DNA from: a virus
DNA length: 64,000 bases
Direction: 5' to 3' (one strand)
IMG/VR virus record: IMGVR_UViG_3300044712_001292
Location: 1 to 64,000 of that record
Shown here: positions 1-64,000 of the stretch, in pieces
How positions within the stretch are numbered: position 1 is the stretch's first letter
Layout of the letters: the number at the start of each line of letters is the position of its first letter
Notes under the pieces: model-generated
The model's database searches: none
The model's input: the letters and a program-made list of their open reading frames with translations, nothing else
Told to the model about the DNA's origin: nothing
Translations under genes and position numbers: made by a program

Positions 1-56
1 GTTCTGGGGGGGGTCTTTTGGGGCGGGCCCCCACCCCTCCCCCCCCGGCTCCGCTC

Positions 57-84
57 TTGCTTAGCTATGACACAGCCGTAATGT
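57..84 (+). promoter_or_regulatory. sigma70-like promoter candidate
   Basis: TTGCTT-N16-TAATGT just upstream of ATG at 91. Confidence 0.4.
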
Positions 85-90
85 TGCGTT

Positions 91-357
91 ATGGCCGACA
101 CGGACTTAGCACTCGTCTCTACGGAGGAGCTCTTTCACGAGCTAGCTTCGCGGCACAGCGGGCAAGGGCGGTCCTGCGTCATCCTGAGCCTGCTTCCCCT
201 TGATGGGGCTCCAGGGAAGGCCGATGTACGCATCATCTGCGCCTTTAAGGATCTGGCGGCGGCACACGTACTCGTTTCCGAGGCGGTTCCGCGCGCCAAC
301 GTTATTCTGCGTTCCTGCATCGAGGAAGCGCTTGGCCCTGAGGAAGACCAGCCGTAA
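91..357 (+). CDS. hypothetical protein
   Basis: 88 aa ORF; TAATG overlap with next ORF. Confidence 0.65.
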   Translation: MADTDLALVSTEELFHELASRHSGQGRSCVILSLLPLDGAPGKADVRIICAFKDLAAAHVLVSEAVPRANVILRSCIEEALGPEEDQP

Positions 358-788
358 TGCAGCCCTTTCGTCTTGCGGTGTATACCGATTCTCGAAAGTT
401 GCTTGGGTACTGGTGGTTACGCGAGTGGCGGGGTGGGTATGCGGTGACGTACCGCGACCCCATTACGCGAGCCTTCGACTTCTTCCTCTCCGATAATCCA
501 GAAGAAGTTGTCCAGAGGTTCTTTCAGACCTATACGGATTACCTCAAGACGGTCATCAGCCAACTCGATTCGAGCATCGCCAACGTTCCGAACGAGACAT
601 GCCTCAGACCCGGGTTCCGACCCGACCATTTTCGCAGATTACGCCGAGAACTTATCAGCCGCAGGGCACAGCTTATCTGTAGAAGTCGTGAGCGGTACGC
701 AGAAGCTGTCGTGACCCTCCGGTCGCGGGGCTGGCCGCCCATCCCCGCCATGCCCTGCCTTCATACGGACACACGCTATGCCGACTGA
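357..788 (+). CDS. hypothetical protein
   Basis: 143 aa ORF overlapping both neighbours. Confidence 0.65.
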   Translation: MQPFRLAVYTDSRKLLGYWWLREWRGGYAVTYRDPITRAFDFFLSDNPEEVVQRFFQTYTDYLKTVISQLDSSIANVPNETCLRPGFRPDHFRRLRRELISRRAQLICRSRERYAEAVVTLRSRGWPPIPAMPCLHTDTRYAD

Positions 789-1413
789 TCGAAACCTGAC
801 ACCTATCTCGCCTGAGCTTCAGCAGCAGTTGATCGAGAGCTACACCACCGGCACGTCGATGCTGCGTCTCGCGACACAGCACGCCATCCCCTACGCCCGC
901 CTGCGGCAGCTGCTTGTTGCTGCCGGCGTCGAGATCCGTGCAGCCTCGTCACCGACCTACGGAGCGTCCGGGGAGTCCCCTGCCAGCAAGCTGACCGCAG
1001 ACGCCAAGCAGTCACTGCTGGCCGAGTTGCAGCTGGGTCAGGAGCAGCACGTCAACCTCGCAAAGAAGTACGGTGTCAGCCGCGAACGGGTGCGTCAGAT
1101 CGCCAAGTCCATCGGAGCGCCGACCGGACGCGAGGTACAGCACCGCCGCACGTCTGAGCGGAAGAGCAAGCGGCAGGAAGACGCCCAGTACCGGGCGAAC
1201 CTGCGGGAGCAGATGCGTCGGGCCAAGTATCAGCACTGGAACGAACTCTGGGAGCGTGGACTGACCATGAATGAGATGGCGCAGGCCCTGGGTCAGTGCT
1301 CTGCCGCTACGATCGGCGTACGCATCACGGAGCTTCGCCGTCGGTATCCCGGCTGGTTCAAGCTGCGTCGCGGTTCTCGCGCGGCACCTATCGCGGAAGC
1401 GCCAGTCGAGTGA
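778..1413 (+). CDS. helix-turn-helix DNA-binding protein (sigma70 region 4-like HTH)
   Basis: LAKKYGVSRERVRQIA motif; further HTH-like segments at both ends. Confidence 0.7.
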   Translation: MPTDRNLTPISPELQQQLIESYTTGTSMLRLATQHAIPYARLRQLLVAAGVEIRAASSPTYGASGESPASKLTADAKQSLLAELQLGQEQHVNLAKKYGVSRERVRQIAKSIGAPTGREVQHRRTSERKSKRQEDAQYRANLREQMRRAKYQHWNELWERGLTMNEMAQALGQCSAATIGVRITELRRRYPGWFKLRRGSRAAPIAEAPVE

Positions 1414-1414
1414 T

Positions 1415-1442
1415 TTGACCTACGTGCGCGGATCCCTATGCT
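1415..1442 (+). promoter_or_regulatory. sigma70-like promoter candidate
   Basis: TTGACC-N16-TATGCT in the intergenic gap before 1482. Confidence 0.5.
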
Positions 1443-1481
1443 GGGATTCGCGCACAACGCCTTTCCTTTTAGGTATCACGC

Positions 1482-4157
1482 ATGGCCAAGTTCGACGGCC
1501 TTATTTGGAAGAAGGGAGACGATAACTGGGCCTATCTCCCGACGGGCATAGGCGCGGTTACCGACCCCGGATTCAGCCTGACCAGCGATGATGCCGTTCT
1601 GCGCGTCGAAGACGGCCTCGTTGCTGGACACGGCGGCAAGAAGATCGACTTTCAGAAAGAGAACGAGCTCCTAAGCGCCTGCCCTGCGCAGGCGGGGGAC
1701 CTGAAGGTGCTGTGGGCTGGCGTACACCCCACCAACCTGAAGGCAGCCATCATCGTCTGGTCGGCCCCGATCACGCTTCTGGATCCCTCGAAGATCACCG
1801 GTGGCTCCAAACCGTCCCTCAACGGACGGATCATGACGCTGACGCTGGATAGCCCCGTCAAGATCGACGGTTCGTCGTCGCAGACGATTCAGCTGCAGGC
1901 GGGTGCTGTCGGCAAATACGGATCGAAGAAGGATCCGGACGTCGCTCGCGTCACGGACACTTCCAAGGAGCTGTACGCCGGTACGAAGAACGACACGTCG
2001 GTCGGCAATGATCAGACGAGCCAGACGAAGGGCTCGGACATCGTTGTCTTCGCTGTCAACGGTGCTGAGTCCGTGACGGTCAACGTGTCGATGAAGTACA
2101 AGGTCGTCGACGCGAAGCAGACCTGCGGCAAGCCGCACAAGATCTGGGGAGCCGCGTACTGCATCTGGGGATCGACTATACCGCTCGAGACGTTTCCGTA
2201 TGGCACTACGTTGGAAGTCGATGCTGCCAGCCTGGCTCCGAAGTCTGGTTATTATGGCGGTACCGTCGACAGCGACTCCTACGTAGATCGTAAGGCGGCT
2301 TTCAAGATTGCTGTGACGGGTGTAGCCGGCCCGATCATCAAGCTGGACAGCGTCAACGACCGGGCTGTGCCGCTTCAGCCTGGGCAGGCTGTCGCTTTCT
2401 CGGGCTACGGCTGCGATACCGTCTGCGGCACGAAGGACCAGACGAAGATATCGGATATCGATGAGGCGTTGGCCTATGTCGATGAGGACGTGATCAAGCC
2501 GTCGGAACGGACGTTCCCCGTCTACACGTTCATCGAGACGACGTACTACATGACGACGATGAACGCGATAACGACCCTCGAGGTCCCAGCGTTCACGCAA
2601 ACGACACTCTACGAGACGCTGCTAAGCAATATCTGGCAGGGTACGCAGGTGTATGGCACGGCCGTCAAGTGGGACGACCAGCTGACGCAGTTATGGCAGG
2701 GTACGGAGGTCTACGGTACCGCGGTTCAGTGGGATCCGTCGTTTCAGATACCGAAGGGCGTGAACACCACCATCACGCTTCCCGTGGGAGGTGACCAGAC
2801 GGGCACCATACCGCTGCATCTGGTCGACGCCACCAAAGCCCTCAAGATCTTCGAGCCAGGGGACGTCTTCGCTGGCTACGTGTACTTCGCTGACGATGCT
2901 ACCATCGTCAAGTACCTCGTTGCTGAAGGGGCCGCCTTCACCAACAAGCCGTTCGTCGTCGACCCAGTCAACGTCGTTTGCCACTCGATGCCGGCGAACG
3001 CGAAGATCCCGGTCGGTAACCCGACGTACAGTTCAGCCAAAACGTTCTCGCAAGGGACGCTGCAGGCACGACTCATACCCGACCCCGGTGCTGTTGTCTC
3101 GGGCGAGGTCGCCAAGACGAATGTGTCGTTGTCGACTGCAACGGTACAGCAGATCCCTGCGGGTGGGAAGGTCATCACCAGTATCGGCACGACGTCGTTG
3201 GTCGTCTGTTCCGGTGGTTCGCCGACGACGATTCAGATTGTGACCTCCATTGGGACGGCAGCAGCCGATCCGTTGACGATCAACTACCTGAGCGCCCCTG
3301 CGGCGTTCCAGGCTGTAACGGACGTGCCGACAGCAGCAGCTGACGTCGTACCGATTACAACCTTGTTCGATATCGCTTCGGTCGATGTCGTGACGACGAT
3401 ACCGGTCGCGGATCCGACCCCTGTCACAGCCATTACCGGTTCAACAGAACTGATCAGCATCAAGGGTCGTTTCGACGATATCCTCAAGACGCTCGGAAAT
3501 CCGACGACGGCTTACTACATCAAGGATAGCCTCACGGCCCCGATCTTCACGGGGACCACGACAGCCGACGTCTTCCTGGTGACGGCATACGCGGCGCCTC
3601 CGTATGTGGAGCTGACGAAGTACGCGCATCTCACGGATCCGCAGCACATCGACCTGACGAAGTACACGGCTTTGCGGGATATGACCGTCTTTACGAACGT
3701 CGGAGAGGAGCACGTCTTCCTGAAGCCACAGGACGGAGACGCGAAGCTGACGCTCGCTATCATCGATGAGACGGCAAAGATACCCATCCTGGGTACGCAG
3801 GGCAGCAATCCGGTGAAGTTGCTGATCAGCGATACCGGCGGCACGATGAGCCTGATCGGCATGACGACGCCGCTGCAAGAGATCCTGACCGATCGGTCGA
3901 CGAAGGGGCAGTGCGTTCCCGGAGCTGTCGACGTCTCCACCATACCGGGTGCCGACTACGAGGAGCCGGGTATGGTGAAACTGCTCGCCCCCATCCCTGT
4001 TCAGAAGTCTCGGGGCGACGCCGAGGAGTGCCCGTGCTTCACGGTCAACGATACGGACGGCGGGCCGTCGGCACCGTCGGATAACTCTGCTCTGGCGTCC
4101 ATCAACCCCTGCACGATCCGCGTACGTCGCCTGCAGCTCAAGGACTGCCACACATAG
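1482..4157 (+). CDS. putative virion structural protein (Thr/Val/Ala-rich)
   Basis: 891 aa, beta-rich composition, tail-module context. Confidence 0.6.
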   Translation: MAKFDGLIWKKGDDNWAYLPTGIGAVTDPGFSLTSDDAVLRVEDGLVAGHGGKKIDFQKENELLSACPAQAGDLKVLWAGVHPTNLKAAIIVWSAPITLLDPSKITGGSKPSLNGRIMTLTLDSPVKIDGSSSQTIQLQAGAVGKYGSKKDPDVARVTDTSKELYAGTKNDTSVGNDQTSQTKGSDIVVFAVNGAESVTVNVSMKYKVVDAKQTCGKPHKIWGAAYCIWGSTIPLETFPYGTTLEVDAASLAPKSGYYGGTVDSDSYVDRKAAFKIAVTGVAGPIIKLDSVNDRAVPLQPGQAVAFSGYGCDTVCGTKDQTKISDIDEALAYVDEDVIKPSERTFPVYTFIETTYYMTTMNAITTLEVPAFTQTTLYETLLSNIWQGTQVYGTAVKWDDQLTQLWQGTEVYGTAVQWDPSFQIPKGVNTTITLPVGGDQTGTIPLHLVDATKALKIFEPGDVFAGYVYFADDATIVKYLVAEGAAFTNKPFVVDPVNVVCHSMPANAKIPVGNPTYSSAKTFSQGTLQARLIPDPGAVVSGEVAKTNVSLSTATVQQIPAGGKVITSIGTTSLVVCSGGSPTTIQIVTSIGTAAADPLTINYLSAPAAFQAVTDVPTAAADVVPITTLFDIASVDVVTTIPVADPTPVTAITGSTELISIKGRFDDILKTLGNPTTAYYIKDSLTAPIFTGTTTADVFLVTAYAAPPYVELTKYAHLTDPQHIDLTKYTALRDMTVFTNVGEEHVFLKPQDGDAKLTLAIIDETAKIPILGTQGSNPVKLLISDTGGTMSLIGMTTPLQEILTDRSTKGQCVPGAVDVSTIPGADYEEPGMVKLLAPIPVQKSRGDAEECPCFTVNDTDGGPSAPSDNSALASINPCTIRVRRLQLKDCHT
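2633..2735 (+). repeat. 60-bp period tandem duplication (WQGT[QE]VYGTAV[KQ]WD x2)
   Basis: seen in DNA and protein. Confidence 0.85.
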
Positions 4158-4197
4158 CCCTTGACAGTCTGACTACGCTACGTAGAGAGACGTACGC

Positions 4198-4890
4198 GTG
4201 ACGTTCTACACGATACCACGAAACAGCGACGGCTCCTGCTGCACGGAGTGCGGCCCCATCGCGAACCCGTGTCAGGAGTGCGGCGCGTCCTGTTGCGACC
4301 CCAGCACAAGCTATACGGGGAAGACGCTGACGATGACCGTCGTCGACATCAACCTCAACTGCTTCTCCGGAGCTACGAAGGTTGTTACGACGTTTGTTGG
4401 TGCTTACGTAGGTCCGCATTTTCTGGGTACGGTGACGACGGACGTCTACGATTACACGACAACGTTGACAGGTATCTGTTTCGATGAGCCAGGCTGGACG
4501 CTGATCGATTCCTACTCCGACACCAACATCTCTGTCACGGTGACGTGTGTCGTTGACGGCAGTAACCTGCTGATGACGACGGCGTCCAGTGTCGCTGCGC
4601 TGACCTATAATAACGCCTACTGGATCGCTCGGTACGCAGAGTCTGTCGCCGTCAACTGCGGTAATCCGGTGGGGTGCATCAATACCGCTCCGCTGGCGTA
4701 TCAGAAGACGGTGTGCCAGACAACCGTGTCGGCTTCGTGCTATACGTGGGCGATCGACTACCAGTACTGCTTCTCGTTCTGGGACTACACCGATTCAGGG
4801 CTTCCCGACACCGGCTGTGACCCGTCGACCGTATGCACGGTCGGCAATGTCGGGTGGCAGCATAAGACGATCACCGCTACGATCGCGTAG
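4198..4890 (+). CDS. Cys/Thr-rich hypothetical protein
   Basis: 230 aa with clustered Cys (CCTEC, CQECGASCC). Confidence 0.7.
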   Translation: MTFYTIPRNSDGSCCTECGPIANPCQECGASCCDPSTSYTGKTLTMTVVDINLNCFSGATKVVTTFVGAYVGPHFLGTVTTDVYDYTTTLTGICFDEPGWTLIDSYSDTNISVTVTCVVDGSNLLMTTASSVAALTYNNAYWIARYAESVAVNCGNPVGCINTAPLAYQKTVCQTTVSASCYTWAIDYQYCFSFWDYTDSGLPDTGCDPSTVCTVGNVGWQHKTITATIA

Positions 4891-4896
4891 GACGAT

Positions 4897-5829
4897 ATGT
4901 TCACCATACTCATCCTCGTCTCACTCGGCATCCACCGTCTCTGGAACTGGGAAGACGTCTTCGCCTTCGCTCGCGCCTATGTACAGCATATCAAGCCGCT
5001 GTCGTGCCCGCCCTGCAACGCCTTCTGGATCGCTGTCGGCGTAGCCGGCGTTGCGTACGGATGCGGTTCCGTATCTGGGTTCGAGGCATGCTGCCTTCCG
5101 TTCGCCGCCTACCCGGTACTACGTGTCGCTGCAGCCTTCTATCAGACGCAGTGGTTCGCTCCTCCGGCTCAGGCGGTATCCACGGAGGCCACAGTCTCGC
5201 AGCCGGTATCGCGTGGAGCGGAGTGCCCTACTTGTGCGCTGCGTGATCGCATCAAGCCTCCTCCGAAGGGGACGCGTCGTCGTATCGTCGTGATCGCTGC
5301 TCGCGGGTTTCAGCGTGTCGAGGACATCGTGGCGAGGCTCGCAGATCACGACACGGTCGATATCCACGTCTGGGTCCCGTTATCAGATACACCGGCCAAC
5401 ATAGCGTATCCGCATGTGACGATCGACGTGAGGTTGCCCGCGGTACAGCAGGCATCAGTCCGTGAATCGCACGCGTCAGCCATCACGGCGCTCCGCCACA
5501 CGCTGACGCAGTACCTGTCAGACACGTCAGTCTCGACGTTCTGTGTCATCACCGACGGCGTCTTCGGTACGCTCGATCCGCACCTGACAGCGCACGGAGC
5601 CATTCTGGACGTCATGCGTGACCTGACGCACATGCCCTTCGTCCATATCGTCGGCAATGGCGATGACGTCATGCCGACGGAGCAGACGAAAGCATGTTCC
5701 GGATTCATCGTTACAGACGCAGACGACCGCACCCGTCTGCTCAGCCGTATACCTCTTCAGCCGCACCGGGTCTTCACACGTGCCGTAAACGTCAGGCGGC
5801 TGCTCGCTGCCGTCGGTCACCCGCTATGA
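4897..5829 (+). CDS. membrane protein with N-terminal TM segments and CxxC motifs
   Basis: hydrophobic N-terminus, CPPCNAFW and CPTC. Confidence 0.65.
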   Translation: MFTILILVSLGIHRLWNWEDVFAFARAYVQHIKPLSCPPCNAFWIAVGVAGVAYGCGSVSGFEACCLPFAAYPVLRVAAAFYQTQWFAPPAQAVSTEATVSQPVSRGAECPTCALRDRIKPPPKGTRRRIVVIAARGFQRVEDIVARLADHDTVDIHVWVPLSDTPANIAYPHVTIDVRLPAVQQASVRESHASAITALRHTLTQYLSDTSVSTFCVITDGVFGTLDPHLTAHGAILDVMRDLTHMPFVHIVGNGDDVMPTEQTKACSGFIVTDADDRTRLLSRIPLQPHRVFTRAVNVRRLLAAVGHPL

Positions 5830-6086
5830 GTGAGACACCGAATCTGGTGCAGAAGGCTGCCACGCTGTCGTCAGCGCTCTTTGATTGGGCCAAGGCTGGA
5901 TTCACCATGGCCGACACGGAGACCTACGAACAGCGGCGGATGCACTGTGCAGCATGTCCGTCGTGGGATGCATCGGCCTACGGTGGTACCGGTGGGTGCC
6001 GCGAGTGCGGATGTTCCGTCGCCAAGCTCAAGCTCGCTACCTCGTCGTGTCCGAAAGGAATCTGGAATGCCGTCCATCACCGCTAA
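5826..6086 (+). CDS. small Cys-rich phage protein
   Basis: ATGA overlap; R-x3-CxxC...CRECGC...KLATSSCPKGIW pattern; start re-called from 5694. Confidence 0.7.
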   Translation: MSETPNLVQKAATLSSALFDWAKAGFTMADTETYEQRRMHCAACPSWDASAYGGTGGCRECGCSVAKLKLATSSCPKGIWNAVHHR

Positions 6087-6519
6087 GGGGATCCTCGGAT
6101 TCCTGCGGCCCGTGAACCCGCAGGCTCCGACGCCGCTCGAGATCGCCGTCGTCGCCGAGTTCAACCTGCTCTTTCCAGAACTGCAAGGCGACCTGTTCTC
6201 GTACATCCAGAATAGCGAGTGCGGATGTCGTCATCGCATCGCCGAGGCGTTGAACCGGAACCCCGAGCAGTCGGAACGCCTGGTCCGCGTCATCTACAAG
6301 GACCTCCCGGCAGGCCGACCACTTCCGGAGTTCGTCATCACTCCCGAGGACACGACTGACACCCATACGCTGACATCCATCGCCGGAACGATCATTGACA
6401 TCGAGCCGTCCAGGGAGGCGTATAGAGCGGCCTTGCGTAAGCTCTACGCAGAGCGTAAGGTGTATCAGGGCGTTTTCATCGAACGCTCGACCACCGCCTG
6501 GACCCTCTACTTCTACTGA
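6067..6519 (+). CDS. hypothetical protein
   Basis: start re-called at MPSITAKG after AAGGA. Confidence 0.65.
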   Translation: MPSITAKGILGFLRPVNPQAPTPLEIAVVAEFNLLFPELQGDLFSYIQNSECGCRHRIAEALNRNPEQSERLVRVIYKDLPAGRPLPEFVITPEDTTDTHTLTSIAGTIIDIEPSREAYRAALRKLYAERKVYQGVFIERSTTAWTLYFY

Positions 6520-6520
6520 T

Positions 6521-6850
6521 ATGCGTACCCACCTTCCGATAGCCCATACGCAGTATCTGGCTGAGTTCGTTCTGGTCGCCTGCCAGGACATCTGGCCGAA
6601 AGCGGTCATCCTGGACCGGGCCGCCGACACCAGGCACTGCCGCGGCCTGCCTGTACCGCTTGAGGGGTACGGGTTCGACGTCTGTGCCTCGGAGGAGACG
6701 GTGGCAGCCTTGCTCGACGGGGAGCCCTCTGGCGATGTTCTGCACGTTGATGTGTCCGATGGTCCTCTCTTCGAAATAGGATTGGCAGGGAACGCCGCAG
6801 CTGTCCAGTCGCTGACCAACCATCCCCTCTGGTCGTCGCGCCGTGTCTGA
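6521..6850 (+). CDS. hypothetical protein
   Basis: start re-called at MRTHLP, adjacent to previous stop. Confidence 0.6.
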   Translation: MRTHLPIAHTQYLAEFVLVACQDIWPKAVILDRAADTRHCRGLPVPLEGYGFDVCASEETVAALLDGEPSGDVLHVDVSDGPLFEIGLAGNAAAVQSLTNHPLWSSRRV

Positions 6851-7307
6851 TCCGTTCGCCAGTCTGCTGCCCCCAGCGGGAAAGACCCAGACGGTCGTTG
6901 TGCAGGAGCAACGTCAGAACGCCACGTTCACCGCATGGCGGTACGGGAACGTCGCTATGCCCGACCTGCACATCGTCGATAGGAAGCAGGCTCTCCCTGA
7001 GCCTATCGCTGATGACGGTAAACCATTGACTCCTGAGCGTCTACGCGAACTGCTTGGCGATGACATCCAGCCAATGTTCGTAGCCCCGGAGGACGGTGAC
7101 AACCGCAAGGCGCGTCCCACCGGGCAGATCTATACGCACGCGTTCGACGACCGTCTGCCTGCAGAGAAGTTCGGCGCGTCGGCCACCGCCTTCAGGTCGC
7201 CCATGCGGATCGTGAAGCCCGTCGAGCCTGACCTCTCCCAGCTTGTCCGCGCGGACAGACTTGCGGATCCACCCCCTCAGGATACCCTGCCCACATGCCT
7301 GTCGTAA
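6843..7307 (+). CDS. hypothetical protein
   Basis: 154 aa ORF in tightly packed run. Confidence 0.65.
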   Translation: MSDPFASLLPPAGKTQTVVVQEQRQNATFTAWRYGNVAMPDLHIVDRKQALPEPIADDGKPLTPERLRELLGDDIQPMFVAPEDGDNRKARPTGQIYTHAFDDRLPAEKFGASATAFRSPMRIVKPVEPDLSQLVRADRLADPPPQDTLPTCLS

Positions 7308-7495
7308 GTCCTTTCGCTCTACAGATCGGGAATACCTACTGGGACCTGATGAAGGTGGTTCGCTGGGAAGAGCCGACGCCGCAGACGTCGCCTGAGACAG
7401 TCATTGTGCATTTCATCGATACCCCGAACACGGGTATCATCTTTGATAAGGCCGTGTTCGAGATGGCCATGCAGAACGCGCTGGACTCCCTCTGA
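7295..7495 (+). CDS. small protein, paralog of the N-terminus of 7522..8460
   Basis: MPVVS...GN..YWDL.KV...ALD alignment. Confidence 0.7.
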   Translation: MPVVSPFALQIGNTYWDLMKVVRWEEPTPQTSPETVIVHFIDTPNTGIIFDKAVFEMAMQNALDSL

Positions 7496-7521
7496 TGCCG
7501 ACCCTTACCCTCGAGTAGCAC

Positions 7522-8460
7522 ATGCCCGTCGTTAGCGTCTACATTCTGTACGTCGGCAACTCCGCATACGATCTGCGGAAGGTGTCGTCCGTCGTCCCTC
7601 ATCAGACCGACCCGACGTTGGTCATGGTGCGGTTTCAGGACGAGCCGAGGACGGCTATCGCCTTCGTGAAGGCAACCTTCGAGCCGGCGTGGCAGGCTGC
7701 CCTGGACGCGATAGCAGGCGGTTCAACGCCTATCGGCCCTGCCGGCGGTGACCTGTCCGGAACGTACCCGAATCCGACGGTCGCCGGCATCCAGGGCACT
7801 CCGGTCGATGCCGCTGCGCCGATGAGCGGTGACCAGCTGATCTTCGACAGCAACACGGGCTCCTACCGCCCTATAAAGCCGATCCAGTACTTCGCGAGCG
7901 GAGCGGCTGCAGCCGCAGCGGCCCCGCTTGTCGACGGTACCTTCGTCGTCATCTACCCCGGCTCGCCGACGTCGCAGGCCGGTACCTACCAGGTCACGTC
8001 GAACGGTGGCGCAGCATTCCCGGCGGACTACACGCTGGTCTCTGATACGACGGATACCGCTAGCGAAGTCGGTATCGTTGATGCTGGTAACTACTACGTC
8101 GCTACCAATGTCGAGGATGCGCTTCAAGAGGTCGCTTCCGGTGCGATAAACGGCTTTAGCGGTTTGCTGCTGGTGGGCACGAACGTCATGGCCTCCGTAC
8201 CCGTCGCACAGGCGCGCGGCGGCGTCTGGGAGCTGCTCCTGACGAATGGCTCGCTCTCCTACCGGACGTCGCTGTCGGTCGCCCATGATACGGTCACGGC
8301 AGTGGTATCGGAGTTCGGAGCCGCCGCCGGCCCCGGTCTCGGCGTTCTTCCCGTCTCCTTCGACGCCGACATCTCCGGCGGTGCGCTGCGTGTGCTGGGT
8401 GTCGCGACGTCACCGAACTGGTACTACCGCATCCGCTGCCTGTCCATCCAGACGCCGTAA
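7522..8460 (+). CDS. putative tail/fibre-associated structural protein
   Basis: AGGDLSGTYPNPTV and ATNVEDALQEVA motifs typical of phage fibre proteins. Confidence 0.7.
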   Translation: MPVVSVYILYVGNSAYDLRKVSSVVPHQTDPTLVMVRFQDEPRTAIAFVKATFEPAWQAALDAIAGGSTPIGPAGGDLSGTYPNPTVAGIQGTPVDAAAPMSGDQLIFDSNTGSYRPIKPIQYFASGAAAAAAAPLVDGTFVVIYPGSPTSQAGTYQVTSNGGAAFPADYTLVSDTTDTASEVGIVDAGNYYVATNVEDALQEVASGAINGFSGLLLVGTNVMASVPVAQARGGVWELLLTNGSLSYRTSLSVAHDTVTAVVSEFGAAAGPGLGVLPVSFDADISGGALRVLGVATSPNWYYRIRCLSIQTP

Positions 8461-8468
8461 AGGTCACT

Positions 8469-8804
8469 ATGGCGATCACGAAGCTCGAACAGACAACGGT
8501 GAACCCGGACGGCAGCACGACGGTGCGTCGTATCGAGGAGCGTACGTCTCGTGTGACGATCTCGACGCCACTCGCTGGCGATGGCACCACGATGTTCAAG
8601 GTCGTCGTACAGCGCGAATGGGTCGAATACCTCAACGGTACGGCCGTCAAGATCACGCAGCTGCCTCCTCTCGACCTGCCTATCACGGCTTCCATGGTTC
8701 CGTTCATCCAGGGCGTGGCCGCCCGCATAGATCTGGTTGCGAAGAACGCGACACGCGATATGACGTGGCCCAAGCTGAACGGCGAGCTCATACAGCCGTC
8801 TTGA
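8469..8804 (+). CDS. hypothetical tail-associated protein
   Basis: 111 aa, AAGGT RBS. Confidence 0.65.
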   Translation: MAITKLEQTTVNPDGSTTVRRIEERTSRVTISTPLAGDGTTMFKVVVQREWVEYLNGTAVKITQLPPLDLPITASMVPFIQGVAARIDLVAKNATRDMTWPKLNGELIQPS

Positions 8805-8884
8805 CATCACCAGCTGCTGCGGCTCGTACCGCACCGTAGCAGCTTCAACACGCGGTACACAACGCCATGCGGGGAAAAGAACCC

Positions 8885-9256
8885 ATGAGCAACGACGCAC
8901 CCAAGACCACCCACTACGAACTGCCTCAGGGCGCTATCGCGATCCTGCGGGAGATTCTGCCCAGCCCGACCTGGTACAAGGAGGACCCCAAGCAGGGTGT
9001 CCTCATCGCCCGTTCCGTCGGCGCGTACGAGGCGCTGCCCGAGATCGACCGTCCTGTCAGCGAGAAGGAAGAGTCGGCCCGTGACTTCGAGAAGCGTGCC
9101 AAGGCGTGGGCCGAGACCGTTCTCGAGTTCGAGTGGACCGAGAAGCAGAAGGACGCCGTCAAGATCTGCGTCCGGCACTACCTCAAGCAGGGTGCCTTCA
9201 CCGTTACCAAGCACACCGTGGCGATGCTGCGGCTGCTGGGACTCGACGAAGAGTAA
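8885..9256 (+). CDS. hypothetical protein (possible fibre assembly chaperone)
   Basis: charged helical protein just before first fibre gene; start at 8885 or 8867. Confidence 0.55.
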   Translation: MSNDAPKTTHYELPQGAIAILREILPSPTWYKEDPKQGVLIARSVGAYEALPEIDRPVSEKEESARDFEKRAKAWAETVLEFEWTEKQKDAVKICVRHYLKQGAFTVTKHTVAMLRLLGLDEE

Positions 9257-9266
9257 GGAGTAGGTC

Positions 9267-12200
9267 ATGGCTGCACAGTCCTTCCTAGCTAAGCTGGGTC
9301 TCCGGGTTTCTACGCTGGGCAGTGCAGCCAACCTCGCCATCGCTGCTCCGTTGGCGGAAGGTGACCTGTCGATGAATGCACACACCGATCCCGCCAGGAT
9401 CGGTGTGTACTTCAGCCGTACCGTCGGAGCCGAGAAGGTCGGCTTCGTCGTCATGGGGTCGGAGAACTTCTACGTCGACAACACCATCGTCCGGTCGAAC
9501 AAGCCGTTGGTCATCGACACAGGTGCTTCGACCTCGGTCCTGCCGACTATTGCGGGCAACGAGCAGATCGTATTAGCGTTTCCGGACGGCAGTTGGGGCC
9601 GACTGGTCGGCATCACCTATGGCGGTCCAGTCGGCATCAACGTAGCCGGCATTATCGCCGGTGGTACACGCGCTTCGCCGTCAGCCACGACAGCGAGTTC
9701 GCAGTTCTTTACGAATGCGGCCTTCGGCCATAATGGTACGTCGTTTACGACAGCTAAAGCACAGTATCAGATCCGTGCGCAGAATAACTGGTCGCTGACA
9801 GACAACTCGACGCTGCATCGGTGGATGGGTACGCCGTCGGGGTCGACAACGACCAGCATCTGGATGGAGTTGAAGGATCGGTATCTGTATGTGACGGATG
9901 CAACCGCCAAGGTCATTCTCGGCGGAGACTTCTCTGCGAACGTCAACGTCAACTCGCAGGCGTGTGTCACCGCCTATTGGGGCATGCAGCTGCGCGGTAA
10001 TCTGCAGTCCGATGTGAGCAACCCGTCGTGGGTGACGATCGGCACGCTGCAGAGCTACGGCGTCATTCTGACGTCTGGGGCGGTTCCCAACGCAGCCTCG
10101 GTCCATATCCGTGGAACTGCCACGCAGACGACACCGCTGCTGACTGCAGCCCCGTCGTCGGGCACGGATGTCTATAGTCTGAATGTTGACGGCTCTTCGC
10201 TGAATACGTGGACGTCGACCGCGACGTCTGGCAGCCCAAGCGGCATTGAAGTCGTCGGAACCTACGCGCCCGTTTCGGCTTCCACAGCAGTCGTAACCGG
10301 TCTCAAGTCATACCTGACGCTGACAACGACGTCTGGAGCTCAGGCGAACGGTGTCTACGGCGCACAGCTGGGTGTCATCGCAGACCCCGGTGCCGCTGTA
10401 GCAGCGTCACCGCTTCTGGGCGTCTACGCTGGCACAGTGCTACGTTCATCTGGGGCGTACACGGTCTCCAGTAGCACTATGTACGGTGTGTACGTCAACA
10501 CCGTGTTTCAGGGGTATGCGTCTGGTGCGCAGGTTAACGCCACCAACGTCATGGGCGTCTACGTGCAGCCCGTATCGACGATGCTCACCGGGTCGTCCGG
10601 AACCGTCGCCAACTACTATGGCCTGTATCTGGCCGACCTGAGCAACACCGGCCCTGTAGCGTTGACGATCACGAACCGGTACGGCGTCTACCAGCTTGGC
10701 GCGGCTGCGCTCAACTACTTCGCCGGTTCGACGGGTATCGGGACGCTTCCGACAACGACGTCTCAGCTGACACTTGCAGCATCAACCGCCGGAGCCTCCG
10801 GTGAGTCCAGCCTGCGTATCCTGCCTGGCACGGCTCCGACAACCAATATCACGGACGGTGATATCTGGCTGACGAGCGCCGGTATGTTTGCGCGTATCAA
10901 CGGGGTTACGAAGCAGCTCGACAATACGGTGTCCACCAGCGGTGTGTCGGCTGGTCAGATCGTTTACGGTGATACGACCGCGAACACCATCATCGGTAGC
11001 TCGCAGTTCACGGCCACCGCTAACGGCGGCCTGCTGAACATCCTGCTGTCCGGCACGTCGACGTCGACAACGGCGTGGCAGGGTCTGTGCGCGACGGTCA
11101 CATCGACGGGTGCTGCTACGACAGGTCCTATCGTCGCTACGTGCGGTGCTCTGACGGCTACGCCAGGCGGTGCAGTCAGCGCTGGTGTAGTGTACTACGG
11201 CCTGCAGGGTACGGCTCAGACCAACTCGGCTACCCCGCCGACGAACACGAACCTCGGAGCAGGTGCTGGCTCTCTACAGAATATCTCCACAGCCGGCGTT
11301 GTTCTGGCTGGTGTCGGCGCTACGCCGACGTACTTCACCGCAGCTACTACGGGTACGGGCCTGTGGACGCTGGCTGGTCTGGTAGCGACGCCAACCCTCA
11401 CGGCTACGAACGCCACAGGCACGAGCACGGTTACGAACGCCGTCGGTCTGTGGGTACGCCCGGGATCGTTCACTACCACTGGTGGCGGTTCTACGACGGT
11501 GACGAACTACTACGGCCTCTTCATTGATGAGCCGACCACGTCGAGTGTCACGTTGACGAACCGTTGGGGTATCTATCAGAAGGGTGCCACGGCGTCGACG
11601 ATCACGAACTACTTTGGCGCTTCGTTCAACACCTTCCAGGCCGGTGCTGGCGGCGCAGTCGGCTTCACGTCCGGCTCGCTGTTCACGGTGACGCTCGGTA
11701 ACAACAACAGCGGCGGTCAGAACAGCACCAACCTTGCGAGCTTCTCGTACACGAACGGCGGTGCTATTACGGGTGCGAACACCGCCTCCACCCTCGCTGT
11801 GACGATGGCGTGGAACACCTCCAATACAAGCGGTTCAGCAACAACTACGGCGATTAACCTCAGCACGACTTATACGAACACGAACGCCACCGCTGCAACG
11901 CTGGTGAGTCAGGTGTTCTCGGCGCTGTCGGCTACAAGTATCGTCAATAATGCGACGGGCTCTGCTGTTACAGGCACCATAACGCACGCAGGCAACTACT
12001 ATATCCAGAGCGCGACGACCAGCACACTGACTGCTGGGTTCACCACCGCTATCACGAACTACTACGGCATCACGCTGGGTCTGAACGGCGGCGCGTGGAG
12101 CCTCACCAACGGCGGTGCTGGTACGACGACGATTACGAACCTGTATGGTCTGTACATCGGTTCCTACACCCTCACCGGCGTTACCGCTACCAACCAGTTT

Positions 12201-13220
12201 GCGATCTTCAGTGCGAGCACCGCGGCGTCGCAGCTGGCCGGCAACCTGACGATCGGTACGACGCTGACGGCTGGAAACACGACTGGCGCTTATAACCATC
12301 AGTTCTACAGCACGGGCGGAACGACCTACGGCACCGCACTGGTTGGTACGTTCGGGCCAGCGTCGACAGCCACGGCCGGCAACTTGTTCATGATAGCGGT
12401 GAACAAGAACGGCACTGACGTCGTCGCCATGGGCGTGAACAAGAACTCGGCTACGGGTACGGTTCCGTCGCAGAGCCCGTTCATCACGACGTATTTCACG
12501 ACGTCGAACCTGTCTATCGGTCGCGGTAATGGATCAGGCCTTCCGTTGTACGCCGATATCAACATCGGCGGTAACGGCAATATAACGATAGGCGAAGGCA
12601 CCGCCCAGACCGGGTCTGCAGGCACACGTACCATCCTGACGGTGCAGACCGCTGCCGATACGAACCGTACGGCAGGCGGCGAAGTCTTCGACATCCTGTT
12701 CAACCTGAACCGCACGGTACAGTGGGCGACCGGAGCGATCGCCACGCAGCGTGCCGTCCTTATCAACGCGCCCACCTACGCGTTTGTCGGTGCCAGCACC
12801 ATCACGACGGCTGCCACACTTGCTATCTCCGGGTCCCCGATCGCCAGCACAAACGCGACCATCACCAACTCGTACGCCTTCTGGGTCCAGTCGGGTATCT
12901 CGCTGTTCGCTGGCCTTGTGAACCACGCCGCAGCCGTTGTCAACGCCGTCAACAGCATCGCGACGTCCGGCGGCTCGACGGCTATGGCGGCTACGGACAA
13001 CGCCGTGGTGTTCACGGGTACAAACACGCACACGTACAACCTGACCGCGTCCGGTTCGACTACAAACGGTCGCCGGGTGATGCTCAAGAACCGGTCATCC
13101 GGAGCCGTAACCATCAACCGTGGTGGCGCGGACACGATTGACGGGGCCACGTCCTACAACCTGGTTGCTGGCGCAGCCGTGATCCTGCTTCTCAATGGCA
13201 CCGACTGGACCGTCAACTAA
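9267..13220 (+). CDS. tail fibre / receptor-binding-like protein 1
   Basis: 1317 aa Thr/Gly/Ala/Asn-rich, repeated YYG(L/I)...TNR(Y/W)G(V/I)YQ...NYF modules, AAGGAG RBS. Confidence 0.75.
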   Translation: MAAQSFLAKLGLRVSTLGSAANLAIAAPLAEGDLSMNAHTDPARIGVYFSRTVGAEKVGFVVMGSENFYVDNTIVRSNKPLVIDTGASTSVLPTIAGNEQIVLAFPDGSWGRLVGITYGGPVGINVAGIIAGGTRASPSATTASSQFFTNAAFGHNGTSFTTAKAQYQIRAQNNWSLTDNSTLHRWMGTPSGSTTTSIWMELKDRYLYVTDATAKVILGGDFSANVNVNSQACVTAYWGMQLRGNLQSDVSNPSWVTIGTLQSYGVILTSGAVPNAASVHIRGTATQTTPLLTAAPSSGTDVYSLNVDGSSLNTWTSTATSGSPSGIEVVGTYAPVSASTAVVTGLKSYLTLTTTSGAQANGVYGAQLGVIADPGAAVAASPLLGVYAGTVLRSSGAYTVSSSTMYGVYVNTVFQGYASGAQVNATNVMGVYVQPVSTMLTGSSGTVANYYGLYLADLSNTGPVALTITNRYGVYQLGAAALNYFAGSTGIGTLPTTTSQLTLAASTAGASGESSLRILPGTAPTTNITDGDIWLTSAGMFARINGVTKQLDNTVSTSGVSAGQIVYGDTTANTIIGSSQFTATANGGLLNILLSGTSTSTTAWQGLCATVTSTGAATTGPIVATCGALTATPGGAVSAGVVYYGLQGTAQTNSATPPTNTNLGAGAGSLQNISTAGVVLAGVGATPTYFTAATTGTGLWTLAGLVATPTLTATNATGTSTVTNAVGLWVRPGSFTTTGGGSTTVTNYYGLFIDEPTTSSVTLTNRWGIYQKGATASTITNYFGASFNTFQAGAGGAVGFTSGSLFTVTLGNNNSGGQNSTNLASFSYTNGGAITGANTASTLAVTMAWNTSNTSGSATTTAINLSTTYTNTNATAATLVSQVFSALSATSIVNNATGSAVTGTITHAGNYYIQSATTSTLTAGFTTAITNYYGITLGLNGGAWSLTNGGAGTTTITNLYGLYIGSYTLTGVTATNQFAIFSASTAASQLAGNLTIGTTLTAGNTTGAYNHQFYSTGGTTYGTALVGTFGPASTATAGNLFMIAVNKNGTDVVAMGVNKNSATGTVPSQSPFITTYFTTSNLSIGRGNGSGLPLYADINIGGNGNITIGEGTAQTGSAGTRTILTVQTAADTNRTAGGEVFDILFNLNRTVQWATGAIATQRAVLINAPTYAFVGASTITTAATLAISGSPIASTNATITNSYAFWVQSGISLFAGLVNHAAAVVNAVNSIATSGGSTAMAATDNAVVFTGTNTHTYNLTASGSTTNGRRVMLKNRSSGAVTINRGGADTIDGATSYNLVAGAAVILLLNGTDWTVN

Positions 13221-13229
13221 GGTACTCCC

Positions 13230-14465
13230 ATGGCATACGGCATCCCCGGTATCACGTTCGCCGACTCAGCTGCGGTGGACTCCTTCGGTCGGCTCCGTGT
13301 GTCGGAGCCGTATAGCCTGGTATCTACGAAAGCCGTCGGTAACACGCCTGAGCTGTTGTGCTCAAACGCGGTCACTGGCTCTGGTGTCGCTACGTATACC
13401 GTCAACAGGTCATCGACCTACCTGACAGTAGGTACGGCAGTTGGAACAGCGACCCGTCAGACGAAGATCCGCGGCATCTATCAGCCCGGCAAGTCGCAGT
13501 TTGCGAAGGCCACCTTCATCATGGCACCGGGTCAGGCGAACCTGGTTCAGCAAGTCGGGTACTTCGATACCAACGACGGCGTGTTTCTGCAGCTGAGCGG
13601 TACGACCCTGGCGGTCGTACTGCGTTCGTCGGTGAGCGGTAGCCCGGTCGATACTGCCGTCGCACAGAATACGTGGAATATCGATAAGTTCGACGGCACT
13701 GGTCCGTCAGGTCTGACGCTGGACATCACCAAGCCGCAGATCCTCGCCGTCGATCTGCAGTGGCTCGGTGTTGGACGCGTTCGCGTGGGATTCGTTATCA
13801 ACGGCACGTTCTACTACGCGCACCAGTTCCAGGGCTCGAACGGCAGCTTCACGTCCGTGTACATGAAGAACCCGAACCTGCCTATACGCTGGTTCATCCA
13901 GGCCACCGGCACGGTCACGGGTACACCGCAGCTGGAAGCCATCTGCGGTGACGTCGCTTCCGAGGGCGGTGTAGACAACACCTTTGGCAACTTCTCGTCA
14001 GCCGATAACGCCGGCACCGGTATCAGCGTCGCAAACGGGGCCTGGGCGGAGCTGCTGGCGATTCGCTTGCAGTCGTCGTTCACCTCGTTCTCCTCCATAT
14101 TCCTGCAGCAGCTGACGATCAGCACGGATGTGGCTAAGAACGCTACTGGTTCAGCGCTGTACCGTGTTGTCCTGAACCCGTCAGGCGTCACTGGCGGTGC
14201 GTGGTCGTCTCTCACGAACAGTGTGTGCGAGAAGAACACGACACGTACAGGGGCTACTGGTGCAGCTAACGCAAGCGGCCCGGCCGGTATTATCCTCGAC
14301 GCCGGCTATTTCGGACCGGAGGCGGTCGCAGACATCAGCAAGGCCGCTATCCCTCTCGGTATAGACCTCGCTGGCAATCTCGACGTATACTCTCTGCAGG
14401 TTCTCAACATTTCGTTGGGTACGACGAACTTCTACGGCACCTTGACCTGGCGCGAACTCGACTAA
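13230..14465 (+). CDS. conserved phage virion structural protein
   Basis: DSFGRLRVSEP, YQPGKSQ and DLQWLGVGRVRVGF motifs recognised from phage structural proteins. Confidence 0.7.
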   Translation: MAYGIPGITFADSAAVDSFGRLRVSEPYSLVSTKAVGNTPELLCSNAVTGSGVATYTVNRSSTYLTVGTAVGTATRQTKIRGIYQPGKSQFAKATFIMAPGQANLVQQVGYFDTNDGVFLQLSGTTLAVVLRSSVSGSPVDTAVAQNTWNIDKFDGTGPSGLTLDITKPQILAVDLQWLGVGRVRVGFVINGTFYYAHQFQGSNGSFTSVYMKNPNLPIRWFIQATGTVTGTPQLEAICGDVASEGGVDNTFGNFSSADNAGTGISVANGAWAELLAIRLQSSFTSFSSIFLQQLTISTDVAKNATGSALYRVVLNPSGVTGGAWSSLTNSVCEKNTTRTGATGAANASGPAGIILDAGYFGPEAVADISKAAIPLGIDLAGNLDVYSLQVLNISLGTTNFYGTLTWRELD

Positions 14466-14474
14466 GGAAGCATC

Positions 14475-16199
14475 ATGGCCGCTGACTCGTTCCTCGCACG
14501 CCTCGGTCTTCGGGTCGCTACGCTTGGCTCTGCGGCCAGCTTGGCGTACGCCGCTCCCATCAGCGAAGGCAACGTCTCCGCTACGGCGCACACGCACGCC
14601 GGTCGTACGGGCTGGTATCATCCGACGAGCACGTCGATGGGCGTCGTCATCAACGGCGCGGAGGCGTTGCGGTATTGGTCGGACGGCGGCATCCAGATCG
14701 GCGGAACGTACTCTGCCAGCCCAGGCGCAGCTGCCCTGCAGGTCGGCGGACTGACCCGTGTCGGCGGCAACGTCGTATTCTTTGGCGGTTCGTCGTCACT
14801 GCTCTATCAGACGGGTACAACGCTCTCCATCTCAGCCGCAAGCGGCAACACTCCGGCTGCGACGCAGGGCCGGGCCTCCTTCGGTCCAACGTCGGTGTAC
14901 GTCGGCATGGATTCCGGGTTGGCGAATACCGGCGTGCTGATCTCCAGCGGCACCCCGGAGATTCTGGCCCAGCTCGGCAATACCGATCCGCGTCTCGCCA
15001 TCCGCACGACGGGAGTTGTCGTCGAGCGCGGCGGTCTCGTTGTCGGCGGGCAGGGGTCAACGGGTACGATCACGCTCAAGCAGTCGGGTGGGGGTGACTA
15101 CCTGTCCATTCAGGCAAATGCTGGAGCAGGCGGTACACTCGCAACATGGACGCTGCCCGTTAACAACGGGTCAGCCGGATACGTACTATCGACAAACGGG
15201 TCCGGAGCGCTGTCGTGGATCGCTATCACATCGACACCGGCAGCACCGGCGAACTCGATTCAGTTCAATAACGCCGGGTCCTTTGGTGGTAACGCGAGCT
15301 GGACGTGCACGCCGTACCTGGGCATCCCCTATGTGAAGCTCAACCCGAGCGCACTGTCGACCGGTCTGGTCAACGCGTTGTTCGAGGCGTCCTGGACGCT
15401 CGATGCGTCGTCTATCCAGTCCACCGAGCAGGCCGCGGCCATGTTCAAGACGTACCGCGATCCCATGTACGTGGCGAGCGAGTCAGGACTGCGGTATCGC
15501 GGTATCTTCGTCGAAGTCTATGACGAGGTCGACGCTGACCCGGGCTTCAACCCCGGACCGTCGACGGTGTGTGGTATCGAGTCACGGGTTACCGAGGACT
15601 ACGAGGCCGGCATCGGATCACGCGTCATTTCGAACATGACGGCCATCAAGGCGCAGGCGAACACGTACACCGCTGCCGGCGGCGCGCTGAACCTGACTAA
15701 CCTTATCGGTCTGCATGTCGAGGTGTCGCTCGGTGGCGGCGGCTCTACCAATATCACCACGCTGTACGGCGTGCTGATCGACGACTATGTGAGCAGCGGT
15801 TCCCCGACCGTCACGAACCGATATGGCCTGTACCAAGTCAATCCGCTGTCGAAGAACTACTTCGCAGGTCAGGTGCAGGTCGATGGGCAGCTGCGGTCAA
15901 CTGCGGCGTTTCAGACGGGGATCACGCTTGTCACGGGCAGCACCGTTCTCGACGCAACGCATCAGACCGTTCTTGTCAATGCTTCGGGCGGTCCTGTCAC
16001 GATTACGGTGCCGGCTGCATCGACCATTACGGGACGCCGCTACGATATCAAGAAGACCGACAACTCTGCCAACGCCGTCACCATCGTACGCACCGGATCC
16101 GATCTGCTGGATGGGGCGACGTCTATCTCGTTGACTGTGCAGTACCAGTCGAGGACACTCATAGCCTACGGCGCGACCAACACCTGGAACGTGCTCTAA
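14475..16199 (+). CDS. tail fibre-like protein 2
   Basis: N- and C-termini paralogous to 9267..13220; SIQFNNAGSFGG and GYVLSTNGSGALSW fibre motifs. Confidence 0.75.
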   Translation: MAADSFLARLGLRVATLGSAASLAYAAPISEGNVSATAHTHAGRTGWYHPTSTSMGVVINGAEALRYWSDGGIQIGGTYSASPGAAALQVGGLTRVGGNVVFFGGSSSLLYQTGTTLSISAASGNTPAATQGRASFGPTSVYVGMDSGLANTGVLISSGTPEILAQLGNTDPRLAIRTTGVVVERGGLVVGGQGSTGTITLKQSGGGDYLSIQANAGAGGTLATWTLPVNNGSAGYVLSTNGSGALSWIAITSTPAAPANSIQFNNAGSFGGNASWTCTPYLGIPYVKLNPSALSTGLVNALFEASWTLDASSIQSTEQAAAMFKTYRDPMYVASESGLRYRGIFVEVYDEVDADPGFNPGPSTVCGIESRVTEDYEAGIGSRVISNMTAIKAQANTYTAAGGALNLTNLIGLHVEVSLGGGGSTNITTLYGVLIDDYVSSGSPTVTNRYGLYQVNPLSKNYFAGQVQVDGQLRSTAAFQTGITLVTGSTVLDATHQTVLVNASGGPVTITVPAASTITGRRYDIKKTDNSANAVTIVRTGSDLLDGATSISLTVQYQSRTLIAYGATNTWNVL

Positions 16200-16208
16200 A
16201 GGGTAGCT

Positions 16209-19200
16209 ATGGCCTACGACCCGCTGCTGAGCGTACTCGGTCTATCGCAGACGAACCCGACGATCTTTTCGCCGACGGCAACGCGCGTTGGTGTGGCCAT
16301 CAGCCCTGCCGCGCTGCCGTCGTCTCCGGTTACGGGTGGTCTCGCTATCGACAGCGGGGCAGGCAACGCGCTGAAGTGGTGGGACGGCTCAACATGGCGG
16401 TCGGCATCTGGCATCACCGCTCTGACAGGCGATGTAACCGGCTCGGGTTCCGGTAGCGTTGCGACGACGATCGCTGCCAATGCCGTTACCTTTGCCAAGT
16501 TCCAGCAGGTGGCGACATCGACCTTCCTCGGCCGTATTACGGCCGGCACAGGGAACGTCGAGAGCCTGACCGTCGCGAATGCCAAGACGATGTTGGCGTA
16601 CACGCCCTCCGACATCGGAGCGGTCCCTACGTCACGTCAGGTTATCGCTGGAACCGGACTGTCGGGTGGCGGAGCCCTGACTGCGGATGTGACGCTCTCG
16701 CTTCCGAACGTAGGCACCGCGGCTACGTATGGAAGCGCGACACAGGTTCCTGTGCTGACGACGGATGCTCAGGGTCGCATCACGGGTGTTGTCAACACGT
16801 CTATTGCTATCGCGCAGAGCCAGGTGACGAACCTGGTGACCGACCTGGCATCGAAGGTCAATAAGTCCGGCGATACCATGACGGGTACGCTTGTGACCCG
16901 TGCGCTGACGATAGCCGATAGTACCGGAGCCAACTCCAGGGCGCTCGCCGCAAACGTGCAGTTTGGATACAGCACGGGCTACCGCGCACTCATCCTGGGT
17001 TCTACGGGTGTCACGTACACCTCCGACGCCATCACCATCTCGCTTGGTGTCGACCCGACCGTCATCGCAGGCGGTACCTTCAGCGGCGACGGCCGCGATC
17101 TGATCGTCCGCCGTACGCTGCGTATCATGACGCCGAACGCGGGCGGTACCGACTGGGATGCAGTCCTGACTGCAACCGGCAACCTGTGGAACTTCACGGT
17201 TACGCCTCAGGCCGGAGGCATAAACCTCGTCCTGACGAACGACAGCCGTCTCTCGGATGCCCGTACCCCGACGGCCCACGTACTGGATAGTGCGACACAC
17301 ACGATCAGCGGTAAGACTGCTGGTCAGGTGCTGCTGGCTACCGGTGCGACGACGTACGCATTTACGACGGTCAGCGGCGACGCCACCATGAGCGGGGCCG
17401 GCGCACTGACGCTTGGCAATAACGTCGTCACCTACGCCAAGTTCCAGCAGGTCGCCGCCTCGAGTCTGGTGGGCAACCCGACAGGCGCTCTCGCCAACGC
17501 TCAGGGCATCACTCTCGCAGGTCCGTTGTCGTTCAGCGGCACGACCCTGACCATCGCTAACGGCGCTATCGGAAACGCCCTGCTGACCAACAGCAGCATC
17601 ACGATCGCCGGAACGTCGACAGCCCTGGGCGGTTCGATCAGCCAGGATACCATCACTGGTCTGTCTGGTACGGGCCTGATCAAGCGCACCGGTGCCAATA
17701 CACTGGCTATTGCTGTTGCCGGTACGGATTACTTGGTCTCCAACCAGACTATCACACTGTCCGGTGACGTCACGGGCAGCGGTTCTACCGCTATCACGAC
17801 CACCATCGCTGCGGCCTCCGTGACGCTGGCGAAGATGGCCAACCTCGCCGCCAATTCGATCATCGGCAATAATACGGGCTCTCCGGCTACTCCGCTGGCG
17901 CTGACGGGTACCCAGGTTACGGCGATGCTGGATACGTTCAGCACGACCACGACGACGAAGGGCCTCGTCCCTGGCGCTAATAACGTCGGAGCGACGTACT
18001 TCCTCAGGGCCGATGGTACGTGGGCAGTGCCAACGGGTGGCGCCACTCCTGGCGGTTCGAACACGCAGGTTCAGTACAACAGCAGCGGCGCATTCGCTGG
18101 TAGCGCAAACTTCACGTGGGATAACCTCGGCAGCACCCTTACCGTTGCGAACGGCTATGTGCAGAGCCGCACCATTAAAGTAGGCTCATCCAACTATCGC
18201 TTCAGCATCGGTTACATGGGCGCTCCGTTTGATGTAGATTCTCTCTACATCTTCGACTCGGTATCCAATCAGCGTCTGGCTCGCTGCATTCCTGGCGATA
18301 ACGTTTCGACGTTTGTTGAGTGGCAATTCCGTAATGAGGACGGCGTTGGTGCCGTTCGTATCTACGAGTTGATCGTAGATCGTGTTCGTGGATGGAGTGG
18401 CACGGGCACCCGTCTCGTCGCGACGAACGCGGCAGGACAGCCGGTGATGAGCGACCTGACCATCTCCGGCTCCAACCTGACCACCGTTGGCACCGTGACG
18501 GTCGGCAGCCTGACCGGCACCGCTACTCAGATGGTGGGTGCGACATCAGGCAACGTCCTGACGACGATCACCATCGGTTCCGGCCTGACCTTGTCCGCGG
18601 GAACACTATCCGCTACGGGCGGTGGTACGATCGGTGGCTCGGCTGCAAACACGCAGGTAGCCTACGGTTCCGGTGCCAACACACTGACCAGCAACGCCAA
18701 TTTCACGACGGATGGGTCGACGGTTCTGACGGTCGCTTACCCGACGGCAAGCACCGGTATCGGCAGCGGCGCCCTTGTCCTGTCCGGAGCCAGCGCCGGT
18801 CTCGGCGTTGCAGGTCAGACCACGACGGCCCAGCTTGCCGTCACCACGACCACGGACGCCAGCACCGGTCAGATCAACTCGCTGGCTAACCCCACGGGCT
18901 TCGTTCGTCTGACAGGCGCTGCACCGGACATCCGTGGCATCGCCAATCCGGGAACCGGTGCAGCGCGTCGTCTGACGCTGTACTGCACGAACGCGACGGT
19001 CATCCAGCACGAGGCCGGCTCTGCTCCGACAGTAGCTGACCGCGTCAACCTCGGATTCCTGGGCGGTGGTTCGTCATACACGCTGCCAGCAGGTTCCACC
19101 GTCGATCTGATCTACGATACTACGACGCAGCGTTGGCGTCCGTACAACCCGTTCGTGGGCTGGACCATGGCAGCGGTTGCCGGAGCCCTCGTGCTGACCT

Positions 19201-22200
19201 ACGCAGGGGGCACGAACGCCACTGCCGGGTCCGGCACTGGCGTCACAAGCAGCATCACGTTCTCCGATGCGTCTGGTAACACGTCTCGTGGGTCGAGCTT
19301 CACGGTCACGAACACCGGGGCCATGGCTACCGGTACGTTGGTTGAGGCTGTCTACGGCAGCGCAGTAGCTAACCCGAACGCGACGGTAGGACTCTCGAAC
19401 GTCCGTATCATCGGTGTGAGCGGCGCTGGCAGCAACACGTCCGCCGCCACCAACCGTCTGGCGACAGCAGCTTTGATCGGTGTCCAGGGCTACGGGTTCT
19501 TCCAGACGTCGTCCACGACAACAGGTACCGTACTGGGTTCGCTGGTCGGCGCAGCGTCCCGTCTTGGTGTCGATTCGACGGGTTCGTCCGGGTCGCTGAC
19601 GATTACTGCTGCGTACGGGTTCCTGGTCGACACCGGCGGTGGAAACTCAACCCAGTTCCGCACTGCGGCAGGTAGCACGCTGGTCATCAGCGCCTACTAC
19701 GGCATCTACCTCGATACTCCGGGAACCGGTGGCGGCGGCACCGTCACGTTCGGAGCCAAGTACGGCGTCTACCAGAACGACTCTACGGCTTTCAACTACT
19801 TTGGTGGATATACGTCGTTCGGAGGCGCTGCCGCGGCGACGACCTCGTTCGGCATTTTCGGTGCCAGCACGACCGCCACCAGCAGCATCCGTCTTACTCC
19901 GGGTGTTGCCCCGACATCGCCCGTCAACGGCGATATGTGGATCACGTCGAGCGGTGCGTTCGCCCGCGTGAACAACAGCACCGTGCAGCTGGATGCGAAC
20001 CAGACAATCACGCTGTCTGGGGATGTGACGGGTAGCGGTACGACGGCTATCTCAACGACTATCGCGAACAGCGCAGTTACGCTGGCGAAGATGGCGAACC
20101 TCGCTGCCAACAGCATCATCGGCAACAACACTGGTGGTTCCGCAACCCCTCTGGCGCTGACCGGAACCCAGGTCACGGCGATGCTGGACACGTTCAGCAC
20201 TTCGACCACAACGAAGGGCTTGGTGCCCGGATCTAACAGCGTCGGCACGAGCTACTACCTGCGCGCCGATGGCACCTGGGCCATTCCGCCCGGCTCTGGC
20301 ATCTCCACGACGGGCACTCCGGCGTCGAGCGATATCGCCATATTCTCCGGAGCTTCTTCGGTCACGAACGCTGCCGGTATTGCAGCTGGTACGACGCTCA
20401 CACTGTCGAGCGCCGGACTACTGTCGTTCTCTAACTCCACGGGTTTGGGCGGAACGCAAAACGGTATAACGCTGACGCTGGCTAGCACACAGTCCACGGG
20501 CACCGACTATCGGGGTATCCGCCTGGATTCGACCGCGACGAATGCCGACACCGTGTATGGTGCCTACTACACAACTGTGGTCACTCCTACGGCGGGTACA
20601 GGACGTACCATATATGCCGCAGTGCTTGGGGCCACAGCTAACGACAACACGTCAAACTGGACGAGCGGTACCGTGTATGCGACACAACTAATTGGTCAGT
20701 ATTCAAGCTCCGTCGCAGCTGGAGGCAATACACTTAACATCGCTGGCGGCGCGTATGTTGTTTTGAGCCTGACATCGTCTAATTCGTCAGGGACGACAAC
20801 TATCAACACCGCCTATGGTGTGAACGTGGCTCCCGCGTTTGCGGCGGTCACAGGCGGCGGCACGTTATCTGTTACGACGTATTACGGTCTGTACCTGGGT
20901 ACCGTTGCGACGTTCGGTTCTGGTACCCTGACGGTAGCCAACCGCTGGGGTGTCTATCAGAATGATGCTGCGGCGAATAACTACTTCGCCGGTAACGTCG
21001 GTATCGGCACTGCCCCGGCTGCGGCGCTGCATCTTACTTTGGGGGAAAGGTCCGCTAACTGGTTTAACAACGGCATCGGGATTCGTTACGATGCATCTAC
21101 ATTTACCGATTCAGGATCGTCTGGTACGGTCGCTCTGTGTGGCGTGCATCAGATCAAGGCACCGACGCAGACTGCTGATGTTGCCACGACATATACCAAC
21201 GCCTCGACCCTAATTGTTTACGATCCTACTGCGTCCACCAACGTGACGATGACGACGAAGAACGCCATCACCACGTTTGGCGGCATTCGTATCTACGCGA
21301 ACAACGCACAGACGAGCATCGCAGATTCCATTAGAATCGTCCCGAATACCGGCGGCACGAATAGCAACATCGCTACCATAACGGTAGGGTCGATGGCGGC
21401 CTCATTTACGCATACCATCCCAGGCACGACCGGCACATCAACGCTGGGTACCGGTACCAACGGTCAGGTGGCGATCTGGAGCGGCACGAACACCGTTACA
21501 GGCAACGCTGGCTTCACGTATAGCACTACTTCTGGGTTCGTTATCACGGTAGCCGGCGGCACAAACACGGCGGTCGCTGGAGTGAACTTTGTCGGTGGTA
21601 CTGGCACATATAACGCAGCCGCTAACGCCAACGCTGTCATTACGGGCATGCGCTTCGCCCTGACGGAGACTGGCGCAATCGCCAACAGTGGTGTCACCAT
21701 TGACGCCATCAGTGGCGTAGTGACTGTTGGCAACACGGCTACTGGTGCGGGCAACAAGGTGCTGTCTGGTGTGAGGGGTGCGGCTACCGCGACATCGCAG
21801 GCGAACAACAACTACAGCCCGTATACGCTGAGCGGTGGTACGTTTACGTCCACATTTAATACGTCGTCTATCACGACCGGCACCGGCCTAACCAACTTGT
21901 ATGGTGCCCAGATCGTCATTTCTGATACACTGACAGGCGCGTCTGGTACGATCACCGTTACGAACGTCGCCGGCCTATATATCAACCCGGGCACGTTCTC
22001 TGCCTCGGCGGCCTCGGGCCAGACGATCACCAATTACTATGGCATATACATTGGTACGCCGACCTTAAACAACACGACGGCTACGAACCGTTTTGGTATC
22101 TACCAAGCTGACGCCAGCGCCCAAAATTACTTCGCGGGTCGTGTGTACATCCAGACTGCTGGTGCTGGTCTTGGTATCAAGGAAGGCTCCAACGCGAAGA

Positions 22201-22409
22201 TGGGCACAGCTACACTCGTAGCTGGCACCGTCACGGTAAACACGACTGCCGCCACGGGCACGTGCCGTATCTTCCTGTGCGCGCAGTCGGGCGGCGCTCC
22301 GGGTGCCCTGTACGTCAGCAACATCAACCCGGGGACCAGCTTTACGATCACCAGCACGAGCGGTACGGACACGTCCATCGTCGCGTGGCTCATCGTCGAC
22401 GCCCTGTAA
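16209..22409 (+). CDS. long tail fibre-like protein 3
   Basis: 2066 aa; ITLSGDVTGSG, AGTGLSGGG, TQVQYNSSGAFAG and FLRADGTW fibre motifs. Confidence 0.8.
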   Translation: MAYDPLLSVLGLSQTNPTIFSPTATRVGVAISPAALPSSPVTGGLAIDSGAGNALKWWDGSTWRSASGITALTGDVTGSGSGSVATTIAANAVTFAKFQQVATSTFLGRITAGTGNVESLTVANAKTMLAYTPSDIGAVPTSRQVIAGTGLSGGGALTADVTLSLPNVGTAATYGSATQVPVLTTDAQGRITGVVNTSIAIAQSQVTNLVTDLASKVNKSGDTMTGTLVTRALTIADSTGANSRALAANVQFGYSTGYRALILGSTGVTYTSDAITISLGVDPTVIAGGTFSGDGRDLIVRRTLRIMTPNAGGTDWDAVLTATGNLWNFTVTPQAGGINLVLTNDSRLSDARTPTAHVLDSATHTISGKTAGQVLLATGATTYAFTTVSGDATMSGAGALTLGNNVVTYAKFQQVAASSLVGNPTGALANAQGITLAGPLSFSGTTLTIANGAIGNALLTNSSITIAGTSTALGGSISQDTITGLSGTGLIKRTGANTLAIAVAGTDYLVSNQTITLSGDVTGSGSTAITTTIAAASVTLAKMANLAANSIIGNNTGSPATPLALTGTQVTAMLDTFSTTTTTKGLVPGANNVGATYFLRADGTWAVPTGGATPGGSNTQVQYNSSGAFAGSANFTWDNLGSTLTVANGYVQSRTIKVGSSNYRFSIGYMGAPFDVDSLYIFDSVSNQRLARCIPGDNVSTFVEWQFRNEDGVGAVRIYELIVDRVRGWSGTGTRLVATNAAGQPVMSDLTISGSNLTTVGTVTVGSLTGTATQMVGATSGNVLTTITIGSGLTLSAGTLSATGGGTIGGSAANTQVAYGSGANTLTSNANFTTDGSTVLTVAYPTASTGIGSGALVLSGASAGLGVAGQTTTAQLAVTTTTDASTGQINSLANPTGFVRLTGAAPDIRGIANPGTGAARRLTLYCTNATVIQHEAGSAPTVADRVNLGFLGGGSSYTLPAGSTVDLIYDTTTQRWRPYNPFVGWTMAAVAGALVLTYAGGTNATAGSGTGVTSSITFSDASGNTSRGSSFTVTNTGAMATGTLVEAVYGSAVANPNATVGLSNVRIIGVSGAGSNTSAATNRLATAALIGVQGYGFFQTSSTTTGTVLGSLVGAASRLGVDSTGSSGSLTITAAYGFLVDTGGGNSTQFRTAAGSTLVISAYYGIYLDTPGTGGGGTVTFGAKYGVYQNDSTAFNYFGGYTSFGGAAAATTSFGIFGASTTATSSIRLTPGVAPTSPVNGDMWITSSGAFARVNNSTVQLDANQTITLSGDVTGSGTTAISTTIANSAVTLAKMANLAANSIIGNNTGGSATPLALTGTQVTAMLDTFSTSTTTKGLVPGSNSVGTSYYLRADGTWAIPPGSGISTTGTPASSDIAIFSGASSVTNAAGIAAGTTLTLSSAGLLSFSNSTGLGGTQNGITLTLASTQSTGTDYRGIRLDSTATNADTVYGAYYTTVVTPTAGTGRTIYAAVLGATANDNTSNWTSGTVYATQLIGQYSSSVAAGGNTLNIAGGAYVVLSLTSSNSSGTTTINTAYGVNVAPAFAAVTGGGTLSVTTYYGLYLGTVATFGSGTLTVANRWGVYQNDAAANNYFAGNVGIGTAPAAALHLTLGERSANWFNNGIGIRYDASTFTDSGSSGTVALCGVHQIKAPTQTADVATTYTNASTLIVYDPTASTNVTMTTKNAITTFGGIRIYANNAQTSIADSIRIVPNTGGTNSNIATITVGSMAASFTHTIPGTTGTSTLGTGTNGQVAIWSGTNTVTGNAGFTYSTTSGFVITVAGGTNTAVAGVNFVGGTGTYNAAANANAVITGMRFALTETGAIANSGVTIDAISGVVTVGNTATGAGNKVLSGVRGAATATSQANNNYSPYTLSGGTFTSTFNTSSITTGTGLTNLYGAQIVISDTLTGASGTITVTNVAGLYINPGTFSASAASGQTITNYYGIYIGTPTLNNTTATNRFGIYQADASAQNYFAGRVYIQTAGAGLGIKEGSNAKMGTATLVAGTVTVNTTAATGTCRIFLCAQSGGAPGALYVSNINPGTSFTITSTSGTDTSIVAWLIVDAL
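17742..18032 (+). repeat. internal ~97-aa duplication, copy 1
   Basis: NQTITLSGDVTGSG...LRADGTWA, near-identical to copy 2. Confidence 0.9.
19998..20288 (+). repeat. internal ~97-aa duplication, copy 2
   Basis: near-identical protein, synonymously diverged DNA. Confidence 0.9.
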
Positions 22410-22420
22410 AGGATGCACCT

Positions 22421-22810
22421 ATGGATCTACCTCCAGCAGTACCGACGAGTGCCGACAACAACACGGTTATTCTGTGGGTGGTCGGCGTCCTGGTCGTCGC
22501 TATCGTCGTTGTCGGCAAGACCTTCTGGAACAAGGTCCAGGAGGATCAGAAGCGGATGCGCGAGGAGATCGACAAGGCGCATCAGCGGGCAGACGAGGCG
22601 AACAAGACCATGTTCGCCATGCAGGGCGGCGTCGTCATGGAGCAGCAGAAGACGCAGCTGCAGACCAACGCCGCTATGAACCGCATGGCTGATGCGGTTG
22701 AAACGATGACCGCTACGATCGGGACGCAGCTCCGCTTTCAGGAGCCGCAGGCTCCCGCTACGCAGTCAGGCACCCGTCGGCGGCAGCACGAGCAGTCTCA
22801 GGTCCAGTAA
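22421..22810 (+). CDS. single-TM coiled-coil protein (holin-like)
   Basis: VILWVVGVLVVAIVVVG then coiled coil; start re-called after AAGGA. Confidence 0.6.
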   Translation: MDLPPAVPTSADNNTVILWVVGVLVVAIVVVGKTFWNKVQEDQKRMREEIDKAHQRADEANKTMFAMQGGVVMEQQKTQLQTNAAMNRMADAVETMTATIGTQLRFQEPQAPATQSGTRRRQHEQSQVQ

Positions 22811-22840
22811 CCTTAAGCCGGTACGAACGCAAGGACGCAT

Positions 22841-23206
22841 ATGCCCAACTACGGACCCAACACAGCGCCCGGTATGGTGCGCAACCGCATCTTCCGGGTC
22901 ATTGGCGAGAACGCGAACGTTCTCTCCAACCCCAGCTTCATTCCGTTCATGATTTTCGAGGAGGAGACGGCTATTCAGCTCGCCTCCCCGGCGGCAGACG
23001 GGGCCACGGAGAAGTCGCTGGGGTCGTCTCGTACGATCCGTCTGGACTACAGCCCAGGCAAGATCATCACGACGCGGCACCCAGTAACAGACGTCGAGGG
23101 ACCGGTCGGCCGCATACCGGCTGACCTGACGATGGCCGAGGCGCTTGCCGTCCTTTACTCGCTGGGCCGCCAGGCTCAGACTGACCAGGATGCACAGGGG
23201 GCCTAA
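22841..23206 (+). CDS. hypothetical tail-associated protein
   Basis: 121 aa, AAGGA RBS; C-terminal LYS motif shared with next ORF. Confidence 0.65.
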   Translation: MPNYGPNTAPGMVRNRIFRVIGENANVLSNPSFIPFMIFEEETAIQLASPAADGATEKSLGSSRTIRLDYSPGKIITTRHPVTDVEGPVGRIPADLTMAEALAVLYSLGRQAQTDQDAQGA

Positions 23207-23541
23207 TGCCGGAACTCATGAACGCTCAGAGCTCGATAGACCAGCTGACGGAGTACGACCGCTCCTACGGCGGCAGCTTCAGCAACCCCTTCAACGGCGT
23301 CCCTCAGCTCTCCTTCTTCCTGCAGCGCGTAACGGTGCGTGACCGTGACCAGAAGCTGCTGTCGGAGACGCGCACTGGCGAGGTTACCGAACGCTATGCT
23401 CCGGGAAGGATCTACGAGCTGCGTGACCCACGGACAGGGAGCAAGGTACAGGGGCAGACGTTTTCCGCTGATCAGCTGTATGCGATGCTTTACTCCGTGA
23501 TGTGCCACGCCGTTGAGAATAGGCCTGTTGACGTGGCGTAA
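23206..23541 (+). CDS. hypothetical tail-associated protein
   Basis: TAATG overlap; YAPG..Y.LRDP.TG and LYAMLYS resemble previous ORF. Confidence 0.65.
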   Translation: MPELMNAQSSIDQLTEYDRSYGGSFSNPFNGVPQLSFFLQRVTVRDRDQKLLSETRTGEVTERYAPGRIYELRDPRTGSKVQGQTFSADQLYAMLYSVMCHAVENRPVDVA

Positions 23542-23544
23542 GCC

Positions 23545-24000
23545 ATGCTCATAGCATTTCGTGAGTGCAGTCGCTACGGAGTCTACGACCGCGCCATCTC
23601 GTGGTGGACGCACTCCCCGTACGTGCACTGCGAACTGCTCTTCGATAACGGCAGAGCCTTCTCATCTGAGCCGCATGTCGGAACCCGGTTCACCGACATC
23701 GACGTTCTCTTTCGTAAGGGCGTCTGGCGCACACTTGTTCTGCCCGTCTCATCGAGGACCGAGTCGAGGATCTTTGACTGGTGCCTGACGGAGAGCGGCT
23801 GTGGCTACGACTGGCCGGGGATCCTGTTCAGTCAGATACTGAGACTGAGAAGATCCCACCCCGACAAGTGGTTCTGTTCAGAAGTTTGTGCATGTGCTCT
23901 TCTTGTCGGCGGATTAAGACTTGAGCATTTACCCTGTGAATACGCGCCTGGATCGTTGTATAATGCGATTCGTGCGTACGGAGCCACGTCTTTCGCATAG
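23545..24000 (+). CDS. permuted papain-like (NlpC/P60, YiiX-type) amidase
   Basis: SPYVHCEL...GYDW.GI...KWFCSEVCA, His before Cys. Confidence 0.8.
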   Translation: MLIAFRECSRYGVYDRAISWWTHSPYVHCELLFDNGRAFSSEPHVGTRFTDIDVLFRKGVWRTLVLPVSSRTESRIFDWCLTESGCGYDWPGILFSQILRLRRSHPDKWFCSEVCACALLVGGLRLEHLPCEYAPGSLYNAIRAYGATSFA

Positions 24001-24066
24001 TAGCGACTACCCACTCGCATTCTGTTGACGAGGCGCTAGGCTCGAAGCGTTTGCCAAGGAGGTAGC

Positions 24067-24228
24067 ATGTCGACCGCATTGACAATCCGCATCTACAGCG
24101 AGTGGTGCGACCACGAGGTCGAGCATATCGATATTCCCAACGGAGAAATGCTACGCTGTATGCTTTGCGGACACATCATCTGCAGGATCACGCGCCCGTT
24201 CCGGACGGAACACTTTGACCACGGGTGA
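24067..24228 (+). CDS. small Cys/His-rich protein (53 aa, not in ORF track)
   Basis: AAGGAGGT RBS; CDH...CMLCG. Confidence 0.65.
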   Translation: MSTALTIRIYSEWCDHEVEHIDIPNGEMLRCMLCGHIICRITRPFRTEHFDHG

Positions 24229-24242
24229 TGCGGCTGTAAGCT
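24215..24242 (+). promoter_or_regulatory. sigma70-like promoter candidate
   Basis: TTGACC-N16-TAAGCT. Confidence 0.45.
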
Positions 24243-24252
24243 ATTTCACGTC

Positions 24253-25263
24253 ATGGATCTGAACCAGCTCACCGAGGGGCTCAAGTCCCTATCCCCCTTC
24301 GTCGCTGTTCTCGTCCTCATCGGGGCGCTGGCGTTTCGCTGGTTCGACTACAGGGAGAAGAAGCTAACGTCTGGTGAAGAGGCGGAGAAAGAGCGGCGTT
24401 CTCAGGAGGACCACGACAATATACTTGCGCTGTGTGATATAGGTCGCCAGACTACATCCAAGCAGTCCGACATGGAAAAGCTCCTACGTGACCATGGCGA
24501 GGCTGCCGATCTCCGCTTCCAGCAGGAGATGGAGGTCTTCAAGCAGATTCTACGGCAGCTGATCTCCCTGAACGCGTCGTCCACTGGCGGTCTGAGCATG
24601 GACAACGCAAAGCTGATCGTGCAGTATCAGTGGAACTGGTGCAGAGACGAGACATCTCGAGTCATACAGAATTCCATTCGTAACAACCACTTCCGCGGTG
24701 ATGAAGAGCGCGTAGCCCGTTCCGTGTATAGGGCCTGGAACCACGCCGCTAACGATTCGCTTACATCGGTTGGCCGTCTGCGTGGTGTGACCTATCCGTA
24801 TCAGGGCCTCTACGCTCATCACGTTGCGCTGATCTGGGACTTGGTCTGGGAGTGGGCCATCCCCGTCTACCATACGAGCCGCAAGAACGAAGAGGCCTTC
24901 GAGGACGCACTGCGCGATCTGGACGGCGTTATCCGGTCGCTGTTTGACCAGGTATTCGCAACGCACGTGATGCTCGTTGAGGACGTCGACGCCGGGGTCC
25001 TCTACGATCACGTCGCGGGCGATGCGCTGCAGGTGAACGCGGCAAATCTGAGCGTGCCGAACGATATCACGAAACCCATGACGATGGCCCAGTCTCTGGC
25101 CACGTATTCCGAGGCCGGATCCAGCATATCCTCTGCACATCTTCTGACGCCTGCGACACTTAAAGAGCGGATGGCGTCGTGGTTCAAGGCCCAGCCAGGA
25201 ACGACACGGCAGTACCAGAAGACGCGTTCTTCCGCAGATCTGATGCCTCCGCCGACCGTTTAG
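24253..25263 (+). CDS. membrane-anchored hypothetical protein
   Basis: N-terminal TM helix then helical domain, 336 aa. Confidence 0.7.
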   Translation: MDLNQLTEGLKSLSPFVAVLVLIGALAFRWFDYREKKLTSGEEAEKERRSQEDHDNILALCDIGRQTTSKQSDMEKLLRDHGEAADLRFQQEMEVFKQILRQLISLNASSTGGLSMDNAKLIVQYQWNWCRDETSRVIQNSIRNNHFRGDEERVARSVYRAWNHAANDSLTSVGRLRGVTYPYQGLYAHHVALIWDLVWEWAIPVYHTSRKNEEAFEDALRDLDGVIRSLFDQVFATHVMLVEDVDAGVLYDHVAGDALQVNAANLSVPNDITKPMTMAQSLATYSEAGSSISSAHLLTPATLKERMASWFKAQPGTTRQYQKTRSSADLMPPPTV

Positions 25264-25320
25264 GCGGTTTTTGCCTATCTTTTTTCATAGTGCCTATTAA
25301 CCTCCGACCTCGGAGGCTGT

Positions 25321-26334
25321 ATGGGCAAGCGCCGTTCTTCTCCGTGGTCCGAGGCTATGCTCGCCGAAGAGGAGATAGCCGAACTCCGCTTACGGTACGA
25401 AGAAGCGCTCTCGAGGTTATCCCTCTACGAAGGTATCAGGACGCCGACGGGACGTGAGATACCCAGCTATAAGCCCACGGCTGTAGGCAACGCGCTGGCC
25501 ATAGCCATGCTCAGCGACGTCCACTTAGAAGAGCGCGTGGACCCGGAAGACGTTCCTGGTACGTACAACGTCTACAACCCGCAGGTGTGCCGCGCCCGTC
25601 TCGACCAGTTCGCTCAGCGTGTCTGCCTGCTGACCGAGGCACAGCGTCACCTGACGCAGATCGACGATCTCTGCCTGTTCATCGGTGGCGATATCCGTAC
25701 GGGTACCATTCACGAGGACCAGGCGGAGAGCAACTGGCTGAACCCGATGCAGACGGTTATTCGCGGTGTCGACTACCTGACAAGCGTCATCCAATACATT
25801 CTGAAGAACGGTAACTTCAAGCGCATCATCATTCCGTGCTGCTTCGGCAACCACGGCCGGCTGACCAAGAAGCCTCGGGCGAAGACGGCGGCCGGTACCA
25901 GCATCGAGTGGATGATGTACCAGTTCCTCGCGAACTACGTCTTCAAGGACGAATCGCGTGTCCAGTGGCACATCGCCGACGCTGCCATGGTATACGTCGA
26001 TCTGTACGGCTTCACTTGCCGGTTCACGCACGGCGACAAGGTCAACTACCAGGGCGGTGTGGGCGGGATCAACGTGCCCATCCAGCGCATGGTCAAGAAC
26101 TGGAACCGCGTCAAGGACGCCTCCTACACGTTCATGGGTCACTTCCATCAGGCCTCCGACTTCGGCAACGTCGTCGTCAACGGCAGCCTGATCGGCCCGA
26201 ACGCCTATTCTCTCGAGAACGGTTTCCCTGCAGAGAGTCCGAAGCAGCAGTACGTTCTGATAGACCAGCGGCGCGGTAAGTCGCTGGTCTCGGACATCTG
26301 GTGCGACTATCTGCCCAACAAGAGCAAGGAGTAA
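25321..26334 (+). CDS. calcineurin-like metallophosphoesterase
   Basis: SDVH, GGD, GNH, THGD and GHFH motifs; GGAGG RBS. Confidence 0.9.
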   Translation: MGKRRSSPWSEAMLAEEEIAELRLRYEEALSRLSLYEGIRTPTGREIPSYKPTAVGNALAIAMLSDVHLEERVDPEDVPGTYNVYNPQVCRARLDQFAQRVCLLTEAQRHLTQIDDLCLFIGGDIRTGTIHEDQAESNWLNPMQTVIRGVDYLTSVIQYILKNGNFKRIIIPCCFGNHGRLTKKPRAKTAAGTSIEWMMYQFLANYVFKDESRVQWHIADAAMVYVDLYGFTCRFTHGDKVNYQGGVGGINVPIQRMVKNWNRVKDASYTFMGHFHQASDFGNVVVNGSLIGPNAYSLENGFPAESPKQQYVLIDQRRGKSLVSDIWCDYLPNKSKE

Positions 26335-26337
26335 CGC

Positions 26338-26580
26338 ATGTCGTGGAAGAGTGAGCGCGAGGCCCTTCTGCGTGAGCAGACGCGCCCGCCTGAGGGCTAC
26401 CAGTCCGTCGACCAGATCGCCGCTGAGATGGAGGTATCGCGTGAACGCGCTGCCGAAGTCATCAAGGAGCTGGTCAAGAAGGGCCGCGCTGAGGCTGTTC
26501 AGGGCAGGAAGCTGACGGCGCTCGGTGTTGTGATGAAAGAATTTTACTACCGCCTCGTGCCGGCTAAGAAGAAGACCTGA
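26338..26580 (+). CDS. small winged-HTH protein
   Basis: SVDQIAAEMEVSRERAAEVIKELVKKG. Confidence 0.65.
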   Translation: MSWKSEREALLREQTRPPEGYQSVDQIAAEMEVSRERAAEVIKELVKKGRAEAVQGRKLTALGVVMKEFYYRLVPAKKKT

Positions 26581-26591
26581 CAGGAGCCGAC

Positions 26592-26876
26592 ATGCGCCGT
26601 CCTCGCGATTCCTGGTTGGTGGAGCTCTCGACCGGTCGGACGCGGGTGGTCGAGGATGACGGTTCGAGCCTGGGCTACTGCACCTGGGACCCGACCATCC
26701 TGATCAAGCGACACACAGGGGCACAGCGAGAGCGCGAGGAACTGGACACGTGGGTACACGAGTGTCTGCACCGGTCGATGAGCAAGGCCAGTGAGGCGCT
26801 CGTGACTCGCGTCGCAGGCGACGTAAGCACCGTCCTCTGGAAGGCTGGCTACCGGCGGAAACGTCGTAGAGTTTGA
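26592..26876 (+). CDS. small HExxH metallopeptidase-like protein
   Basis: LGYC...ILI...DTWVHECLH...E; AGGAG RBS. Confidence 0.65.
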   Translation: MRRPRDSWLVELSTGRTRVVEDDGSSLGYCTWDPTILIKRHTGAQREREELDTWVHECLHRSMSKASEALVTRVAGDVSTVLWKAGYRRKRRRV

Positions 26877-26908
26877 CCGCGCGGTCACACAAGGTAGTCT
26901 TGACATGT

Positions 26909-27472
26909 ATGCAGAATCTCGTTGGTTACGCCGTCATCGCTTACGTCGCCTGGATGTTCTGGGGCATGACGGCGCAGCCGCCCCCGTCCGTCGATGGCAT
27001 GGTCCCTATCCCGTATGAGACGACCCGGCTCCATGGTTGGAAAGGGCCCAGCGACGGGGAGGGGCTGCTTACCATCACCAACCGTTCTGGCGATACTGTT
27101 GCTCAGTACGTTGTTGGTGATAGCGGTGTCTTGCACGAGGACCCCGGACAACAGCGGGAAGGGCAGTTCAGGGCCTCCTTCGAGCCCTCCCTCTACATCG
27201 GCCGCTGGTGGTTCGACGTCGGAGCCTTCGCGGCCGCAAACACCGAAGACCAGTACCTCGGGCTCCGCATCAGCCCCGCCAGGCTCTTCTACGGGACCGT
27301 CGCACCAGATATCGTCGGATCAGAGTCCAGCATCGGACTCGGCGTCAGCGTCTTCCCGCCTGCCCGAAACGTCGGAGACTGGAGCCACATCGGAGTCGGA
27401 TGCTGGTACCTTCATGACCTTGATCGTGGCGATAATCGTCTTAGTCTTGGCCTATCTACTTCAATACGTTAG
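26909..27472 (+). CDS. membrane-anchored protein with beta-rich C-terminus
   Basis: N-terminal hydrophobic helix; alternating beta-strand pattern. Confidence 0.6.
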   Translation: MQNLVGYAVIAYVAWMFWGMTAQPPPSVDGMVPIPYETTRLHGWKGPSDGEGLLTITNRSGDTVAQYVVGDSGVLHEDPGQQREGQFRASFEPSLYIGRWWFDVGAFAAANTEDQYLGLRISPARLFYGTVAPDIVGSESSIGLGVSVFPPARNVGDWSHIGVGCWYLHDLDRGDNRLSLGLSTSIR

Positions 27473-27482
27473 GATCACGCCC

Positions 27483-27863
27483 ATGAGCCTGAAGTCTGCG
27501 CTTACCGAGCTGCTCGCGTCCGAGAAGAAGGACGGCAAGGAGATGATCGAGCACGGGTGGATCGGATCCAGCCGGTTCCTCGTCTTCGTGGCTATCGCCG
27601 CCCTCATCGTCTATCTGGCGTATAAGGGACTCACCGACCTGCGTGTCGTCATTCCGGTTACCGCATTGGCCGCTGTCTATATTCTTTCCAATACAGTAAC
27701 TCGTATATACCAGATAAAGGCGAACGCCGATATCATCAAAGAGCGTCAGCGCCTGGCTTGGGCGGACGGTCAGCTGACAGCCGATGAGGCGGCAGCGCTG
27801 ACGGCGGCGGATGCGAATGCCTCGAGCGCACAGGCGGCCGTCGCCTCGGTAACGAAGAACTGA
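27483..27863 (+). CDS. two-TM protein (holin-like)
   Basis: SSRFLVFVAIAALIVYLAY and VVIPVTALAAVYIL; start re-called after AGGA. Confidence 0.6.
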   Translation: MSLKSALTELLASEKKDGKEMIEHGWIGSSRFLVFVAIAALIVYLAYKGLTDLRVVIPVTALAAVYILSNTVTRIYQIKANADIIKERQRLAWADGQLTADEAAALTAADANASSAQAAVASVTKN

Positions 27864-27864
27864 T

Positions 27865-28428
27865 ATGCCGTACAAGTCCAAGGCTCAGATGCGTGCGTTC
27901 TTCGCCAAAGAAGACCGTGGCGAGCTTCCGAAGGGCACAGCTGAGCGCTGGGCTAAGCATACGAAGAACATCGAAGACCTCCCCGAAAAGAAAGAAGCCA
28001 TGCTGAAGTCTGCGTCACTCCTCGCCGCCGTTCTGGTACAGAACCAGATCAAGCGTGCTCAGCTTGCTGACCAGTATGGCTTCAACACGGACCAGGACGC
28101 TGCATGGCAGCAGCAGGTGCAGTCGAGCCTGCCTCCGGCGATGATGGAACAGCCGCAGCAGGACGCTGCATGGCAGCAGCAGGTGCAGTCCAGCCTTCCG
28201 GCACCGATGCTTACGCCCGAACAGCAGGATGCCGCGTGGCAGCAGCAGGTAAGTCAGGCACAGGCCATGCCCGCGCAGGAAACCATACCGCAAAGCGCGT
28301 TCACTGCTCGGCCGGCTGCCGCCCCTCCTGTCGCAGCTCCTATTCAGCCGGCGGCGCCTCCGGCACTTCCAGCTACCCCGCCGTCTCCGGCGGTAGCGTC
28401 GACACAACCCGCTGCCCGTGGCACGTGA
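27865..28428 (+). CDS. putative virion protein with Q-rich repeats
   Basis: MPYKSKAQMRAFFA N-terminus; QDAAWQQQV x3; Pro/Ala tail. Confidence 0.7.
   Translation: MPYKSKAQMRAFFAKEDRGELPKGTAERWAKHTKNIEDLPEKKEAMLKSASLLAAVLVQNQIKRAQLADQYGFNTDQDAAWQQQVQSSLPPAMMEQPQQDAAWQQQVQSSLPAPMLTPEQQDAAWQQQVSQAQAMPAQETIPQSAFTARPAAAPPVAAPIQPAAPPALPATPPSPAVASTQPAARGT
28093..28255 (+). repeat. three imperfect tandem repeats (QDAAWQQQV, ~66-bp period)
   Basis: caggacgctgcatggcagcagcaggt repeated. Confidence 0.85.
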
Positions 28429-31417
28429 GCTCTTCAGAACTGTAGCTCCTATCACGCAGGGGGTTCGCGATGTCGCGAACCTGCTCCCTGCGCCGGACTC
28501 TGCTGCACTATCGGATGAGGTGGCTGACCTCGTAGCGGCTCAAGATGAGCTGCAGCGTCAACGTGAAGAATCGACATCACTCGCACGACGCGCCAGTCTG
28601 AACACACTGATCGGTGCAGCCCTAGGCGGTACGCTGGGTGCCGTGAAGGCGTACCCGTTTACACGGCAGTTTGGTAACCCGGCAGTCGTAGGAACAGCAG
28701 CCGGTATCGGTGGAGCGTCGGCGCTGGCGTTCACCCTAGCCAGGCACGCCCTGCGGAAAACGCTCGCACGTCGTGCACAGCAGCGTGTATCCGCCGCGTC
28801 TCCGGCAGCACAGCTGGTAACGAGTCATCCGGAAACGGTTGATAAGGCCCGCGAGTGGGCCTCTGCGCAGTGGTCTCCCTATCTGGGGCTTGAGCTCGGA
28901 GCGCTCGTCGGAGCGGTCGGTCCTGCAGCGTTTACAGCCGCTCAGCCTGACTCGTCGCACGGCTCTACGGCTCTTCGCGCAGGTATCGGCGCTGGCATCG
29001 GCGGTTTGGCTGGATTGGGGATAGGATATCTGTACCGGAAGCGGAAGCAGCGCGAGTTCCTCGAACACGTTGAACGAGAGATGACGGACATGAACTCCCC
29101 TAAGGCTCAGGAAGCAGTCACACAGGCCGCCGTTGAAAAGGATAACGCCCCCTTGAATAAGGTGGCTGAGGAAGGTGGCTCTGAGGAGCGCCGGAGAAAG
29201 CTAATCCGAGCTCTTGGAGCTATCGGCGTTATAGGCGGCGGCGCGTCGGCAGCCGGTGCCTATGCGCTCGTACCGTCGTATCCTAGGGAAAAGATTCAAC
29301 AGTTCTCAGATGTACTGACATCATGGTCCTCCGGAAAGGAGGACCCGCGTTTTATAGGTAAGCAGTACGACATTCTTGGCTCTGAGGCCCTCAAGTCTCT
29401 CCCGTTTTCTGGCGTAGACGCTATTAAGGCGTATAGGTCATCTCCATTTTCTCCGGTACCGTGGTCTCCGAGCAGCGGGCAGCACTACGCTGAGTTCGAA
29501 AAGGAGCCCGTGTTCGCGTATCTACAGATAGCGCGCGAGGCCGGCGATACTGCCGATACATCGGAGGCGGCGAAAACTCTACGGGCTTACATCTCTGCCG
29601 CGCGTTCGACTGCGGAGGGCTACCGCAGGACCGGGGAAATAAGACCGCCAAACTGGTTCGTGCCATCCGTCTTCTCGGGGTCTGATGACACGTCGCAAGA
29701 AGGATTGCGTAGCTACAAAGAGAACCTGCGCTCGGTGTTCGATGAGCTCGAGGCGCATTATAAGTCCACGCGCTCGACTGCTGCACCTTCGAGGACTGCC
29801 CCGCGTCCTACGGTAGACTACCACCACTTTGCCCATCCTAAGGAAGCGTTGCCTGAGCTCACCGCTGGCCTGCGCCAGGTGTCGCAGAAGCTCTTTGGTA
29901 CCGATAACCTCGATACATTAACGCCCGATCAGCAGGGGAGATTGATTCTAGAGGCGGATCAGCACCTTAAGACAGACAATCCGGAGCTATGGTCGAAGAA
30001 ACAGCTATTTGATACCGGAGTCGGCGCGACACGTTACGCGGCTCGCGACTTTTACCCGAGGCAGCTGAACCCAGCAATGCAGGTCCGCGATCTGGCCCTG
30101 TACGGCGGTTTGGCCCTGGCCGGCTTAGGGTCGGCGGCTCTCTTGTATTCGTGGCTCGCATCGCGTAAAGACCCTAAGAAACAGAAGGAACAGGACCACG
30201 TGGATACTACAGACTACGACTTGGGCAGACTCGAAAAGGCGGCTACGACCATGGTCAAGGACGCCGTCGACGGCTTGGCTCGTCGTCCGTTTGTAGCTAC
30301 AAACGCCCCGCTCATGCGCGGTATGGGAGGACCGCCCGACCGTTTCGGCAGCACCGCACTCGGGGCTCGCCGTCTGAAGAAGTGGGCCGAGGATGATCCG
30401 AACGCTCTTGGCGAAGAGGTCGATGATGTCGTTCTTGCAGCGGTACGGGCCTCAGAAGAGCAGCACGGACCCCGGAAGCGCATCGAGGTATCCAATGACG
30501 ATGTGAAGCCTGCTGAGTGCGGGCCCAGCCAGCAGAAGATAGGCGAGTCCAGCACACAGCTTCCGTACAGGAAGCGCGCTGAGGTCGTCGCTATCAAGGA
30601 CGGTAAAATCTACGGTGGTGTCTATAAGGATGGCGGGTTCGGTTTCTTCGGCGGAGGCGTCGACGACGATAACCTCGAGGATGCCGCCGTCCGCGAGTTC
30701 GCCGAAGAGACGGGTCTCTCCATCAAGAACCCGAAGCAGCTGGATGTGAGTCCGGTATCGGAGGACTGGCGTCCGCCGTACAGTTCCGAGAAGATGCGTG
30801 AACGGGCGAAGAACTACCGCGGGTCTACAACCTATTTCGTCGTTGCAGATCTCGACGACAGTTCGCCGACATCGAAGGCGACCGGAGACGATGGGAGAAG
30901 CTCCATCAAGCAACCGCGTCTCTACGATATGAACGAGGTTCAGAAGCTGCTGTCCGTTGATGTACCGGAGCAGTACGTGCCCATCACGGAGGGCCGCCGT
31001 GCCGCTGTGAATGCCGTCCGTACGCTCGGACAGCAGAAGGTCGCTGACGTAGCGCAGCTGCTCCCGCGCAAGGAAGTGCTGTACTTCACTCCGACCGGCA
31101 AGCTCGCCGTACGTCCCAGTACCGGACGGCGTATCGATCTCCCCACGGATATCGAAGGCAAGCCAGTGCCCTACGAGCAGCCTGTCACCGTGCTTCCGGA
31201 GGGCGGTGTGCCTGAGAAGGGCGTTCACGGCTATCAAGTGTCGCTGCAGTCTGCTGAGGGCGACCTACCGGAGGGCTTCGAGGAGGTTGATCCGCAGGAG
31301 GCGCTCAAGAACCTCTATGCCGCCATGGGTAAGCCGGAGAACCGTCAGTATCAGGCCCTCGACCGTGCACGCGCTCGAGCGCTCCTACGCATCATCAAGA
31401 AGCGCCTTCCCGCATGA
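28418..31417 (+). CDS. multidomain protein: glycine-zipper TM segments plus NUDIX hydrolase domain
   Basis: NUDIX box GGGVDDDNLEDAAVREFAEETGL; about six Gly/Ala hydrophobic segments. Confidence 0.8.
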   Translation: MARELFRTVAPITQGVRDVANLLPAPDSAALSDEVADLVAAQDELQRQREESTSLARRASLNTLIGAALGGTLGAVKAYPFTRQFGNPAVVGTAAGIGGASALAFTLARHALRKTLARRAQQRVSAASPAAQLVTSHPETVDKAREWASAQWSPYLGLELGALVGAVGPAAFTAAQPDSSHGSTALRAGIGAGIGGLAGLGIGYLYRKRKQREFLEHVEREMTDMNSPKAQEAVTQAAVEKDNAPLNKVAEEGGSEERRRKLIRALGAIGVIGGGASAAGAYALVPSYPREKIQQFSDVLTSWSSGKEDPRFIGKQYDILGSEALKSLPFSGVDAIKAYRSSPFSPVPWSPSSGQHYAEFEKEPVFAYLQIAREAGDTADTSEAAKTLRAYISAARSTAEGYRRTGEIRPPNWFVPSVFSGSDDTSQEGLRSYKENLRSVFDELEAHYKSTRSTAAPSRTAPRPTVDYHHFAHPKEALPELTAGLRQVSQKLFGTDNLDTLTPDQQGRLILEADQHLKTDNPELWSKKQLFDTGVGATRYAARDFYPRQLNPAMQVRDLALYGGLALAGLGSAALLYSWLASRKDPKKQKEQDHVDTTDYDLGRLEKAATTMVKDAVDGLARRPFVATNAPLMRGMGGPPDRFGSTALGARRLKKWAEDDPNALGEEVDDVVLAAVRASEEQHGPRKRIEVSNDDVKPAECGPSQQKIGESSTQLPYRKRAEVVAIKDGKIYGGVYKDGGFGFFGGGVDDDNLEDAAVREFAEETGLSIKNPKQLDVSPVSEDWRPPYSSEKMRERAKNYRGSTTYFVVADLDDSSPTSKATGDDGRSSIKQPRLYDMNEVQKLLSVDVPEQYVPITEGRRAAVNAVRTLGQQKVADVAQLLPRKEVLYFTPTGKLAVRPSTGRRIDLPTDIEGKPVPYEQPVTVLPEGGVPEKGVHGYQVSLQSAEGDLPEGFEEVDPQEALKNLYAAMGKPENRQYQALDRARARALLRIIKKRLPA

Positions 31418-32208
31418 TCCGACAGGGGAAGTTCGGTCCCATCCAAGTCGTACAGACCGACGAGGTGCAACAGGTGCGCCTGAATGGTCAGGTACAGGGA
31501 TCGGTGTTTCTCAGCCCGACAGCCCGTTCCGTCGGTATCGACGTTGACGGTCCTGGACCTGTCTCCGCCTCAGCATACAGCTACGGCTGGCTTATCGCGG
31601 GGGTGCACCGTCCCTATGGCTCTGGTGTCATGGTCGGTCTCGGCTCTGGCGTCGGAGTTGTACAGCTCCTCTACAACTTCCCGCACATCGATCTGACGGT
31701 TATCGAGATTGACCCCGTCATGGTCGAAGTCGCGCTGCGGTCCCTGCCGCTTCTCGATCACTATATGAACGAAGGTCGGCTGAACATCATCATAGCGGAC
31801 GCCGCGGAGGCGCTGGATACATCTGACCGGTATACCTTCGGCTGTGCTGATGCTTACGACGGAGGCGCGTCCTTTCAGCTGTTGACCGGGTACCTGACGA
31901 AACTGTGTCAGGTGTGCGACGACGTCTATATCAACGCGATCGACAGTCCGCTCGGTCGGCATATCAGTGCTATATCGGCGACGTGCTTCGATGCCGGGAA
32001 TCCACTGCTGTACGGCATGCGGGCTGTCGCTCCGGAAGTCGCCCACGTAACGGCACCAAAGGCGAACTATGTGCTGACATCCGCAGATGTGCAGTTACCC
32101 GATCTGGACGCGTTCATTCCGTTCGCAGCGTTGACGCAGCCTGCGGCGGACTACGGCCGTCTCTGCTGGAATCTCATGATCTCGGACGTTCTTGATGTAG
32201 GTGGTTGA
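31414..32208 (+). CDS. spermidine-synthase-like SAM-dependent methyltransferase
   Basis: VGLGSG, VIEIDP, IIADA and DAYDG motifs. Confidence 0.8.
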   Translation: MIRQGKFGPIQVVQTDEVQQVRLNGQVQGSVFLSPTARSVGIDVDGPGPVSASAYSYGWLIAGVHRPYGSGVMVGLGSGVGVVQLLYNFPHIDLTVIEIDPVMVEVALRSLPLLDHYMNEGRLNIIIADAAEALDTSDRYTFGCADAYDGGASFQLLTGYLTKLCQVCDDVYINAIDSPLGRHISAISATCFDAGNPLLYGMRAVAPEVAHVTAPKANYVLTSADVQLPDLDAFIPFAALTQPAADYGRLCWNLMISDVLDVGG

Positions 32209-32231
32209 CATTCGCACGAGCGACATAGCAT
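32205..32231 (+). promoter_or_regulatory. promoter candidate for tRNA-like element and pth2
   Basis: TTGACA-N15-TAGCAT. Confidence 0.4.
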
Positions 32232-32242
32232 CCTGCATCGAT

Positions 32243-32320
32243 GTCCTCGTAGCATTATGGAATGCACCTCGCCTACTACCGGCAGCACGGAAGCGGGTTC
32301 GATTCCCGCCGGGGACGCCA
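32243..32320 (+). tRNA. atypical tRNA-like element, irregular anticodon arm (loop TACTACC, nominal CTA)
   Basis: acceptor GTCCTCG/CGGGGAC, D-stem GCATT/AATGC, GGTTCGATTCC T-arm, encoded CCA. Confidence 0.65.
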
Positions 32321-32389
32321 AGTCGCAGCTGCTACTTGCGTATTACGCAGAACTCTGTAAGAGGTCGGACATGCGGATTCACGAGGTAG

Positions 32390-32707
32390 TCTAACGAACA
32401 AGCGCCACGACTGTATGTCGTGGTTCGAACGGATCTGCCGCTGGGCCTACAAGTAGCCCAGGCATGCCACGCATCTCACGAAGCGGGTCATAGATTCGGA
32501 GCAGCCAAGGGCTGCTTTCTCATAGTCTGCATGGTACCCGGTGAGGCGGAACTCACCACAGTAGCCCACGAGCTGAACGCCCGTGGGCTTCCCTGTTTCG
32601 TCTTTCACGAGCCAGATCTCAACGGCCAGGCAACCGCTCTGGCCGCGCTTGTCGACCACTCCGGTCGCAAGCACTTCAAACGCCTACCCCTTTGGAGGCA
32701 CTCATGA
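32390..32707 (+). CDS. Pth2-family peptidyl-tRNA hydrolase (start uncertain; first in-frame GTG at 32420)
   Basis: LYVVVRTDL...QVAQACHA...FHEPDLNGQATALA...LPL. Confidence 0.8.
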   Translation, partial: SNEQAPRLYVVVRTDLPLGLQVAQACHASHEAGHRFGAAKGCFLIVCMVPGEAELTTVAHELNARGLPCFVFHEPDLNGQATALAALVDHSGRKHFKRLPLWRHS

Positions 32708-33018
32708 CACATACCCTAACCACCGAAGAGACCGCTGTCCGGGCCAGGATCGCGGAGATTCGAGCAGAACTCAAAGACCTGGCCGCGAAGCGGAAGCTGA
32801 TCCTCGGCGTCTACCGCATGCCACACGGTACGCCGGAACATAAACAGGCCATGGTTAACGTCCGCCAGGCCCTGGGTATTCCGGAGGACTATATGGTGAA
32901 GTGGGCTCCGCACGCCATCCCGAACCGCTTCCTGTGGAGAGCGGAGACCCACCAGAAACATCTGCAGCTGGCTGAGCTGACGGGGAAGCCTCATGTCCGA
33001 GAGCCATTGCCAGCCTGA
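32704..33018 (+). CDS. hypothetical protein
   Basis: GGAGG RBS, ATGA overlap with pth2 stop. Confidence 0.7.
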   Translation: MTHTLTTEETAVRARIAEIRAELKDLAAKRKLILGVYRMPHGTPEHKQAMVNVRQALGIPEDYMVKWAPHAIPNRFLWRAETHQKHLQLAELTGKPHVREPLPA

Positions 33019-33023
33019 GGCAT

Positions 33024-33236
33024 ATGGATAAGGTGCGGTCTACGGAGAAAGCCGTGAACCGCACCGACCTCGACCAGATCGAAGCCATTGACCGCTGTAA
33101 CGCCTTCGAGCTGGGGTTCCTCAAGGCAGCCCATGACGCTGGCTTGTCGGAGGCTGAATATCGCAAAATGCGGAAGGCGGCGGAAGACGCGACGGAATTG
33201 GCGAAGCAGTACGGGCTGAAGGTCCCCCAAAAATAA
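33024..33236 (+). CDS. small AFxxGFxxAAxDxGL-family protein
   Basis: GAGG RBS; paralog of 60523 and 61254 ORFs. Confidence 0.75.
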   Translation: MDKVRSTEKAVNRTDLDQIEAIDRCNAFELGFLKAAHDAGLSEAEYRKMRKAAEDATELAKQYGLKVPQK

Positions 33237-33239
33237 TAC

Positions 33240-33267
33240 TTGCTATCACTACGACCGTAGCTATAAG
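33240..33267 (+). promoter_or_regulatory. promoter candidate for leader 1 / tRNA array 1
   Basis: TTGCTA-N16-TATAAG. Confidence 0.45.
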
Positions 33268-33281
33268 GCCACCAGCTTTCC

Positions 33282-33413
33282 ATGAGACTCATACCCACCG
33301 TCAAAGCCACGACCTGGCCCACCGCTCAGCGGATGCAGCCGCAGGGGTGCTTTGTACGCACAGGTTCCGAGGCGAAGAATGATCACATTCCAGCATCGGG
33401 GTTCTCAGGGTAG
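33282..33413 (+). CDS. leader peptide 1 (43 aa) of tRNA array 1 attenuator
   Basis: MRLIPTVKATTWPTAQRMQPQGCFVRTGSEAKNDHIPASGFSG*; 19 of 20 amino acids, no Tyr. Confidence 0.75.
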   Translation: MRLIPTVKATTWPTAQRMQPQGCFVRTGSEAKNDHIPASGFSG

Positions 33414-33452
33414 ACCAGGCTGACCATAGCCAGACTCCCGAGAACCCCGGAT
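33395..33452 (+). promoter_or_regulatory. antiterminator of attenuator 1
   Basis: ATCGGGGTTCTCAGGG (33395-33410) pairs with CCCGAGAACCCCGGAT (33437-33452), the terminator 5' arm. Confidence 0.8.
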
Positions 33453-33475
33453 CCCAGATCCGGGGTTCTTTCTTT
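33441..33475 (+). terminator. intrinsic terminator (attenuator 1)
   Basis: 13-bp perfect stem AGAACCCCGGATC/GATCCGGGGTTCT followed by TTCTTT. Confidence 0.9.
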
Positions 33476-33577
33476 CACAAGTTCTCACACTGCGTCGGGT
33501 TCGCCTTCGGGGTTCCTCATAAGCTCGGCTTAGCACGCAGACGGATAGTTTAACAAATCTATAGCGTATACAGTTGT

Positions 33578-33652
33578 GGGTGCCTAGCTCAGCGGTAGAG
33601 CACTTCGTCGACATCGAATAGGTCGCAGGTTCGATCCCTGCGGTACCCACCA
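33578..33652 (+). tRNA. trnV: tRNA-Val(GAC)
   Basis: cloverleaf, loop TCGACAT, CCA. Confidence 0.9.
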
Positions 33653-33699
33653 TGACGGGGCTGATAACATCGGCCCGCCGGATCCGTAACCGGCCGTAC

Positions 33700-33776
33700 T
33701 GCGGGATGCCTGGAGGTAGTTCCAGATCGGTCTCATAAGCCGACATAGGCGTGTGCAAGTCACGCTCCCGCAACCA
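33700..33776 (+). tRNA. trnM: tRNA-Met(CAT)
   Basis: loop CTCATAA, acceptor TGCGGGA/TCCCGCA, CCA; atypical T-loop. Confidence 0.8.
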
Positions 33777-33920
33777 AGGTCCTCGCACCCGCCAGTGAGG
33801 CGTAAGCGATACAGGGGTCCGCTGTATCGGCCACGTTTTTCCGTCCACACCACCCGCCAGAGCACTGGCAACTAGCCAAGCCGTTGTCGAAGGACCGGAG
33901 GAGGGGTGGTGTGCGGTTCA

Positions 33921-33997
33921 TCCCCTCGTAGACCTAGGTATCGAGGTACAGGTCTGTGGCACCTGGAAGTCTGGTGAAAGTCCAGAACGGGGGACCA
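33921..33997 (+). tRNA. trnH: tRNA-His(GTG), atypical
   Basis: CAGGT-CTGTGGC-ACCTG; bulged acceptor stem; T-loop TGAAAGT. Confidence 0.7.
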
Positions 33998-34105
33998 GTT
34001 TCAGCGCAATCTCAGCGCTTCTCGATCGGCGTGAGCTGTCGAGGACCTGCTCCGGGGAAGAGGGAGTGCTCTACGCCTCAGATAAGAACGAGGCGAGCGA
34101 TAGCT

Positions 34106-34180
34106 GGCTCTCTAGCATAAATAGTAATGCACCCGCCTGAAGAGCGGACAAACTCGGCGCGATACCGAGGGGAGCCACCA
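34106..34180 (+). tRNA. trnF: tRNA-Phe(GAA)
   Basis: loop CTGAAGA, CCA. Confidence 0.85.
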
Positions 34181-34203
34181 ATAGTGTCCACGTGGACACA
34201 GAT

Positions 34204-34277
34204 GGACCGTTAGGTTAAAAGTAAACCATCAGATTTTCACTCTGAAATCGACGGAGCGTTACCGTCACGGTCTACCA
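34204..34277 (+). tRNA. trnE: tRNA-Glu(TTC)
   Basis: TCAGA-TTTTCAC-TCTGA, CCA. Confidence 0.85.
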
Positions 34278-34280
34278 GAT

Positions 34281-34354
34281 GCACCTTTCTGTCAGTAGTA
34301 GGCACTCTCCCTCTCACGGAGAAAACGTCGGTGCGATCCCGACAAGGTGTACCA
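34281..34354 (+). tRNA. trnE: tRNA-Glu(CTC)
   Basis: TCTCC-CTCTCAC-GGAGA, CCA. Confidence 0.85.
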
Positions 34355-34358
34355 GAAC

Positions 34359-34434
34359 GGTCCCAGGGGCAGCCAGTTTAAGCCGACACCCTGTCACGGT
34401 GTAGTACCGAGTGCGACTCTCGGTGGGATCGCCA
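34359..34434 (+). tRNA. trnD: tRNA-Asp(GTC)
   Basis: ACACC-CTGTCAC-GGTGT, G73, CCA. Confidence 0.85.
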
Positions 34435-34438
34435 GAAT

Positions 34439-34513
34439 GCGCTAGCCACCGGTACAGTGGGGCTGGACCTGATAAGTCTGGACAGCACAGTTCGACTCTG
34501 TGATAGCGCACCA
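34439..34513 (+). tRNA. trnI: tRNA-Ile(GAT)
   Basis: loop CTGATAA, TTCGACT T-loop, CCA. Confidence 0.75.
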
Positions 34514-34517
34514 GCAT

Positions 34518-34602
34518 TGGCAGGACGGATAACGGTTTTCCAGCACGCTGTTAACGTGCCGCACCGAAAGGTCACCTGGGGGTTCGAATCCCTCCCTGCC
34601 AG
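34518..34602 (+). tRNA. trnN: tRNA-Asn(GTT) with long variable arm
   Basis: GCACG-CTGTTAA-CGTGC; extra ACC-GAAA-GGT hairpin; no encoded CCA. Confidence 0.8.
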
Positions 34603-34607
34603 ATTAT

Positions 34608-34677
34608 GGGCTGTACAGTCATGGCGACGAAGAACCTCCGCAAGGTTCTTGATACGGTTCGATTCCGTAACGGTCCA
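34608..34677 (+). tRNA. trnA: tRNA-Ala(CGC)
   Basis: loop TCCGCAA, G3:U70, A73; no encoded CCA. Confidence 0.75.
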
Positions 34678-34682
34678 AGAAT

Positions 34683-34757
34683 GGGCACGTAACTCAGCGC
34701 TAGAGTACCTGATTTGCACTCAGGAGGTCGCAGGTTGAAATCCTGTCGTGTCCACCA
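34683..34757 (+). tRNA. trnA: tRNA-Ala(TGC)
   Basis: loop TTTGCAC, G3:U70, CCA. Confidence 0.9.
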
Positions 34758-34809
34758 TCTTGATCCTCGGAAGCCGGAGTCCGAGGTACCAGAATCTAGA
34801 CCGGCGTGT

Positions 34810-34883
34810 GGGCCTGTCGTTCATCAGTAGGACATCTGCATGGCATGCAGAAGGGCGGCGTGCGATTCGCCGCAGGTCCACCA
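34810..34883 (+). tRNA. trnA: tRNA-Ala(GGC)
   Basis: loop ATGGCAT, G3:U70, CCA. Confidence 0.85.
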
Positions 34884-34886
34884 CAT

Positions 34887-34960
34887 ACGTACGTCAGTCC
34901 AGCGGCTGCATCGGTTTCCAAAACCGGTTGAGGTTGGGGCAGCACCAACCGTACGTGCCA
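34887..34960 (+). tRNA. trnW: tRNA-Trp(CCA)
   Basis: loop TTCCAAA, acceptor ACGTACG/CGTACGT, G73, CCA. Confidence 0.8.
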
Positions 34961-35113
34961 CTCGTGGATGTCCACCTCCAGAGGGACGCCGATGGAGGAC
35001 CACGAAACGCCGCGCTCACGTCGGGGGCGCACTATAGCCGGTAGGTTACCGAGGGCTAGTGAGGGCCGTATTCTCCGTCAGGAGTATGCAGTGGCCACGA
35101 CAGGACACCTTAC

Positions 35114-35189
35114 TGGCGCGTAGCTCAATTGGCAGAGCAGCAGTTTCTGACACTGCCGGTTCTTCGTTCGACTCGAAGCGCGCCAACCA
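35114..35189 (+). tRNA. trnQ: tRNA-Gln(CTG)
   Basis: GCAGT-TTCTGAC-ACTGC, CCA. Confidence 0.9.
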
Positions 35190-35194
35190 TTCGA

Positions 35195-35270
35195 TACTCC
35201 GTGGTGTAGCGGCGCTGCACGGCTGGCTTTGACCCAGAAGGTGGAGGCTCGACCCCTCCCGGAGTAACCA
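35195..35270 (+). tRNA. trnQ: tRNA-Gln(TTG)
   Basis: loop CTTTGAC, CCA. Confidence 0.85.
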
Positions 35271-35273
35271 CAT

Positions 35274-35350
35274 CAGTACGTAGCTCAGCTTGGTAGAGCA
35301 CTTGCCTTGGGCGCAAGAAGTCGGAGGTTCAAATCCTCTCGTACTGACCA
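35274..35350 (+). tRNA. trnP: tRNA-Pro(TGG)
   Basis: CTTGC-CTTGGGC-GCAAG, canonical arms, CCA. Confidence 0.9.
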
Positions 35351-35351
35351 C

Positions 35352-35425
35352 GAGCACAGAGCCAGACGGCTAGGCAGTAGCCTGCAAAGCTACCTAACTG
35401 CGTTCGACTCGCAGTGTGCTCTCCA
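35352..35425 (+). tRNA. trnC: tRNA-Cys(GCA)
   Basis: loop CTGCAAA, U73, CCA. Confidence 0.9.
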
Positions 35426-35428
35426 GAT

Positions 35429-35504
35429 GCCGACTTAGTGTAACTGGAAACACGCAACCTTTCCAAGGTTGAGTCGCTCGGATCGTACCCGGCAGTCGGC
35501 TCCA
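35429..35504 (+). tRNA. trnG: tRNA-Gly(TCC)
   Basis: CAACC-TTTCCAA-GGTTG, U73, CCA. Confidence 0.8.
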
Positions 35505-35507
35505 TTC

Positions 35508-35583
35508 GTGGGTTTAGCTCAGCAGCTAGAGCGATTCATTGCCAATGAATAGGCGGCAGGGGCAGCACCTGTAACCCACACCA
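35508..35583 (+). tRNA. trnG: tRNA-Gly(GCC)
   Basis: ATTCA-TTGCCAA-TGAAT, CCA. Confidence 0.85.
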
Positions 35584-35586
35584 CGC

Positions 35587-35661
35587 GCGGGTATATCATA
35601 CCAGCTAATGAGCCTGCCTTCCAAGCAGGAGAACACGGGGCAGCACCGTGTACCCGCACCA
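35587..35661 (+). tRNA. trnG: tRNA-Gly(TCC), second copy
   Basis: CCTGC-CTTCCAA-GCAGG, CCA. Confidence 0.85.
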
Positions 35662-35663
35662 AT

Positions 35664-35741
35664 GCCCGGATAGCTCAATTGGATCAGAGCGCTTCGCTAC
35701 GGACGAAGAGGTTGCAGGATCGTGCCCTGCTCTGGGTGCCA
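35664..35741 (+). tRNA. trnR: tRNA-Arg(ACG)
   Basis: CTTCG-CTACGGA-CGAAG, CCA. Confidence 0.9.
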
Positions 35742-35772
35742 CAGTAGCGTATAGAGGGAGGTCAACTCACAT

Positions 35773-35848
35773 GCCCGACTAGCTCATCTGGAAGAGCGTC
35801 CCGGTCCTAACGGGAAGGTGCCCCGTCCGAGTCGGGGGTCGGGTGCCA
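35773..35848 (+). tRNA. trnR: tRNA-Arg(CCT)
   Basis: TCCCG-GTCCTAA-CGGGA, CCA. Confidence 0.85.
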
Positions 35849-35849
35849 T

Positions 35850-35927
35850 GCGATCATCGCCTAACTGGATATGGCACTGCCCTCCGAAGGCAGACTAATG
35901 CAGGTTCGAGTCCTGCTGATCGTGCCA
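35850..35927 (+). tRNA. trnR: tRNA-Arg(CCG)
   Basis: CTGCC-CTCCGAA-GGCAG, CCA. Confidence 0.9.
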
Positions 35928-35928
35928 T

Positions 35929-35997
35929 GCCGGACGTCCAAGACACGCAGGCCTTCTAAGCCAGCTCAGCTGGGGCAAGCACCCAGGTCCGGTGCCA
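35929..35997 (+). tRNA. trnR: tRNA-Arg(TCT), 69 nt with truncated D-arm
   Basis: loop CTTCTAA, acceptor GCCGGAC/GTCCGGT, CCA. Confidence 0.65.
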
Positions 35998-36088
35998 TAT
36001 CATCGGCTCATGCAGTCGCTACGGGCAGGGATCGGGGCGTCCGGTAAGACTCCCTTGACGATATGGGCGGACGGTATATTAAGCGTTC

Positions 36089-36316
36089 ATGCACACTGCT
36101 ATAGACGCCAGACTCGCACTTCTGTGGACATGTCAGGCATGCAAAGCTGTGAATTGGTATACTACATCGCGGTCGAAGGAGGCGGAGGAGGCGAGGTTGG
36201 AGGCGGCTAAGGCGATGGAGTGTGATCCAGAAGACCTGTCTGTTATACCTGAGATCCTCTGCTGCCGTACCTGTGAAGAACCGCACCGGTTGCCGGATGA
36301 GATCGGTGCATCCTAA
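36089..36316 (+). CDS. small zinc-ribbon-like protein inside tRNA array
   Basis: WTCQAC...CRTC; upstream TTGACG...TATATT. Confidence 0.6.
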   Translation: MHTAIDARLALLWTCQACKAVNWYTTSRSKEAEEARLEAAKAMECDPEDLSVIPEILCCRTCEEPHRLPDEIGAS

Positions 36317-36323
36317 ATCGTAT

Positions 36324-36398
36324 GCCGTTAACGCCTAGATAGCGAGGCACCGTTTTCGTAAAGCGGACAGAGGGGCGCACGTCCTCTTGACGGCACCA
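36324..36398 (+). tRNA. trnT: tRNA-Thr(CGT)
   Basis: loop TTCGTAA, CCA. Confidence 0.85.
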
Positions 36399-36467
36399 GT
36401 ATAGAATAAAGGGCAAGAGTGTGCTAAACGCGCTAGAGAAGGTCCAAGTCACTCGCTTACCACATGT

Positions 36468-36541
36468 GCTCCGTTAAGTAAACGGTATACTAAAGATTTT
36501 GTAAATCTTAATTCTGTGTTCGACTCACAGACGGAGCACCA
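36468..36541 (+). tRNA. trnT: tRNA-Thr(TGT)
   Basis: AAGAT-TTTGTAA-ATCTT, CCA. Confidence 0.85.
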
Positions 36542-36549
36542 ATAAATAC

Positions 36550-36623
36550 GCCGTTGTAAGATAGTGGCAGTCTACCTCCCTGGTATGGAGGAAGCGGGTT
36601 TTCGATTAACCCCGACGGCACCA
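36550..36623 (+). tRNA. trnT: tRNA-Thr(GGT)
   Basis: CCTCC-CTGGTAT-GGAGG, CCA. Confidence 0.85.
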
Positions 36624-36625
36624 AC

Positions 36626-36698
36626 GCATCGGAGGCGGAACAGGCTCCGCACTCAGCTTTTAACTGAGGGTAAGCTGGTTCGAGTCCAGCCCGATGCA
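36626..36698 (+). tRNA. trnK: tRNA-Lys(TTT)
   Basis: CTCAG-CTTTTAA-CTGAG; no encoded CCA. Confidence 0.85.
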
Positions 36699-36703
36699 CA
36701 GAC

Positions 36704-36777
36704 GCACCCTGAGCAGGCTGGCATTGCACTCGGTTCTTACCCGAGGGGAGAAGGTTCGATTCCTTTAGGGTGCACCA
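36704..36777 (+). tRNA. trnK: tRNA-Lys(CTT)
   Basis: CTCGG-TTCTTAC-CCGAG, CCA. Confidence 0.85.
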
Positions 36778-36782
36778 TCCAT

Positions 36783-36858
36783 CTGGCCATCGCCTAACCT
36801 GGCAAGGCACTGCGTTCGGGTCGCAGGGATGCTGGTTCAAATCCAGCTGGCTAGACCA
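36783..36858 (+). tRNA. trnP: tRNA-Pro(CGG)
   Basis: CTGCG-TTCGGGT-CGCAG, CCA. Confidence 0.9.
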
Positions 36859-36934
36859 TGTTAGTCCATCACTCAGTTAGCAGAACGATGTCACGAGGTA
36901 GAAGCGATCATCGAGGTCAAACCGATGTATGTCA

Positions 36935-37009
36935 GGGAGTTTATATCAGTGGCAGATAGCTCGGCCTACACCCGAGATGTGGGTGGTTCGATTCCACCAA
37001 CTCCCACCA
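36935..37009 (+). tRNA. trnV: tRNA-Val(TAC)
   Basis: CTCGG-CCTACAC-CCGAG, CCA. Confidence 0.9.
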
Positions 37010-37063
37010 CTTCTATGACGGCGTGTCCTCCGTGGAGTGATTCAGCCAGTCACCTACCATTAT

Positions 37064-37140
37064 CGGCCGTGGGAGTGCACGCGCCTCACTCGTCTTATGA
37101 ACGAGCCAAGACTGGGCCGAGCACCCGGTACGGCCGACCA
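37064..37140 (+). tRNA. trnI: tRNA-Ile(TAT), atypical
   Basis: CTCGT-CTTATGA-ACGAG; acceptor CGGCCGT/ACGGCCG, A73, CCA; T-loop CCGAGCA. Confidence 0.7.
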
Positions 37141-37161
37141 GCTGTATACGCAGGAGTCATC

Positions 37162-37710
37162 ATGCGCTGTCTCGTCCTTAACCAGGATATGTCGTTTCTT
37201 CATATGACCACAGACGCCTTCGACGGCATCAAGCTGATGACGAAGGGGCGTGTACAGCCTTTGGCGACCTATGATAAGCGTCTGCGTTCAGAGAAGCACG
37301 AGTTCGTCATCCCGGCTGTAGTCCAACTGAAGGGGTACGTACACGTCGGCAAGCGTAGGCACGGGTTTACTCAGGCATCGCACCAGAACGTATTCGTTCG
37401 AGATGGCGAGCGGTGTGCGTACTGTGGGTGCAAGCTGACGCTGCGGAGTTGTACGAAGGATCACGTCGTACCGCGTTCTCGTGGTGGCAAAGACACGCTG
37501 TCGAATGTCGTCGCTTGCTGCAGGTCATGCAACGAGGAGAAGGCCGACAGGACGCTCGCGGAGTCGGGCATGAAGCTCCGCGAGGGCATAGAGCTGCGTC
37601 AGCTCACTGACGATGAGAAGCTGTCCGTCCTCCTGAAGACGGGGGCAGGTGCTGCAGAGCGGAAAGCATGGATCGGCTTTCTGAAGGCTACGGGGTTGAC
37701 ACTGTTCTGA
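37162..37710 (+). CDS. HNH endonuclease (McrA-like)
   Basis: LVLN N-terminus; RDGERCAYCG...TKDHVVPRSRGG...NVVACCRSCNEEK; AGGAG RBS; start re-called from 36925. Confidence 0.92.
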   Translation: MRCLVLNQDMSFLHMTTDAFDGIKLMTKGRVQPLATYDKRLRSEKHEFVIPAVVQLKGYVHVGKRRHGFTQASHQNVFVRDGERCAYCGCKLTLRSCTKDHVVPRSRGGKDTLSNVVACCRSCNEEKADRTLAESGMKLREGIELRQLTDDEKLSVLLKTGAGAAERKAWIGFLKATGLTLF

Positions 37711-37722
37711 CATCTCTATGAT
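37696..37722 (+). promoter_or_regulatory. promoter candidate for leader 2 / tRNA array 2
   Basis: TTGACA-N15-TATGAT. Confidence 0.45.
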
Positions 37723-37743
37723 GACGCTTATCCGAGTCATACT

Positions 37744-37821
37744 GTGAATACCGGCCTATCATCGCTGCTGTCGTCTTACCTCAGTTCCTATAGGAACACC
37801 GGGGACGGTGGCGCTTTGTAA
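37744..37821 (+). CDS. leader peptide 2 (25 aa, Leu/Ser/Tyr-rich) of tRNA array 2 attenuator
   Basis: GTG start; MNTGLSSLLSSYLSSYRNTGDGGAL*; 12 consecutive L/S/Y codons at 37756-37791. Confidence 0.8.
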   Translation: MNTGLSSLLSSYLSSYRNTGDGGAL

Positions 37822-37856
37822 CCCGAACATGCTCGGAACGCGCCCTCGAACCCCGG
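37799..37856 (+). promoter_or_regulatory. antiterminator of attenuator 2
   Basis: CCGGGGACGGTGGCGC (37799-37814) pairs with GCGCCCTCGAACCCCGG (37840-37856). Confidence 0.75.
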
Positions 37857-37883
37857 ATCCACAAGGTCCGGGGTTTTTCTTTT
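37848..37883 (+). terminator. intrinsic terminator (attenuator 2)
   Basis: AACCCCGGATC/GGTCCGGGGTT stem followed by TTTCTTTT. Confidence 0.9.
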
Positions 37884-37910
37884 ACAACGATATATGGTGG
37901 TTGCGATGAC

Positions 37911-37995
37911 GGGGGCGTGGCTTCGTTGGGAACTGGCACACCTTGCCGGCTTAGAACCGGTAGCTTTGAGAGTTCGAGTCTCTCCGCCCCTACCA
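37911..37995 (+). tRNA. trnL: tRNA-Leu(TAG)
   Basis: GCCGG-CTTAGAA-CCGGT, enlarged D region, short variable loop, CCA. Confidence 0.8.
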
Positions 37996-37998
37996 CAT

Positions 37999-38073
37999 AC
38001 CCGTGTAGCCCAATTGGCAGGAGGCGCTAGTGTGAGGCACTAGACAGTGCTGGTTCGAATCCAGTCGCGGGTA
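37999..38073 (+). tRNA. trnL: tRNA-Leu(GAG)
   Basis: CTAGT-GTGAGGC-ACTAG, short variable loop; no encoded CCA. Confidence 0.85.
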
Positions 38074-38079
38074 ATATAT

Positions 38080-38173
38080 GCACATCGTTCCGTACGGTAG
38101 TCTGTAAAACTATTGCGCACAAAAGCATGTACGGCGTACGCGCGGTTGGGTTAAACTCCCTCGATGTGCACCA
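38080..38173 (+). tRNA. trnY: tRNA-Tyr(GTA), atypical (no canonical D-arm)
   Basis: GTAGT-CTGTAAA-ACTAT; acceptor GCACATCG/CGATGTGC, A73, CCA. Confidence 0.7.
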
Positions 38174-38178
38174 GATAA

Positions 38179-38255
38179 CGGCGTATGATGCAACTGGCGA
38201 CATACCTGCCTCAAAATCAGGGTCTATGCGGGTTCGACTCCCGCTGCGCCGACCA
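38179..38255 (+). tRNA. trnL: tRNA-Leu(CAA)
   Basis: loop CTCAAAA, short variable loop, CCA. Confidence 0.8.
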
Positions 38256-38258
38256 CAA

Positions 38259-38347
38259 CCGGTAGTGGCGAAATCGGCTGAGACGCGACAGGCTTAAACC
38301 CTGCTACACGAGAAACATTGTGGGTTCGAGTCCCACCTACCGGACCA
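38259..38347 (+). tRNA. trnL: tRNA-Leu(TAA)
   Basis: loop CTTAAAC, long variable arm, CCA. Confidence 0.9.
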
Positions 38348-38350
38348 TTT

Positions 38351-38441
38351 GGAAGGTATTGCGACTTTAGTAAGCGACCCGAGTTCGAACCTCGGTGACA
38401 CGTCTGACGGCGTGAGGGTGCGATCCCCTGACCTTCCTCCA
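38351..38441 (+). tRNA. trnS: tRNA-Ser(CGA)
   Basis: CCGAG-TTCGAAC-CTCGG, long variable arm, CCA. Confidence 0.8.
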
Positions 38442-38444
38442 TAT

Positions 38445-38531
38445 GGAATATGAACCGACCAGGGTGTCGGCTCCGCTTGGAAAGCGGCTGGGCGCTTCGG
38501 CGCTGTGTTTCGAGTACACCGTATTCCGCCA
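38445..38531 (+). tRNA. trnS: tRNA-Ser(GGA)
   Basis: loop TTGGAAA, long variable arm, G73, CCA. Confidence 0.85.
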
Positions 38532-38533
38532 TT

Positions 38534-38619
38534 GGAACGTAAATCAGCATGGTGCTGAACCTCGGTGCTAACGAGTGTGGCCCTACGGGGCTGAGGGTCG
38601 GGTCCTCTGCGTTCCGCCA
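38534..38619 (+). tRNA. trnS: tRNA-Ser(GCT)
   Basis: loop GTGCTAA, long variable arm, G73, CCA. Confidence 0.85.
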
Positions 38620-38624
38620 CATAT

Positions 38625-38711
38625 GGATAGTGAACTGCTCGGGTGAGCAGCACCGGCTTGAAACCGGCAGGGCCCTACGGGGCTGGGGATCGAGACCTCC
38701 GCTATCCGCCA
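38625..38711 (+). tRNA. trnS: tRNA-Ser(TGA)
   Basis: loop CTTGAAA, long variable arm, G73, CCA. Confidence 0.85.
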
Positions 38712-39530
38712 TCACATATAGTCAGGTGGTTCGTCGATACCTTTCCATACACGTATCGATGCGTCGAAAAGGTACGGGAATATCGCCTCGAAAGCGTAGA
38801 TAGGCAGAAAGAGGAACTGATCGTGTTTCGCCCGACCCGTCGGGCTGTTATGCCCATGCTGGATGATATGTTCATAACCACTTACGAGCATCAGCCTGTG
38901 GACGTGCTGCCAGAACGCCTTCGATCTCGATCGAATAGCTGTGCGTGACGCAGCGCAGATGATGGCGAGACACGGCTGTATGATTGGAGGCATAGGTGTT
39001 TCGAACAGAGAGCACCAGACGGAGCTCAGACACCTGGCATACGACTCTTTGTAGCACTCGAGGATGACTTTGTCCCCGTCCTGCCGGTGGGTATGAACGA
39101 GATATCCATGCCTCGACATGGACGGTTTCCACGCTCCGAGGTTCATAAAGTCCAGTGGCGCCTGCACGGCTTGACGTACATCGTCGATGAAGCGAGGGGC
39201 GTGGTCGAATGGGAAGTGTGCGAAGAGCGTGTACTCCGGCAGGGCATCGTAGTGTTCGGCAATGTATCTGCAGTAGACTGTACCAGCGTACGCGCGCCTG
39301 TCGTAGATGGTATGTACATGCCGAAGAGGGAGGCAGCCACCGTCGCTGTAGCAGACGGTCCTACCGTTGATCAGGCGGAGCCAATCCCACGTATTGGACT
39401 CTTTGACGGCATAGTTCGCACACAGCGTCCAGTTCTCTGGCAAGTCGATGCGGTCTGTGTCGAGGTCGAAATCCCAGCTTCCGCGGTGGCCGTAAATAGA
39501 CTTCTTCGTAAGACGGAGGGGCGTCGGCAT
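38712..39530 (-). CDS. DUF3431-like protein (possible glycosyltransferase-related fold)
   Basis: YCRYIAEHYDALPEYTLFAH.PFDH and IRSRSKAFW motifs; start re-called at MPTPLR to avoid overlap. Confidence 0.65.
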   Translation of the reverse strand: MPTPLRLTKKSIYGHRGSWDFDLDTDRIDLPENWTLCANYAVKESNTWDWLRLINGRTVCYSDGGCLPLRHVHTIYDRRAYAGTVYCRYIAEHYDALPEYTLFAHFPFDHAPRFIDDVRQAVQAPLDFMNLGAWKPSMSRHGYLVHTHRQDGDKVILECYKESYARCLSSVWCSLFETPMPPIIQPCLAIICAASRTAIRSRSKAFWQHVHRLMLVSGYEHIIQHGHNSPTGRAKHDQFLFLPIYAFEAIFPYLFDASIRVWKGIDEPPDYM

Positions 39531-39618
39531 GCAGGAAACTACGTACGGTCCGTGATTCGTCAAGGTCTCTCGAAAAGACCACTTGCAGACCCCGGTGGCC
39601 TGCATAGTGTTCTCCGCT

Positions 39619-40272
39619 ATGTCAATAACGGTCCTCCGTAGCCCTGTCATCCCTCGGAACATGCAAGCGACACGGATGTCCGGCAGCCCCGTAGAAGACG
39701 CCTCGGTGATTCGTAAAGACGCGCCCATACCTGTCTTGATGCAGGAACACGACGGGTCGTTCCGAAACGCAGGCACGACGGTAGCCGCCGACCTCCCAGA
39801 GCCTAAGCTGACCGACCCGCTTCCACAGGATGCTGGTTCGACGAGAGCGAAGCCGGAGTTCGAAGTACCAGTAGGGCAGGCTATGGCGCAAGCCTCCGGA
39901 CTGGCGGTACCGGCGCCTGCGCAGCCAGCGCAGTTTAAGCCTTCTGTGTCCAATTATACGCCCCCTCCGACCCCAGCACCGCCAGCTAAACGCGTTCGGG
40001 TACGGATGTCGAATCCGGGCATGGGCAGGGTAACGGTCGGTGTTCGCGCGGTCAGTATCTCGGAAACCGTCGTCATCCTCGCTTACCCGCAGGACGCCGA
40101 CAACATCGTTGAACCCCCTGTCTGTGGTGGAGATAACCCCATCCGTGTCGAATTCGAGGGGAAGAAGTACACGTGCGTATTCGGTGGATGGACAACAGAA
40201 CTCGAGGGGATGTTCCTGGTCGTCCTCTTACGCACCGGAGAAGACGAGGACCCAAGCCCTTCTAAGGCTTGA
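39619..40272 (+). CDS. hypothetical protein
   Basis: Pro-rich linker then beta-rich C-terminal domain; start uncertain. Confidence 0.65.
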   Translation: MSITVLRSPVIPRNMQATRMSGSPVEDASVIRKDAPIPVLMQEHDGSFRNAGTTVAADLPEPKLTDPLPQDAGSTRAKPEFEVPVGQAMAQASGLAVPAPAQPAQFKPSVSNYTPPPTPAPPAKRVRVRMSNPGMGRVTVGVRAVSISETVVILAYPQDADNIVEPPVCGGDNPIRVEFEGKKYTCVFGGWTTELEGMFLVVLLRTGEDEDPSPSKA

Positions 40273-40308
40273 ATCCGCTCGTCGTAACACCACAATCGTG
40301 CGAGACCT

Positions 40309-42162
40309 ATGACGACGTTCATTCCTCCCCCGCGGCCTGTGGCCGGAGCCGTCGGCAGCGGAGGCGCAGACAAGCCGGTTATCTCACCGTGGATGGACTA
40401 CGCATCGTTGACGATGCCGGACAGCCACCAGCTGGTGATGTGGTGGGCGCAGTATCTGTGGATGATGGATGGTAACTATAGGACGGCGATGGAGCGGGTT
40501 GCCGCCCACTTCCTGACCATCATCGAGTTCCCCGATCTGGAGCCTGACGAAGAGAGCGAGTGGCGCGACTTCTTCAGCAACCACATGAACTACCGCCGTG
40601 AGCTGCTTGCCTGCGCTCACGAATACCTCTGCTACGGCAACCTCATCGTTGGCTTGTACCTTCCCTTCAAGCGGTTCGCCCGGTGCCGTAACTGCTCCGT
40701 CGAGAACCCGCTGAGCGAAGTCGATTACGAGCTAGAGCTTGTTGATAAGCACCCGTACCTGCACTGGCGCAGGGTGCGCCCCTGCCCGAAGTGTCAGGAT
40801 AAGCAGACATATGAGGTTTTCGACCGCCGGTCGTCCGATCTATCCAAGGTGCGGCTGAACCGGTATTGCCCGCTTGAAATCGAAATCGCGTTCAACCGCC
40901 ACAGCCACAGCAAGAATATCTACTGGAATATACCGGACGATGAGGTTCGTGATATTCAGCAGAAAGCACGCATCCATATCGACGAGACACCGCTCGAGGT
41001 GCTGGAGACGGTCGCGGCCGGCGGTAAGCTGCACTTCAACAGCGACCTGATCCTGCATATCGATGAGCCGTGCATCAGCGGTGTTCGCACGCGTGGCTGG
41101 GGCGTGCCGCGTACGATCGCCAACTTCCGTACGGCGTGGATGCAGCAGGTGACGAGTAAGGCGGACCAGACCGCGATGCTCGACTACACACTCGGTATGC
41201 GCTGGATCTCCCCGTCGCCGACACCCGGCGGCACGGATCCGATGATGAATCGTGGCATGCAGGAGTTCGTCGCGCAGATCAGCGCTGCAGTGCGTGAGCA
41301 TCGTCTCAATCCGGCGTCATACCACACGTCACCGTATCCGCTGACGTACCAGTTCATGGGCGGTGAAGGCGGCGCACTCGTGCCTCCGGAGAAGCTCAAG
41401 TTCCGTCAGCAGGAATACCTGAACCAGCTCGGTATTCCTCTGGAATACCATCAGATGAACCTGAGCACGCAGGCCGCTCCCATGGCGCTGCGTCTGTTTG
41501 AGTCGTACTGGCAAGCCCTCCCGGCGTTCTACAACAAGATCCTTACGTGGATCACGGAGATGCTGTCCAAGACGTATAATCTCGAGGCGACATCGGTTCA
41601 GATGCAGAAGACCACCGTTGTCGACGACGCCAACTACAAGGCGCTGTTGCTGCAGCTGATGTCTGGCAACCAGCTTTCTCCCCAGACCGCGCTCGAGCCG
41701 CTTGGCATCAACGCGCACGAGGAGGTCAAGAAGGTCTACCGTCACCAGGACTATGTCAGCCGGGTACAGTCCGAGTTCGACGAGAAGGCCCAGAAGCGGC
41801 AGGAGATGGCGGCGTTCAAGTCGCAGGTACAGCAGCCGACGGCAGCCCAGCTCGCCCAGCAGCAGCAGGGCGGGGCGCCTCCGCCTCCTGGAACTCCGAT
41901 GGGTGGTGTTCCGACCGGAGGCATGCCTGGCGCATCTCCGAATACGCCTCAGACGCTGGCTGGTCTGGCGGATCAGGCGTCTCAGATCGCTCAGCAGCTC
42001 GTGACGCTGCCTGAGTTCGAGCGTAAACAGCAGCTCAAGCAGCTTCGTGAGGGGAACAAGCAGCTGCACGCCCTGGTTATGAGCGATATGGAGGACCTGC
42101 GGGAGGCAGCTGCCAACCAAGGTAAGCAGATGATCCTTCAACAGGGACCCCCGCAGGGCTAG
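40309..42162 (+). CDS. putative portal protein
   Basis: 617 aa helical protein with YRTAMERVAAHF, YLCYGN, two CxxC pairs, GWGVP and Q/P-rich tail; heads the head-gene cluster (inference). Confidence 0.55.
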   Translation: MTTFIPPPRPVAGAVGSGGADKPVISPWMDYASLTMPDSHQLVMWWAQYLWMMDGNYRTAMERVAAHFLTIIEFPDLEPDEESEWRDFFSNHMNYRRELLACAHEYLCYGNLIVGLYLPFKRFARCRNCSVENPLSEVDYELELVDKHPYLHWRRVRPCPKCQDKQTYEVFDRRSSDLSKVRLNRYCPLEIEIAFNRHSHSKNIYWNIPDDEVRDIQQKARIHIDETPLEVLETVAAGGKLHFNSDLILHIDEPCISGVRTRGWGVPRTIANFRTAWMQQVTSKADQTAMLDYTLGMRWISPSPTPGGTDPMMNRGMQEFVAQISAAVREHRLNPASYHTSPYPLTYQFMGGEGGALVPPEKLKFRQQEYLNQLGIPLEYHQMNLSTQAAPMALRLFESYWQALPAFYNKILTWITEMLSKTYNLEATSVQMQKTTVVDDANYKALLLQLMSGNQLSPQTALEPLGINAHEEVKKVYRHQDYVSRVQSEFDEKAQKRQEMAAFKSQVQQPTAAQLAQQQQGGAPPPPGTPMGGVPTGGMPGASPNTPQTLAGLADQASQIAQQLVTLPEFERKQQLKQLREGNKQLHALVMSDMEDLREAAANQGKQMILQQGPPQG

Positions 42163-42164
42163 TC

Positions 42165-42192
42165 TTGCAGGCTCGAAAAGGACCCATAAGGT
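42165..42192 (+). promoter_or_regulatory. sigma70-like promoter candidate
   Basis: TTGCAG-N16-TAAGGT. Confidence 0.35.
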
Positions 42193-42198
42193 ACCCCC

Positions 42199-42717
42199 AT
42201 GCGTACGACTGATATCCTGACCAAGGCTATGTGTAAGGCGGCCGCTGATTCGGGTGAGTCTGCTAGTTATCTCGATCAGCTCCCGTTCCTGGGCAGCACG
42301 GTTCTCGGCGGTATCATCGGACGCCGCATGGGCGCTTCTGGAAGCGCCCGCCGCGGATTCGGAGCAACGCTTACAGGCGCTACGCTGGGTGGGGTGGCGG
42401 GAGTGAAGGCTCAGGACGCACGCGATTCAGCGTTGCGTGAGATCGATCGCCACGGCGACGCCCCGCTTGTTCAGGGCGCGAACGCAGCTATCGACGCTGC
42501 TGGGGCCGCCACTGAACGCATGCGCGACCCGTTTAAGGATACGCTGGCTCGGAAGCCGGAGCCGACCTTACTCGAGCGCGCTGGTAACGTCGCCGGACAG
42601 TACTGGCGGAATCTCAAGTCAGGGGATCCGCTGACGATTGCGGGAACCGGGGCCGCAGCTATACTCGCAGGCGTGCTAACGCACCAACTCCTCAAGAAGA
42701 AGCGCGCTCGCGCTTAA
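42199..42717 (+). CDS. glycine-zipper membrane protein
   Basis: GxxxG segments; ends GAAAILAGVLTHQLLKKKR. Confidence 0.7.
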   Translation: MRTTDILTKAMCKAAADSGESASYLDQLPFLGSTVLGGIIGRRMGASGSARRGFGATLTGATLGGVAGVKAQDARDSALREIDRHGDAPLVQGANAAIDAAGAATERMRDPFKDTLARKPEPTLLERAGNVAGQYWRNLKSGDPLTIAGTGAAAILAGVLTHQLLKKKRARA

Positions 42718-42732
42718 TAAAGGAACATCACC

Positions 42733-43509
42733 GTGTCTACGAAGCTCGAGAAGACTGCTCAGTTCCTGAAGAAAGTGGCCGCCGAGGGCGGCTCTATCTG
42801 GAACAAGAGCCTGTACGGTGGCCCAGAGGCCCCCTTCCAGCAGCCGAGTCACTACCCGGCTGAGGTCATACATCGCCTCCTTGCCGAGGCTGATAAGCTC
42901 CCTGAGGGCTCGGACGAGGCTGCCGCAGCTGCGAGTGCTCGGCAGGCGATCACTGAGGCCGGTGGTATGCACAAGCTCGATCAGGCCGGGATTGATCGCA
43001 TTGCGGTTCGCGCCGGTGCGAGCCCCGCCGACAAGAACACTCCGGGCTTCTGGAGCAACTATCGCGCAGCTATGGGCCGTGGCCACCTGGGAGCTACCGC
43101 TGCCACCGTCGGCATTGGCGCTGCAGCCGTTCTGGCCGGTGTGCTGACCTACAATGCGCTGAAGAAGAAGCGTACGCAGACAAAGACCGCCGGACTCTTC
43201 AGCTTCCGGCGGAGTAATTCGCCGAATGCCCAGGGCCCTGCTCCTACCCGCGCCGCAGAACGTACCCAGAAGGTCCGCGATCTCGTAGGCAAGAAGGTTC
43301 GTAATGCGGCGCTGCTGGCAGGTGGCGGTGGCGCCCTCGCCGGCACGGCCGCTGGCGCTGCCCTGGCCTCCCCCGGCGATACCGTCGCGGGCGGCCACGG
43401 TCTCCCCACCACAGGCAGCAACCTGGGGGACGCAGCTGTCCTCGCTGGCGGCCTGGGCCTCGGGGGAGCCGGCCTGTACGCGCTGTACCGCTCCCTGCGC
43501 GACGAGTAA
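42733..43509 (+). CDS. glycine-zipper membrane protein
   Basis: AAGGA RBS; GAAAVLAGVLTYNALKKKR paralogous to previous ORF. Confidence 0.7.
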   Translation: MSTKLEKTAQFLKKVAAEGGSIWNKSLYGGPEAPFQQPSHYPAEVIHRLLAEADKLPEGSDEAAAAASARQAITEAGGMHKLDQAGIDRIAVRAGASPADKNTPGFWSNYRAAMGRGHLGATAATVGIGAAAVLAGVLTYNALKKKRTQTKTAGLFSFRRSNSPNAQGPAPTRAAERTQKVRDLVGKKVRNAALLAGGGGALAGTAAGAALASPGDTVAGGHGLPTTGSNLGDAAVLAGGLGLGGAGLYALYRSLRDE

Positions 43510-43522
43510 GCCAGGGCGCCTC

Positions 43523-43554
43523 GAAAGACCCTCGCTATTGGCGAGGGTCTTTTC
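43523..43554 (+). terminator. intrinsic terminator
   Basis: AAAGACCCTCGC-TATTG-GCGAGGGTCTTT then T-rich tail. Confidence 0.85.
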
Positions 43555-43571
43555 GTTTATAGGATGTCACC

Positions 43572-45377
43572 ATGCGGATAGACACGCGTAAGTCGTTGAT
43601 GTTGTCAGACTCACAGCAGCTGACGCCGACGACGAACCTATTGAACCCGGCATGGCGTAAGTCATTTCAGGACGCGTTGCTCAAGCTCAGTGGAACAGTC
43701 GATATCGTCGCACCTCCCGCAGTCGACCCTGCAGTATCCGGTGAGGCAGCGGTCGACGCTGCCCGTCTGAACTATTCAAAACTGCCATCGAGCCCGACGG
43801 TACAGAACGCAGGTGAGGGCCGTGTCTATGCAGATAGGCTTGAGCGGTCCGCCCAGCGGATATCGCCACGCGTTTCTGCCGTTGACCGTCCGGGCGAAGT
43901 ACCCTACGGGCCAGGACAACGTAGGGGTGTCGATACGTTCGCAGCGTTCGATACCGCAGGAAACACCGTAGCAGCTACGCTAGGAAATAGGCACCCGTTG
44001 ATCGCAGGGGCGGCGAACATAGCGCTGCCATTTCTGACCCCGCTATGGTCGAAGTATGTACAGAACCCCGTCGCCGATCTGACGCCGTCAACTCTCACAG
44101 CGTCTCCGGAGCTCCAGGTTGGCGGCGTCCTCGCTCGCGAGGAGGCACGCCGACTGCAGACCCCAGTTGGCCAGTTCTCGAGTTCTCCGGAGCTGTCGGA
44201 CGCATACCGCGTTGGTAATCCGTATGCCGGCATGTTCGCGGGTGACACCATGTCACAGGCGGAACGGAACGCACGTCTTCTCCCAGGTGAAGGCATGTCG
44301 GCGTGGCTCGGACGTGCCAGCCCGCTGTACCCCGTTCTAGGTGCAGCTGTACCGGCCATTGCCGCTACAGGGCAGGATCTCTGGGAAGGTAAAGGCCTTC
44401 GCATTGCAGAAGACCCGGTTTTCTACACCTCATCCGCTCTGACACCGGCAGCAGCCTGGGCGGCGGCTCGCAGCATGTTGCCTCTCAGCGGGGCAGTCAG
44501 CAAGATTCCTTACGTCGGTACCACACTAGCTCGTATACCTGCTGTCGGTACCGCTATGGCTGCCGCAGGTGCTATGCAGTCGGTTGGTGAGATAGCGCGT
44601 GGTGCCCTCTCACCGGAACGCGTCGATGAGGCTCGGAGAGCATCTGGTACGGATACCGGCTGGGGCACAGCGACCGGCAGGGCTGTTGTAGGCGACCCAT
44701 TCGGGGCCGCTACCGCGCTCGATCCTGAGGCTGTTGAGGCTAACAAGCGTGAGTTCCTGCGTGGTCGGCGCGATATCGTGGAAGATGCGTCCGGCACGCG
44801 TATTCCCTTTGACCGGGACATGGTCATACAGCGTCTCTCACGTTCTGCCGAATCCGCCCCGAGTGTCCCAAACTCCATCCTCTCTGAGCTTGTGGCAAAG
44901 GGTCTGTGGACTGATGGCGGTCTGAAGCACATGGCCAAAGAGCGGTACACGCGCGAGACACCAGCCGAGCGCGGAGCGTATCGTATGGCGCAGCGGTTTG
45001 CCGATCAGAAGGGCTTCACCCCAGAGGACCCGCGTCGGATAGAGTTGTTCCATCAGCAACTGAAGAAGATGGGCATCACCCCGTCGGCGGCAGGCGATAA
45101 GCGGCAATGGATCGGTGCGGCTAAGACGATCGCCTCTGCACTAGAGAACCGGTTCCCCGGCGTCCGCATTTCAAAGACAGGTATTGTCGAGCTTGCTAAC
45201 CTCGTTCGTACCAACGGGGTAGAGGCTACGGCTGCTTCGTTTATGCCAACTGGAAGGCCCGACGATGCGCTTGAGTCGCTGCGCCTTCAGGCTATCCTCA
45301 ATTCCGCATGGGCCGACCCGTCAACGAAGGCCCAAGCAGGCGCCATCTACCAACAGCATTTCCAGAATCCTCGCTAG
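43572..45377 (+). CDS. hypothetical Ala-rich protein (putative virion/ejection protein)
   Basis: 601 aa ORF in head cluster. Confidence 0.65.
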   Translation: MRIDTRKSLMLSDSQQLTPTTNLLNPAWRKSFQDALLKLSGTVDIVAPPAVDPAVSGEAAVDAARLNYSKLPSSPTVQNAGEGRVYADRLERSAQRISPRVSAVDRPGEVPYGPGQRRGVDTFAAFDTAGNTVAATLGNRHPLIAGAANIALPFLTPLWSKYVQNPVADLTPSTLTASPELQVGGVLAREEARRLQTPVGQFSSSPELSDAYRVGNPYAGMFAGDTMSQAERNARLLPGEGMSAWLGRASPLYPVLGAAVPAIAATGQDLWEGKGLRIAEDPVFYTSSALTPAAAWAAARSMLPLSGAVSKIPYVGTTLARIPAVGTAMAAAGAMQSVGEIARGALSPERVDEARRASGTDTGWGTATGRAVVGDPFGAATALDPEAVEANKREFLRGRRDIVEDASGTRIPFDRDMVIQRLSRSAESAPSVPNSILSELVAKGLWTDGGLKHMAKERYTRETPAERGAYRMAQRFADQKGFTPEDPRRIELFHQQLKKMGITPSAAGDKRQWIGAAKTIASALENRFPGVRISKTGIVELANLVRTNGVEATAASFMPTGRPDDALESLRLQAILNSAWADPSTKAQAGAIYQQHFQNPR

Positions 45378-45383
45378 GCACCC

Positions 45384-46586
45384 ATGTCTGACACCTATCA
45401 AGCTCTCTGGACTATGTGCCCGACGATCGTCGCGGCTGTACTGAAGACGGCTTCCGCTGACGGGGTTGTTACCGCAGCCGATCTTGACACACCTGCTGCC
45501 GGATCACCCCCTCCCGCAGCCGTGACACCGCCGGCCCCCGCGCCGAAGCCCGTGACCCCTGCTCCTACGACCGGCCAGCTGGCCGAGTCGACCGATAACG
45601 TCATTGCACCGTTCCATAGCACGTTAACTGAGATCGCCACAGGCAAGAAGTCCCTGATCACTCCGCTGAATTGGGGAAATCTCCAGCCCGAGCAGCTGGC
45701 GGTCGATAAGCTTCTGCGTACGGATGTCGATAAGCTGACGCCGCAAGAGCTGGCGCAGCAGACACGCACGTACCTCGCTCTTCAGAACAGCGGTTTTGAC
45801 AAGGCCATGGGCAACAAGCGCCTGTTTGCCAACCCATTCGCTACCGATCCAGCCGATCAGAAGAGCAGGCTGACGTTCGGCAACCTCTCGTCGCTGTACA
45901 GTAAGCGCTATGAGCAGCTTAGCCCGGAGGAGGCCAAGGCGTACAGCGATAGCCTCGGAGACGAGGCAGAGAAGATGGGTTTGGCGCTCAAGGCCCCTGG
46001 GTTGATCAAGGAGAAGGTGGGAACCAAACTCGACGAACTGCATAAGGCTATTGCTGAGGTAGACAAGAACCCGGACGCCACGGGCTTCACTGACTGGTTC
46101 ACGTCGTCGTGGGCGAATATGGCGGTGCCTGCCGGATTCCTGATGATGATTTTCGGCGGAAACACCGGGGCTATCATCGGTGGCCTGGCTATGGCTGCCG
46201 GCGGATACAACCTCTACAACAGGTACAGCACGTTGATGAAGGATCCTGTTGCGCAGGATGCTATCCACGAGTATGTCGCGAGTAATTTCAGCAAGGAGGC
46301 GCTGAAGAAGGTCGAGGAACAGTACGGCCCGCAGTATGCGCAGGCCGCGAATGATTTCGGCTTCCTCTCCCGGTACGGCTTTTTGTCGTCGGTACAGTCC
46401 GCCTACCAGAATGCCGGTGCCGGGGCTTACAAGTGGCTCGTACCCGGCGCTGATGAGAAGAACGTGAATGCGTTCCGCGCTCAGCTTGCTCCGAAGCCGA
46501 ACGGCCCGAACACCTGGATAAATGACTGGTCCGGGAAGGCCTGGGACACGGTATCCGCACCCTTCCGGCAGACAGGGCAGCAGTAA
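45384..46586 (+). CDS. hypothetical protein with TM hairpin
   Basis: MAVPAGFLMMIFGG...IIGGLAMAAGGYNLY. Confidence 0.7.
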   Translation: MSDTYQALWTMCPTIVAAVLKTASADGVVTAADLDTPAAGSPPPAAVTPPAPAPKPVTPAPTTGQLAESTDNVIAPFHSTLTEIATGKKSLITPLNWGNLQPEQLAVDKLLRTDVDKLTPQELAQQTRTYLALQNSGFDKAMGNKRLFANPFATDPADQKSRLTFGNLSSLYSKRYEQLSPEEAKAYSDSLGDEAEKMGLALKAPGLIKEKVGTKLDELHKAIAEVDKNPDATGFTDWFTSSWANMAVPAGFLMMIFGGNTGAIIGGLAMAAGGYNLYNRYSTLMKDPVAQDAIHEYVASNFSKEALKKVEEQYGPQYAQAANDFGFLSRYGFLSSVQSAYQNAGAGAYKWLVPGADEKNVNAFRAQLAPKPNGPNTWINDWSGKAWDTVSAPFRQTGQQ

Positions 46587-46589
46587 GCC

Positions 46590-47210
46590 ATGGACCTCGG
46601 TGACGCCGCTGACTACGCTGCCGTGCTGACCGCACAAGATCGCGTGGCCTCCGACCCCAGCCGGTCGTGGCTGCAGAAGGTCCGCGACTACATCCCAACG
46701 ACCGGACTGCGTCCGGCATCGCAGCGTTCGTCTGGTACGTTCGGAGACATCCTGCGCGTAGCCATCGGAGGGGCGCTCGGGTACGGCGTTGCCCGAGGGG
46801 CCGCCTCCGTCCTAGGCCTATCCGATAGCTCAACGAACGCTCTTTCTCTCGCAGGCGCATCCGCCGGAGGTCTTATGGGTCTTACCAAGTCTGGTTCAGA
46901 TGAGCGCATCGCCTTCCGGGTGGCGTTTATCAAGTCTGCGATCGACAAGGGGTACTTCACGAAGAAGGCGTTCATCGCACCGCTTATCCTTGCCCCTATT
47001 AGCGGGTTGACGGGTACGATGAACCGCATCGGCGAGTCCGCGGGCTCAGTCGTCGGTTCGGCGGACGCGCCTGATGACGTCGACAAGGACATTGTCCAGA
47101 CGCAGGTCGAATCGGAGCTTCTGCGCCAAGAGGAAGCGCGCGTCGAGGCACAGCGGCAGAACCAGATCCTGAAACAGGTACTTGCTAAACGTCGACTGAA
47201 GCGTAAGTAA
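46590..47210 (+). CDS. glycine-zipper membrane protein
   Basis: IGGALGYGVA, LAGASAGGLMG; AFRVAFIKSAIDKG. Confidence 0.7.
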   Translation: MDLGDAADYAAVLTAQDRVASDPSRSWLQKVRDYIPTTGLRPASQRSSGTFGDILRVAIGGALGYGVARGAASVLGLSDSSTNALSLAGASAGGLMGLTKSGSDERIAFRVAFIKSAIDKGYFTKKAFIAPLILAPISGLTGTMNRIGESAGSVVGSADAPDDVDKDIVQTQVESELLRQEEARVEAQRQNQILKQVLAKRRLKRK

Positions 47211-47216
47211 GTTCGC

Positions 47217-47561
47217 ATGACGAACCCGCCGAACGTGACCCCTCGCACACTCGACGTGCCCCGCGGGGTGCCGGTGGCACGTTATAAGCCGCCTGCCAAG
47301 GTCGAGATCGGGCCTGGGGCTGAAATACCGCTGATTCCGAAAGACGGTCCAGACGAGCGTAAGCTTCAGGAAGTCTGGGTAGCTCACGCTCGTGTGTTTC
47401 GTCTGAACAACGCGGAGGACCTTCGGGCGTACGAAGAGGTCTGGCAAAAGGTAACTGACGGCCTGGCAGTCATGTCGGAGTCGCGCGTCGACTTTACAGA
47501 TGGCCAGTACGTAGCTCTATTGCGCTGGGCCGACTTCGTTTATAAGCTTCCTAACGTATGA
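47217..47561 (+). CDS. hypothetical protein
   Basis: 114 aa; ATGA overlap with next ORF. Confidence 0.7.
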   Translation: MTNPPNVTPRTLDVPRGVPVARYKPPAKVEIGPGAEIPLIPKDGPDERKLQEVWVAHARVFRLNNAEDLRAYEEVWQKVTDGLAVMSESRVDFTDGQYVALLRWADFVYKLPNV

Positions 47562-48310
47562 CGCAGTACAAGTCGTTCTGGGAAGCCGCCCCCTTCGTTG
47601 GCGGCGGTGCGCTCTTACTCGGCGGTGGTGCCCGCGTAGGCAAGGGCCTGCTCGATCTGTTGCGTCGTCCGGACCCTGAGGGTGCTCCGGAGAAGATCGA
47701 GAAACAGGAGAACCCAGTTGTCGAGATTCCCGTCCCCGTGACAGCCGAAGAAGCGGCTGAGCTGCGTCGTAAGGGTGTGCGGGTCAAGAAGGCTGGTTTC
47801 CTGGATCGGTTCGATGTCGATGCTGGCGACGCCTTCCTACTGGGCGGTCTGGGCACCGCTGCCGCTATGGGTGGATGGGCGCTTACCGATAAACTGGTGG
47901 ATACGTATCGCAAGAATCGTGCGCTGCAGAAGCGTGAGAAGGTGCGCCGACGCATTCAGAGCATGCTCGACGACAAGCCGGCCCCGGAAGACGTGCCTCT
48001 CTACACGCACATGAAGGCGGCCGAGGCGCTGTACTTCATGGAGAAGCGCGGAGCACTCTCGGATCTGTTCAGCGTGCAGCGGTCGGTCATCAATCCGATC
48101 GCGGCTCTGCTGGGCGGTGCCGCCCTCCTCTCCGGCGTCCGTGCGTATCGTAGCACAGCCGCTGCTGGCGAGACAGACAAGGTCAAGGCTCTGAAGGCCT
48201 ACCTGAAGCGCCAGAAGACGCAGCAGCCCATCGTATCGACCGTCCCTGTCGAAGTGTCGGATACGGCAAGTCCCACGCAGCAGTCTACCGCTAACGCTTT
48301 AACATCGTAA
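47558..48310 (+). CDS. glycine-zipper membrane protein
   Basis: three Gly-rich hydrophobic segments separated by K-x-[AG] motifs. Confidence 0.7.
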   Translation: MTQYKSFWEAAPFVGGGALLLGGGARVGKGLLDLLRRPDPEGAPEKIEKQENPVVEIPVPVTAEEAAELRRKGVRVKKAGFLDRFDVDAGDAFLLGGLGTAAAMGGWALTDKLVDTYRKNRALQKREKVRRRIQSMLDDKPAPEDVPLYTHMKAAEALYFMEKRGALSDLFSVQRSVINPIAALLGGAALLSGVRAYRSTAAAGETDKVKALKAYLKRQKTQQPIVSTVPVEVSDTASPTQQSTANALTS

Positions 48311-48319
48311 GAGGGGTGC

Positions 48320-51300
48320 ATGGACGCACCAGTTACGTACCGCCGCTTCGATGATATCGACGGGCAGCGCCAGGACATCTTCGACCTCGCGAAGCAGTCC
48401 ATCGGGTCTATGAAGCCGTTCTCGACGCCGTCACACAGCGTCGAGATAGCTGACGTCGACTACGATGACGACTACAATCCGTCGATCGCTGAGGAGAAGG
48501 ACGCCATCCTCAAGAGGAAGTCGTTGCAGCGTGCGCTGAAGGGTACGGTACGGCTGAAAGACGCTCAGGGTAATGTCGTCGAAGAGCAGCGGATGACGCT
48601 GGCCCACGTCCCCTATCTCAACTCACGCGGGCTCTTCATCCGAAACGGCGTGCCCTACGCGGTCCGTAACCAGCTGCGGCTGCGTCCGGGAGTTTATACA
48701 CGCAAGCAGCGGAGCGGCGGCTACGAGAGCCAGTTCAACGTCCGCCCGGGGACCGGGCGCGGATTCCGTGTAGAGATGGACCCTGAAAGCGGTCTCTTCA
48801 AGATGCGCGTCGACCAGTCGACGACCAAGCTCTATCCTGTCCTCAGGGCGATGGGAGTGTCTGACGACGACATGCGTCAGGCGTGGGGCGACGATCTGTT
48901 TGAGAAGAACGCCGCAACCAGCAAGGGTCGAGACGAGCTAGACCTCTCCAAGCTGGTCCGCAAGCTCAGCGGCAAAGACGAGGATGTCGATCCCGAGACA
49001 GCAGCGGAAGCCCTTCGTAACATCCTGCAGAAGAGTGAAGTGGATGAGGATACGACGGAGCTGACGCTCGGTGAGCGCGTTGCCCGTATCGAACCGAGGC
49101 ACATCCTGGCTGCAACGCGGAAGCAGCTCGCTGTCGCACGCGGAGAGGCGGAGTCCGACAACCGTGACTCACAGGCGTATCAGTCGTTTCATGCCGCCCA
49201 GGACCTGCTGGCAGAACGTATGCGGCGTGACGCTACGGGGGCCGCTCGCAACTCGTTCTGGAAGGCTGCGCGGTTACAGTCGCTGAAGAACCTGCAGCCG
49301 GGGTTCATGAACCCGAACATCGGGTCGTTGTTCGAGGGTAGCGGGCTTGCCCTGACCGTTGAAGACATCAATCCGATCGACGTGTACGACACGCGCCAGG
49401 CAGTTACCCGTCTCGGGGAAGGCGGCATGTCGCGTGATGCGGTCAGTCGTGACGCTCGCAACGTCCAGAGCAGCTACATCGGCGTTATCGACGCTTCGCG
49501 CGCACCCGAGTCGGACGCGATCGGCGTAGACCTGCGCGTAACTGACGCCGCGATGCGCGGAAGTGACGGCCAGCTGTATACAACCGTGCGTAACCTGAAG
49601 ACCGGCCAGCTCGAGACGCTGTCCGCGCGAACACTCTCGACAAAGTCCGTTACGTTTCCGGGAGAGATGGGGAACGAGGGAAAGCGCGTGCCTGCCATAC
49701 GGGGTGATCGCATCACCTACGTTCCTAAGAGCGAAGTCGACTACGAGGTCGTGAGCCCGGATGACATGGCGTCGCGCGCATCACGCCTGATTCCTTTCCC
49801 GGAAGGCATCAAGGGACAGCGTCTGCTCATGGGCGCTCGTATGACATCTCAGGCGGTTCCGCTTCAAGAGCCTGAGGCCCCATTCGTTCAGACGGGTAAC
49901 GCGGACGGGTCGTCTCTGCACGCTGCAATGGGCAGGGACGTCGGTGCCCGCATGTCTCCAGCCGACGGCATCGTGACCAAGGTAACACCAGACGTCATTG
50001 AGATGACGGGTAACGACGGACAGAAGCATCAGATTCAGCTCTATAACAACTACCCCACGGCCCGGAAGACCGTGCTGCACAACGACCCCGTCGTGCAGCC
50101 TGGCACGGTTGTGAAGGCCGGTCAGATGCTGGCCAGGTCCAATTTTACCGACGATAAGGGAACCTTCGCTATCGGGCGTAACCTGCGCGTTGGATACATG
50201 GTTGCCGAGGGCGATAGCATCGAAGACGCCTTCGTCATCTCCGAAAGCGCAGCCAAGAAGCTGGGCGCTCAGGCGATGTACAAGGCGGATCTCGACCTCG
50301 GTCAGATCGCCTCGACAGACAAGTCCTCCTATAACGCGGTGTACGCCGGCAAGTACAGCCCCCAGCAGCTGGATCAGATCGATGACGACGGCGTCATCAA
50401 AGTGGGTGCTACCGTTCAAAAGGGCGACCCGCTGATACTCGCCATCGGCAACAAGCCGCAGTCCCTGGTCGGGGCAGTGACGAAGTCAGCCAAGTCTCAG
50501 GTGTCTGACCAGTCGCAGGTGTGGGAACACGCCGCTCCGGGAATCGTTACCGATATCAGCCGGACGAAGGACGGCATACGTGTGCTGGTCCGTTCGTACG
50601 ATGTCACGCAGGTTGGCGACAAGCTCTCCGGTCGTTACGGCAATAAGGGCGTGGTCAGCGCTCAGATTCGGCCAGACGACCAGATGCCGATCGCTGCCGA
50701 CGGGAAGCCGCTGGAAGCCATCATCAACGCCAATGGCATCATCAGTCGCGTCAATCCGGCAGCCCTAGCAGAGTCGCTGTTGGGTAAGATCGTGGAACGC
50801 ACCGGGCGTGATCCGTACATTGTCAAACCGTTCAGCACCCCGGAAGGCATCGCTGATTTTGCGCTGAACGAGGCGGCCAAGCACGGGATCAGCGAGACGG
50901 AGACCGTCGTAGACCCGCGCGACGGCCGTAAGATCCCCAATGTCTTCGTCGGCAACTCCTACATCATGCGCCTTCATCATAAGGCCGAAGGCAAGATCAG
51001 CGGTAGAGATCAGGGCACCTACACGGTCGACGAATACCCAGCCCGTGGCGGCGCTGAAGGCTGCTTCATCGCCGAGCAGCCTGTTCTTACGCGGTTTGGC
51101 AGCATGCCCATCGGAGATATCGTTCATCTGAAGGCGGAGGTCCATGTATTGACGTGGTCTGACGTCGCCGGTAGCTGGGTCTATCGCCCCGTGACGGACT
51201 GGTTCGAGTACACAGCACGGGCGTCCGACCTGCGAGTTGTCGAGCTAGAGCCTTCGACCGGCATTACGCACAACGTATTCACGGCGACACTAAATCACAA

Positions 51301-53113
51301 TGTCGTCATGTACGATGGTGGAATGAAGACGGTAGCGGAGCTGCATCCCGGAGACCGGCTGACGGCCATGAGCCAGGACGGTGCACGCGTTCCGGTTCGT
51401 ATCGCCGATATTACACCCTATCAGGCGGACGAGGAGTTCATTGCTGTCTACGACATCACCGTCGACGACACGCATCTGTACTGCGCGGGCGCAGCCCTGG
51501 TGTCCAACTCCAAGCGTATCAGCCTGCTTGATACCGGAACACTTCTCGCAGCGGGAGCCACGAACTTTCTAAAAGATGCGAAGCTGGTTCGCGGTCAACG
51601 CAATGACGACTACTGGCGACAGGTGCGGCACGGCGAGACGCCCATGCTGCCTACCGGTGCGTTCGCAGATGAACAGTTCAAGTCGCTTCTGAAGGCTGCA
51701 GGGGTCAACGTCCGTGAGGCGGGAACGAAGGAGCAGCTCAGCCCGCTGCTCGATACCGATGTCGACCGCATGGCGTCACATGAGATTCAGAACGCGGAAA
51801 CGTTCGATTTCGAGACGATGCGTCCGGTCGAGGGCGGCCTCTTCGATACAGGCATCACAGGCGGTGCCGGTGGCAACAAGTTCGCCAAGATCACGCTGCC
51901 GGTGAAGGTCCCGCACCCACTCTTCCTCGATCCGATCCGCCGTATCCTGGGCCTTACTGGCAAGGAGCTTGATGCGGTTCTGATGGGAAAGGAGCAGCTG
52001 AACGGGGAGACAGGACCGGGAGCGGTTGAGAAGGCACTCGGGGAGATCGACGTCCCCCGCGAGATGGAGCTTGCCAAGCAGACCATTCGGACGGGGTCCG
52101 CCACCAAGCGTGATGCGGCCGTCAAGCGCCTGCATTATCTTGCTGGGCTTCAGAAGATGCATGTGAGCCCGCAGGATCTCATGGTCAGCAAGATAGCGGT
52201 CGTCCCTCCGCGGTACCGGCCTATCGTCCGTGGTCGTAACACGGACATGATCCATGATCTGAACTACCTCTACAAGGACCTGCTCGAGGCCCGCAAGAAC
52301 TACCAGGATGCGAAGGGTGTATTCGGTGAGGCCCATGACGAGTATGGCACTCTGATGAAGGCTGTGCAGGCGGTCACAGGCATCGAGGGTCCTGTAAACC
52401 CCAAGACGGCTGAACAGGGCGTCAAGGGTGTTCTACAGTACGCGATAGGCCTCGGCACGAGCCCGAAGGCAGGCGGTTACCAGCGCAAGGTCATCGGTAC
52501 TGCGGTGGATACAGTCGGGCGTAGCGTCATCACCGCCGACCGCTCGCTCGGGCTGGACGACGTCGGCATCCCCGAAACGATGGCGTGGAAGATGTTCCGG
52601 CCGTACGTCATTCGGAGACTGGTCACGCAGGGCATGCCGCCTGCAGAGGCGCTGCAGGCTGTAGAGGACCGTACCCCTGCAGCGGCAGCCATGCTCGATG
52701 AGGAGATGAAGGTTCGCCCTGTCGTCTACAATCGGGCACCGGCCCTCCACCGCTACGCGTATCAGGGGGCGTGGGCTCGACGGGTGCCTGACGACTCCAT
52801 CCACGTGCCATACTACACGCTGAAGGCGATTGGTGGGGACTTCGACGGCGACGCTATAAACATCCACGTGCCATCCAGTTACGAGGCTATTGAAGACGTC
52901 AAGGAGAAGCTCATGCCGTCGAAGAACCTGTTCTTTACAGGTAACTTCGAGACGCATTACGAGCCGACGCAGGATTATACGCTCGGGCTGCACCTGGCTG
53001 GTAAGATGGACCCGAGCCAGAAGCCCGTTACCTTTGCTAACGCGCAGGAGGCTAAGGCCGCCTACGCTCGCGGGCTGATCAACGCACGCACCCCGATCAG
53101 GATCCTGTCATGA
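48320..53113 (+). CDS. rpoBC: multisubunit DNA-dependent RNA polymerase: beta fused to beta-prime N-half, intein-containing
   Basis: beta: MGARMTSQAVPL, IEDAFVISES, GDKLSGRYGNKGVV, LHHKAEGKISGR; beta-prime: VVPPRYRP, DLNYLY, GRSVI, NRAPALHR, catalytic DFDGD. Confidence 0.93.
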   Translation: MDAPVTYRRFDDIDGQRQDIFDLAKQSIGSMKPFSTPSHSVEIADVDYDDDYNPSIAEEKDAILKRKSLQRALKGTVRLKDAQGNVVEEQRMTLAHVPYLNSRGLFIRNGVPYAVRNQLRLRPGVYTRKQRSGGYESQFNVRPGTGRGFRVEMDPESGLFKMRVDQSTTKLYPVLRAMGVSDDDMRQAWGDDLFEKNAATSKGRDELDLSKLVRKLSGKDEDVDPETAAEALRNILQKSEVDEDTTELTLGERVARIEPRHILAATRKQLAVARGEAESDNRDSQAYQSFHAAQDLLAERMRRDATGAARNSFWKAARLQSLKNLQPGFMNPNIGSLFEGSGLALTVEDINPIDVYDTRQAVTRLGEGGMSRDAVSRDARNVQSSYIGVIDASRAPESDAIGVDLRVTDAAMRGSDGQLYTTVRNLKTGQLETLSARTLSTKSVTFPGEMGNEGKRVPAIRGDRITYVPKSEVDYEVVSPDDMASRASRLIPFPEGIKGQRLLMGARMTSQAVPLQEPEAPFVQTGNADGSSLHAAMGRDVGARMSPADGIVTKVTPDVIEMTGNDGQKHQIQLYNNYPTARKTVLHNDPVVQPGTVVKAGQMLARSNFTDDKGTFAIGRNLRVGYMVAEGDSIEDAFVISESAAKKLGAQAMYKADLDLGQIASTDKSSYNAVYAGKYSPQQLDQIDDDGVIKVGATVQKGDPLILAIGNKPQSLVGAVTKSAKSQVSDQSQVWEHAAPGIVTDISRTKDGIRVLVRSYDVTQVGDKLSGRYGNKGVVSAQIRPDDQMPIAADGKPLEAIINANGIISRVNPAALAESLLGKIVERTGRDPYIVKPFSTPEGIADFALNEAAKHGISETETVVDPRDGRKIPNVFVGNSYIMRLHHKAEGKISGRDQGTYTVDEYPARGGAEGCFIAEQPVLTRFGSMPIGDIVHLKAEVHVLTWSDVAGSWVYRPVTDWFEYTARASDLRVVELEPSTGITHNVFTATLNHNVVMYDGGMKTVAELHPGDRLTAMSQDGARVPVRIADITPYQADEEFIAVYDITVDDTHLYCAGAALVSNSKRISLLDTGTLLAAGATNFLKDAKLVRGQRNDDYWRQVRHGETPMLPTGAFADEQFKSLLKAAGVNVREAGTKEQLSPLLDTDVDRMASHEIQNAETFDFETMRPVEGGLFDTGITGGAGGNKFAKITLPVKVPHPLFLDPIRRILGLTGKELDAVLMGKEQLNGETGPGAVEKALGEIDVPREMELAKQTIRTGSATKRDAAVKRLHYLAGLQKMHVSPQDLMVSKIAVVPPRYRPIVRGRNTDMIHDLNYLYKDLLEARKNYQDAKGVFGEAHDEYGTLMKAVQAVTGIEGPVNPKTAEQGVKGVLQYAIGLGTSPKAGGYQRKVIGTAVDTVGRSVITADRSLGLDDVGIPETMAWKMFRPYVIRRLVTQGMPPAEALQAVEDRTPAAAAMLDEEMKVRPVVYNRAPALHRYAYQGAWARRVPDDSIHVPYYTLKAIGGDFDGDAINIHVPSSYEAIEDVKEKLMPSKNLFFTGNFETHYEPTQDYTLGLHLAGKMDPSQKPVTFANAQEAKAAYARGLINARTPIRILS
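51062..51508 (+). mobile_element. mini-intein (149 aa, no homing endonuclease)
   Basis: block A CFIAEQPVLT, block B TATLNH, block F/G VYDITVDDTHLY...LVSN followed by Ser. Confidence 0.9.
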
Positions 53114-53880
53114 ACTTCTGGAAGCTTGCTCAGGATATACAGCTTGCGAAGCCGCCGCTCGATAGCCTCGGAGGGTTTCAGCAGCCGGCCCTGCTTGGCA
53201 CATACACGCGCAGAGGTGACCTCGTACTCGGCGACCCCGGCGCAGAGGCTATGCGGCATGCGCGTATGCAACCGCATTTCTATAGGTCGCCACACATGGT
53301 GGCCTCCGAACTGAATAGTCGTCGTGTGCCAGCAGCCGCGCTCCCGTATCCGGCGTCCATGCTGCCACCTGGCATGGCAGACACGGCTCCGCCGCAGGAT
53401 CCGACGAAGTCGTACCTGGACGGGTACATGACTAACAACGTCAGGCGCACGGTATCGGCTCCGCGTGACCCGCAGGGGAACGTATCGCTGTTGTCGCTGT
53501 ATCACGAAAAGGCGCATCAGAGCGATCCGGCGGAACTCGTTACGCGTGACCTCGAGCGAGAGATTCCAGCAGCGGTAGCAGACACGTCTGCGTACATGCA
53601 GAATGAGCTGCCGTACACCCCAGCAGGCGTTGACAGGGCGCAGACGGTGGTGAACCGTATGGCGCAGTACGATACGTCTATACCACCGTGGGTTTACAGT
53701 CACATGCTCAAGTATGGGCCGAAGGTACGGTTCGACAGTCCGGAGGAGGACGCTAAGTCGGTGCGCGACTGGATACGCTCTCTGCGCAGGAACACGGAGC
53801 TTGGGAACAAGTACCGTGCGTGGGCCGCCTCTCCCGCCGTAGGACCTGTTTTTAAGGCACCGCCCGCCATCGCATGGTAG
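53110..53880 (+). CDS. hypothetical protein with HExxH motif
   Basis: ATGA overlap with RNAP gene; SLYHEKAH...E. Confidence 0.6.
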   Translation: MNFWKLAQDIQLAKPPLDSLGGFQQPALLGTYTRRGDLVLGDPGAEAMRHARMQPHFYRSPHMVASELNSRRVPAAALPYPASMLPPGMADTAPPQDPTKSYLDGYMTNNVRRTVSAPRDPQGNVSLLSLYHEKAHQSDPAELVTRDLEREIPAAVADTSAYMQNELPYTPAGVDRAQTVVNRMAQYDTSIPPWVYSHMLKYGPKVRFDSPEEDAKSVRDWIRSLRRNTELGNKYRAWAASPAVGPVFKAPPAIAW

Positions 53881-53917
53881 CCGTGGACTACCCCGTAACT
53901 CCCTATAGGATCTGACC

Positions 53918-54544
53918 ATGATCTCCGCGCAGCGTCTCTTCAAGCGTGCTCTGGCTGAAAAGCTGGCCTTCACTCCGATGGGTGCCTCTCAGCAGGCCGC
54001 CGGCCCTGGCGGTGCTCCCGTCTCCCCTGGGCAGCCGCCTCCTGCCGGTCCTCCTGGCGCTCCGATGGATCCCGCCGCTATGGGCGGCGCTCCGATGGAC
54101 CCTGCTGCTATGGGTGGAGCTCCTCCGATGGATCCGTCCATGGCCGGAGCCCCTCCGATGGATCCCGCTGCTATGGGTGGAGCTCCTCCGATGGACCCGT
54201 CCGCCATGGGTGGCATGCCGCCCCTGGATCCGTCCATGCTCGGTGCCCCGCCGGAAGCTCCTCCTGTAAACGATCCGTCCACAGACGTGGATAGTGACGG
54301 CAAGCCGGACACGATGGTCCCGCTGGCAGCGATGAAGGACTTCGCCGTCGGTATCATCGAGGCGATGAAGGGCCGCCAGACCGCTCCGGCCAAGGCTGAG
54401 AAGGAGAAGGCGGAGGCAGCCGCAGCCGCCGATTCGATGTCCATGCCTGGCCCTGTGACTGGGCAGCCTGGGTTCGATCCGTCGATGATTTCCGGACCGC
54501 TGAAGACCGCCTCTGTGTTGACAAAGGTCCTGCGGAAGCGCTGA
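53918..54544 (+). CDS. Pro/Met/Gly-rich low-complexity protein
   Basis: MDP[AS][AM]..GAPP repeats. Confidence 0.75.
   Translation: MISAQRLFKRALAEKLAFTPMGASQQAAGPGGAPVSPGQPPPAGPPGAPMDPAAMGGAPMDPAAMGGAPPMDPSMAGAPPMDPAAMGGAPPMDPSAMGGMPPLDPSMLGAPPEAPPVNDPSTDVDSDGKPDTMVPLAAMKDFAVGIIEAMKGRQTAPAKAEKEKAEAAAAADSMSMPGPVTGQPGFDPSMISGPLKTASVLTKVLRKR
54058..54252 (+). repeat. six imperfect 30-33 bp tandem repeats (PMDPAAMGGAP)
   Basis: ctccgatggatcc/ggacc units. Confidence 0.9.
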
Positions 54545-54545
54545 C

Positions 54546-56267
54546 ATGTTGGGCCTGCTGTACGTGAAGCTCGCTGCTGAAGGCGAGGCCCCGGACTGGC
54601 TCACGCGTATGGGCGTAGGTGCCCCAGCGCCGACCTACGGCGCCGGTCTTCCCGTGACGTCTGGTACGTCGACCATATTCGGCGCTGCAAGCGGTATCAT
54701 AGGTGACGCAGACCCGGACGTCGGGCTCGTCATGAACCTGCTGCAGCCCTTCTTGCGGGATCTACTGCCGAAGGATATCGCCGAGAAGCTGACGCAACAG
54801 CAGCAGCGCATCGCCACTGGCGCAGGCACGTTGGCGCAGTCGTCGCAGATCTCCAACATACTCATGGGCGCGAACCAGTCGCTCATGGACCAGCAGGCAG
54901 AGCGGCTGGGTAGAGTACTGACGGGAAGCGCTGATCAGGTCGAGAACCCGCTCGCGAAGAAGGGCCTGACGTGGCTCGCTAACCTTGCTACGTCGCATCC
55001 TAAAGAGGCTGGTAAGCTGGTGCAGATGGCTCGCACCATGCAGATCCCGGTTCTGTCCCCCGCACTGAACGTGCTGTTCCGTGATGTACCGCTGACGTAC
55101 ATGCCGCTTGTGCAGGCGTCGTACGACATGGGTGGTGATGAGCAGTCTCCGCAGGTCCTCGAGGAACTGCTGAACAACTACAACAAGGCGTATAGCGCCG
55201 GTGTATTCAAGGACGCGGAAGGTAACCAGCTTGACGCATCGATGGCGATGGCCGGGTTTGGGCTGGCAGCGCACTCGCTTGGCTCTCGCGCGACACTCAG
55301 CGATAGCGTCAACCTTGCCCGCGCAGCGTCGTACGTCACGACCGCCGGTCTCGCTTCGAACCCGCAGGTCGCCTACGAGATCGTTCGTCAGATGGGCCCT
55401 GAGCAGGTGCTGCGCGACCTGAACGGGTTCGCCACGAAGATGAAGACCATCAGCGCCCGTATGCAGGGGGCGTCGATCGGTGATAAGCAGTCGGCAATGC
55501 TGAAGACTCTCGAGCTGTCCGAGAAGACGGGCCTCCCGTTCGAGCACGGTATCGCCAATACGCTGATGCAGGCGGAACGTGAGAAGGTGTTCCGTCAGAG
55601 CGGTAAGACGCCACAAGAGCTATCGCAGATCGCGTCGCTGCAGCAGGCCCGCCAGCAGGCGGACACGGAGGGTTTCGCCCAGGCGGACACCACGCGTGGC
55701 CTCACCGCATGGGCCATGGAGACCCAGGAAGGCAACGCGGCGCTAAACGAGTTCCTTCGCAACCCGTCAGCAGAAGCCGCCTCGGATATGCTCACGCGAG
55801 CCCGCCAGTCGGGTGCGTGGTATAATCGCAATAACTACAACCCCAGCATCCTGCGTCAGAAGTTCGGGCCGGAGCACTTCGAGGCGTTTGCTACGGGTGA
55901 GCAGCTGGACCTGGCACGTGAGTTGGGCGGTCAGCAGGGCTCGTTCTATCAGATGCTGCAGAACCGCGATCAGTATAAGCAGCTGTTCGAGGACCCGCTG
56001 AGCGCCCCAGCTAGCATGCGTGAACAGTTCGCGAGCATGCCGGGCTATGTTCGTAAGCAGCTCATGAACCCGGCCGTTCGCGCGGCTTTCGTGAATGACT
56101 ACGCTCGACGTCAGGTTCAGGCTCCGCGTCCGGCCGTACTGCCAGACATTCAGCAGTTCTCTCCGGAAGAGATGGAGCAGATGCCGAAGCCAGCCGCGAC
56201 CCCGGCCACACCGACACAGGAGGGGCCTGACAATGTTGGTCCAGCTCCGACACCAGGAAAGCGGTAA
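54546..56267 (+). CDS. hypothetical helical protein (putative virion protein)
   Basis: 573 aa Ala/Gln/Leu-rich. Confidence 0.7.
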   Translation: MLGLLYVKLAAEGEAPDWLTRMGVGAPAPTYGAGLPVTSGTSTIFGAASGIIGDADPDVGLVMNLLQPFLRDLLPKDIAEKLTQQQQRIATGAGTLAQSSQISNILMGANQSLMDQQAERLGRVLTGSADQVENPLAKKGLTWLANLATSHPKEAGKLVQMARTMQIPVLSPALNVLFRDVPLTYMPLVQASYDMGGDEQSPQVLEELLNNYNKAYSAGVFKDAEGNQLDASMAMAGFGLAAHSLGSRATLSDSVNLARAASYVTTAGLASNPQVAYEIVRQMGPEQVLRDLNGFATKMKTISARMQGASIGDKQSAMLKTLELSEKTGLPFEHGIANTLMQAEREKVFRQSGKTPQELSQIASLQQARQQADTEGFAQADTTRGLTAWAMETQEGNAALNEFLRNPSAEAASDMLTRARQSGAWYNRNNYNPSILRQKFGPEHFEAFATGEQLDLARELGGQQGSFYQMLQNRDQYKQLFEDPLSAPASMREQFASMPGYVRKQLMNPAVRAAFVNDYARRQVQAPRPAVLPDIQQFSPEEMEQMPKPAATPATPTQEGPDNVGPAPTPGKR

Positions 56268-56439
56268 AATCTACGTCATACCGGCTTCCCAGGTCGTTGT
56301 ATTCAACGATGACGGGGATCCTGTCGACATTACGTACGAGCGCGACCGCCTGATCCTCTGTACTGACGCTGGACAGTCGGATTTCGTCAACACGATAGCC
56401 GCTCTTAAGATATCCAAGCTGGACACGAAACGTGGCTGA
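56233..56439 (+). CDS. small hypothetical protein
   Basis: start re-called at MLVQLRH after GGAGGGG. Confidence 0.6.
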   Translation: MLVQLRHQESGKIYVIPASQVVVFNDDGDPVDITYERDRLILCTDAGQSDFVNTIAALKISKLDTKRG

Positions 56440-58309
56440 AAAGCTGACGAACATCGGTGCGCTATTGATCAGCGAAGCCCTTCCCGAGGAGCTGCGTCAG
56501 GATCAGTACGACCTCAATAAGAAGTCCGTACACGACCTGTTCATGAAAGTGGCCAACACGTACCCTGACCGGTACAAGGATATCCTGCAGAAGCTGTCGG
56601 ATGTCGGTGCCACGGCCGCGTGGACAGAGGGGGCGAGTGTTAGCCTCTCGGCGTTAAAGCGTTCAGCTGCGAAGGAGAAGGTGCTGGCTGATGTTCGCCG
56701 TCAGGTACAGTCCATCATCGACGACGATAACCTGACGGACGACCAGCGTGAGAAGGCCATTGTCGAGGCCCTCATCGACAAGATCGAGCCTGTACAGAAA
56801 GCGGTGTACGAAGAATCGAAGCAGGAGGGCAGCCCGTTCGTCATGCAGCTCGACAGCGGTGCGCGTGGAAAGAAGACGGATATCAACAGCCTGAGAGGCG
56901 CAGACCTGCTTGCTACCGACGCACAGGATCGCTTCCTGCCTGTCCCGCTGTGGCGGAGCTATGCTGAAGGCATGACCCCTGCGCAGTATTTCGCGGCAAG
57001 CTACGGACAGCGTAAGGGTGCGGTCGGCGTGAAGCTGGCTACTGCCGACGCAGGCTATATGGCCAAGCGCCTGGCGAATGCGGCACATCGGTTCGTTGTC
57101 AGCCGTGAGACACCTCCTCAGGCACGCCTGCCCGTTGGTCTTCCGGTACCAGTAAAGGACCGGGATAATGTAGGGTCATACCTCGCGCAGGACGCCGGAC
57201 CGTTGAAGGCAGGCACGTTGCTGACAAGCGATCACCTCGATGATCTCGAGGACGCGGGCGTCGACGAGATACTCGTCCACTCACCGATGACCGAGCCGTC
57301 TGAGGACGGCGGCATCAGCCGCCTCGCCGCCGGCAAGCGCCTGAGTTCAGGCCCAGCGCCTATCGGAGAGAACATCGGTCTTCAGTCGGCACAGACCATC
57401 GGCGAGCGTCTCAGCCAGGGCGCTCTAGGGGCGAAGCACAAAGAGCTGTCGTCAACGACGGTTGACAAGTCCGGTATCGAGTATTTGAACAGACTGCTCG
57501 ACGCCCCTGAGAACTTTCCAGAGGCCGGACCCCTTGCTGAGGAGGACGGCGTCGTCGGCAACATCGTGAAGGCTCCGCAGGGCGGCCACCATCTCTCCAT
57601 CGGTAAGCGGACCTATTACATCCCAGAGGGCATAAACCCGGTTGTAAAGTCTGGCGACCATGTGGAAGCCGGAGACGAGTTGACCGACGGAACACCCCAC
57701 CCGGAGCAGCTGGTGCGCCTTCGTGGTGTCGGCGAGGCTCGGCGGGTCTACATGCAGCACTTCCGCGACGCGCTGGCGGCATCCGGTGCGACTACGCACC
57801 GCCGGAATCTCGAGCCGGTTGTTGCGGGACTGTTGAATTGGGCCCGTGTCACGAACCCCGACGGCATAGGCGATAACGTGTACGACGACGTCGTACCAGT
57901 AAACCGTCTTATAAGTCAATACAAGCCAAGGCCTAATGCGAAGGAAGACTCTCCGGATATGTCGGTAAACCGCTATCTGGAAGAGCCCGTACTGCACTAC
58001 ACGCCGGGAACTCGTATTACGAAGCGGGTAGCTAACCATCTGAAGAAGTGGAATATCAAGTCCGTGTTCACGCACGACAGCCCTCCGGACTTCGAACCGC
58101 AGATGGTCAGGTCGATGTATTCCGTCTTCTACGACCCCGACTGGCGTACGAAACTCCTTGGTTTCTACACATCAAACGCGTTTATGCAGTCGCTACACCG
58201 TGGTGCTGAGTCTGACACGGCAAGCACGTCCTACGCCCCCGCCCTCGCCAAGCCGTCCGTTCTTGGCCGTCACCTCTCCTCCCTTGGCAAATACGGACAT
58301 GCCCGTTAG
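56432..58309 (+). CDS. rpoC: RNA polymerase beta-prime C-terminal half
   Basis: SGARG; bridge helix SYAEGMTPAQYF...RKG...TADAGYMAKRL; trigger loop GENIGLQSAQTIGERLSQ. Confidence 0.9.
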   Translation: MAEKLTNIGALLISEALPEELRQDQYDLNKKSVHDLFMKVANTYPDRYKDILQKLSDVGATAAWTEGASVSLSALKRSAAKEKVLADVRRQVQSIIDDDNLTDDQREKAIVEALIDKIEPVQKAVYEESKQEGSPFVMQLDSGARGKKTDINSLRGADLLATDAQDRFLPVPLWRSYAEGMTPAQYFAASYGQRKGAVGVKLATADAGYMAKRLANAAHRFVVSRETPPQARLPVGLPVPVKDRDNVGSYLAQDAGPLKAGTLLTSDHLDDLEDAGVDEILVHSPMTEPSEDGGISRLAAGKRLSSGPAPIGENIGLQSAQTIGERLSQGALGAKHKELSSTTVDKSGIEYLNRLLDAPENFPEAGPLAEEDGVVGNIVKAPQGGHHLSIGKRTYYIPEGINPVVKSGDHVEAGDELTDGTPHPEQLVRLRGVGEARRVYMQHFRDALAASGATTHRRNLEPVVAGLLNWARVTNPDGIGDNVYDDVVPVNRLISQYKPRPNAKEDSPDMSVNRYLEEPVLHYTPGTRITKRVANHLKKWNIKSVFTHDSPPDFEPQMVRSMYSVFYDPDWRTKLLGFYTSNAFMQSLHRGAESDTASTSYAPALAKPSVLGRHLSSLGKYGHAR

Positions 58310-58334
58310 ACTCTGGCACGGATAAGGATACGTC

Positions 58335-60521
58335 ATGCCCGACACCAATGAGACCATGCTGGAGAAGACGTTTTCGGACCTGGCGTATACTACGCTACGG
58401 GATCGGGCTTCGCCGCTGCTGGATTACCTGATCGGTTTCCAGATGCTCAAGCAGGAAGAAGAGGGTCGGCGTGCAGTCGGCATCTTCGGCTTCGAGATCG
58501 ACGGCAAGGTCTACTACGGCCCAGTGTTCTTCCTGAACGGTGAGGTACGCGGGCTGGACTCGCTCTACTCCGTCGACGGCGACCTCTTCGTTCCGCTTGT
58601 CGAATCGTGGATCAACGCGATCATCAATAAGCGTCAGCTCGAGGTCGGCAAGGTCGATACACGCAGTGGCAATGAGCGCGGTGTACGTGTTCCGAGCTAC
58701 GTCCGTCTGAAGACGCTTCCGTCGTCGCACGGCACCGTCAACCTCAAGCTGGCCGCCGACCATATGCTGGCTGCCCGCGATTACGACGATGTGATCGATG
58801 TGCCGGAGGCGCTGAGGCAGGCCGGTGCGGTGACGCTGTTCAAGGAGGCGATGGCTAAGCACCCACGCCTGCGTGAGGCAGTCGAGCAGTTCTACGACAT
58901 GATGGATTTCACGCAGCCACAGGCGCAGGAGAAGAAGGCAGCGGAGACCCGCCCCGTCACCCTGATCAACTCTGTGACGGCTGAAGGCGTGGACGCCCTG
59001 ACCGACGAACAGCGCAAGACCATCATGGAAGGTGGAGTCGCTGTCATCGACAAGCGTCCGGAAGTGAATAAGTCGGTGCTCTACGCTACCGAGGCTCGCC
59101 GCGTGCTCGAGAACCCCACTGAGGGCGGCCTCTACGATGTCCTGTGGGCTGACGGTTCCGTCGAGCCTGCGTTCGTCATGCCGACCACCGACGCACTGCC
59201 GACGTTCTTCGTCATGCGTCTCAGCGACGGCAAGCACTGCGAGATCGACGGGCGGCAGATCTACACGCTGCGGCAGTATTCGAAGGCGGAGTACGCCAAG
59301 CAGCTCGACGAGGCCGGCAAGGTCCCGTCCGACGTAACGCCTGGCGACGTGGCTGTGTTCGCGTCCTACGACGGTGTATGCTCGGAAGGCTTCTGCATCC
59401 GTCAGAAGGATTCCGGCCTGAATGGCACGGTGGTGCTGACGCCGCAGGACGTGTACTACTGCAAGTCGAACGGCCTGTTCCGCTCCTCCCCGATCGGTTA
59501 CAGCGAGGCCCCGAGCCGTAACCGGTGGCGCCGCCCCAACCCGAATGATCGCGTTGAGTCCATCATCGTTGGCGGTTTCGGTTCCAAGGAGCCGATCTAC
59601 ACCGGCAATAAGCTGGTTGTGAACGACAAGGGCTTCCGCGCCATCATCGTCAACCGTGCGAAGTTCCTATCGAAGGAGACCTACGTTCAGGAGGAGTACA
59701 CCGAGAACAAGCCGGATGTCCAGCTCGCAGAGACGGATTTCGGGGACTACGACACTGTCATACGTCAGTTGCAGAAGAGCGCACAGGAAGTCGTAACCTG
59801 GCGCACCGACAACCAGATCAACATTCGTGATCAGCGTGGGACAGCGGTTCTGAACAAGACCGCCGCGATCGCACACCTGATCTTCAACCACGGACTGAGC
59901 GAGTCTGATGCTCGGCTGGTCGTTGATGGTGTACGAAACGACACGCAGACGTACTACGTCAAGTACGCCTCGAGCTTCGAAGGCTTCCAGCAGTTCCCGC
60001 CGGACGATATCGACCAGACCTACGGCAACGAGATGACGGCGTACATGCCTGGTCAGGTGCCGATCTCCGTGCAGTCGGTGCAGACACCGCGCGACAACCG
60101 CGAGTTCTACATGTATCAGTCGCCGTTTGCTGGCGGTGGTCATGAGGGTAACGGTATCAACAATCCGCTGAGCGAGGTCATGCAGGCAGCCTCAACGGGG
60201 CAGAAGGAAGTGTTCGACGCCTCCGTGCTCGGCTCCCTGCTGAAGTCGCATGCGCCTGTCGAACTGGTGGATCGGTTTATGCCGACCATCGTTACCGGTA
60301 TGGATCGTCTCGGTCGCATACTCTTCCTGCTCATGTGGCACTACGATGAGTTCGAAGAACGCTACGGCGAGAACGACCTGTCCGAGCTGCTCGACAACCT
60401 GAAGTCGACGTTCAATAACCTCGGCGAGGTCGTGATGTTCCTGAAGAAGCGTACCCTGGCCGGCGACCCCGACGCCTACGGCGTGGGTGTTGGCGAGAGC
60501 AACATTGCAGGAGATGTCTGA
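58335..60521 (+). CDS. large conserved-looking virion/head protein
   Basis: 728 aa, AAGGA RBS, strong codon bias, several K-x-A motifs. Confidence 0.7.
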   Translation: MPDTNETMLEKTFSDLAYTTLRDRASPLLDYLIGFQMLKQEEEGRRAVGIFGFEIDGKVYYGPVFFLNGEVRGLDSLYSVDGDLFVPLVESWINAIINKRQLEVGKVDTRSGNERGVRVPSYVRLKTLPSSHGTVNLKLAADHMLAARDYDDVIDVPEALRQAGAVTLFKEAMAKHPRLREAVEQFYDMMDFTQPQAQEKKAAETRPVTLINSVTAEGVDALTDEQRKTIMEGGVAVIDKRPEVNKSVLYATEARRVLENPTEGGLYDVLWADGSVEPAFVMPTTDALPTFFVMRLSDGKHCEIDGRQIYTLRQYSKAEYAKQLDEAGKVPSDVTPGDVAVFASYDGVCSEGFCIRQKDSGLNGTVVLTPQDVYYCKSNGLFRSSPIGYSEAPSRNRWRRPNPNDRVESIIVGGFGSKEPIYTGNKLVVNDKGFRAIIVNRAKFLSKETYVQEEYTENKPDVQLAETDFGDYDTVIRQLQKSAQEVVTWRTDNQINIRDQRGTAVLNKTAAIAHLIFNHGLSESDARLVVDGVRNDTQTYYVKYASSFEGFQQFPPDDIDQTYGNEMTAYMPGQVPISVQSVQTPRDNREFYMYQSPFAGGGHEGNGINNPLSEVMQAASTGQKEVFDASVLGSLLKSHAPVELVDRFMPTIVTGMDRLGRILFLLMWHYDEFEERYGENDLSELLDNLKSTFNNLGEVVMFLKKRTLAGDPDAYGVGVGESNIAGDV

Positions 60522-60522
60522 C

Positions 60523-61008
60523 ATGTCCCTTCGTGAGACCTACGATCGCCAACAGGCTTTCGCCGTCGGCTTCGCTCTGGCAGCCCGTGACTGGGGACTC
60601 AGCGACGCAGAACACGCTGCTATGTGCAAGCTCGCCGCTCAGGCGGCCGCCCCGGTGCCTCCGCTGTCGGAGGACGCTCAGCGGGAGGCACAGCGTCAGA
60701 ATTTCGTCAAGCAGCGTGCTGCGCAGGTCGCTAAGGGTGGCAAGCCTGCCCCCGCTCCTGCTGTAAAGCAGGGGGCTGACAATGGTCCTCCGCTCTACTT
60801 CGAGAATGATCCGTATGCTCAGCCGCCTGCTGCCAAGCCGGCCCCGACCCCGGCGCCAGCACCAGCTCCGGCTCCAGCACCAACCCCTGCCGCCCCGCAG
60901 AAGCCCGTAGCTCCCAAGGCTCCGGCCCCACCCGTCGACCCAAAGAAGACGTCGCCCGGGTCGCTGGCCCCGAAACTGCGTGAGTTTCTGAGGAATCCGT
61001 CTCCGTGA
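60523..61008 (+). CDS. AFxxGFxxAAxDxGL-family protein with Pro/Ala tail
   Basis: QAFAVGFALAARDWGLSDAEH. Confidence 0.7.
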   Translation: MSLRETYDRQQAFAVGFALAARDWGLSDAEHAAMCKLAAQAAAPVPPLSEDAQREAQRQNFVKQRAAQVAKGGKPAPAPAVKQGADNGPPLYFENDPYAQPPAAKPAPTPAPAPAPAPAPTPAAPQKPVAPKAPAPPVDPKKTSPGSLAPKLREFLRNPSP

Positions 61009-61553
61009 AGAGCCCGCAGCGTTTTCTCAGGGACCAGCTCGTCCTTGCTCAGCACCATATTAACGATGCTGAGTCGGCGACGAATCGTGCAACGCTGCAA
61101 AGTAGCTTGTCTGATACGGAAGACATGATCCAGCGTATGGGTAGTGTCCTCCCAGCACGTGACCGCGTCAGTGTGAAAGCCGAGAAGTACCGTAAGGAAG
61201 CGGGGCTTGCTGACTCGGCACATCCTCGTACAGTAGCACCCAAGGATATATCCATGTCTTTCGCCGATCTCCTGAAGAAGGCCCATGAAGCTGAGATCAT
61301 CGACCGCGCCAATGCGTTCGACATCGGCTTCGCCCGTGCCGCTCACGACGCTGGTCTTGACGAGAGTCAGTACCAGGCCATGCGCAAGATCGCCATGGAT
61401 AAGTTGTCCGCGGACATGAAGAACGAGGCCCAGCCCGCCACCAACGAGAAGATGGGACCCGAGGCTCCTCAGCAGGAGAAGCACGAGAAGTCCGTCAAGA
61501 AGGTCAAGGACACCCCGAGCGCGATCGCCGGCTCGGGCCGCGGCTGCAAGTAA
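61005..61553 (+). CDS. AFxxGFxxAAxDxGL-family protein (alternative start 61254 with AAGGA RBS)
   Basis: NAFDIGFARAAHDAGLDESQY. Confidence 0.7.
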   Translation: MKSPQRFLRDQLVLAQHHINDAESATNRATLQSSLSDTEDMIQRMGSVLPARDRVSVKAEKYRKEAGLADSAHPRTVAPKDISMSFADLLKKAHEAEIIDRANAFDIGFARAAHDAGLDESQYQAMRKIAMDKLSADMKNEAQPATNEKMGPEAPQQEKHEKSVKKVKDTPSAIAGSGRGCK

Positions 61554-61608
61554 ACCTCGCGCATACGTAGGCTGTTGATTACTAACAGCCTACGTATAGT
61601 ATGCGTCT

Positions 61609-62397
61609 ATGCTTGCTCCTGACAAGCCGGATTGGCGCTGGCACGTTGTAACGCCGCTGCTGGAATTTTCCGCGGTACACGCTGCCCCGTATATTCAAAA
61701 GCTCGACCCAGCAACCCAAAAGGTCTACCGGTTCCGCCGGCAATTTCGTGACCGCGCGGTCACAACGCTTGGGGAGTTCGTCAACGCGCACGAAGTGTGG
61801 ATGAACCGCCCGTATCAGCGAGCCGTGCTTGAGGGCCTCCTCGTTGGCGGAGCTACTGATGACGTCATTCAAGGGGAGATGGAGATCGGTAAAGACGACA
61901 TCAGTGCCTACGTATCCATGTTTTTCGATATTCGCGGTCGGAAGCGCGTTGATATCGCTAACATGGTATTCCAGGGTATGCCCCATAAAGGGTTTCATCC
62001 GCAGGATCGCACCGGTTCGCTGCATCGATTGGGTTGGTTCGGGGGCCACAAGTTAATACGCGCTATCCTGGCCCAGGGTCTGAACGCTGACGAAGAACAG
62101 CTGCTGTGCGCCAAGGTCTGCCGTGATATCGTGCGTCGCCAGCTTCCGGAAATCGGCCTCAATACAGGCACGCAGTCGCAGTTCGCCCCCGATGTGCTCC
62201 GTCTGTCCACCGAATGGGATGAGGGCACTAAGACCGATGACGACCCGTTGTCCGAGGTTGCCGGCCACCTGGTTCAGTTGGTGCGCGGCCCGGGTAGCAG
62301 CGGTGGCGTGAGCGTTGCAGACCCCTCAGACCCAGCTAATCTCAACCTGCCGGCCGCTGAGCCGCCCTACGTCGTACCCCATGAGGCTCGCCCATGA
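61609..62397 (+). CDS. hypothetical protein
   Basis: 262 aa; ATGA overlap with next ORF. Confidence 0.7.
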   Translation: MLAPDKPDWRWHVVTPLLEFSAVHAAPYIQKLDPATQKVYRFRRQFRDRAVTTLGEFVNAHEVWMNRPYQRAVLEGLLVGGATDDVIQGEMEIGKDDISAYVSMFFDIRGRKRVDIANMVFQGMPHKGFHPQDRTGSLHRLGWFGGHKLIRAILAQGLNADEEQLLCAKVCRDIVRRQLPEIGLNTGTQSQFAPDVLRLSTEWDEGTKTDDDPLSEVAGHLVQLVRGPGSSGGVSVADPSDPANLNLPAAEPPYVVPHEARP

Positions 62398-63680
62398 CTG
62401 AACTTATGTCCGACCAGCGTCACGAGCAGCTCGTGAAGGCGGCTGAAGACTGCATCGATCTGATGAACCTGGGTGCCCACCCAGATGCTGCGCTTCGTCA
62501 TGTGAAGCGTGCCTTCGACATGAACGACAACGAAGTTGTGCTTGTCAGCCACGCTGTGAACAACTCGAAGCAGCTCGCCCACCTCCAGACGGCGAGCGAC
62601 AAGACGACCCCGTGCGTGCTGACGAACGCCGACGCCGTCACCGGCGCGAATTCTAAGGCCGACATGGATACGCCGGGGGATCAGGCGGAAGCGAAGGCCG
62701 AGCAGCCCGACGCCGTCGAGATCAAGGACAAGGTGAAGAAGGAAGCCGCAGCTCCGTCCTATACGGAAGAGGCGTCGTATCGCAAGGTGGCTTTCGACGC
62801 TCAGGAGGCCATCGCTACCCTACGGAGCAGCTGGGGCACCCCGTCCGCAGACATGCCAGTGACGGATCTCAGCAACCCCTACGACGGTATCACGCAGGTG
62901 AAGATCGCTGCAGAACAGGCTCGGACCACGGCCTCGCGTCTGCGCGATGCGTCTTGCTCCTGCCTCGACAAGGTGGCGGAGGCTCTCGTTACCTCTGGAG
63001 CTCCCGCGTTCGCCGAGTTCGAGAAGGTGGCTCTTGCTGCCGGAGTGACTCCGGAGCTGATCGACATCATCTACGAGATGGGCCCGGCACATCTCGAGCT
63101 GCCGCGTCTGCAGGAAAAGGTCGCTTCGGAAGGTCGCCTGTACGTGTCGCCTGCGATGGGCGAGCTGCTAAAGAAGGCGGAGTCCGCCGATGCCCTGTGG
63201 CAGGAATCGGCTGACTACGAGGCCGCACGGCAGCATCTGCAGCAGCAGATCGATGAGTTCGAGCGCAAGACGGCTGCAGATGTAACCCAGGCGCTGCAGG
63301 ACCTCGAGAAGGCCCCACAGGTAGCCGAGTCCCTCCTGCCGCTAGACCCGGAAAAGGTGACTGCCCTCGGCCCTGCGAAGGCGGCTCCGGTCGACAACGT
63401 CGAGAACCTGATCGACTACAAGACCAAACAGCAGCTGCAGAACACGCGTGCTCGGTCGCAGATCGAGTCGCTAATGCAGGACGATTTCGTCGGCAAGCAC
63501 GAGATTCCTGAAGTCGTCGAGTCGTACAATCGTGCCATGTCGGTAAATCCGAAATTCGGCGACGCTGAGGTGATGGCGTTCGTCCGCCAAGACCTGGCGA
63601 GCAAGAACGCCATTCCGCTGGATCTGATGATTCGCGCCTCGAACGCTCATCAGAAGACCCATGCCGGTGGTGACGCATGA
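62394..63680 (+). CDS. acidic helical protein rich in K-x-A motifs (possible scaffold/head protein)
   Basis: 428 aa; KAAE, KEAA, KVAF, KVAE, KVAL, KVAS, KTAA. Confidence 0.65.
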   Translation: MTELMSDQRHEQLVKAAEDCIDLMNLGAHPDAALRHVKRAFDMNDNEVVLVSHAVNNSKQLAHLQTASDKTTPCVLTNADAVTGANSKADMDTPGDQAEAKAEQPDAVEIKDKVKKEAAAPSYTEEASYRKVAFDAQEAIATLRSSWGTPSADMPVTDLSNPYDGITQVKIAAEQARTTASRLRDASCSCLDKVAEALVTSGAPAFAEFEKVALAAGVTPELIDIIYEMGPAHLELPRLQEKVASEGRLYVSPAMGELLKKAESADALWQESADYEAARQHLQQQIDEFERKTAADVTQALQDLEKAPQVAESLLPLDPEKVTALGPAKAAPVDNVENLIDYKTKQQLQNTRARSQIESLMQDDFVGKHEIPEVVESYNRAMSVNPKFGDAEVMAFVRQDLASKNAIPLDLMIRASNAHQKTHAGGDA

Positions 63681-64000
63681 ACACGGCCGACCTCGCTCAT
63701 GGGCTCGTCAAGCACGCCGAAGAGGCTGGGGTGCTTGACGATAGTGAGGACCTCGACGCCGACCCGAGCTCTGCCGATCGTCGGCAGAAGCTGCGCATGG
63801 CCCTGTACGGAGTCGGTCTTCTGGGAGCTGGTGGTCTCGCTGCATGGGGCCTGTCTGGCGACTTGGGCAAGCGTCTCGGGTCGATGTTCGAAAGCGGCAA
63901 GCGTTCGCTGTTCGGAACGAGTTCCACCAGCGAAACGATGATGAACCCGCTGACGCACGGCCTCGCCGCTGGTGCAGCTGCAGCGGTTACGCGTAATGCT
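63677..64000 (+). CDS. glycine-zipper membrane protein, truncated by window end
   Basis: ATGA overlap; MNTADLAHGLVKHAEE...RRQKLRMALYGVGLLGAGGLAAWGL; open to end. Confidence 0.7.
   Translation, partial: MNTADLAHGLVKHAEEAGVLDDSEDLDADPSSADRRQKLRMALYGVGLLGAGGLAAWGLSGDLGKRLGSMFESGKRSLFGTSSTSETMMNPLTHGLAAGAAAAVTRNA

Follow-up and report, generated by a model that had tools for sequence, protein, structure and literature searches.

Known attenuators and inducible tRNA arrays

In the leader-peptide transcription attenuators of amino-acid operons (trp, his, leu and phe, and the multivalent thr, ilvGMEDA and ilvBN of enterobacteria), a short leader ORF with control codons is followed by an intrinsic terminator and a mutually exclusive antiterminator, and the position of the ribosome chooses between them. 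Modelling of such systems is available (PMC1183508). The two tRNA gene blocks of the uncultured large phage analyzed here (IMG/VR record IMGVR_UViG_3300044712_001292; the window comprised 64,000 nucleotides of a 103-kb contig) follow the same layout, and in one of its modules, as well as in the related phage G006, the control codons also pair with the antiterminator strand (1:2 pairing). However, the genes regulated here would be tRNAs rather than enzymes, so that the sensed molecule and the product are of the same class. The control codons cover 3, 4, 6 or 17 amino acids and use many synonymous codons matched to anticodons, the element is phage-borne, and on folds of truncated transcripts, the absence of translation appears to give read-through rather than super-attenuation. 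We found no published description of such a control for tRNA genes.

A spare tRNA array that is normally silent and switched on when translation is impaired is represented by the stress-induced long tRNA array (trn operon) of Anabaena sp. PCC 7120 (PMC8421152; repressor TrcR, PMC10272220). Control is exerted there at the promoter through direct repeats bound by a protein repressor, the array is bacterial and plasmid-borne, and neither paper mentions attenuation, a leader or a terminator. Direct repeats of this kind were not searched for in our phage, and no repressor gene was seen in the tRNA island. T-box riboswitches likewise sense the tRNA state and choose between terminator and antiterminator, but they bind uncharged tRNA directly through a specifier codon, need no ribosome, and control synthetase and amino-acid genes. 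An Rfam search of positions 31000-40500 at E <= 1 returned no T-box, riboswitch or other cis-regulatory family apart from chance tRNA-antisense matches. In the translation-inhibition-sensing leaders of resistance genes (erm, cat, mef/mel; PMC4335068), ribosome stalling in a short leader also opens expression of downstream genes, although the stall is caused by a drug on a specific nascent peptide instead of by codon supply, and the outputs are proteins. Finally, phage tRNA sets are seen as compensation for codon-usage mismatch, host tRNA decay or anticodon nucleases, which offers a reason why a phage would want tRNA output to follow need. Phage tRNA genes are treated in that work as constitutively or temporally expressed, and no demand-sensing control is described.

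Layout of the two tRNA blocks and their leaders

The sequence-only reading had claimed a tRNA cluster split by amino acid, with each part preceded by a promoter candidate, a short ORF, an antiterminator strand in the last codons, a small hairpin after the stop and a terminator sharing sequence with its counterpart. This observation was confirmed in all of its parts, which are as follows.

33240..33267 (+), promoter candidate P1, with a -35-like hexamer at 33240-33245, a -10-like hexamer at 33262-33267 and a 16-nt spacer; 5 of 6 matches in each hexamer.
33282..33413 (+), leader ORF 1, 43 codons, ATG start, TAG stop.
33397..33412 (+), antiterminator 5' strand of module 1, covering the last five codons and the stop; a near-copy of the terminator's 3' arm.
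33418..33431 (+), small hairpin after the stop, enclosed by the antiterminator.
33440..33477 (+), intrinsic terminator T1, with a 14-bp stem, a 3-nt loop and an interrupted U-run.
33578..37140 (+), tRNA array 1, 32 genes for 17 amino acids, no Leu, Ser or Tyr; nearly all encode the CCA end.
37162..37710 (+), HNH endonuclease gene between the arrays (Pfam HNH_5, E = 5e-14), with a good Shine-Dalgarno motif.
37696..37722 (+), promoter candidate P2, inside the end of the HNH gene, with a perfect -35 hexamer at 37696-37701, a -10-like hexamer at 37717-37722 and a 15-nt spacer, which is shorter than optimal.
37744..37821 (+), leader ORF 2, 25 codons, GTG start, TAA stop; codons 5-16 (37756-37791) are all Leu, Ser or Tyr, using ten different codons, and the last sense codon is Leu TTG.
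37799..37814 (+), antiterminator 5' strand of module 2, pairing either with the control-codon region (37764-37781) or with 37840-37856.
37823..37836 (+), small hairpin after the stop, enclosed by the antiterminator.
37848..37885 (+), intrinsic terminator T2, with an 11-12 bp stem, a 5-nt loop and a strong U-run.
37911..38711 (+), tRNA array 2, 9 genes: Leu(TAG), Leu(GAG), atypical Tyr(GTA), Leu(CAA), Leu(TAA), Ser(CGA), Ser(GGA), Ser(GCT) and Ser(TGA).

The split of the cluster, for which a tRNA gene search had been named in advance as the check, was examined with several approaches. ARAGORN at default settings called 27 genes and Rfam about 29, whereas a covariance model built from the phage's own tRNAs and run without filters, combined with manual anticodon reading, gave exactly 32 genes in array 1 and 9 in array 2 (four Leu, four Ser and one Tyr). 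The weakest calls are Arg(TCT) at 35929-35997 (14 bits), Ile(GAT) at 34439-34513 (25.5 bits) and Tyr(GTA) at about 38079-38175. The Tyr gene was called by no tool and looks defective: its acceptor stem, anticodon loop and CCA end are readable, but the D arm and T stem are defective. Two Leu tRNAs of array 2 have short variable arms and the Asn tRNA of array 1 has a long one, so the split follows amino acid rather than tRNA shape.

A strict scan of the whole 103-kb contig found only three intrinsic terminators, two of which are T1 and T2, and these share a 13-nt stretch found nowhere else in the contig. Promoters between the terminators and the first tRNAs had been listed beforehand as a finding that would speak against the reading. 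T2 lies 25 nt (counted from the U-run) or 34 nt (from the stem) before the first tRNA of array 2, which leaves no room for a separate promoter, so array 2 can only be reached by read-through. For T1, which lies 107 nt from the first tRNA, the intervening sequence is unexplained and contains only weak hexamer matches, an outcome that does not exclude an independent promoter for array 1. The promoter candidates P1 and P2 themselves were read from the sequence and not assayed, and P1 was missed by a consensus scan because the last base of its -10 hexamer is not T.

The codons of the leaders match the arrays behind them to a degree that exceeds chance. The run of 12 consecutive Leu/Ser/Tyr codons in leader 2 is the longest in all six frames of the contig, the next being 8, and 0 of 100 second-order Markov genomes reach it; the run is also unique in 240 kb of this phage group's DNA. 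Leader 1 holds all 17 other amino acids, which is found in only 0.23% of open 43-codon windows and in 1 of 299 ORFs of 35-50 codons, which is this one. It samples 30 of 31 array-1 anticodons with wobble (P = 2e-4) and 22 of 31 by exact cognate codon (P = 2e-3), while leader 2 samples 9 of 9 array-2 anticodons (P = 1e-3). However, translation of these ORFs is unproven and their ribosome-binding signals are weak, as neither has a convincing Shine-Dalgarno motif, and the GTG of leader 2 overlaps the stop of a 9-codon mini-ORF (37718-47) and is in frame with the HNH gene just upstream. Among the relatives, the leader of G006 has a strong motif, and leader B of G001 starts 5 nt after an upstream stop. 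A crude count found Shine-Dalgarno-like motifs before 58 of 133 long ORFs of the contig, which did not settle how far the phage relies on them, and the question of leader translation is thus left undecided by these signals. The leaders are short ORFs enriched in codons tied to the putatively regulated product.

Alternative pairings and related phages

Folding of both leaders, which had been proposed to reveal mutually exclusive structures, was performed on transcripts cut at the terminator loop. Here, the 5' arm of each terminator is sequestered by a strand lying in the last leader codons with a pairing probability of 0.6-0.9, which falls to 0.1-0.45 only when a ribosome footprint is placed on the last ~9 codons or the stop. 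A terminating ribosome would therefore mask the antiterminator, while a ribosome stalled on the control codons would not. In module 1, a 10-bp perfect duplex with 33440-33449, plus extensions, reaches -21.4 kcal/mol and is stronger than all 1000 dinucleotide shuffles (P < 0.001). In module 2, the duplex with the terminator arm alone is no better than shuffles (P = 0.14), although the extended helix has 14 pairs. On full-length RNA at equilibrium, the terminator always wins, so the switch must be kinetic, and such kinetics were not modelled here. The corresponding shuffle tests gave P = 0.003 for G006 and 0.03 and 0.057 for G001.

The absence of conserved leader ORFs in related phages had been set out at the start as a refuting result, and the comparison came out in favor of the reading. 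Two relatives, G001 (portal 63% identical) and G006 (portal 62% identical), carry the same layout, and their leader composition changes with array content. In G001, a Leu, Tyr, Leu, Leu, Ser array sits behind a Leu/Ser/Tyr-rich 17-codon leader with tandem terminators, and a Thr, Thr, Pro, Asn, Gln, Gln array sits behind a leader with 12 consecutive Thr/Pro/Asn/Gln codons and a terminator. In G006, the homologous array has additionally Arg(TCT) and Ser(TGA), and its leader, which thereby tracks Thr/Arg/Asn/Pro/Ser/Gln, has additionally AGA and TCA/TCC/TCG codons. Anticodon coverage is 5 of 5, 6 of 6 exact and 7 of 7 exact (P = 9e-4, 3e-4 and 3e-5). A more distant relative, G008, has more than 30 tRNA genes scattered among protein genes without recognisable leaders. 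In all five modules of the three phages, the antiterminator strand lies within -23 to +10 nt of the leader stop, the gap from the stop to the terminator stem is 26-28 nt, and a small hairpin follows the stop. The terminators of G001 and G006 are only 10-30 nt from the tRNAs, which leaves no room for a promoter.

Interpretation and rival readings

Several other readings were considered. The codon matching could be real and selected while the leaders act by another route than termination, for example if a ribosome stalled or running on the leader changes processing or stability of the precursor (RNase E or RNase P access, or Rho loading), or if the attenuated leader RNA or its peptide is itself the product. 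The matching statistics do not themselves say which step is controlled, the terminator always forms at equilibrium, and leader RNAs released by attenuation act in trans in Sinorhizobium (PMC6614838). However, all five modules have a canonical GC-rich hairpin plus U-run directly before the tRNAs and a complementary strand at the leader stop with constant spacing, a combination that transcription attenuation needs and the other routes do not, and we consider this reading unlikely. Similarly unlikely is that the modules are attenuators reporting general translation capacity or antibiotic-like ribosome inhibition, in the manner of the erm/cat/mef leaders or the Anabaena operon. Folding does suggest that absence of any ribosome leaves the antiterminator in place, so any loss of translation would open the gate, and the Anabaena array is induced when translation is impaired (PMC8421152). 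Yet a general sensor would not need leaders whose codons follow the anticodons of each array, nor would they change when the array changes.

The least likely alternative is that T1 and T2 are ordinary gene-end terminators, for a 70-codon gene and the HNH cassette, with the arrays expressed from their own promoters or by leaky read-through, the Leu/Ser/Tyr grouping reflecting common descent of long-arm (class II) tRNAs, and the small ORFs being coincidences. T1 follows a protein gene by about 200 nt and T2 follows the HNH gene by about 140 nt, HNH genes are mobile and often sit in phage tRNA clusters, and Leu, Ser and Tyr are the class II tRNAs of bacteria; the weak ribosome-binding sites and the 107 nt after T1 would also fit. 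However, the coincidence would have to recur five times in three phages with composition tracking array content, there is no room for a promoter after T2 or the terminators of the relatives, and the variable arms contradict a split by tRNA shape.

The interpretation of the sequence-only reading, that two codon-matched leader-peptide attenuators gate the two arrays, is supported, as every in silico test that we could run agrees with this core. We hold ribosome-mediated attenuation to be the best reading with fairly good confidence, although from in silico data only. While the anatomy, the statistics, the alternative pairings and the covariation in relatives are shown by our data, the translation of the leaders, the kinetic competition, the direction of regulation and the physiological trigger are inferred. 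No RNA or ribosome data entered the analysis, and neither termination nor the response of read-through to scarcity of the cognate charged tRNA was measured. Furthermore, according to an earlier annotation that was not checked in this analysis, the phage encodes its own multisubunit RNA polymerase, for whose response to these terminators there are no data. In this view, transcription starts at a sigma-70-like promoter and a ribosome translates the short leader. If every codon is decoded quickly, the ribosome would reach the stop codon while RNA polymerase is still about 26-28 nt further on, and would cover the strand in the last codons, so that the terminator hairpin forms and transcription stops before the tRNA genes. 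If the ribosome is held up on any leader codon, or does not translate at all, that strand would pair with the terminator's 5' arm as an antiterminator, and polymerase would run into the array.

As the leader codons are the ones that the array's own tRNAs read, Leu/Ser/Tyr for array 2 and the other 17 amino acids for array 1, the proposed circuit is a negative feedback on tRNA supply. The trigger could be a mismatch between host tRNA pool and phage codon usage, host shut-off, or tRNA-cleaving defences, the link to tRNA depletion by host nucleases, which the sequence-only reading had drawn, being pure inference. The phage thus probably makes more tRNA only when ribosomes decode the corresponding codons slowly, and would shut its synthesis off when supply is adequate.

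Genomic context and composition of the two tRNA arrays

The window is the first 64 kb of a 103-kb IMG/VR virus contig, which has a G+C content of 60% and is estimated to be about half complete. Its portal protein found only 22%-identical matches among the GenBank phages, so there is no cultured relative, whereas uncultured relatives of 170-216 kb share 50-77% portal identity. In those relatives, the genes homologous to 28418-31417, 31414-32208, 39583-40272 and the portal are contiguous, with the homologues of 31414-32208 and 39583-40272 being neighbours just upstream of the portal. The stretch of about 32209-39582 is therefore an inserted island in this phage, and it holds an odd tRNA-like gene, a PTH2-like peptidyl-tRNA hydrolase, two small ORFs, both tRNA arrays, an HNH gene and a convergent DUF3431 gene. 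Upstream of the island, the 999-aa protein encoded at 28418-31417 carries a Nudix-box-like motif near residue 750, which was read from the translation and not searched. Two metagenome scans, with the DUF3431 protein and with the 108-aa protein, returned no relatives.

Standard tools under-call the tRNA cluster. ARAGORN found 27 genes and Rfam about 29, because many genes have non-canonical T loops; about a dozen lack the usual T-loop motif, for example the Gly, Trp, Met, His, Phe, Glu and Asp genes. As a hand-written cloverleaf scan proved too strict, a covariance model was built from 26 of the phage's own class-I tRNAs and run without filters. Together with relaxed ARAGORN settings and manual reading, this gave 32 genes at 33578-37140 (array 1), which serve Val, Met, His, Phe, Glu, Asp, Ile, Asn, Ala, Trp, Gln, Pro, Cys, Gly, Arg, Thr and Lys with 31 distinct anticodons, and a further 9 genes at 37911-38711 (array 2), namely four Leu, four Ser and one atypical Tyr. 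The phage thus encodes tRNAs for all 20 amino acids (41 genes), and nearly all of these carry an encoded CCA end. The observation made in the sequence-only reading, a cluster split into 32 genes without Leu, Ser or Tyr and 9 genes for these three alone, held, and its counts and coordinates are exact.

The weakest member is the Tyr(GTA) gene (38075-38178), which no program calls. It has a perfect acceptor stem, an anticodon loop and a CCA end, but its D region is only 13 nt, its variable region is about 30 nt and its T stem is only 3 bp, so that it may be a pseudogene or a very unusual tRNA. In G001, a related phage described below, a normal 90-nt Tyr tRNA occupies the same array position. We also considered whether the split merely separates class I from class II tRNA shapes, and this was rejected, as two Leu tRNAs of array 2 (37999-38074 and 38179-38255) have short variable arms and the Asn tRNA of array 1 has a long one; the split follows amino acid rather than tRNA shape. 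The Leu tRNAs have short, class-I-like variable arms of 75-77 nt in the window and in G001 (locus L020, 1688-2012), although bacterial Leu tRNAs normally have a long arm. The Asn(GTT) tRNA (34518-34603; 86 nt in all) has an 18-nt variable arm and is the only gene of the cluster without an encoded CCA end. Within array 1, a 326-nt gap contains a 75-codon ORF (36089-36316) with two Cys-x-x-Cys pairs (zinc-ribbon-like, no Pfam match), and further unexplained gaps lie at 33777-33922, 33998-34105 and 34961-35113.

A PTH2-like peptidyl-tRNA hydrolase gene (Pfam E = 4e-4, below the cut-off) sits beside a tRNA in three phages (window 32243-32320 and 32420-32707; locus L021, 848-1272; locus L046, which is G008:33000-46000 of a more distant relative, 5215-5898). 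In G001 and G008 that tRNA has a CTA (amber-reading) anticodon, whereas in the window it keeps the acceptor, D and T arms but has no proper anticodon arm. Window leader 1 and leader A of G001 both end in TAG, so an amber suppressor could in principle, though this is untested, carry ribosomes through the terminator.

Leader modules, codon matching and predicted alternative structures

The elements of the two modules are as follows.

33240-33267, promoter-like site upstream of T1
33282-33413, leader 1, an ORF of 43 codons
33397-33412, strand pairing with the 5' arm of T1 in the truncated-transcript folds, covering the last five codons and the TAG stop
33440-33477, intrinsic terminator T1, with an interrupted U-run
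33508-33518, third near-copy of the terminator's 3'-arm motif
33578-37140, tRNA array 1
37162-37821, stretch holding the HNH endonuclease gene, which starts 22 nt after the last tRNA of array 1, and leader 2
37696-37722, promoter-like site inside the end of the HNH gene
37744-37821, leader 2, an ORF of 25 codons with a GTG start
37764-37781, control codons of leader 2 able to pair with the next strand
37799-37814, strand pairing with the 5' arm of T2 in the truncated-transcript folds, ending 5 nt before the stop
37848-37885, intrinsic terminator T2
37911-38711, tRNA array 2

A strict scan of the whole contig found only three intrinsic terminators, two of which are T1 and T2, and these share 13 nt found nowhere else in the contig. 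When the shared motif was scanned across IMG/VR, the ten hits had no tRNA nearby and are therefore chance GC-rich palindromes. The U-run of T2 ends 25 nt before the first tRNA of array 2, which can therefore only be transcribed by read-through of a strong terminator, and this makes little sense unless termination is conditional. The sequence-only reading had named independent promoters between the terminators and the first tRNAs as an observation that would count against it. T1 sits 107 nt from array 1, and a promoter in this spacer is not excluded; the spacer also contains, about 40 nt downstream of T1, the third near-copy of the 3'-arm motif, whose function is unknown. No Shine-Dalgarno motif precedes either window leader. 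Leader 2 is in the same frame as HNH, separated from it by the TGA stop of HNH and 11 codons, and its GTG overlaps the stop of a 9-codon mini-ORF (37718-37747), which suggests possible translational coupling.

The codon matching between leaders and arrays is more than would be expected by chance. Codons 5-16 of leader 2 are all Leu, Ser or Tyr, which is the longest such run in all six frames of the contig (the next is 8), is reached in 0 of 100 second-order Markov genomes and is unique in 240 kb of related phage DNA. Leader 2 uses ten different codons, and together with the final Leu codon they touch all 9 anticodons of array 2 (P = 1e-3 among open windows of the same length). Leader 1 holds all 17 amino acids of array 1, which is true of 0.23% of open 43-codon windows and of 1 of 299 ORFs of 35-50 codons. 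It samples 30 of 31 array-1 anticodons with wobble and 22 by exact cognate codon (P = 2e-4 and 2e-3, respectively), and only Arg(CCT) is unsampled.

On the full-length leaders, the terminators dominated at equilibrium whatever the ribosome position, as in classical attenuators, where the choice is kinetic. As this is uninformative for a kinetic switch, transcripts ending at the terminator loop, which is the moment of decision, were folded instead, and here the 5' arm of each terminator was paired with an upstream strand. In module 1, this pairing includes a 10-bp perfect duplex that beats 1000 of 1000 shuffles, while in module 2 a 14-pair interrupted helix is formed, although the terminator arm alone is not significant (P = 0.14). 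A ribosome footprint on codons in the first three quarters of either leader left the pairing intact, and a footprint on the last ~9 codons or the stop removed it. In module 2, the control codons can also pair with the antiterminator strand, which is a classical 1:2 pairing, and both antiterminators enclose a small hairpin just after the stop.

Corresponding modules in related phages

The sequence-only reading had stated that a lack of conserved leader ORFs in related phages would speak against it, and the relatives were searched. Eight loci at 50-63% portal identity have no tRNAs next to the portal, and of 15 relative records searched, only four (G001, G006, G007 and G008) hold tRNAs; the closest portal relatives (73-77% identity), known only from Logan assemblies, were not examined. 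Two of the four carry the design. In G001 (191.5 kb, portal 63% identical), a Leu(CAG), Tyr(GTA), Leu(CAA), Leu(GAG), Ser(TGA) array follows a promoter-like site, a 17-codon GTG leader in which 9 of 11 central codons are Leu, Ser or Tyr, and two tandem terminators. About 1.1 kb further on, a Thr, Thr, Pro, Asn, Gln, Gln array follows a 24-codon leader with 12 consecutive Thr/Pro/Asn/Gln codons and a terminator. In G006 (179 kb, portal 62% identical), the homologous array is Thr, Arg(TCT), Asn, Pro, Ser(TGA), Gln, Gln, and its leader, which has a strong Shine-Dalgarno motif, carries the same Thr/Pro/Asn/Gln core plus AGA and three Ser codons. So leader composition changes with array content.

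Anticodon coverage in these three modules is 5 of 5, 6 of 6 exact and 7 of 7 exact (P = 9e-4, 3e-4 and 3e-5, respectively). The run of Thr/Arg/Asn/Pro/Ser/Gln codons in G006 is not significant as a run, because such runs are common in GC-rich DNA, and only its exact anticodon coverage is significant. In all five modules, the antiterminator strand lies within -23 to +10 nt of the leader stop, a small hairpin follows the stop, and 26-28 nt separate the stop from the terminator stem. G007 has three scattered tRNAs and was not analyzed, while the more distant G008 (portal 51% identical) has more than 30 tRNA genes spread over 12 kb among protein genes, with few terminators and no recognizable codon-matched leaders, so the control is not universal in this group. 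The tRNA sequences themselves are strongly diverged between the phages, so this is not simply a recently copied block.

Interpretation and significance

The best-supported model is ribosome-mediated attenuation with tRNA genes as the output, in which fast decoding of the leader would lead to termination and slow or absent decoding to read-through. Because the leader codons are those read by the array's own products, the loop would be a negative feedback on tRNA supply. Our analysis demonstrates the anatomy, the statistics, the alternative pairings and the co-variation in relatives, whereas leader translation, kinetic coupling, the sign of regulation and the natural trigger are inferred, and no expression data were looked at. 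The interpretation offered from the sequence alone, that codon-matched leader-peptide attenuators gate the two arrays, is supported by these results; its further link to anticodon nucleases is plausible but has no evidence here.

Searches of the full-text literature found no description of leader-peptide attenuation of tRNA genes in phages or bacteria. The nearest functional analogue is the Anabaena trn operon, a silent tRNA array induced by translational stress, which is controlled at its promoter by the repressor TrcR; neither paper (PMC8421152; PMC10272220) mentions a leader, attenuation or a terminator. No T-box or other riboswitch model matches the region. The feature meets the structural definition of a leader-peptide attenuator, but differs in its output, in its multi-amino-acid anticodon-matched leaders and in being viral.

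A more far-reaching reading, which we consider only slightly more likely than not, is that phages carry a self-tuning tRNA supply circuit. Each tRNA block would be placed behind a leader ORF that acts as a codon-by-codon decoding test for exactly the tRNAs of that block, including a 'universal' 43-codon leader that samples 30 of 31 anticodons. In this view, the phage would sense shortage or destruction of individual tRNA species, whether from codon-usage mismatch, host shut-off or tRNA-cleaving defence systems, and would answer by transcribing the matching genes, with leaders co-evolving with array content and the design recurring in unrelated phage lineages.

Leader-peptide attenuation is a textbook mechanism, but it is known only for amino-acid, synthetase-related and resistance genes. 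Here, its output would be the sensed molecule itself, tRNA, which would give a direct feedback loop on decoding capacity, carried by a virus. It would also supply compact natural sensors of the availability of specific tRNAs, usable as reporters, and the multi-codon leaders are a natural experiment on how many different hungry codons one attenuator can read. If true, it would offer a concrete, testable link between phage tRNA arrays and host tRNA-targeting defences, would explain why arrays are partitioned by amino acid, and would change how phage tRNA genes are viewed, as demand-regulated units rather than passive codon-usage patches.

Follow-up and report, generated by a model that had tools for sequence, protein, structure and literature searches.

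A putative pan-codon leader peptide predicted to gate a tRNA array by transcription attenuation in a large tailed phage

A 43-codon open reading frame (ORF) located ahead of a tRNA array in a virus record from IMG/VR, here called leader 1, is in our assessment rather likely to be a ribosome-mediated transcription attenuator, acting as a broad gauge of decoding speed which gates the 32 genes of array 1. The array-1 tRNAs are probably made only when ribosomes slow. According to the proposed mechanism, transcription would start just upstream of leader 1 and the ORF would be translated while the RNA is being synthesized. With fast decoding, the ribosome would reach the stop codon and cover the 5' arm of an antiterminator helix, leading to terminator formation and keeping array 1 off. 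If the ribosome instead stalls within roughly codons 2-35, the presumed sensing window, the antiterminator would form first and take up the terminator 5' arm, allowing read-through into the tRNA genes. As phage tRNAs accumulate, translation of the leader would become faster and the array would be switched off again, a negative feedback. Likely triggers would be a mismatch of the host tRNA pool, tRNA loss in infection, or host defences that cleave tRNAs.

The DNA analyzed here (the window) comprises the first 64 kb of a virus record of 103 kb, which is estimated to be ~53% complete. The phage DNA has a G+C content of 60%, and the window encodes a portal protein, a virion protein and a weak RNA-polymerase-beta-like match, which collectively indicate a large tailed phage. 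Judging from this weak match, the phage may encode its own RNA polymerase, which may count against a switch based on a hairpin terminator. Just upstream of the portal gene, a 7.4-kb stretch (32209-39582) contains the two leaders and the two tRNA arrays described below, together with an odd tRNA, a Pth2-like gene, two small ORFs, an HNH gene and a DUF3431 gene. In four metagenome relatives (L010-L013; 41-43% identity), the flanking genes adjoin and the whole tRNA block is absent, which identifies 32209-39582 as an inserted module. The main landmarks of this region and of the rest of the window are the following:

33578-37136, plus strand: tRNA array 1, 32 genes, 31 different anticodons, 17 amino acids served
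37162-37710: HNH endonuclease gene, between arrays 1 and 2
37911-38708, plus strand: tRNA array 2, nine genes (four Leu, one Tyr and four Ser)
38712-39953, minus strand: gene for a 413-aa DUF3431 protein, on the strand opposite to that of the arrays, where the inserted module ends
40309-42162: portal protein gene
56432-58309: weak RNA-polymerase-beta-like match

The tRNA inventory was built from ARAGORN, Rfam and our own cloverleaf scan. ARAGORN reported 27 tRNA genes in the whole 103-kb record, all of them within the window at 32243-38441. No tRNA for Leu, Ser or Tyr is present in array 1. Several array-1 tRNAs are non-canonical in their T-loops or D-arms, and such non-canonical tRNAs were accepted only on the basis of a cloverleaf fold and an encoded CCA end. 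Among individual genes, the variable region of tRNA-Asn(GTT) (34517-34603) is 18 nt long, unusually for Asn, and the gene gives a weak match to the tRNA-Sec model, while tRNA-Leu(GAG) (37998-38074) has an apparently short variable region, unlike bacterial Leu tRNAs. The sole tRNA-Tyr (38080-38173) has almost no D-arm and its minimum-energy fold is not a cloverleaf. Outside the arrays, a solitary tRNA-like gene (32243-32320) scores 36.6 bits with the Rfam tRNA model; ARAGORN names no anticodon for it with default settings and Val(TAC) with relaxed ones. Directly upstream of the leaders, a small ORF (32420-32707) has a weak match to Pth2, a peptidyl-tRNA hydrolase (E 4e-4, under the Pfam cut-off), and in Bacteriophage DSS3_MAL1 a peptidyl-tRNA hydrolase gene is also found beside tRNA blocks. 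Inside array 1, between tRNA-Arg(TCT) and tRNA-Thr(CGT), lies a Cys-rich ORF of 75 codons (36089-36316) with zinc-ribbon-like spacing, for which no Pfam match was obtained.

The elements of leader 1 are arranged as follows, the promoter-like site being a putative assignment:

33240-33267, plus strand: promoter-like site, with a -35-like hexamer (33240-33245), a 16-nt spacer and a -10-like hexamer (33262-33267)
33282-33413, plus strand: leader 1 ORF, ATG at 33282, 43 sense codons, TAG at 33411-33413
about 33299-33358, plus strand: long hairpin that folds inside the ORF
33398-33413, plus strand: antiterminator 5' arm, made of leader 1 codons 39-43 and the stop codon
33437-33449, plus strand: antiterminator 3' arm (the pairing of 33398-33413 extends over 33435-33449)
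33441-33476, plus strand: intrinsic terminator 1, with a 14-bp G+C-rich stem (33441-33469), a 3-nt loop and a T-rich tract (33470-33476)

The composition of the leader 1 ORF had been singled out in an earlier note on this DNA, made from the letters alone, and its description held up. All 17 amino acids served by array 1 are present, and all have appeared by codon 35. The codon count likewise returned the single Trp, Cys, His, Asn, Asp and Glu codons, the absence of Tyr, the one Leu and the three Ser codons which the note had listed. It also confirmed the diversity stressed there: Ala is written with all four of its codons, Lys with both, and Thr, Arg and Pro with three each. AGA and ATA, which are rare codons, occur as well. 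Altogether, the ORF encodes 19 types of amino acid by 35 different codons. Of the stop-free windows of 43 codons taken from the phage, 1.1% contain 19 or more amino-acid types and 0.3% contain 35 or more distinct codons. The scarcity of Leu, Ser and Tyr codons is not significant by itself (p 0.07-0.10) and provides no independent signal.

The match between the ORF and array 1 becomes clearest at the level of anticodons. Under simple wobble rules, every array-1 anticodon except Arg CCT finds a codon in leader 1 (30 of 31), a coverage that none of 5000 dinucleotide shuffles matched. With a stricter pairing rule, 27 of the 31 anticodons are covered, again unequalled in 5000 shuffles, and with Watson-Crick pairing only, the number is 22 of 31, which was equalled in 146 of 5000. 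Four null models were considered, namely draws from the phage codon usage, segment shuffles, six-frame windows and windows from real genes. Coverage of at least 30 of the 31 anticodons occurred in ~0.01-0.04% of cases (means 19-22) and the presence of all 17 array-1 amino acids in 0.3-1.1%. Other ORFs of the same stretch cover only 14-20 anticodons. Since the anticodon set of array 1 was defined independently of the ORF, this test is a fair one. Codons for 17 amino acids and for 30 of 31 anticodon species would make leader 1 a wide gauge, in which each tRNA species is represented by one or two codons only. Single codons should be enough when a tRNA species is severely depleted, e.g. under attack by an anticodon nuclease, and may be insufficient for mild shortages. 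With its one Leu and three Ser codons, leader 1 is not blind to the array-2 tRNAs, and these codons blur the division of labour between leaders 1 and 2.

The start signals of leader 1 are less distinct. The -10-like hexamer of the putative promoter ends 14 nt before the ATG, which would mean a very short 5' untranslated region, and a consensus promoter scan misses the site as its last -10 base differs. The same -10-like bases double as a TAAGG-type ribosome-binding motif, located 13 nt from the ATG versus 6-8 nt at most genes, and the ribosome-binding signal of leader 1 appears weak. The usual translation signal of the phage is TAAGG(A) or TAGGA, 6-8 nt before the ATG and often preceded by TA (e.g. 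at 13230, 14475, 43572, 53918 and 58335); ~40% of the long ORFs are devoid of such a motif.

Downstream, the predicted RNA structures form a two-state switch. Terminator 1 folds at -25.1 kcal/mol and the antiterminator helix at -27.1 kcal/mol, the latter being at least as stable as the former. From 33441 on, the antiterminator 3' arm is the terminator 5' arm, so that the two helices are mutually exclusive. When the terminator-arm segment is added to the upstream RNA, the folding energy changes by -17.9 kcal/mol, compared to a drop of 5.8 +/- 2.7 in shuffled sequences, none of which did as well (0 of 2000). The final codons had been said to form about 15 bp with the terminator arm. The helix has 9+3 pairs separated by a 1-nt bulge, reaching 13-15 if flanking pairs are counted, and ~10 of the antiterminator pairs fall on terminator-arm bases. 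Similarly, of two Ser codons that had been placed inside the antiterminator strand, TCA (codon 42) is located there, while TCG (codon 39) overlaps it by only 1-2 nt. Folding with the footprint of a ribosome masked gave the outcome expected for attenuation: a ribosome at the stop codon gives the terminator, and a ribosome at any of five stall sites spread over codons 2 to 35 gives the antiterminator. The long hairpin inside the ORF could possibly be an RNA-polymerase pause or synchronising hairpin. No convincing anti-antiterminator was found in the leader 1 folds, where only ~4 weak pairs reach the antiterminator arm, and an untranslated leader 1 should therefore read through. Assignment to the T-box or to another known RNA family was rejected, as Rfam returned only tRNA-related matches, both at gathering score and, over 32000-39600, at E up to 1.

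A second leader, located between the HNH gene and array 2, has the same layout as leader 1:

37696-37722: promoter-like site for leader 2, in the last codons of the HNH gene
37744-37821, plus strand: leader 2 ORF, GTG start at 37744, 25 codons, TAA stop
37799-37814: antiterminator arm, within the last codons of leader 2
37848-37886, plus strand: terminator 2 and its T-tract, with the same stem core as terminator 1

Codons 5-16 of leader 2 are 12 consecutive Leu, Ser or Tyr codons, placed ahead of an array made only of Leu, Ser and Tyr tRNAs. This run is the longest of its kind in the six frames of the 103-kb record, the runner-up having eight codons, and leader 2 covers all nine array-2 anticodons. 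Its antiterminator is predicted to fold at -28.8 kcal/mol and its terminator at -20.7 kcal/mol, and the stem core shared by the two terminators has just two copies in the record. Only ~25 nt separate terminator 2 from the first tRNA of array 2, which leaves no room for a promoter, and array 2 can accordingly be expressed only by read-through of terminator 2. Of the arguments internal to this record, the setting of leader 2 speaks most strongly for leader 1 as a functional element and against a frame that is open by chance. A nine-codon mini-ORF (37718-37747), whose stop overlaps the GTG of leader 2 by four bases, would fall outside the transcript if the leader 2 promoter-like site is used.

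Searches for an orthologous leader found none. With 32400-34300 as query, blastn against named phages returned a tRNA-Val gene as sole match. Viral contigs scanned with the 70-aa, 999-aa, 411-aa and 413-aa neighbours as protein queries, and with an alignment, yielded no relative or a single distant one without tRNAs. A terminator-pattern scan found only two plain terminators, both unrelated, and a scan of genome contigs gave no match. One neighbouring protein has a 97%-identical relative (P0002).

Leaders of similar design were found in other phages, among which Virus Rctr197k (KX853510.1) has 41 tRNA genes and shares one structural protein with the present phage at 37% identity. The counterparts are:

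KX853510.1, 190382-190540, minus strand: unannotated 52-codon ORF ahead of a 30-gene array (Rctr197k leader)
MH588546.1, 81307-81426: CcrBL9 gp149, annotated 'hypothetical protein'
MH588546.1, 88798-88896: second CcrBL9 leader, an unannotated 32-codon ORF

The Rctr197k leader contains all 20 amino acids (p 0.004) and covers 29 of 31 anticodons (p 0.006). The antiterminator arm is made up of the four final codons of this leader, the predicted helix reaching -37.2 kcal/mol versus -30.5 kcal/mol for the terminator, and the stop codon follows immediately after this arm. The earlier note had advised a check of homologs for a composition conserved despite divergence in sequence, and this leader, unrelated in sequence to leader 1, displays such a composition, with 20 amino-acid types in 52 codons. 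Three of its Leu codons (CTG, TTG and CTC) are read by none of the tRNAs of the array behind it. The Leu block of Rctr197k has no evident leader, the large array alone having one. An unannotated Tyr-like tRNA follows the terminator of the Rctr197k leader.

In Caulobacter phages, the leaders are narrow, with 6-8 amino acids matched to small tRNA blocks. In CcrBL9, the tRNA block that comes after gp149 serves eight amino acids, and these account for 33 of the 38 gp149 residues (p 1e-7); in the second leader, 13 of 14 consecutive residues belong to the six amino acids of its own block. The peptide of this second leader is conserved in eight phiCbK-like phages from three genera, the carriers beside CcrBL9 being phiCbK, Magneto, Karma, Rogue, CcrBL10, RB23 and CcrSC. 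A promoter-like site is located 6-7 nt before its ATG, and a three-way compensatory change (alignment A2, columns 97/177/193) keeps both the antiterminator and the terminator helices. The CcrKarma record already annotates a rho-independent terminator at this conserved leader. In the one Caulobacter phage leader whose switch was mapped, the ORF extends beyond the antiterminator arm. Like leader 1, the Rctr197k and phiCbK-like leaders combine a promoter-like site, a short ORF, an antiterminator arm in or at the end of the ORF, a terminator and a tRNA block, and neither the Rctr197k nor the Caulobacter phage leaders have any sequence similarity to leader 1. Bacteriophage DSS3_MAL1, analyzed with a rough pipeline, showed no clear leader, and the stretch examined in Xanthomonas phage BUDD was without an annotated tRNA array. 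As a further observation, phiCbK has an unannotated tRNA-like gene with a long variable arm, anticodon GTA (Tyr) and a CCA end (L027, ~1708-1793; at the same place in L028-L031). It lies past the terminator and ahead of the first annotated tRNA, which is Phe, or Val in L031. The conserved phiCbK-like leader has a Tyr codon at position 5.

Collectively, the exclusive antiterminator and terminator, the masked folds, the coverage of 30 of 31 anticodons, the match of leader 2 to array 2 and the Rctr197k leader support, at the level of prediction, the broad sensor proposed in the earlier note, in which shortage of any of the tRNAs concerned would permit read-through.

Since single codons are possibly insufficient to register a mild shortage, the main rival explanation is a gauge of general translation speed. 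It retains the switch and the translated leader, which would report only the overall translation capacity, whether affected by the rate of initiation or elongation, by ribosome-targeting toxins or by amino-acid starvation, and the varied codons would constitute an average test message. Such a gauge is compatible with the presence of one or two codons only per species, with an Rctr197k leader that has all 20 amino acids, including the three Leu codons not read by its array, and with the missing anti-antiterminator, through which a total loss of translation would also give read-through. An average message would not, however, be expected to cover 30 of 31 anticodons, and both leader 2 and the Caulobacter phage leaders clearly match the amino acids of their own tRNA blocks. 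We consider this explanation unlikely. Within the attenuator model favored here too, a single codon per species may let leader 1 gauge the general speed of decoding and not each tRNA separately.

It is quite improbable that 33441-33476 is the plain terminator of the upstream protein genes, with the ORF a chance frame in the spacer and array 1 transcribed from its own promoter further downstream. The hairpin starts 205 nt past the upstream stop codon (33236), and a downstream sigma-70 consensus promoter was rejected, as the consensus scan found none on the plus strand past terminator 1. The ~100 nt between the terminator and the first tRNA of array 1 would agree with this explanation, and so would the apparently weak ribosome-binding signal, the fact that gene callers never called the ORF as a gene, and the frequency of 43-codon open frames, which are not rare at 60% G+C. 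They have to be weighed against a competing helix far beyond chance, an anticodon coverage with p ~1e-4, an array 2 of the same design without promoter room and a layout that recurs in unrelated phages.

A two-helix switch alone is no proof of ribosome control. The helix pair could be real and flipped by a factor acting in trans, i.e. a phage or host RNA-binding protein, a small RNA or a tRNA, with the ORF uninvolved, and a small hairpin carried by the 26-nt loop of the antiterminator could, according to the predicted fold, be its binding site. Against such a factor, the switch matches neither the T-box nor another Rfam family. A trans factor would furthermore leave unexplained the codon coverage, the Leu/Ser/Tyr run of leader 2 and the position of the stop codon, which is at the arm in each of the three leaders. 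We regard this possibility as very doubtful. Finally, although small annotated proteins such as CcrBL9 gp149 do adjoin tRNA blocks in other phages, it is hardly credible that the ORF encodes a small trans-acting protein positioned incidentally beside the terminator, as the 43-aa peptide has no homologue among 5.8 billion proteins and no Pfam match, its composition fits the tRNA set and not any fold, and its counterparts share the layout and not the sequence.

A ribosome-mediated attenuator at leader 1 would have well-known relatives. Multivalent leader-peptide attenuators include the enterobacterial ilvGMEDA and thr leaders, and other leader peptides are trpL, hisL, leuL and pheL. Classical attenuators use codon runs, and some leaders sense several amino acids together. 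With leaders of the ilv, thr, trp and his type, leader 1 would share a short translated ORF, a terminator competing with an antiterminator, a decision made by ribosome position and regulatory codons that correspond to what the operon supplies. Unlike the enterobacterial leaders, its targets are phage tRNA genes and not biosynthetic enzymes, and it samples 19 amino-acid types and 30 anticodon species by one or two codons each, whereas the enterobacterial leaders have runs for one to three amino acids. Leader 1 also has a three-segment design, in which the ORF itself ends as the 5' arm of the antiterminator and no anti-antiterminator of the kind seen in the 1:2 structure of trp- and his-type leaders is evident. 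Hence, the principle is already known from the trp, his, ilv and thr leaders, while the phage tRNA target, the pan-codon sensor and the three-segment design differ.

Leader-peptide attenuation is also known for a gene of the translation apparatus, as the attenuator of pheST, which encodes phenylalanyl-tRNA synthetase, has a Phe-rich leader. In both cases the signal would be the supply of charged tRNA, sensed for one amino acid to control a synthetase in pheST, and through a near-complete codon sample to control 32 tRNA genes in leader 1. T-box elements similarly place a terminator/antiterminator switch responding to tRNA state upstream of translation-related genes. In these, the specifier loop and the T-box motif contact uncharged tRNA directly and no translation is involved, whereas in leader 1 the ORF overlaps the switch. 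A further known system is the trn operon of Anabaena sp. PCC 7120, in which 26 tRNA genes stay silent until translational stress induces them (PMC8421152, PMC10272220). There too, a spare tRNA array is kept off until translation is impaired; control is exerted, however, at a promoter, through direct repeats bound by the repressor TrcR, and the operon is a cellular element, not a phage one (PMC8421152, PMC10272220). The 2021 report mentions no leader peptide, attenuation or terminator for this operon (PMC8421152). In a full-text literature search, no account of leader-peptide control of tRNA genes was found, nor any paper describing the Rctr197k or phiCbK-like leader ORFs.

To our knowledge, the control of phage tRNA genes has hardly been addressed. 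Why phages carry such genes has been asked for more than 50 years (PMC10264068), and it has recently been shown that phage tRNAs rescue infection from tRNA-cleaving defences (PMC10264068, PMC11555353, PMC11464382). If the proposed mechanism is true, the phage would be taking a direct measure of decoding and producing tRNAs as they are needed, under a feedback that is part of the circuit. What leader-peptide attenuation monitors would then include the supply of tRNAs in addition to that of amino acids, and its sensor could be a pan-codon test message in place of a run of one codon. Since conserved counterparts exist in cultured Caulobacter phages (phiCbK, CcrBL9 and relatives), the idea is directly testable in a standard laboratory host. 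It would also provide an annotation rule for many small unexplained ORFs that adjoin phage tRNA blocks. More generally, and here we see the case as evenly balanced, large phages may carry a self-limiting gauge of the tRNA pool, based on a very short test message with almost all codon classes readable by the array behind it. Any one of ~30 species, when limiting, e.g. once a host anticodon nuclease has cleaved it, would switch the whole array on and a refilled pool would switch it off. In the present phage, two such gauges would split the genetic code between Leu, Ser and Tyr, whose tRNAs are class II with a long variable arm, and the other 17 amino acids, thereby building from trp-style attenuation a circuit for both inducible counter-defence and codon adaptation.

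Follow-up and report, generated by a model that had tools for sequence, protein, structure and literature searches.

The window analysed here comprises the first 64 kb (64,000 nucleotides) of the 103-kb IMG/VR record IMGVR_UViG_3300044712_001292, which has a G+C content of 60%, linear ends and an estimated completeness of approximately 53% (CheckV). The phage is uncultured and large, and its host is unidentified. All tRNA genes of the record are located on the plus strand between positions 32243 and 38711, where they form two blocks; the other features of the window described below are on the same strand. The first block, array 1 (33578-37009), contains tRNAs for Val, Met, His, Phe, Glu, Asp, Asn, Ala, Gln, Pro, Cys, Gly, Arg, Thr and Lys, and does not include any Leu, Ser or Tyr tRNA. 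It is closed by an HNH endonuclease gene (37162-37710; Pfam HNH_5/HNH/HNH_4). The second block, array 2 (37911-38711), consists of four Leu tRNAs, four Ser tRNAs and a candidate Tyr tRNA. Identified by tRNA searches and from their anticodon loops, these are Leu-TAG (37911-37992), Leu-GAG (37998-38074), the candidate Tyr-GTA (38080-38175), Leu-CAA (38179-38255), Leu-TAA (38259-38347), Ser-CGA (38351-38441), Ser-GGA (38445-38531), Ser-GCT (38534-38619) and Ser-TGA (38624-38710). In the Tyr element the acceptor stem has 8 bp, the anticodon loop reads CUGUAAA and the terminal sequence is ACCA; because neither ARAGORN nor Rfam calls a tRNA at 38080-38175, it is counted as a candidate only.

A short open reading frame, hereafter leader 2 (37744-37821), is located in the stretch of 200 nt that separates the HNH stop codon from array 2. 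It starts with GTG, extends for 25 codons to a TAA at 37819-37821, and encodes the 25-residue peptide MNTGLSSLLSSYLSSYRNTGDGGAL; the frame was read directly from the sequence and is also present in the list of open reading frames. The TGA stop codon of the HNH gene (37708-37710) is in frame with it. Twenty HNH homologs with 59-85% identity (75-85% for homologs P0002-P0008) all end at the identical residue of a ...GLTLF terminus. That leader 2 might be a decayed tail of the HNH gene was rejected, since the 20 homologs stop at this one residue and since the corresponding leader of a related phage (L045, below) is not located beside the HNH gene.

A first-pass annotation of this DNA had called attention to a run of 12 consecutive Leu/Ser/Tyr codons in this frame, directly ahead of a tRNA operon for the same three amino acids. 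Direct reading confirms that codons 5-16 (37756-37791), the putative sensor run, are CTA TCA TCG CTG CTG TCG TCT TAC CTC AGT TCC TAT, of which 10 are different, that TTG is the final sense codon, and that the run ends 7 nt before the sequence CCGGGG (37799-37804). Of the downstream anticodons to which the run was proposed to correspond, those for Leu (TAG, GAG and CAA) and for Ser (TGA, CGA, GGA and GCT) are all present; Tyr GTA depends on the candidate gene alone.

The chance of such a run, which the first-pass annotation had proposed to calculate from codon usage, was estimated for the entire record. Leu, Ser and Tyr together account for a fraction of 0.196 over all six frames and of 0.191 within long open reading frames, and approximately 5e-4 runs of at least 12 are expected per 103-kb record in six frames. 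The longest Leu/Ser/Tyr run in 100 simulated third-order Markov genomes was 10, and no other run of at least 9 is present in any of the six frames of the 103-kb record. Runs restricted to three other residues are present in the genome, mostly within real proteins. Given these other runs, the remarkable point is the particular residue set at this particular place. We also examined synonymous diversity, from which sensing of individual isoacceptors had been inferred. The 10 distinct codons among 12 compare with 7.5 expected from phage codon usage (P=0.04), and the corresponding values for leaders of the relatives described below are approximately 0.15 each. This is weak support only: sampling at the level of codons by leader 2 is suggested and not established.

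The sequence between the codon run and array 2 can be drawn as a set of competing RNA structures. A small hairpin, GUUCC-UAUA-GGAAC (37784-37797), folds between the run and segment 2 (37796-37814), the putative 5' strand of an antiterminator. Segment 2 coincides with the last codons of the open reading frame and is composed of CCGGGG (37799-37804), ACGGT and GGCGC (37810-37814). Segment 3 (37839-37857) contains GCGCC (37840-37844) and CCCCGG (37851-37856), and overlaps the 5' arm of an intrinsic terminator (37848-37883) that exhibits a 12-bp GC-rich stem (37848-37859/37865-37876), the loop CACAA and the T tract TTTTTCTTTT (37874-37883). The terminator hairpin has an energy of -20.7 kcal/mol. 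The duplex between 37796-37814 and 37839-37857 reaches -26.9 kcal/mol, which is beyond that of shuffled sequences (P=0.0005) and of genomic windows (P=0.002), and significant complementarity to 37840-37856 was found for the stretch that had been annotated as the antiterminator strand (37799-37814).

The tRNA-Leu(TAG) gene begins only approximately 27 nt beyond the T tract. No canonical sigma-70 -35/-10 pair was seen by eye in or across this gap, and a promoter scan of 31000-40000 reported no site on the plus strand. Given the short gap and the absence of a recognised promoter, transcription of array 2 appears to depend on read-through of the terminator. A box immediately after the terminator, ACAAC-GA-TATA-TG-GTGG (37884-37900), is also found after both terminators of phage L045, and this conserved box could be an unrecognised promoter.

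In co-transcriptional folds in which the footprint of a ribosome was masked, the unmasked RNA as far as the terminator loop folded into the antiterminator when the A-site was at or before 37783, with energies of -29 to -34 kcal/mol. When the ribosome was placed at the stop codon (37819-37821), segment 2 was covered and the terminator alone formed. In the unmasked minimum free energy fold, segment 2 is paired with a portion of the codon run (1:2 pairing), and the energy of this duplex does not stand out from chance (P=0.09 and 0.27). Because the 1:2 pairing is not above chance, the state of the untranslated leader is undefined. In the fully transcribed RNA the terminator is thermodynamically preferred, so that any switch has to be kinetic.

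A sister element, leader 1 (33240-33480), is located ahead of array 1. It includes the promoter-like pair TTGCTA/TATAAG, an open reading frame of 43 codons (33282-33413) in which all 17 amino acids other than Leu, Ser and Tyr are represented, an antiterminator strand (33396-33410) and a terminator (33440-33476). The latter is the second copy of the terminator family AACCCCGG...CCGGGGTT, which occurs exactly twice in the 103 kb, each time behind a leader open reading frame. The internal gaps of array 1 (33650-34110, 34880-35116 and 35925-36470) revealed no convincing further leaders.

To place these elements among related phages, we searched IMG/VR and JGI metagenomes with the portal protein and obtained 16 loci with 50-69% identity. 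None of the 16 carried a tRNA within 10 kb, and of five whole records searched only one, G001 (IMGVR_UViG_3300044712_000998, 191.5 kb), contained tRNAs. Sampling of the lineage is thus sparse. Its portal protein is 63% identical to that of the window and its tRNAs are 57-78% identical. G001 contains two tRNA clusters on the plus strand, each preceded by a leader. The cluster of Leu-CAG, a candidate Tyr-GTA, Leu-CAA, Leu-GAG and Ser-TGA is preceded by the GTG-initiated frame MTKISLVRSYLSSLLTQ, which is followed by two tandem terminators ending 10 nt before the first tRNA. The cluster of Thr-TGT, Thr-CGT, Pro-TGG, Asn-GTT, Gln-CTG and Gln-TTG is preceded by MTASTPNPTNTQQPPTRLAAVLGV (MTASTPNPTNTQQPPT...) and a terminator. 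This second frame contains 12 consecutive Thr/Pro/Asn/Gln codons out of 12 (binomial p=4e-9). The four Thr codons of its run, three ACG and one ACA, are those that the two Thr isoacceptors of the cluster decode, whereas half (50%) of the Thr codons in G001 are ACC.

A second distant relative, L045 (IMGVR_UViG_3300005617_000004, 109.5 kb), was found by a scan with an alignment of the HNH homologs. Its HNH protein is 45% identical to that of the window, and the gene is located within array 1, as in the window. Leader 1 of this phage (5217-5345) has 42 codons and a terminator and is located before array 1; each of the 16 amino acids that the array serves is represented in it, and Gln and Tyr are absent. 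Leader 2 follows a tRNA-Lys gene and is arranged as TTGACA, 16 nt, TACAAG, 9 nt and ATG. Its open reading frame, MNALLLQSSQSYLLSLSQRVGFGATLR (...LLLQSSQSYLLSLSQ...), contains 15 of 15 Leu/Ser/Tyr/Gln codons (p=1e-10), and downstream of it are an antiterminator strand, a terminator and tRNAs for Leu (three), Ser, Tyr, Ser, Gln and Gln. The window and L045 differ in where Gln is placed. The Gln tRNAs of the window belong to array 1, with three Gln codons in leader 1 and none in leader 2; in L045 they are part of array 2, with none in leader 1 and three in leader 2. The Gln codons move with the Gln tRNA genes, which indicates that the composition of a leader follows the tRNA genes and not a conserved peptide.

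The first-pass annotation had named homologous leaders without Leu/Ser/Tyr enrichment as an observation that would refute it. The enrichment is kept in both of these distant relatives, G001 and L045, and composition co-varies with tRNA content. Composition is also all that is kept, as the leader peptides cannot be aligned between the relatives. All six leaders (two each from the window, G001 and L045) retain a start codon and an open frame that ends in a stop adjoining segment 2, and a hairpin followed by a T tract is located behind every one of them. Complementarity between the 3' end of the open reading frame and the 5' arm of the terminator is beyond chance in five of the six and marginal in the sixth. 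The three phages belong to one broad lineage, and the examples are not fully independent.

These comparisons bear on whether the peptide itself might be the functional product, either as an amphipathic or membrane peptide or as a sequence-specific ribosome-arrest peptide like SecM, TnaC or Erm, in which case its location ahead of tRNA genes would be incidental. The stretch LSSLLSSYLSSY does show a heptad-like pattern of hydrophobic and polar residues, and the open reading frame is retained in the relatives. However, the sequences are unalignable, their lengths range from 17 to 27 residues, and their composition shifts with the tRNA set (Thr, Pro, Asn and Gln in G001, Gln added in L045); we give this explanation only a very slim chance.

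Signals upstream of the leaders were compared in the same set. Leader 2 of the window is preceded by a promoter-like pair (37707-37734) consisting of CTGACA (37707-37712), 16 nt and TATCCG (37729-37734), with 9 nt between its end and the GTG. The sequence also offers an alternative pair, TTGACA (37696-37701), 15 nt and TATGAT (37717-37722). Four leaders, namely leader 2 of the window, both G001 leaders and leader 2 of L045, share a -35-like (T/C)TGAC(A/G) or TAGACA, a spacer of 15-16 nt, a -10-like TAYNNK and 9 nt before the start codon. The spacing from -10 to start is 7 nt in leader 1 of L045 and 14 nt in leader 1 of the window. No Shine-Dalgarno sequence was found before any of the six leaders; AGGA-type sites precede many other genes of the phage. 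From this arrangement it may be inferred that the host RNA polymerase makes transcripts that are leaderless or nearly so, an inference from motif alignment without data on transcription start sites.

A 9-codon open reading frame, MMTLIRVIL (37718-37747), begins with ATGATG and ends in a TGA that overlaps the leader start as GTGA. The overlap is present as annotated; the translational coupling that had been inferred from it is not conserved, as the corresponding frame of L045 lacks a start codon, and the 9-codon frame is probably incidental. The promoter-like pairs fit a leaderless or near-leaderless transcript, from which this frame would be excluded. Coupling remains possible on transcripts that read through from array 1 and the HNH gene.

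As a control for the association between leaders and tRNAs, the best window of an upstream open reading frame was scored for the amino acids of the cluster, using 69 tRNA clusters from all fetched loci. A window p of at most 1e-5 was reached in 4 of 69 cognate regions, compared with 4 of 2530 combinations of a region and a set sharing none of the amino acids of its cluster. No matched leaders were seen in Rhodobacter phage RcXuper or Streptomyces phage SparkleGoddess, whose arrays were included as negative controls. Two further high-scoring candidates did not hold up on inspection. An apparent Ala/Leu/Trp/Tyr leader in L112 and L064 is the C-terminus of a longer open reading frame, which we take to encode a transglycosylase (Rpf)-like domain. 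A frame in L071 has a strong Shine-Dalgarno sequence and lacks a terminator. Separately, a Phe-rich leader supposed to precede the tRNA-Phe genes of E. coli was not borne out at pheV of strain MG1655.

The control also bears on a rival account of the locus, according to which the hairpin is an ordinary terminator of the unit formed by array 1 and the HNH gene, the open reading frame is a chance frame in a pyrimidine-rich spacer, and array 2 is transcribed from a phage-specific promoter at or after the terminator. The lack of a Shine-Dalgarno sequence, the -10-like TATA within the conserved box (ACAAC-NN-TATA-NN-GTGG) and the further low-complexity runs of three residues in the genome would all be compatible with it. 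Against these stand the fit of a unique run to a downstream tRNA set that was defined independently, and the difference between cognate and non-cognate regions. In addition, leader 2 of L045 directly follows a tRNA and has its own TTGACA/TACAAG pair, which argues that it is not the 3' untranslated region of a gene. A strong objection is that matched leaders recur five more times in the three phages, including the swap of Gln. We therefore consider this account very unlikely.

Searches for further examples were unproductive. IMG/VR was scanned with patterns for the terminator, for antiterminator plus terminator, for the lineage-specific tRNA D-arm and for terminator plus box, and these scans returned only unrelated terminators of an actinophage type or G001 and L045 themselves. 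Nucleotide searches of INPHARED (blastn) gave matches at the level of tRNAs only. An Rfam scan of 31000-40000 (cmscan, E up to 1) recovered only members of the tRNA clan and weak chance matches; the leader families (Leu_leader, Thr_leader, His_leader, Trp_leader and Phe-type) had no match in this interval.

The Rfam result is also relevant to the possibility that the RNA senses tRNA directly, in the manner of a T-box and without translation. T-boxes bind uncharged tRNA directly, require no translation and control mainly synthetase and amino-acid genes. They likewise gate terminators by tRNA charging, and the phage leader resembles them in that the state of a specific tRNA would set the choice between terminator and antiterminator. 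It differs in that neither the T-box model nor any known leader family had a match in 31000-40000 at E up to 1; moreover, a translatable frame with its start codon, and with its stop next to segment 2, is conserved in all six leaders, and 12 codons cannot serve as a single specifier. Direct sensing is, in our estimation, scarcely credible.

Together, these observations make it likely that leader 2 is a ribosome-mediated leader-peptide attenuator that senses the decoding of Leu, Ser and Tyr codons, although its translation, ribosome stalling, the dependence of array 2 on read-through, the transcription start site and the RNA polymerase involved are all inferred. The reading appears well supported by sequence statistics, by the alternative structures predicted in silico and, above all, by the co-variation of leaders and tRNAs in three phages. 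The core of the original proposal, that the codons of the leader mirror the tRNA genes behind it, is upheld, as the relatives keep the enrichment and change its composition with their tRNA content. The tRNAs of array 2 are probably made only when Leu, Ser or Tyr codons are read slowly, for which there are no expression data.

In the proposed mechanism, transcription would enter from the promoter-like pair directly ahead of the leader, perhaps supplemented by read-through originating in array 1 and the HNH gene, and a ribosome would translate the 25-codon frame. When Leu, Ser and Tyr codons are decoded fast, the ribosome is predicted to reach the last codons or the TAA and to cover segment 2 (37796-37814), upon which the hairpin at 37848-37876 would form and transcription would stop before the tRNA genes. 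When the charged tRNAs are scarce, slow decoding at any of the 12 codons would stall the ribosome within approximately 37756-37785. Segment 2 would then be free to pair with 37839-37857, the 5' arm of the terminator would be sequestered, and RNA polymerase could read into the Leu, Tyr and Ser tRNA genes. The new tRNAs would restore decoding, which would amount to negative feedback.

It is conceivable that the open reading frame is translated and does sense decoding speed, but that its output is something other than termination, such as Rho access, RNase processing, the stability of the tRNA precursor, or the uncovering of a promoter or processing box. Such an output would be in keeping with the non-significant 1:2 pairing, with the conserved box after the terminator, and with an unrelated phage, L148, in which a Ser-rich mini-ORF is located 21 nt before Ser tRNAs without a T-tract terminator. 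However, a canonical hairpin and T tract are located behind all six leaders of the lineage, the 3' end of the open reading frame matches the 5' arm of the terminator well beyond chance, and the terminator family is found only behind leaders. We consider a different output improbable, and attenuation by termination remains the preferred reading.

Attenuation by leader peptides is textbook knowledge for amino-acid operons, with trpL, hisL, leuL and pheL as enterobacterial examples, and multivalent attenuators are known as well, the thrL leader sensing Thr and Ile and the ilvGMEDA leader sensing Ile, Val and Leu. The phage element resembles the thr/ilv type in its short open reading frame, its run of regulatory codons and a stop beside an antiterminator strand whose pairing is in competition with the formation of an intrinsic terminator, as well as in the sensing of several amino acids by a single leader. 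By this analogy it would be a multivalent leader-peptide attenuator of the thr/ilv type in both function and geometry. It differs from the enterobacterial attenuators in that tRNA genes are regulated and not biosynthetic enzymes or synthetases, and in that the sensed set comprises the amino acids of the downstream tRNAs, with the sister leaders sampling 16-17. It also differs in that there is no Shine-Dalgarno sequence, no significant 1:2 pairing and no match to an Rfam leader family. The mechanism of pheL has been summarised elsewhere (PMC3082878). For the proposed mode of initiation, the closest match is the group of polycysteine leaderless short open reading frames of mycobacteria, which are reported to attenuate operonic gene expression (bioRxiv 10.1101/834739). 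These share an open reading frame with an apparent start at or close to the 5' end of the transcript, enrichment in codons for the sensed residue and control of a downstream operon; they differ in that cysteine is sensed, in that the genes are Cys-related and in their location on a bacterial chromosome. The leaderless start in the phage is only inferred.

For tRNA arrays, the closest functional analogue appears to be the trn operon of Anabaena sp. PCC 7120, a long tRNA array that is induced by translational stress (PMC8421152; PMC10272220). The likeness is that of an accessory tRNA array that would be silent until translation is impaired. The Anabaena operon is controlled by promoter repeats and a repressor, and the terms 'attenuat-', 'leader' and 'terminator' are absent from the main text of PMC8421152. 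Full-text searches of the literature brought up no account of tRNA genes controlled by a leader peptide. The mechanism proposed here is of a known kind, and its target, tRNA genes in a virus, as well as the 'sampler' design are new to that literature.

A broader interpretation, which we offer tentatively and regard as possible and not yet probable, is that the phage divides its tRNA supply between two independently gated regulons, with a separate test gene for each. In this view leader 1 would be a 43-codon sampler holding every amino acid served by array 1, and leader 2 a Leu/Ser/Tyr sampler of many synonymous, mostly rare codons. If the host tRNA pool were depleted or cleaved at infection (e.g., by anticodon nucleases), the affected tRNA set would be switched on, and it would be switched off again once decoding had recovered. 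The leaders would then act as a codon-resolved gauge of decoding and as a self-regulating counter-defence, and tRNA genes would constitute a new class of target regulated by attenuation.

If the attenuator reading is true, sensor and product would be the same molecules, in that tRNAs would be made upon slow decoding of their own codons. The natural swap of Gln comes close to a genetic experiment performed by evolution, and makes the idea directly testable. The leaders might also represent compact, portable sensors specific for amino acids or codons. For the phages themselves, such control would explain the dosing of tRNA arrays by large phages, and would form a feedback loop that links phage tRNAs to the host defences that target tRNAs.

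The putative attenuator ahead of the tRNA array that lacks Leu, Ser and Tyr genes (array 1), here termed leader 1, occupies window positions 33240-33480 and has a counterpart at L045:5180-5410 in IMGVR_UViG_3300005617_000004 (L045), a distant relative with matched leaders before its tRNA arrays. The 43-codon ORF of leader 1 in the window contains all 17 amino acids other than Leu, Ser and Tyr, a property shared by 0.23% of 43-aa windows; the share falls to 0.02% when no more than four Leu/Ser/Tyr residues are allowed as well. The L045 counterpart, of 42 codons, includes all 16 amino acids of that phage's own array, with Gln absent. Ile and Trp codons are present in leader 1 of the window, and no Ile or Trp tRNA gene was detected in its array 1. 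The antiterminator of leader 1 is a perfect 10-bp helix (33399-33408 with 33441-33450).

In three of the proposed attenuators, a conserved box, A(C/T)AAC-NN-TATA-NN-GTGG, follows the T tract of the terminator and precedes the first tRNA (window 37884-37900; L045:8941-8960 and 5410-5428). This box might mark a site of processing or pausing, or be a promoter element that went unrecognised.

An odd tRNA, labelled "???" by ARAGORN, and a PTH2-like peptidyl-tRNA hydrolase gene lie at 32243-32320 and 32420-32704 of the window (also L045:13076-13686 and locus L023:2348-2772). This tRNA can be aligned to amber-suppressor-like tRNA(CTA) genes of L045 and of a second distant relative, IMGVR_UViG_3300044712_000998 (G001); the CTA anticodon is invariant, and the hydrolase gene adjoins the CTA tRNA in all three phages. 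Leader 1 of the window and the Leu/Ser/Tyr leader of G001 both end in TAG, so that suppression might, in principle, let ribosomes run on across the terminator.

Bacterial tRNA-Leu is expected to have a long variable arm. The Leu-GAG (37998-38074) and Leu-CAA (38179-38255) tRNAs of the window measure just 77 nt and have no such arm. Short "Leu" tRNAs resembling these are also carried by G001 and by Streptomyces phages (84% identity over 62 nt).

A single HNH endonuclease family is found inside or beside tRNA arrays in several phage contigs (window 37162-37710; L045:7001-7534; L071:7001-7501, a further phage contig), with many 182-aa metagenomic homologs (59-85% identity) whose C-terminus is strictly conserved. 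A minus-strand DUF3431-family ORF (38712-39953) is convergent with the end of array 2, the array of Leu, Ser and candidate Tyr tRNAs, and the portal gene starts at 40309. The portal neighbourhood of relatives contains no tRNAs, indicating that the position of the tRNA array is not conserved.

Two other short ORFs precede tRNAs. A 65-codon ORF of the window (34840-35037) encodes RGCPPPEGRR just upstream of a Gln/Gln/Pro/Cys/Gly/.../Arg sub-block (p=6e-4; background 0.36); no terminator follows, and the match is probably due to chance in a GC-rich frame. In the unrelated phage IMGVR_UViG_3300014205_000182, a minus-strand mini-ORF, MYTLSSHSSSSRSSS (about 8025-8095), uses six different Ser codons and ends 21 nt upstream of a Ser-TGA/Ser-GCT tRNA pair, without a T-tract terminator. 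This mini-ORF may be a sensor of a related kind whose output differs.
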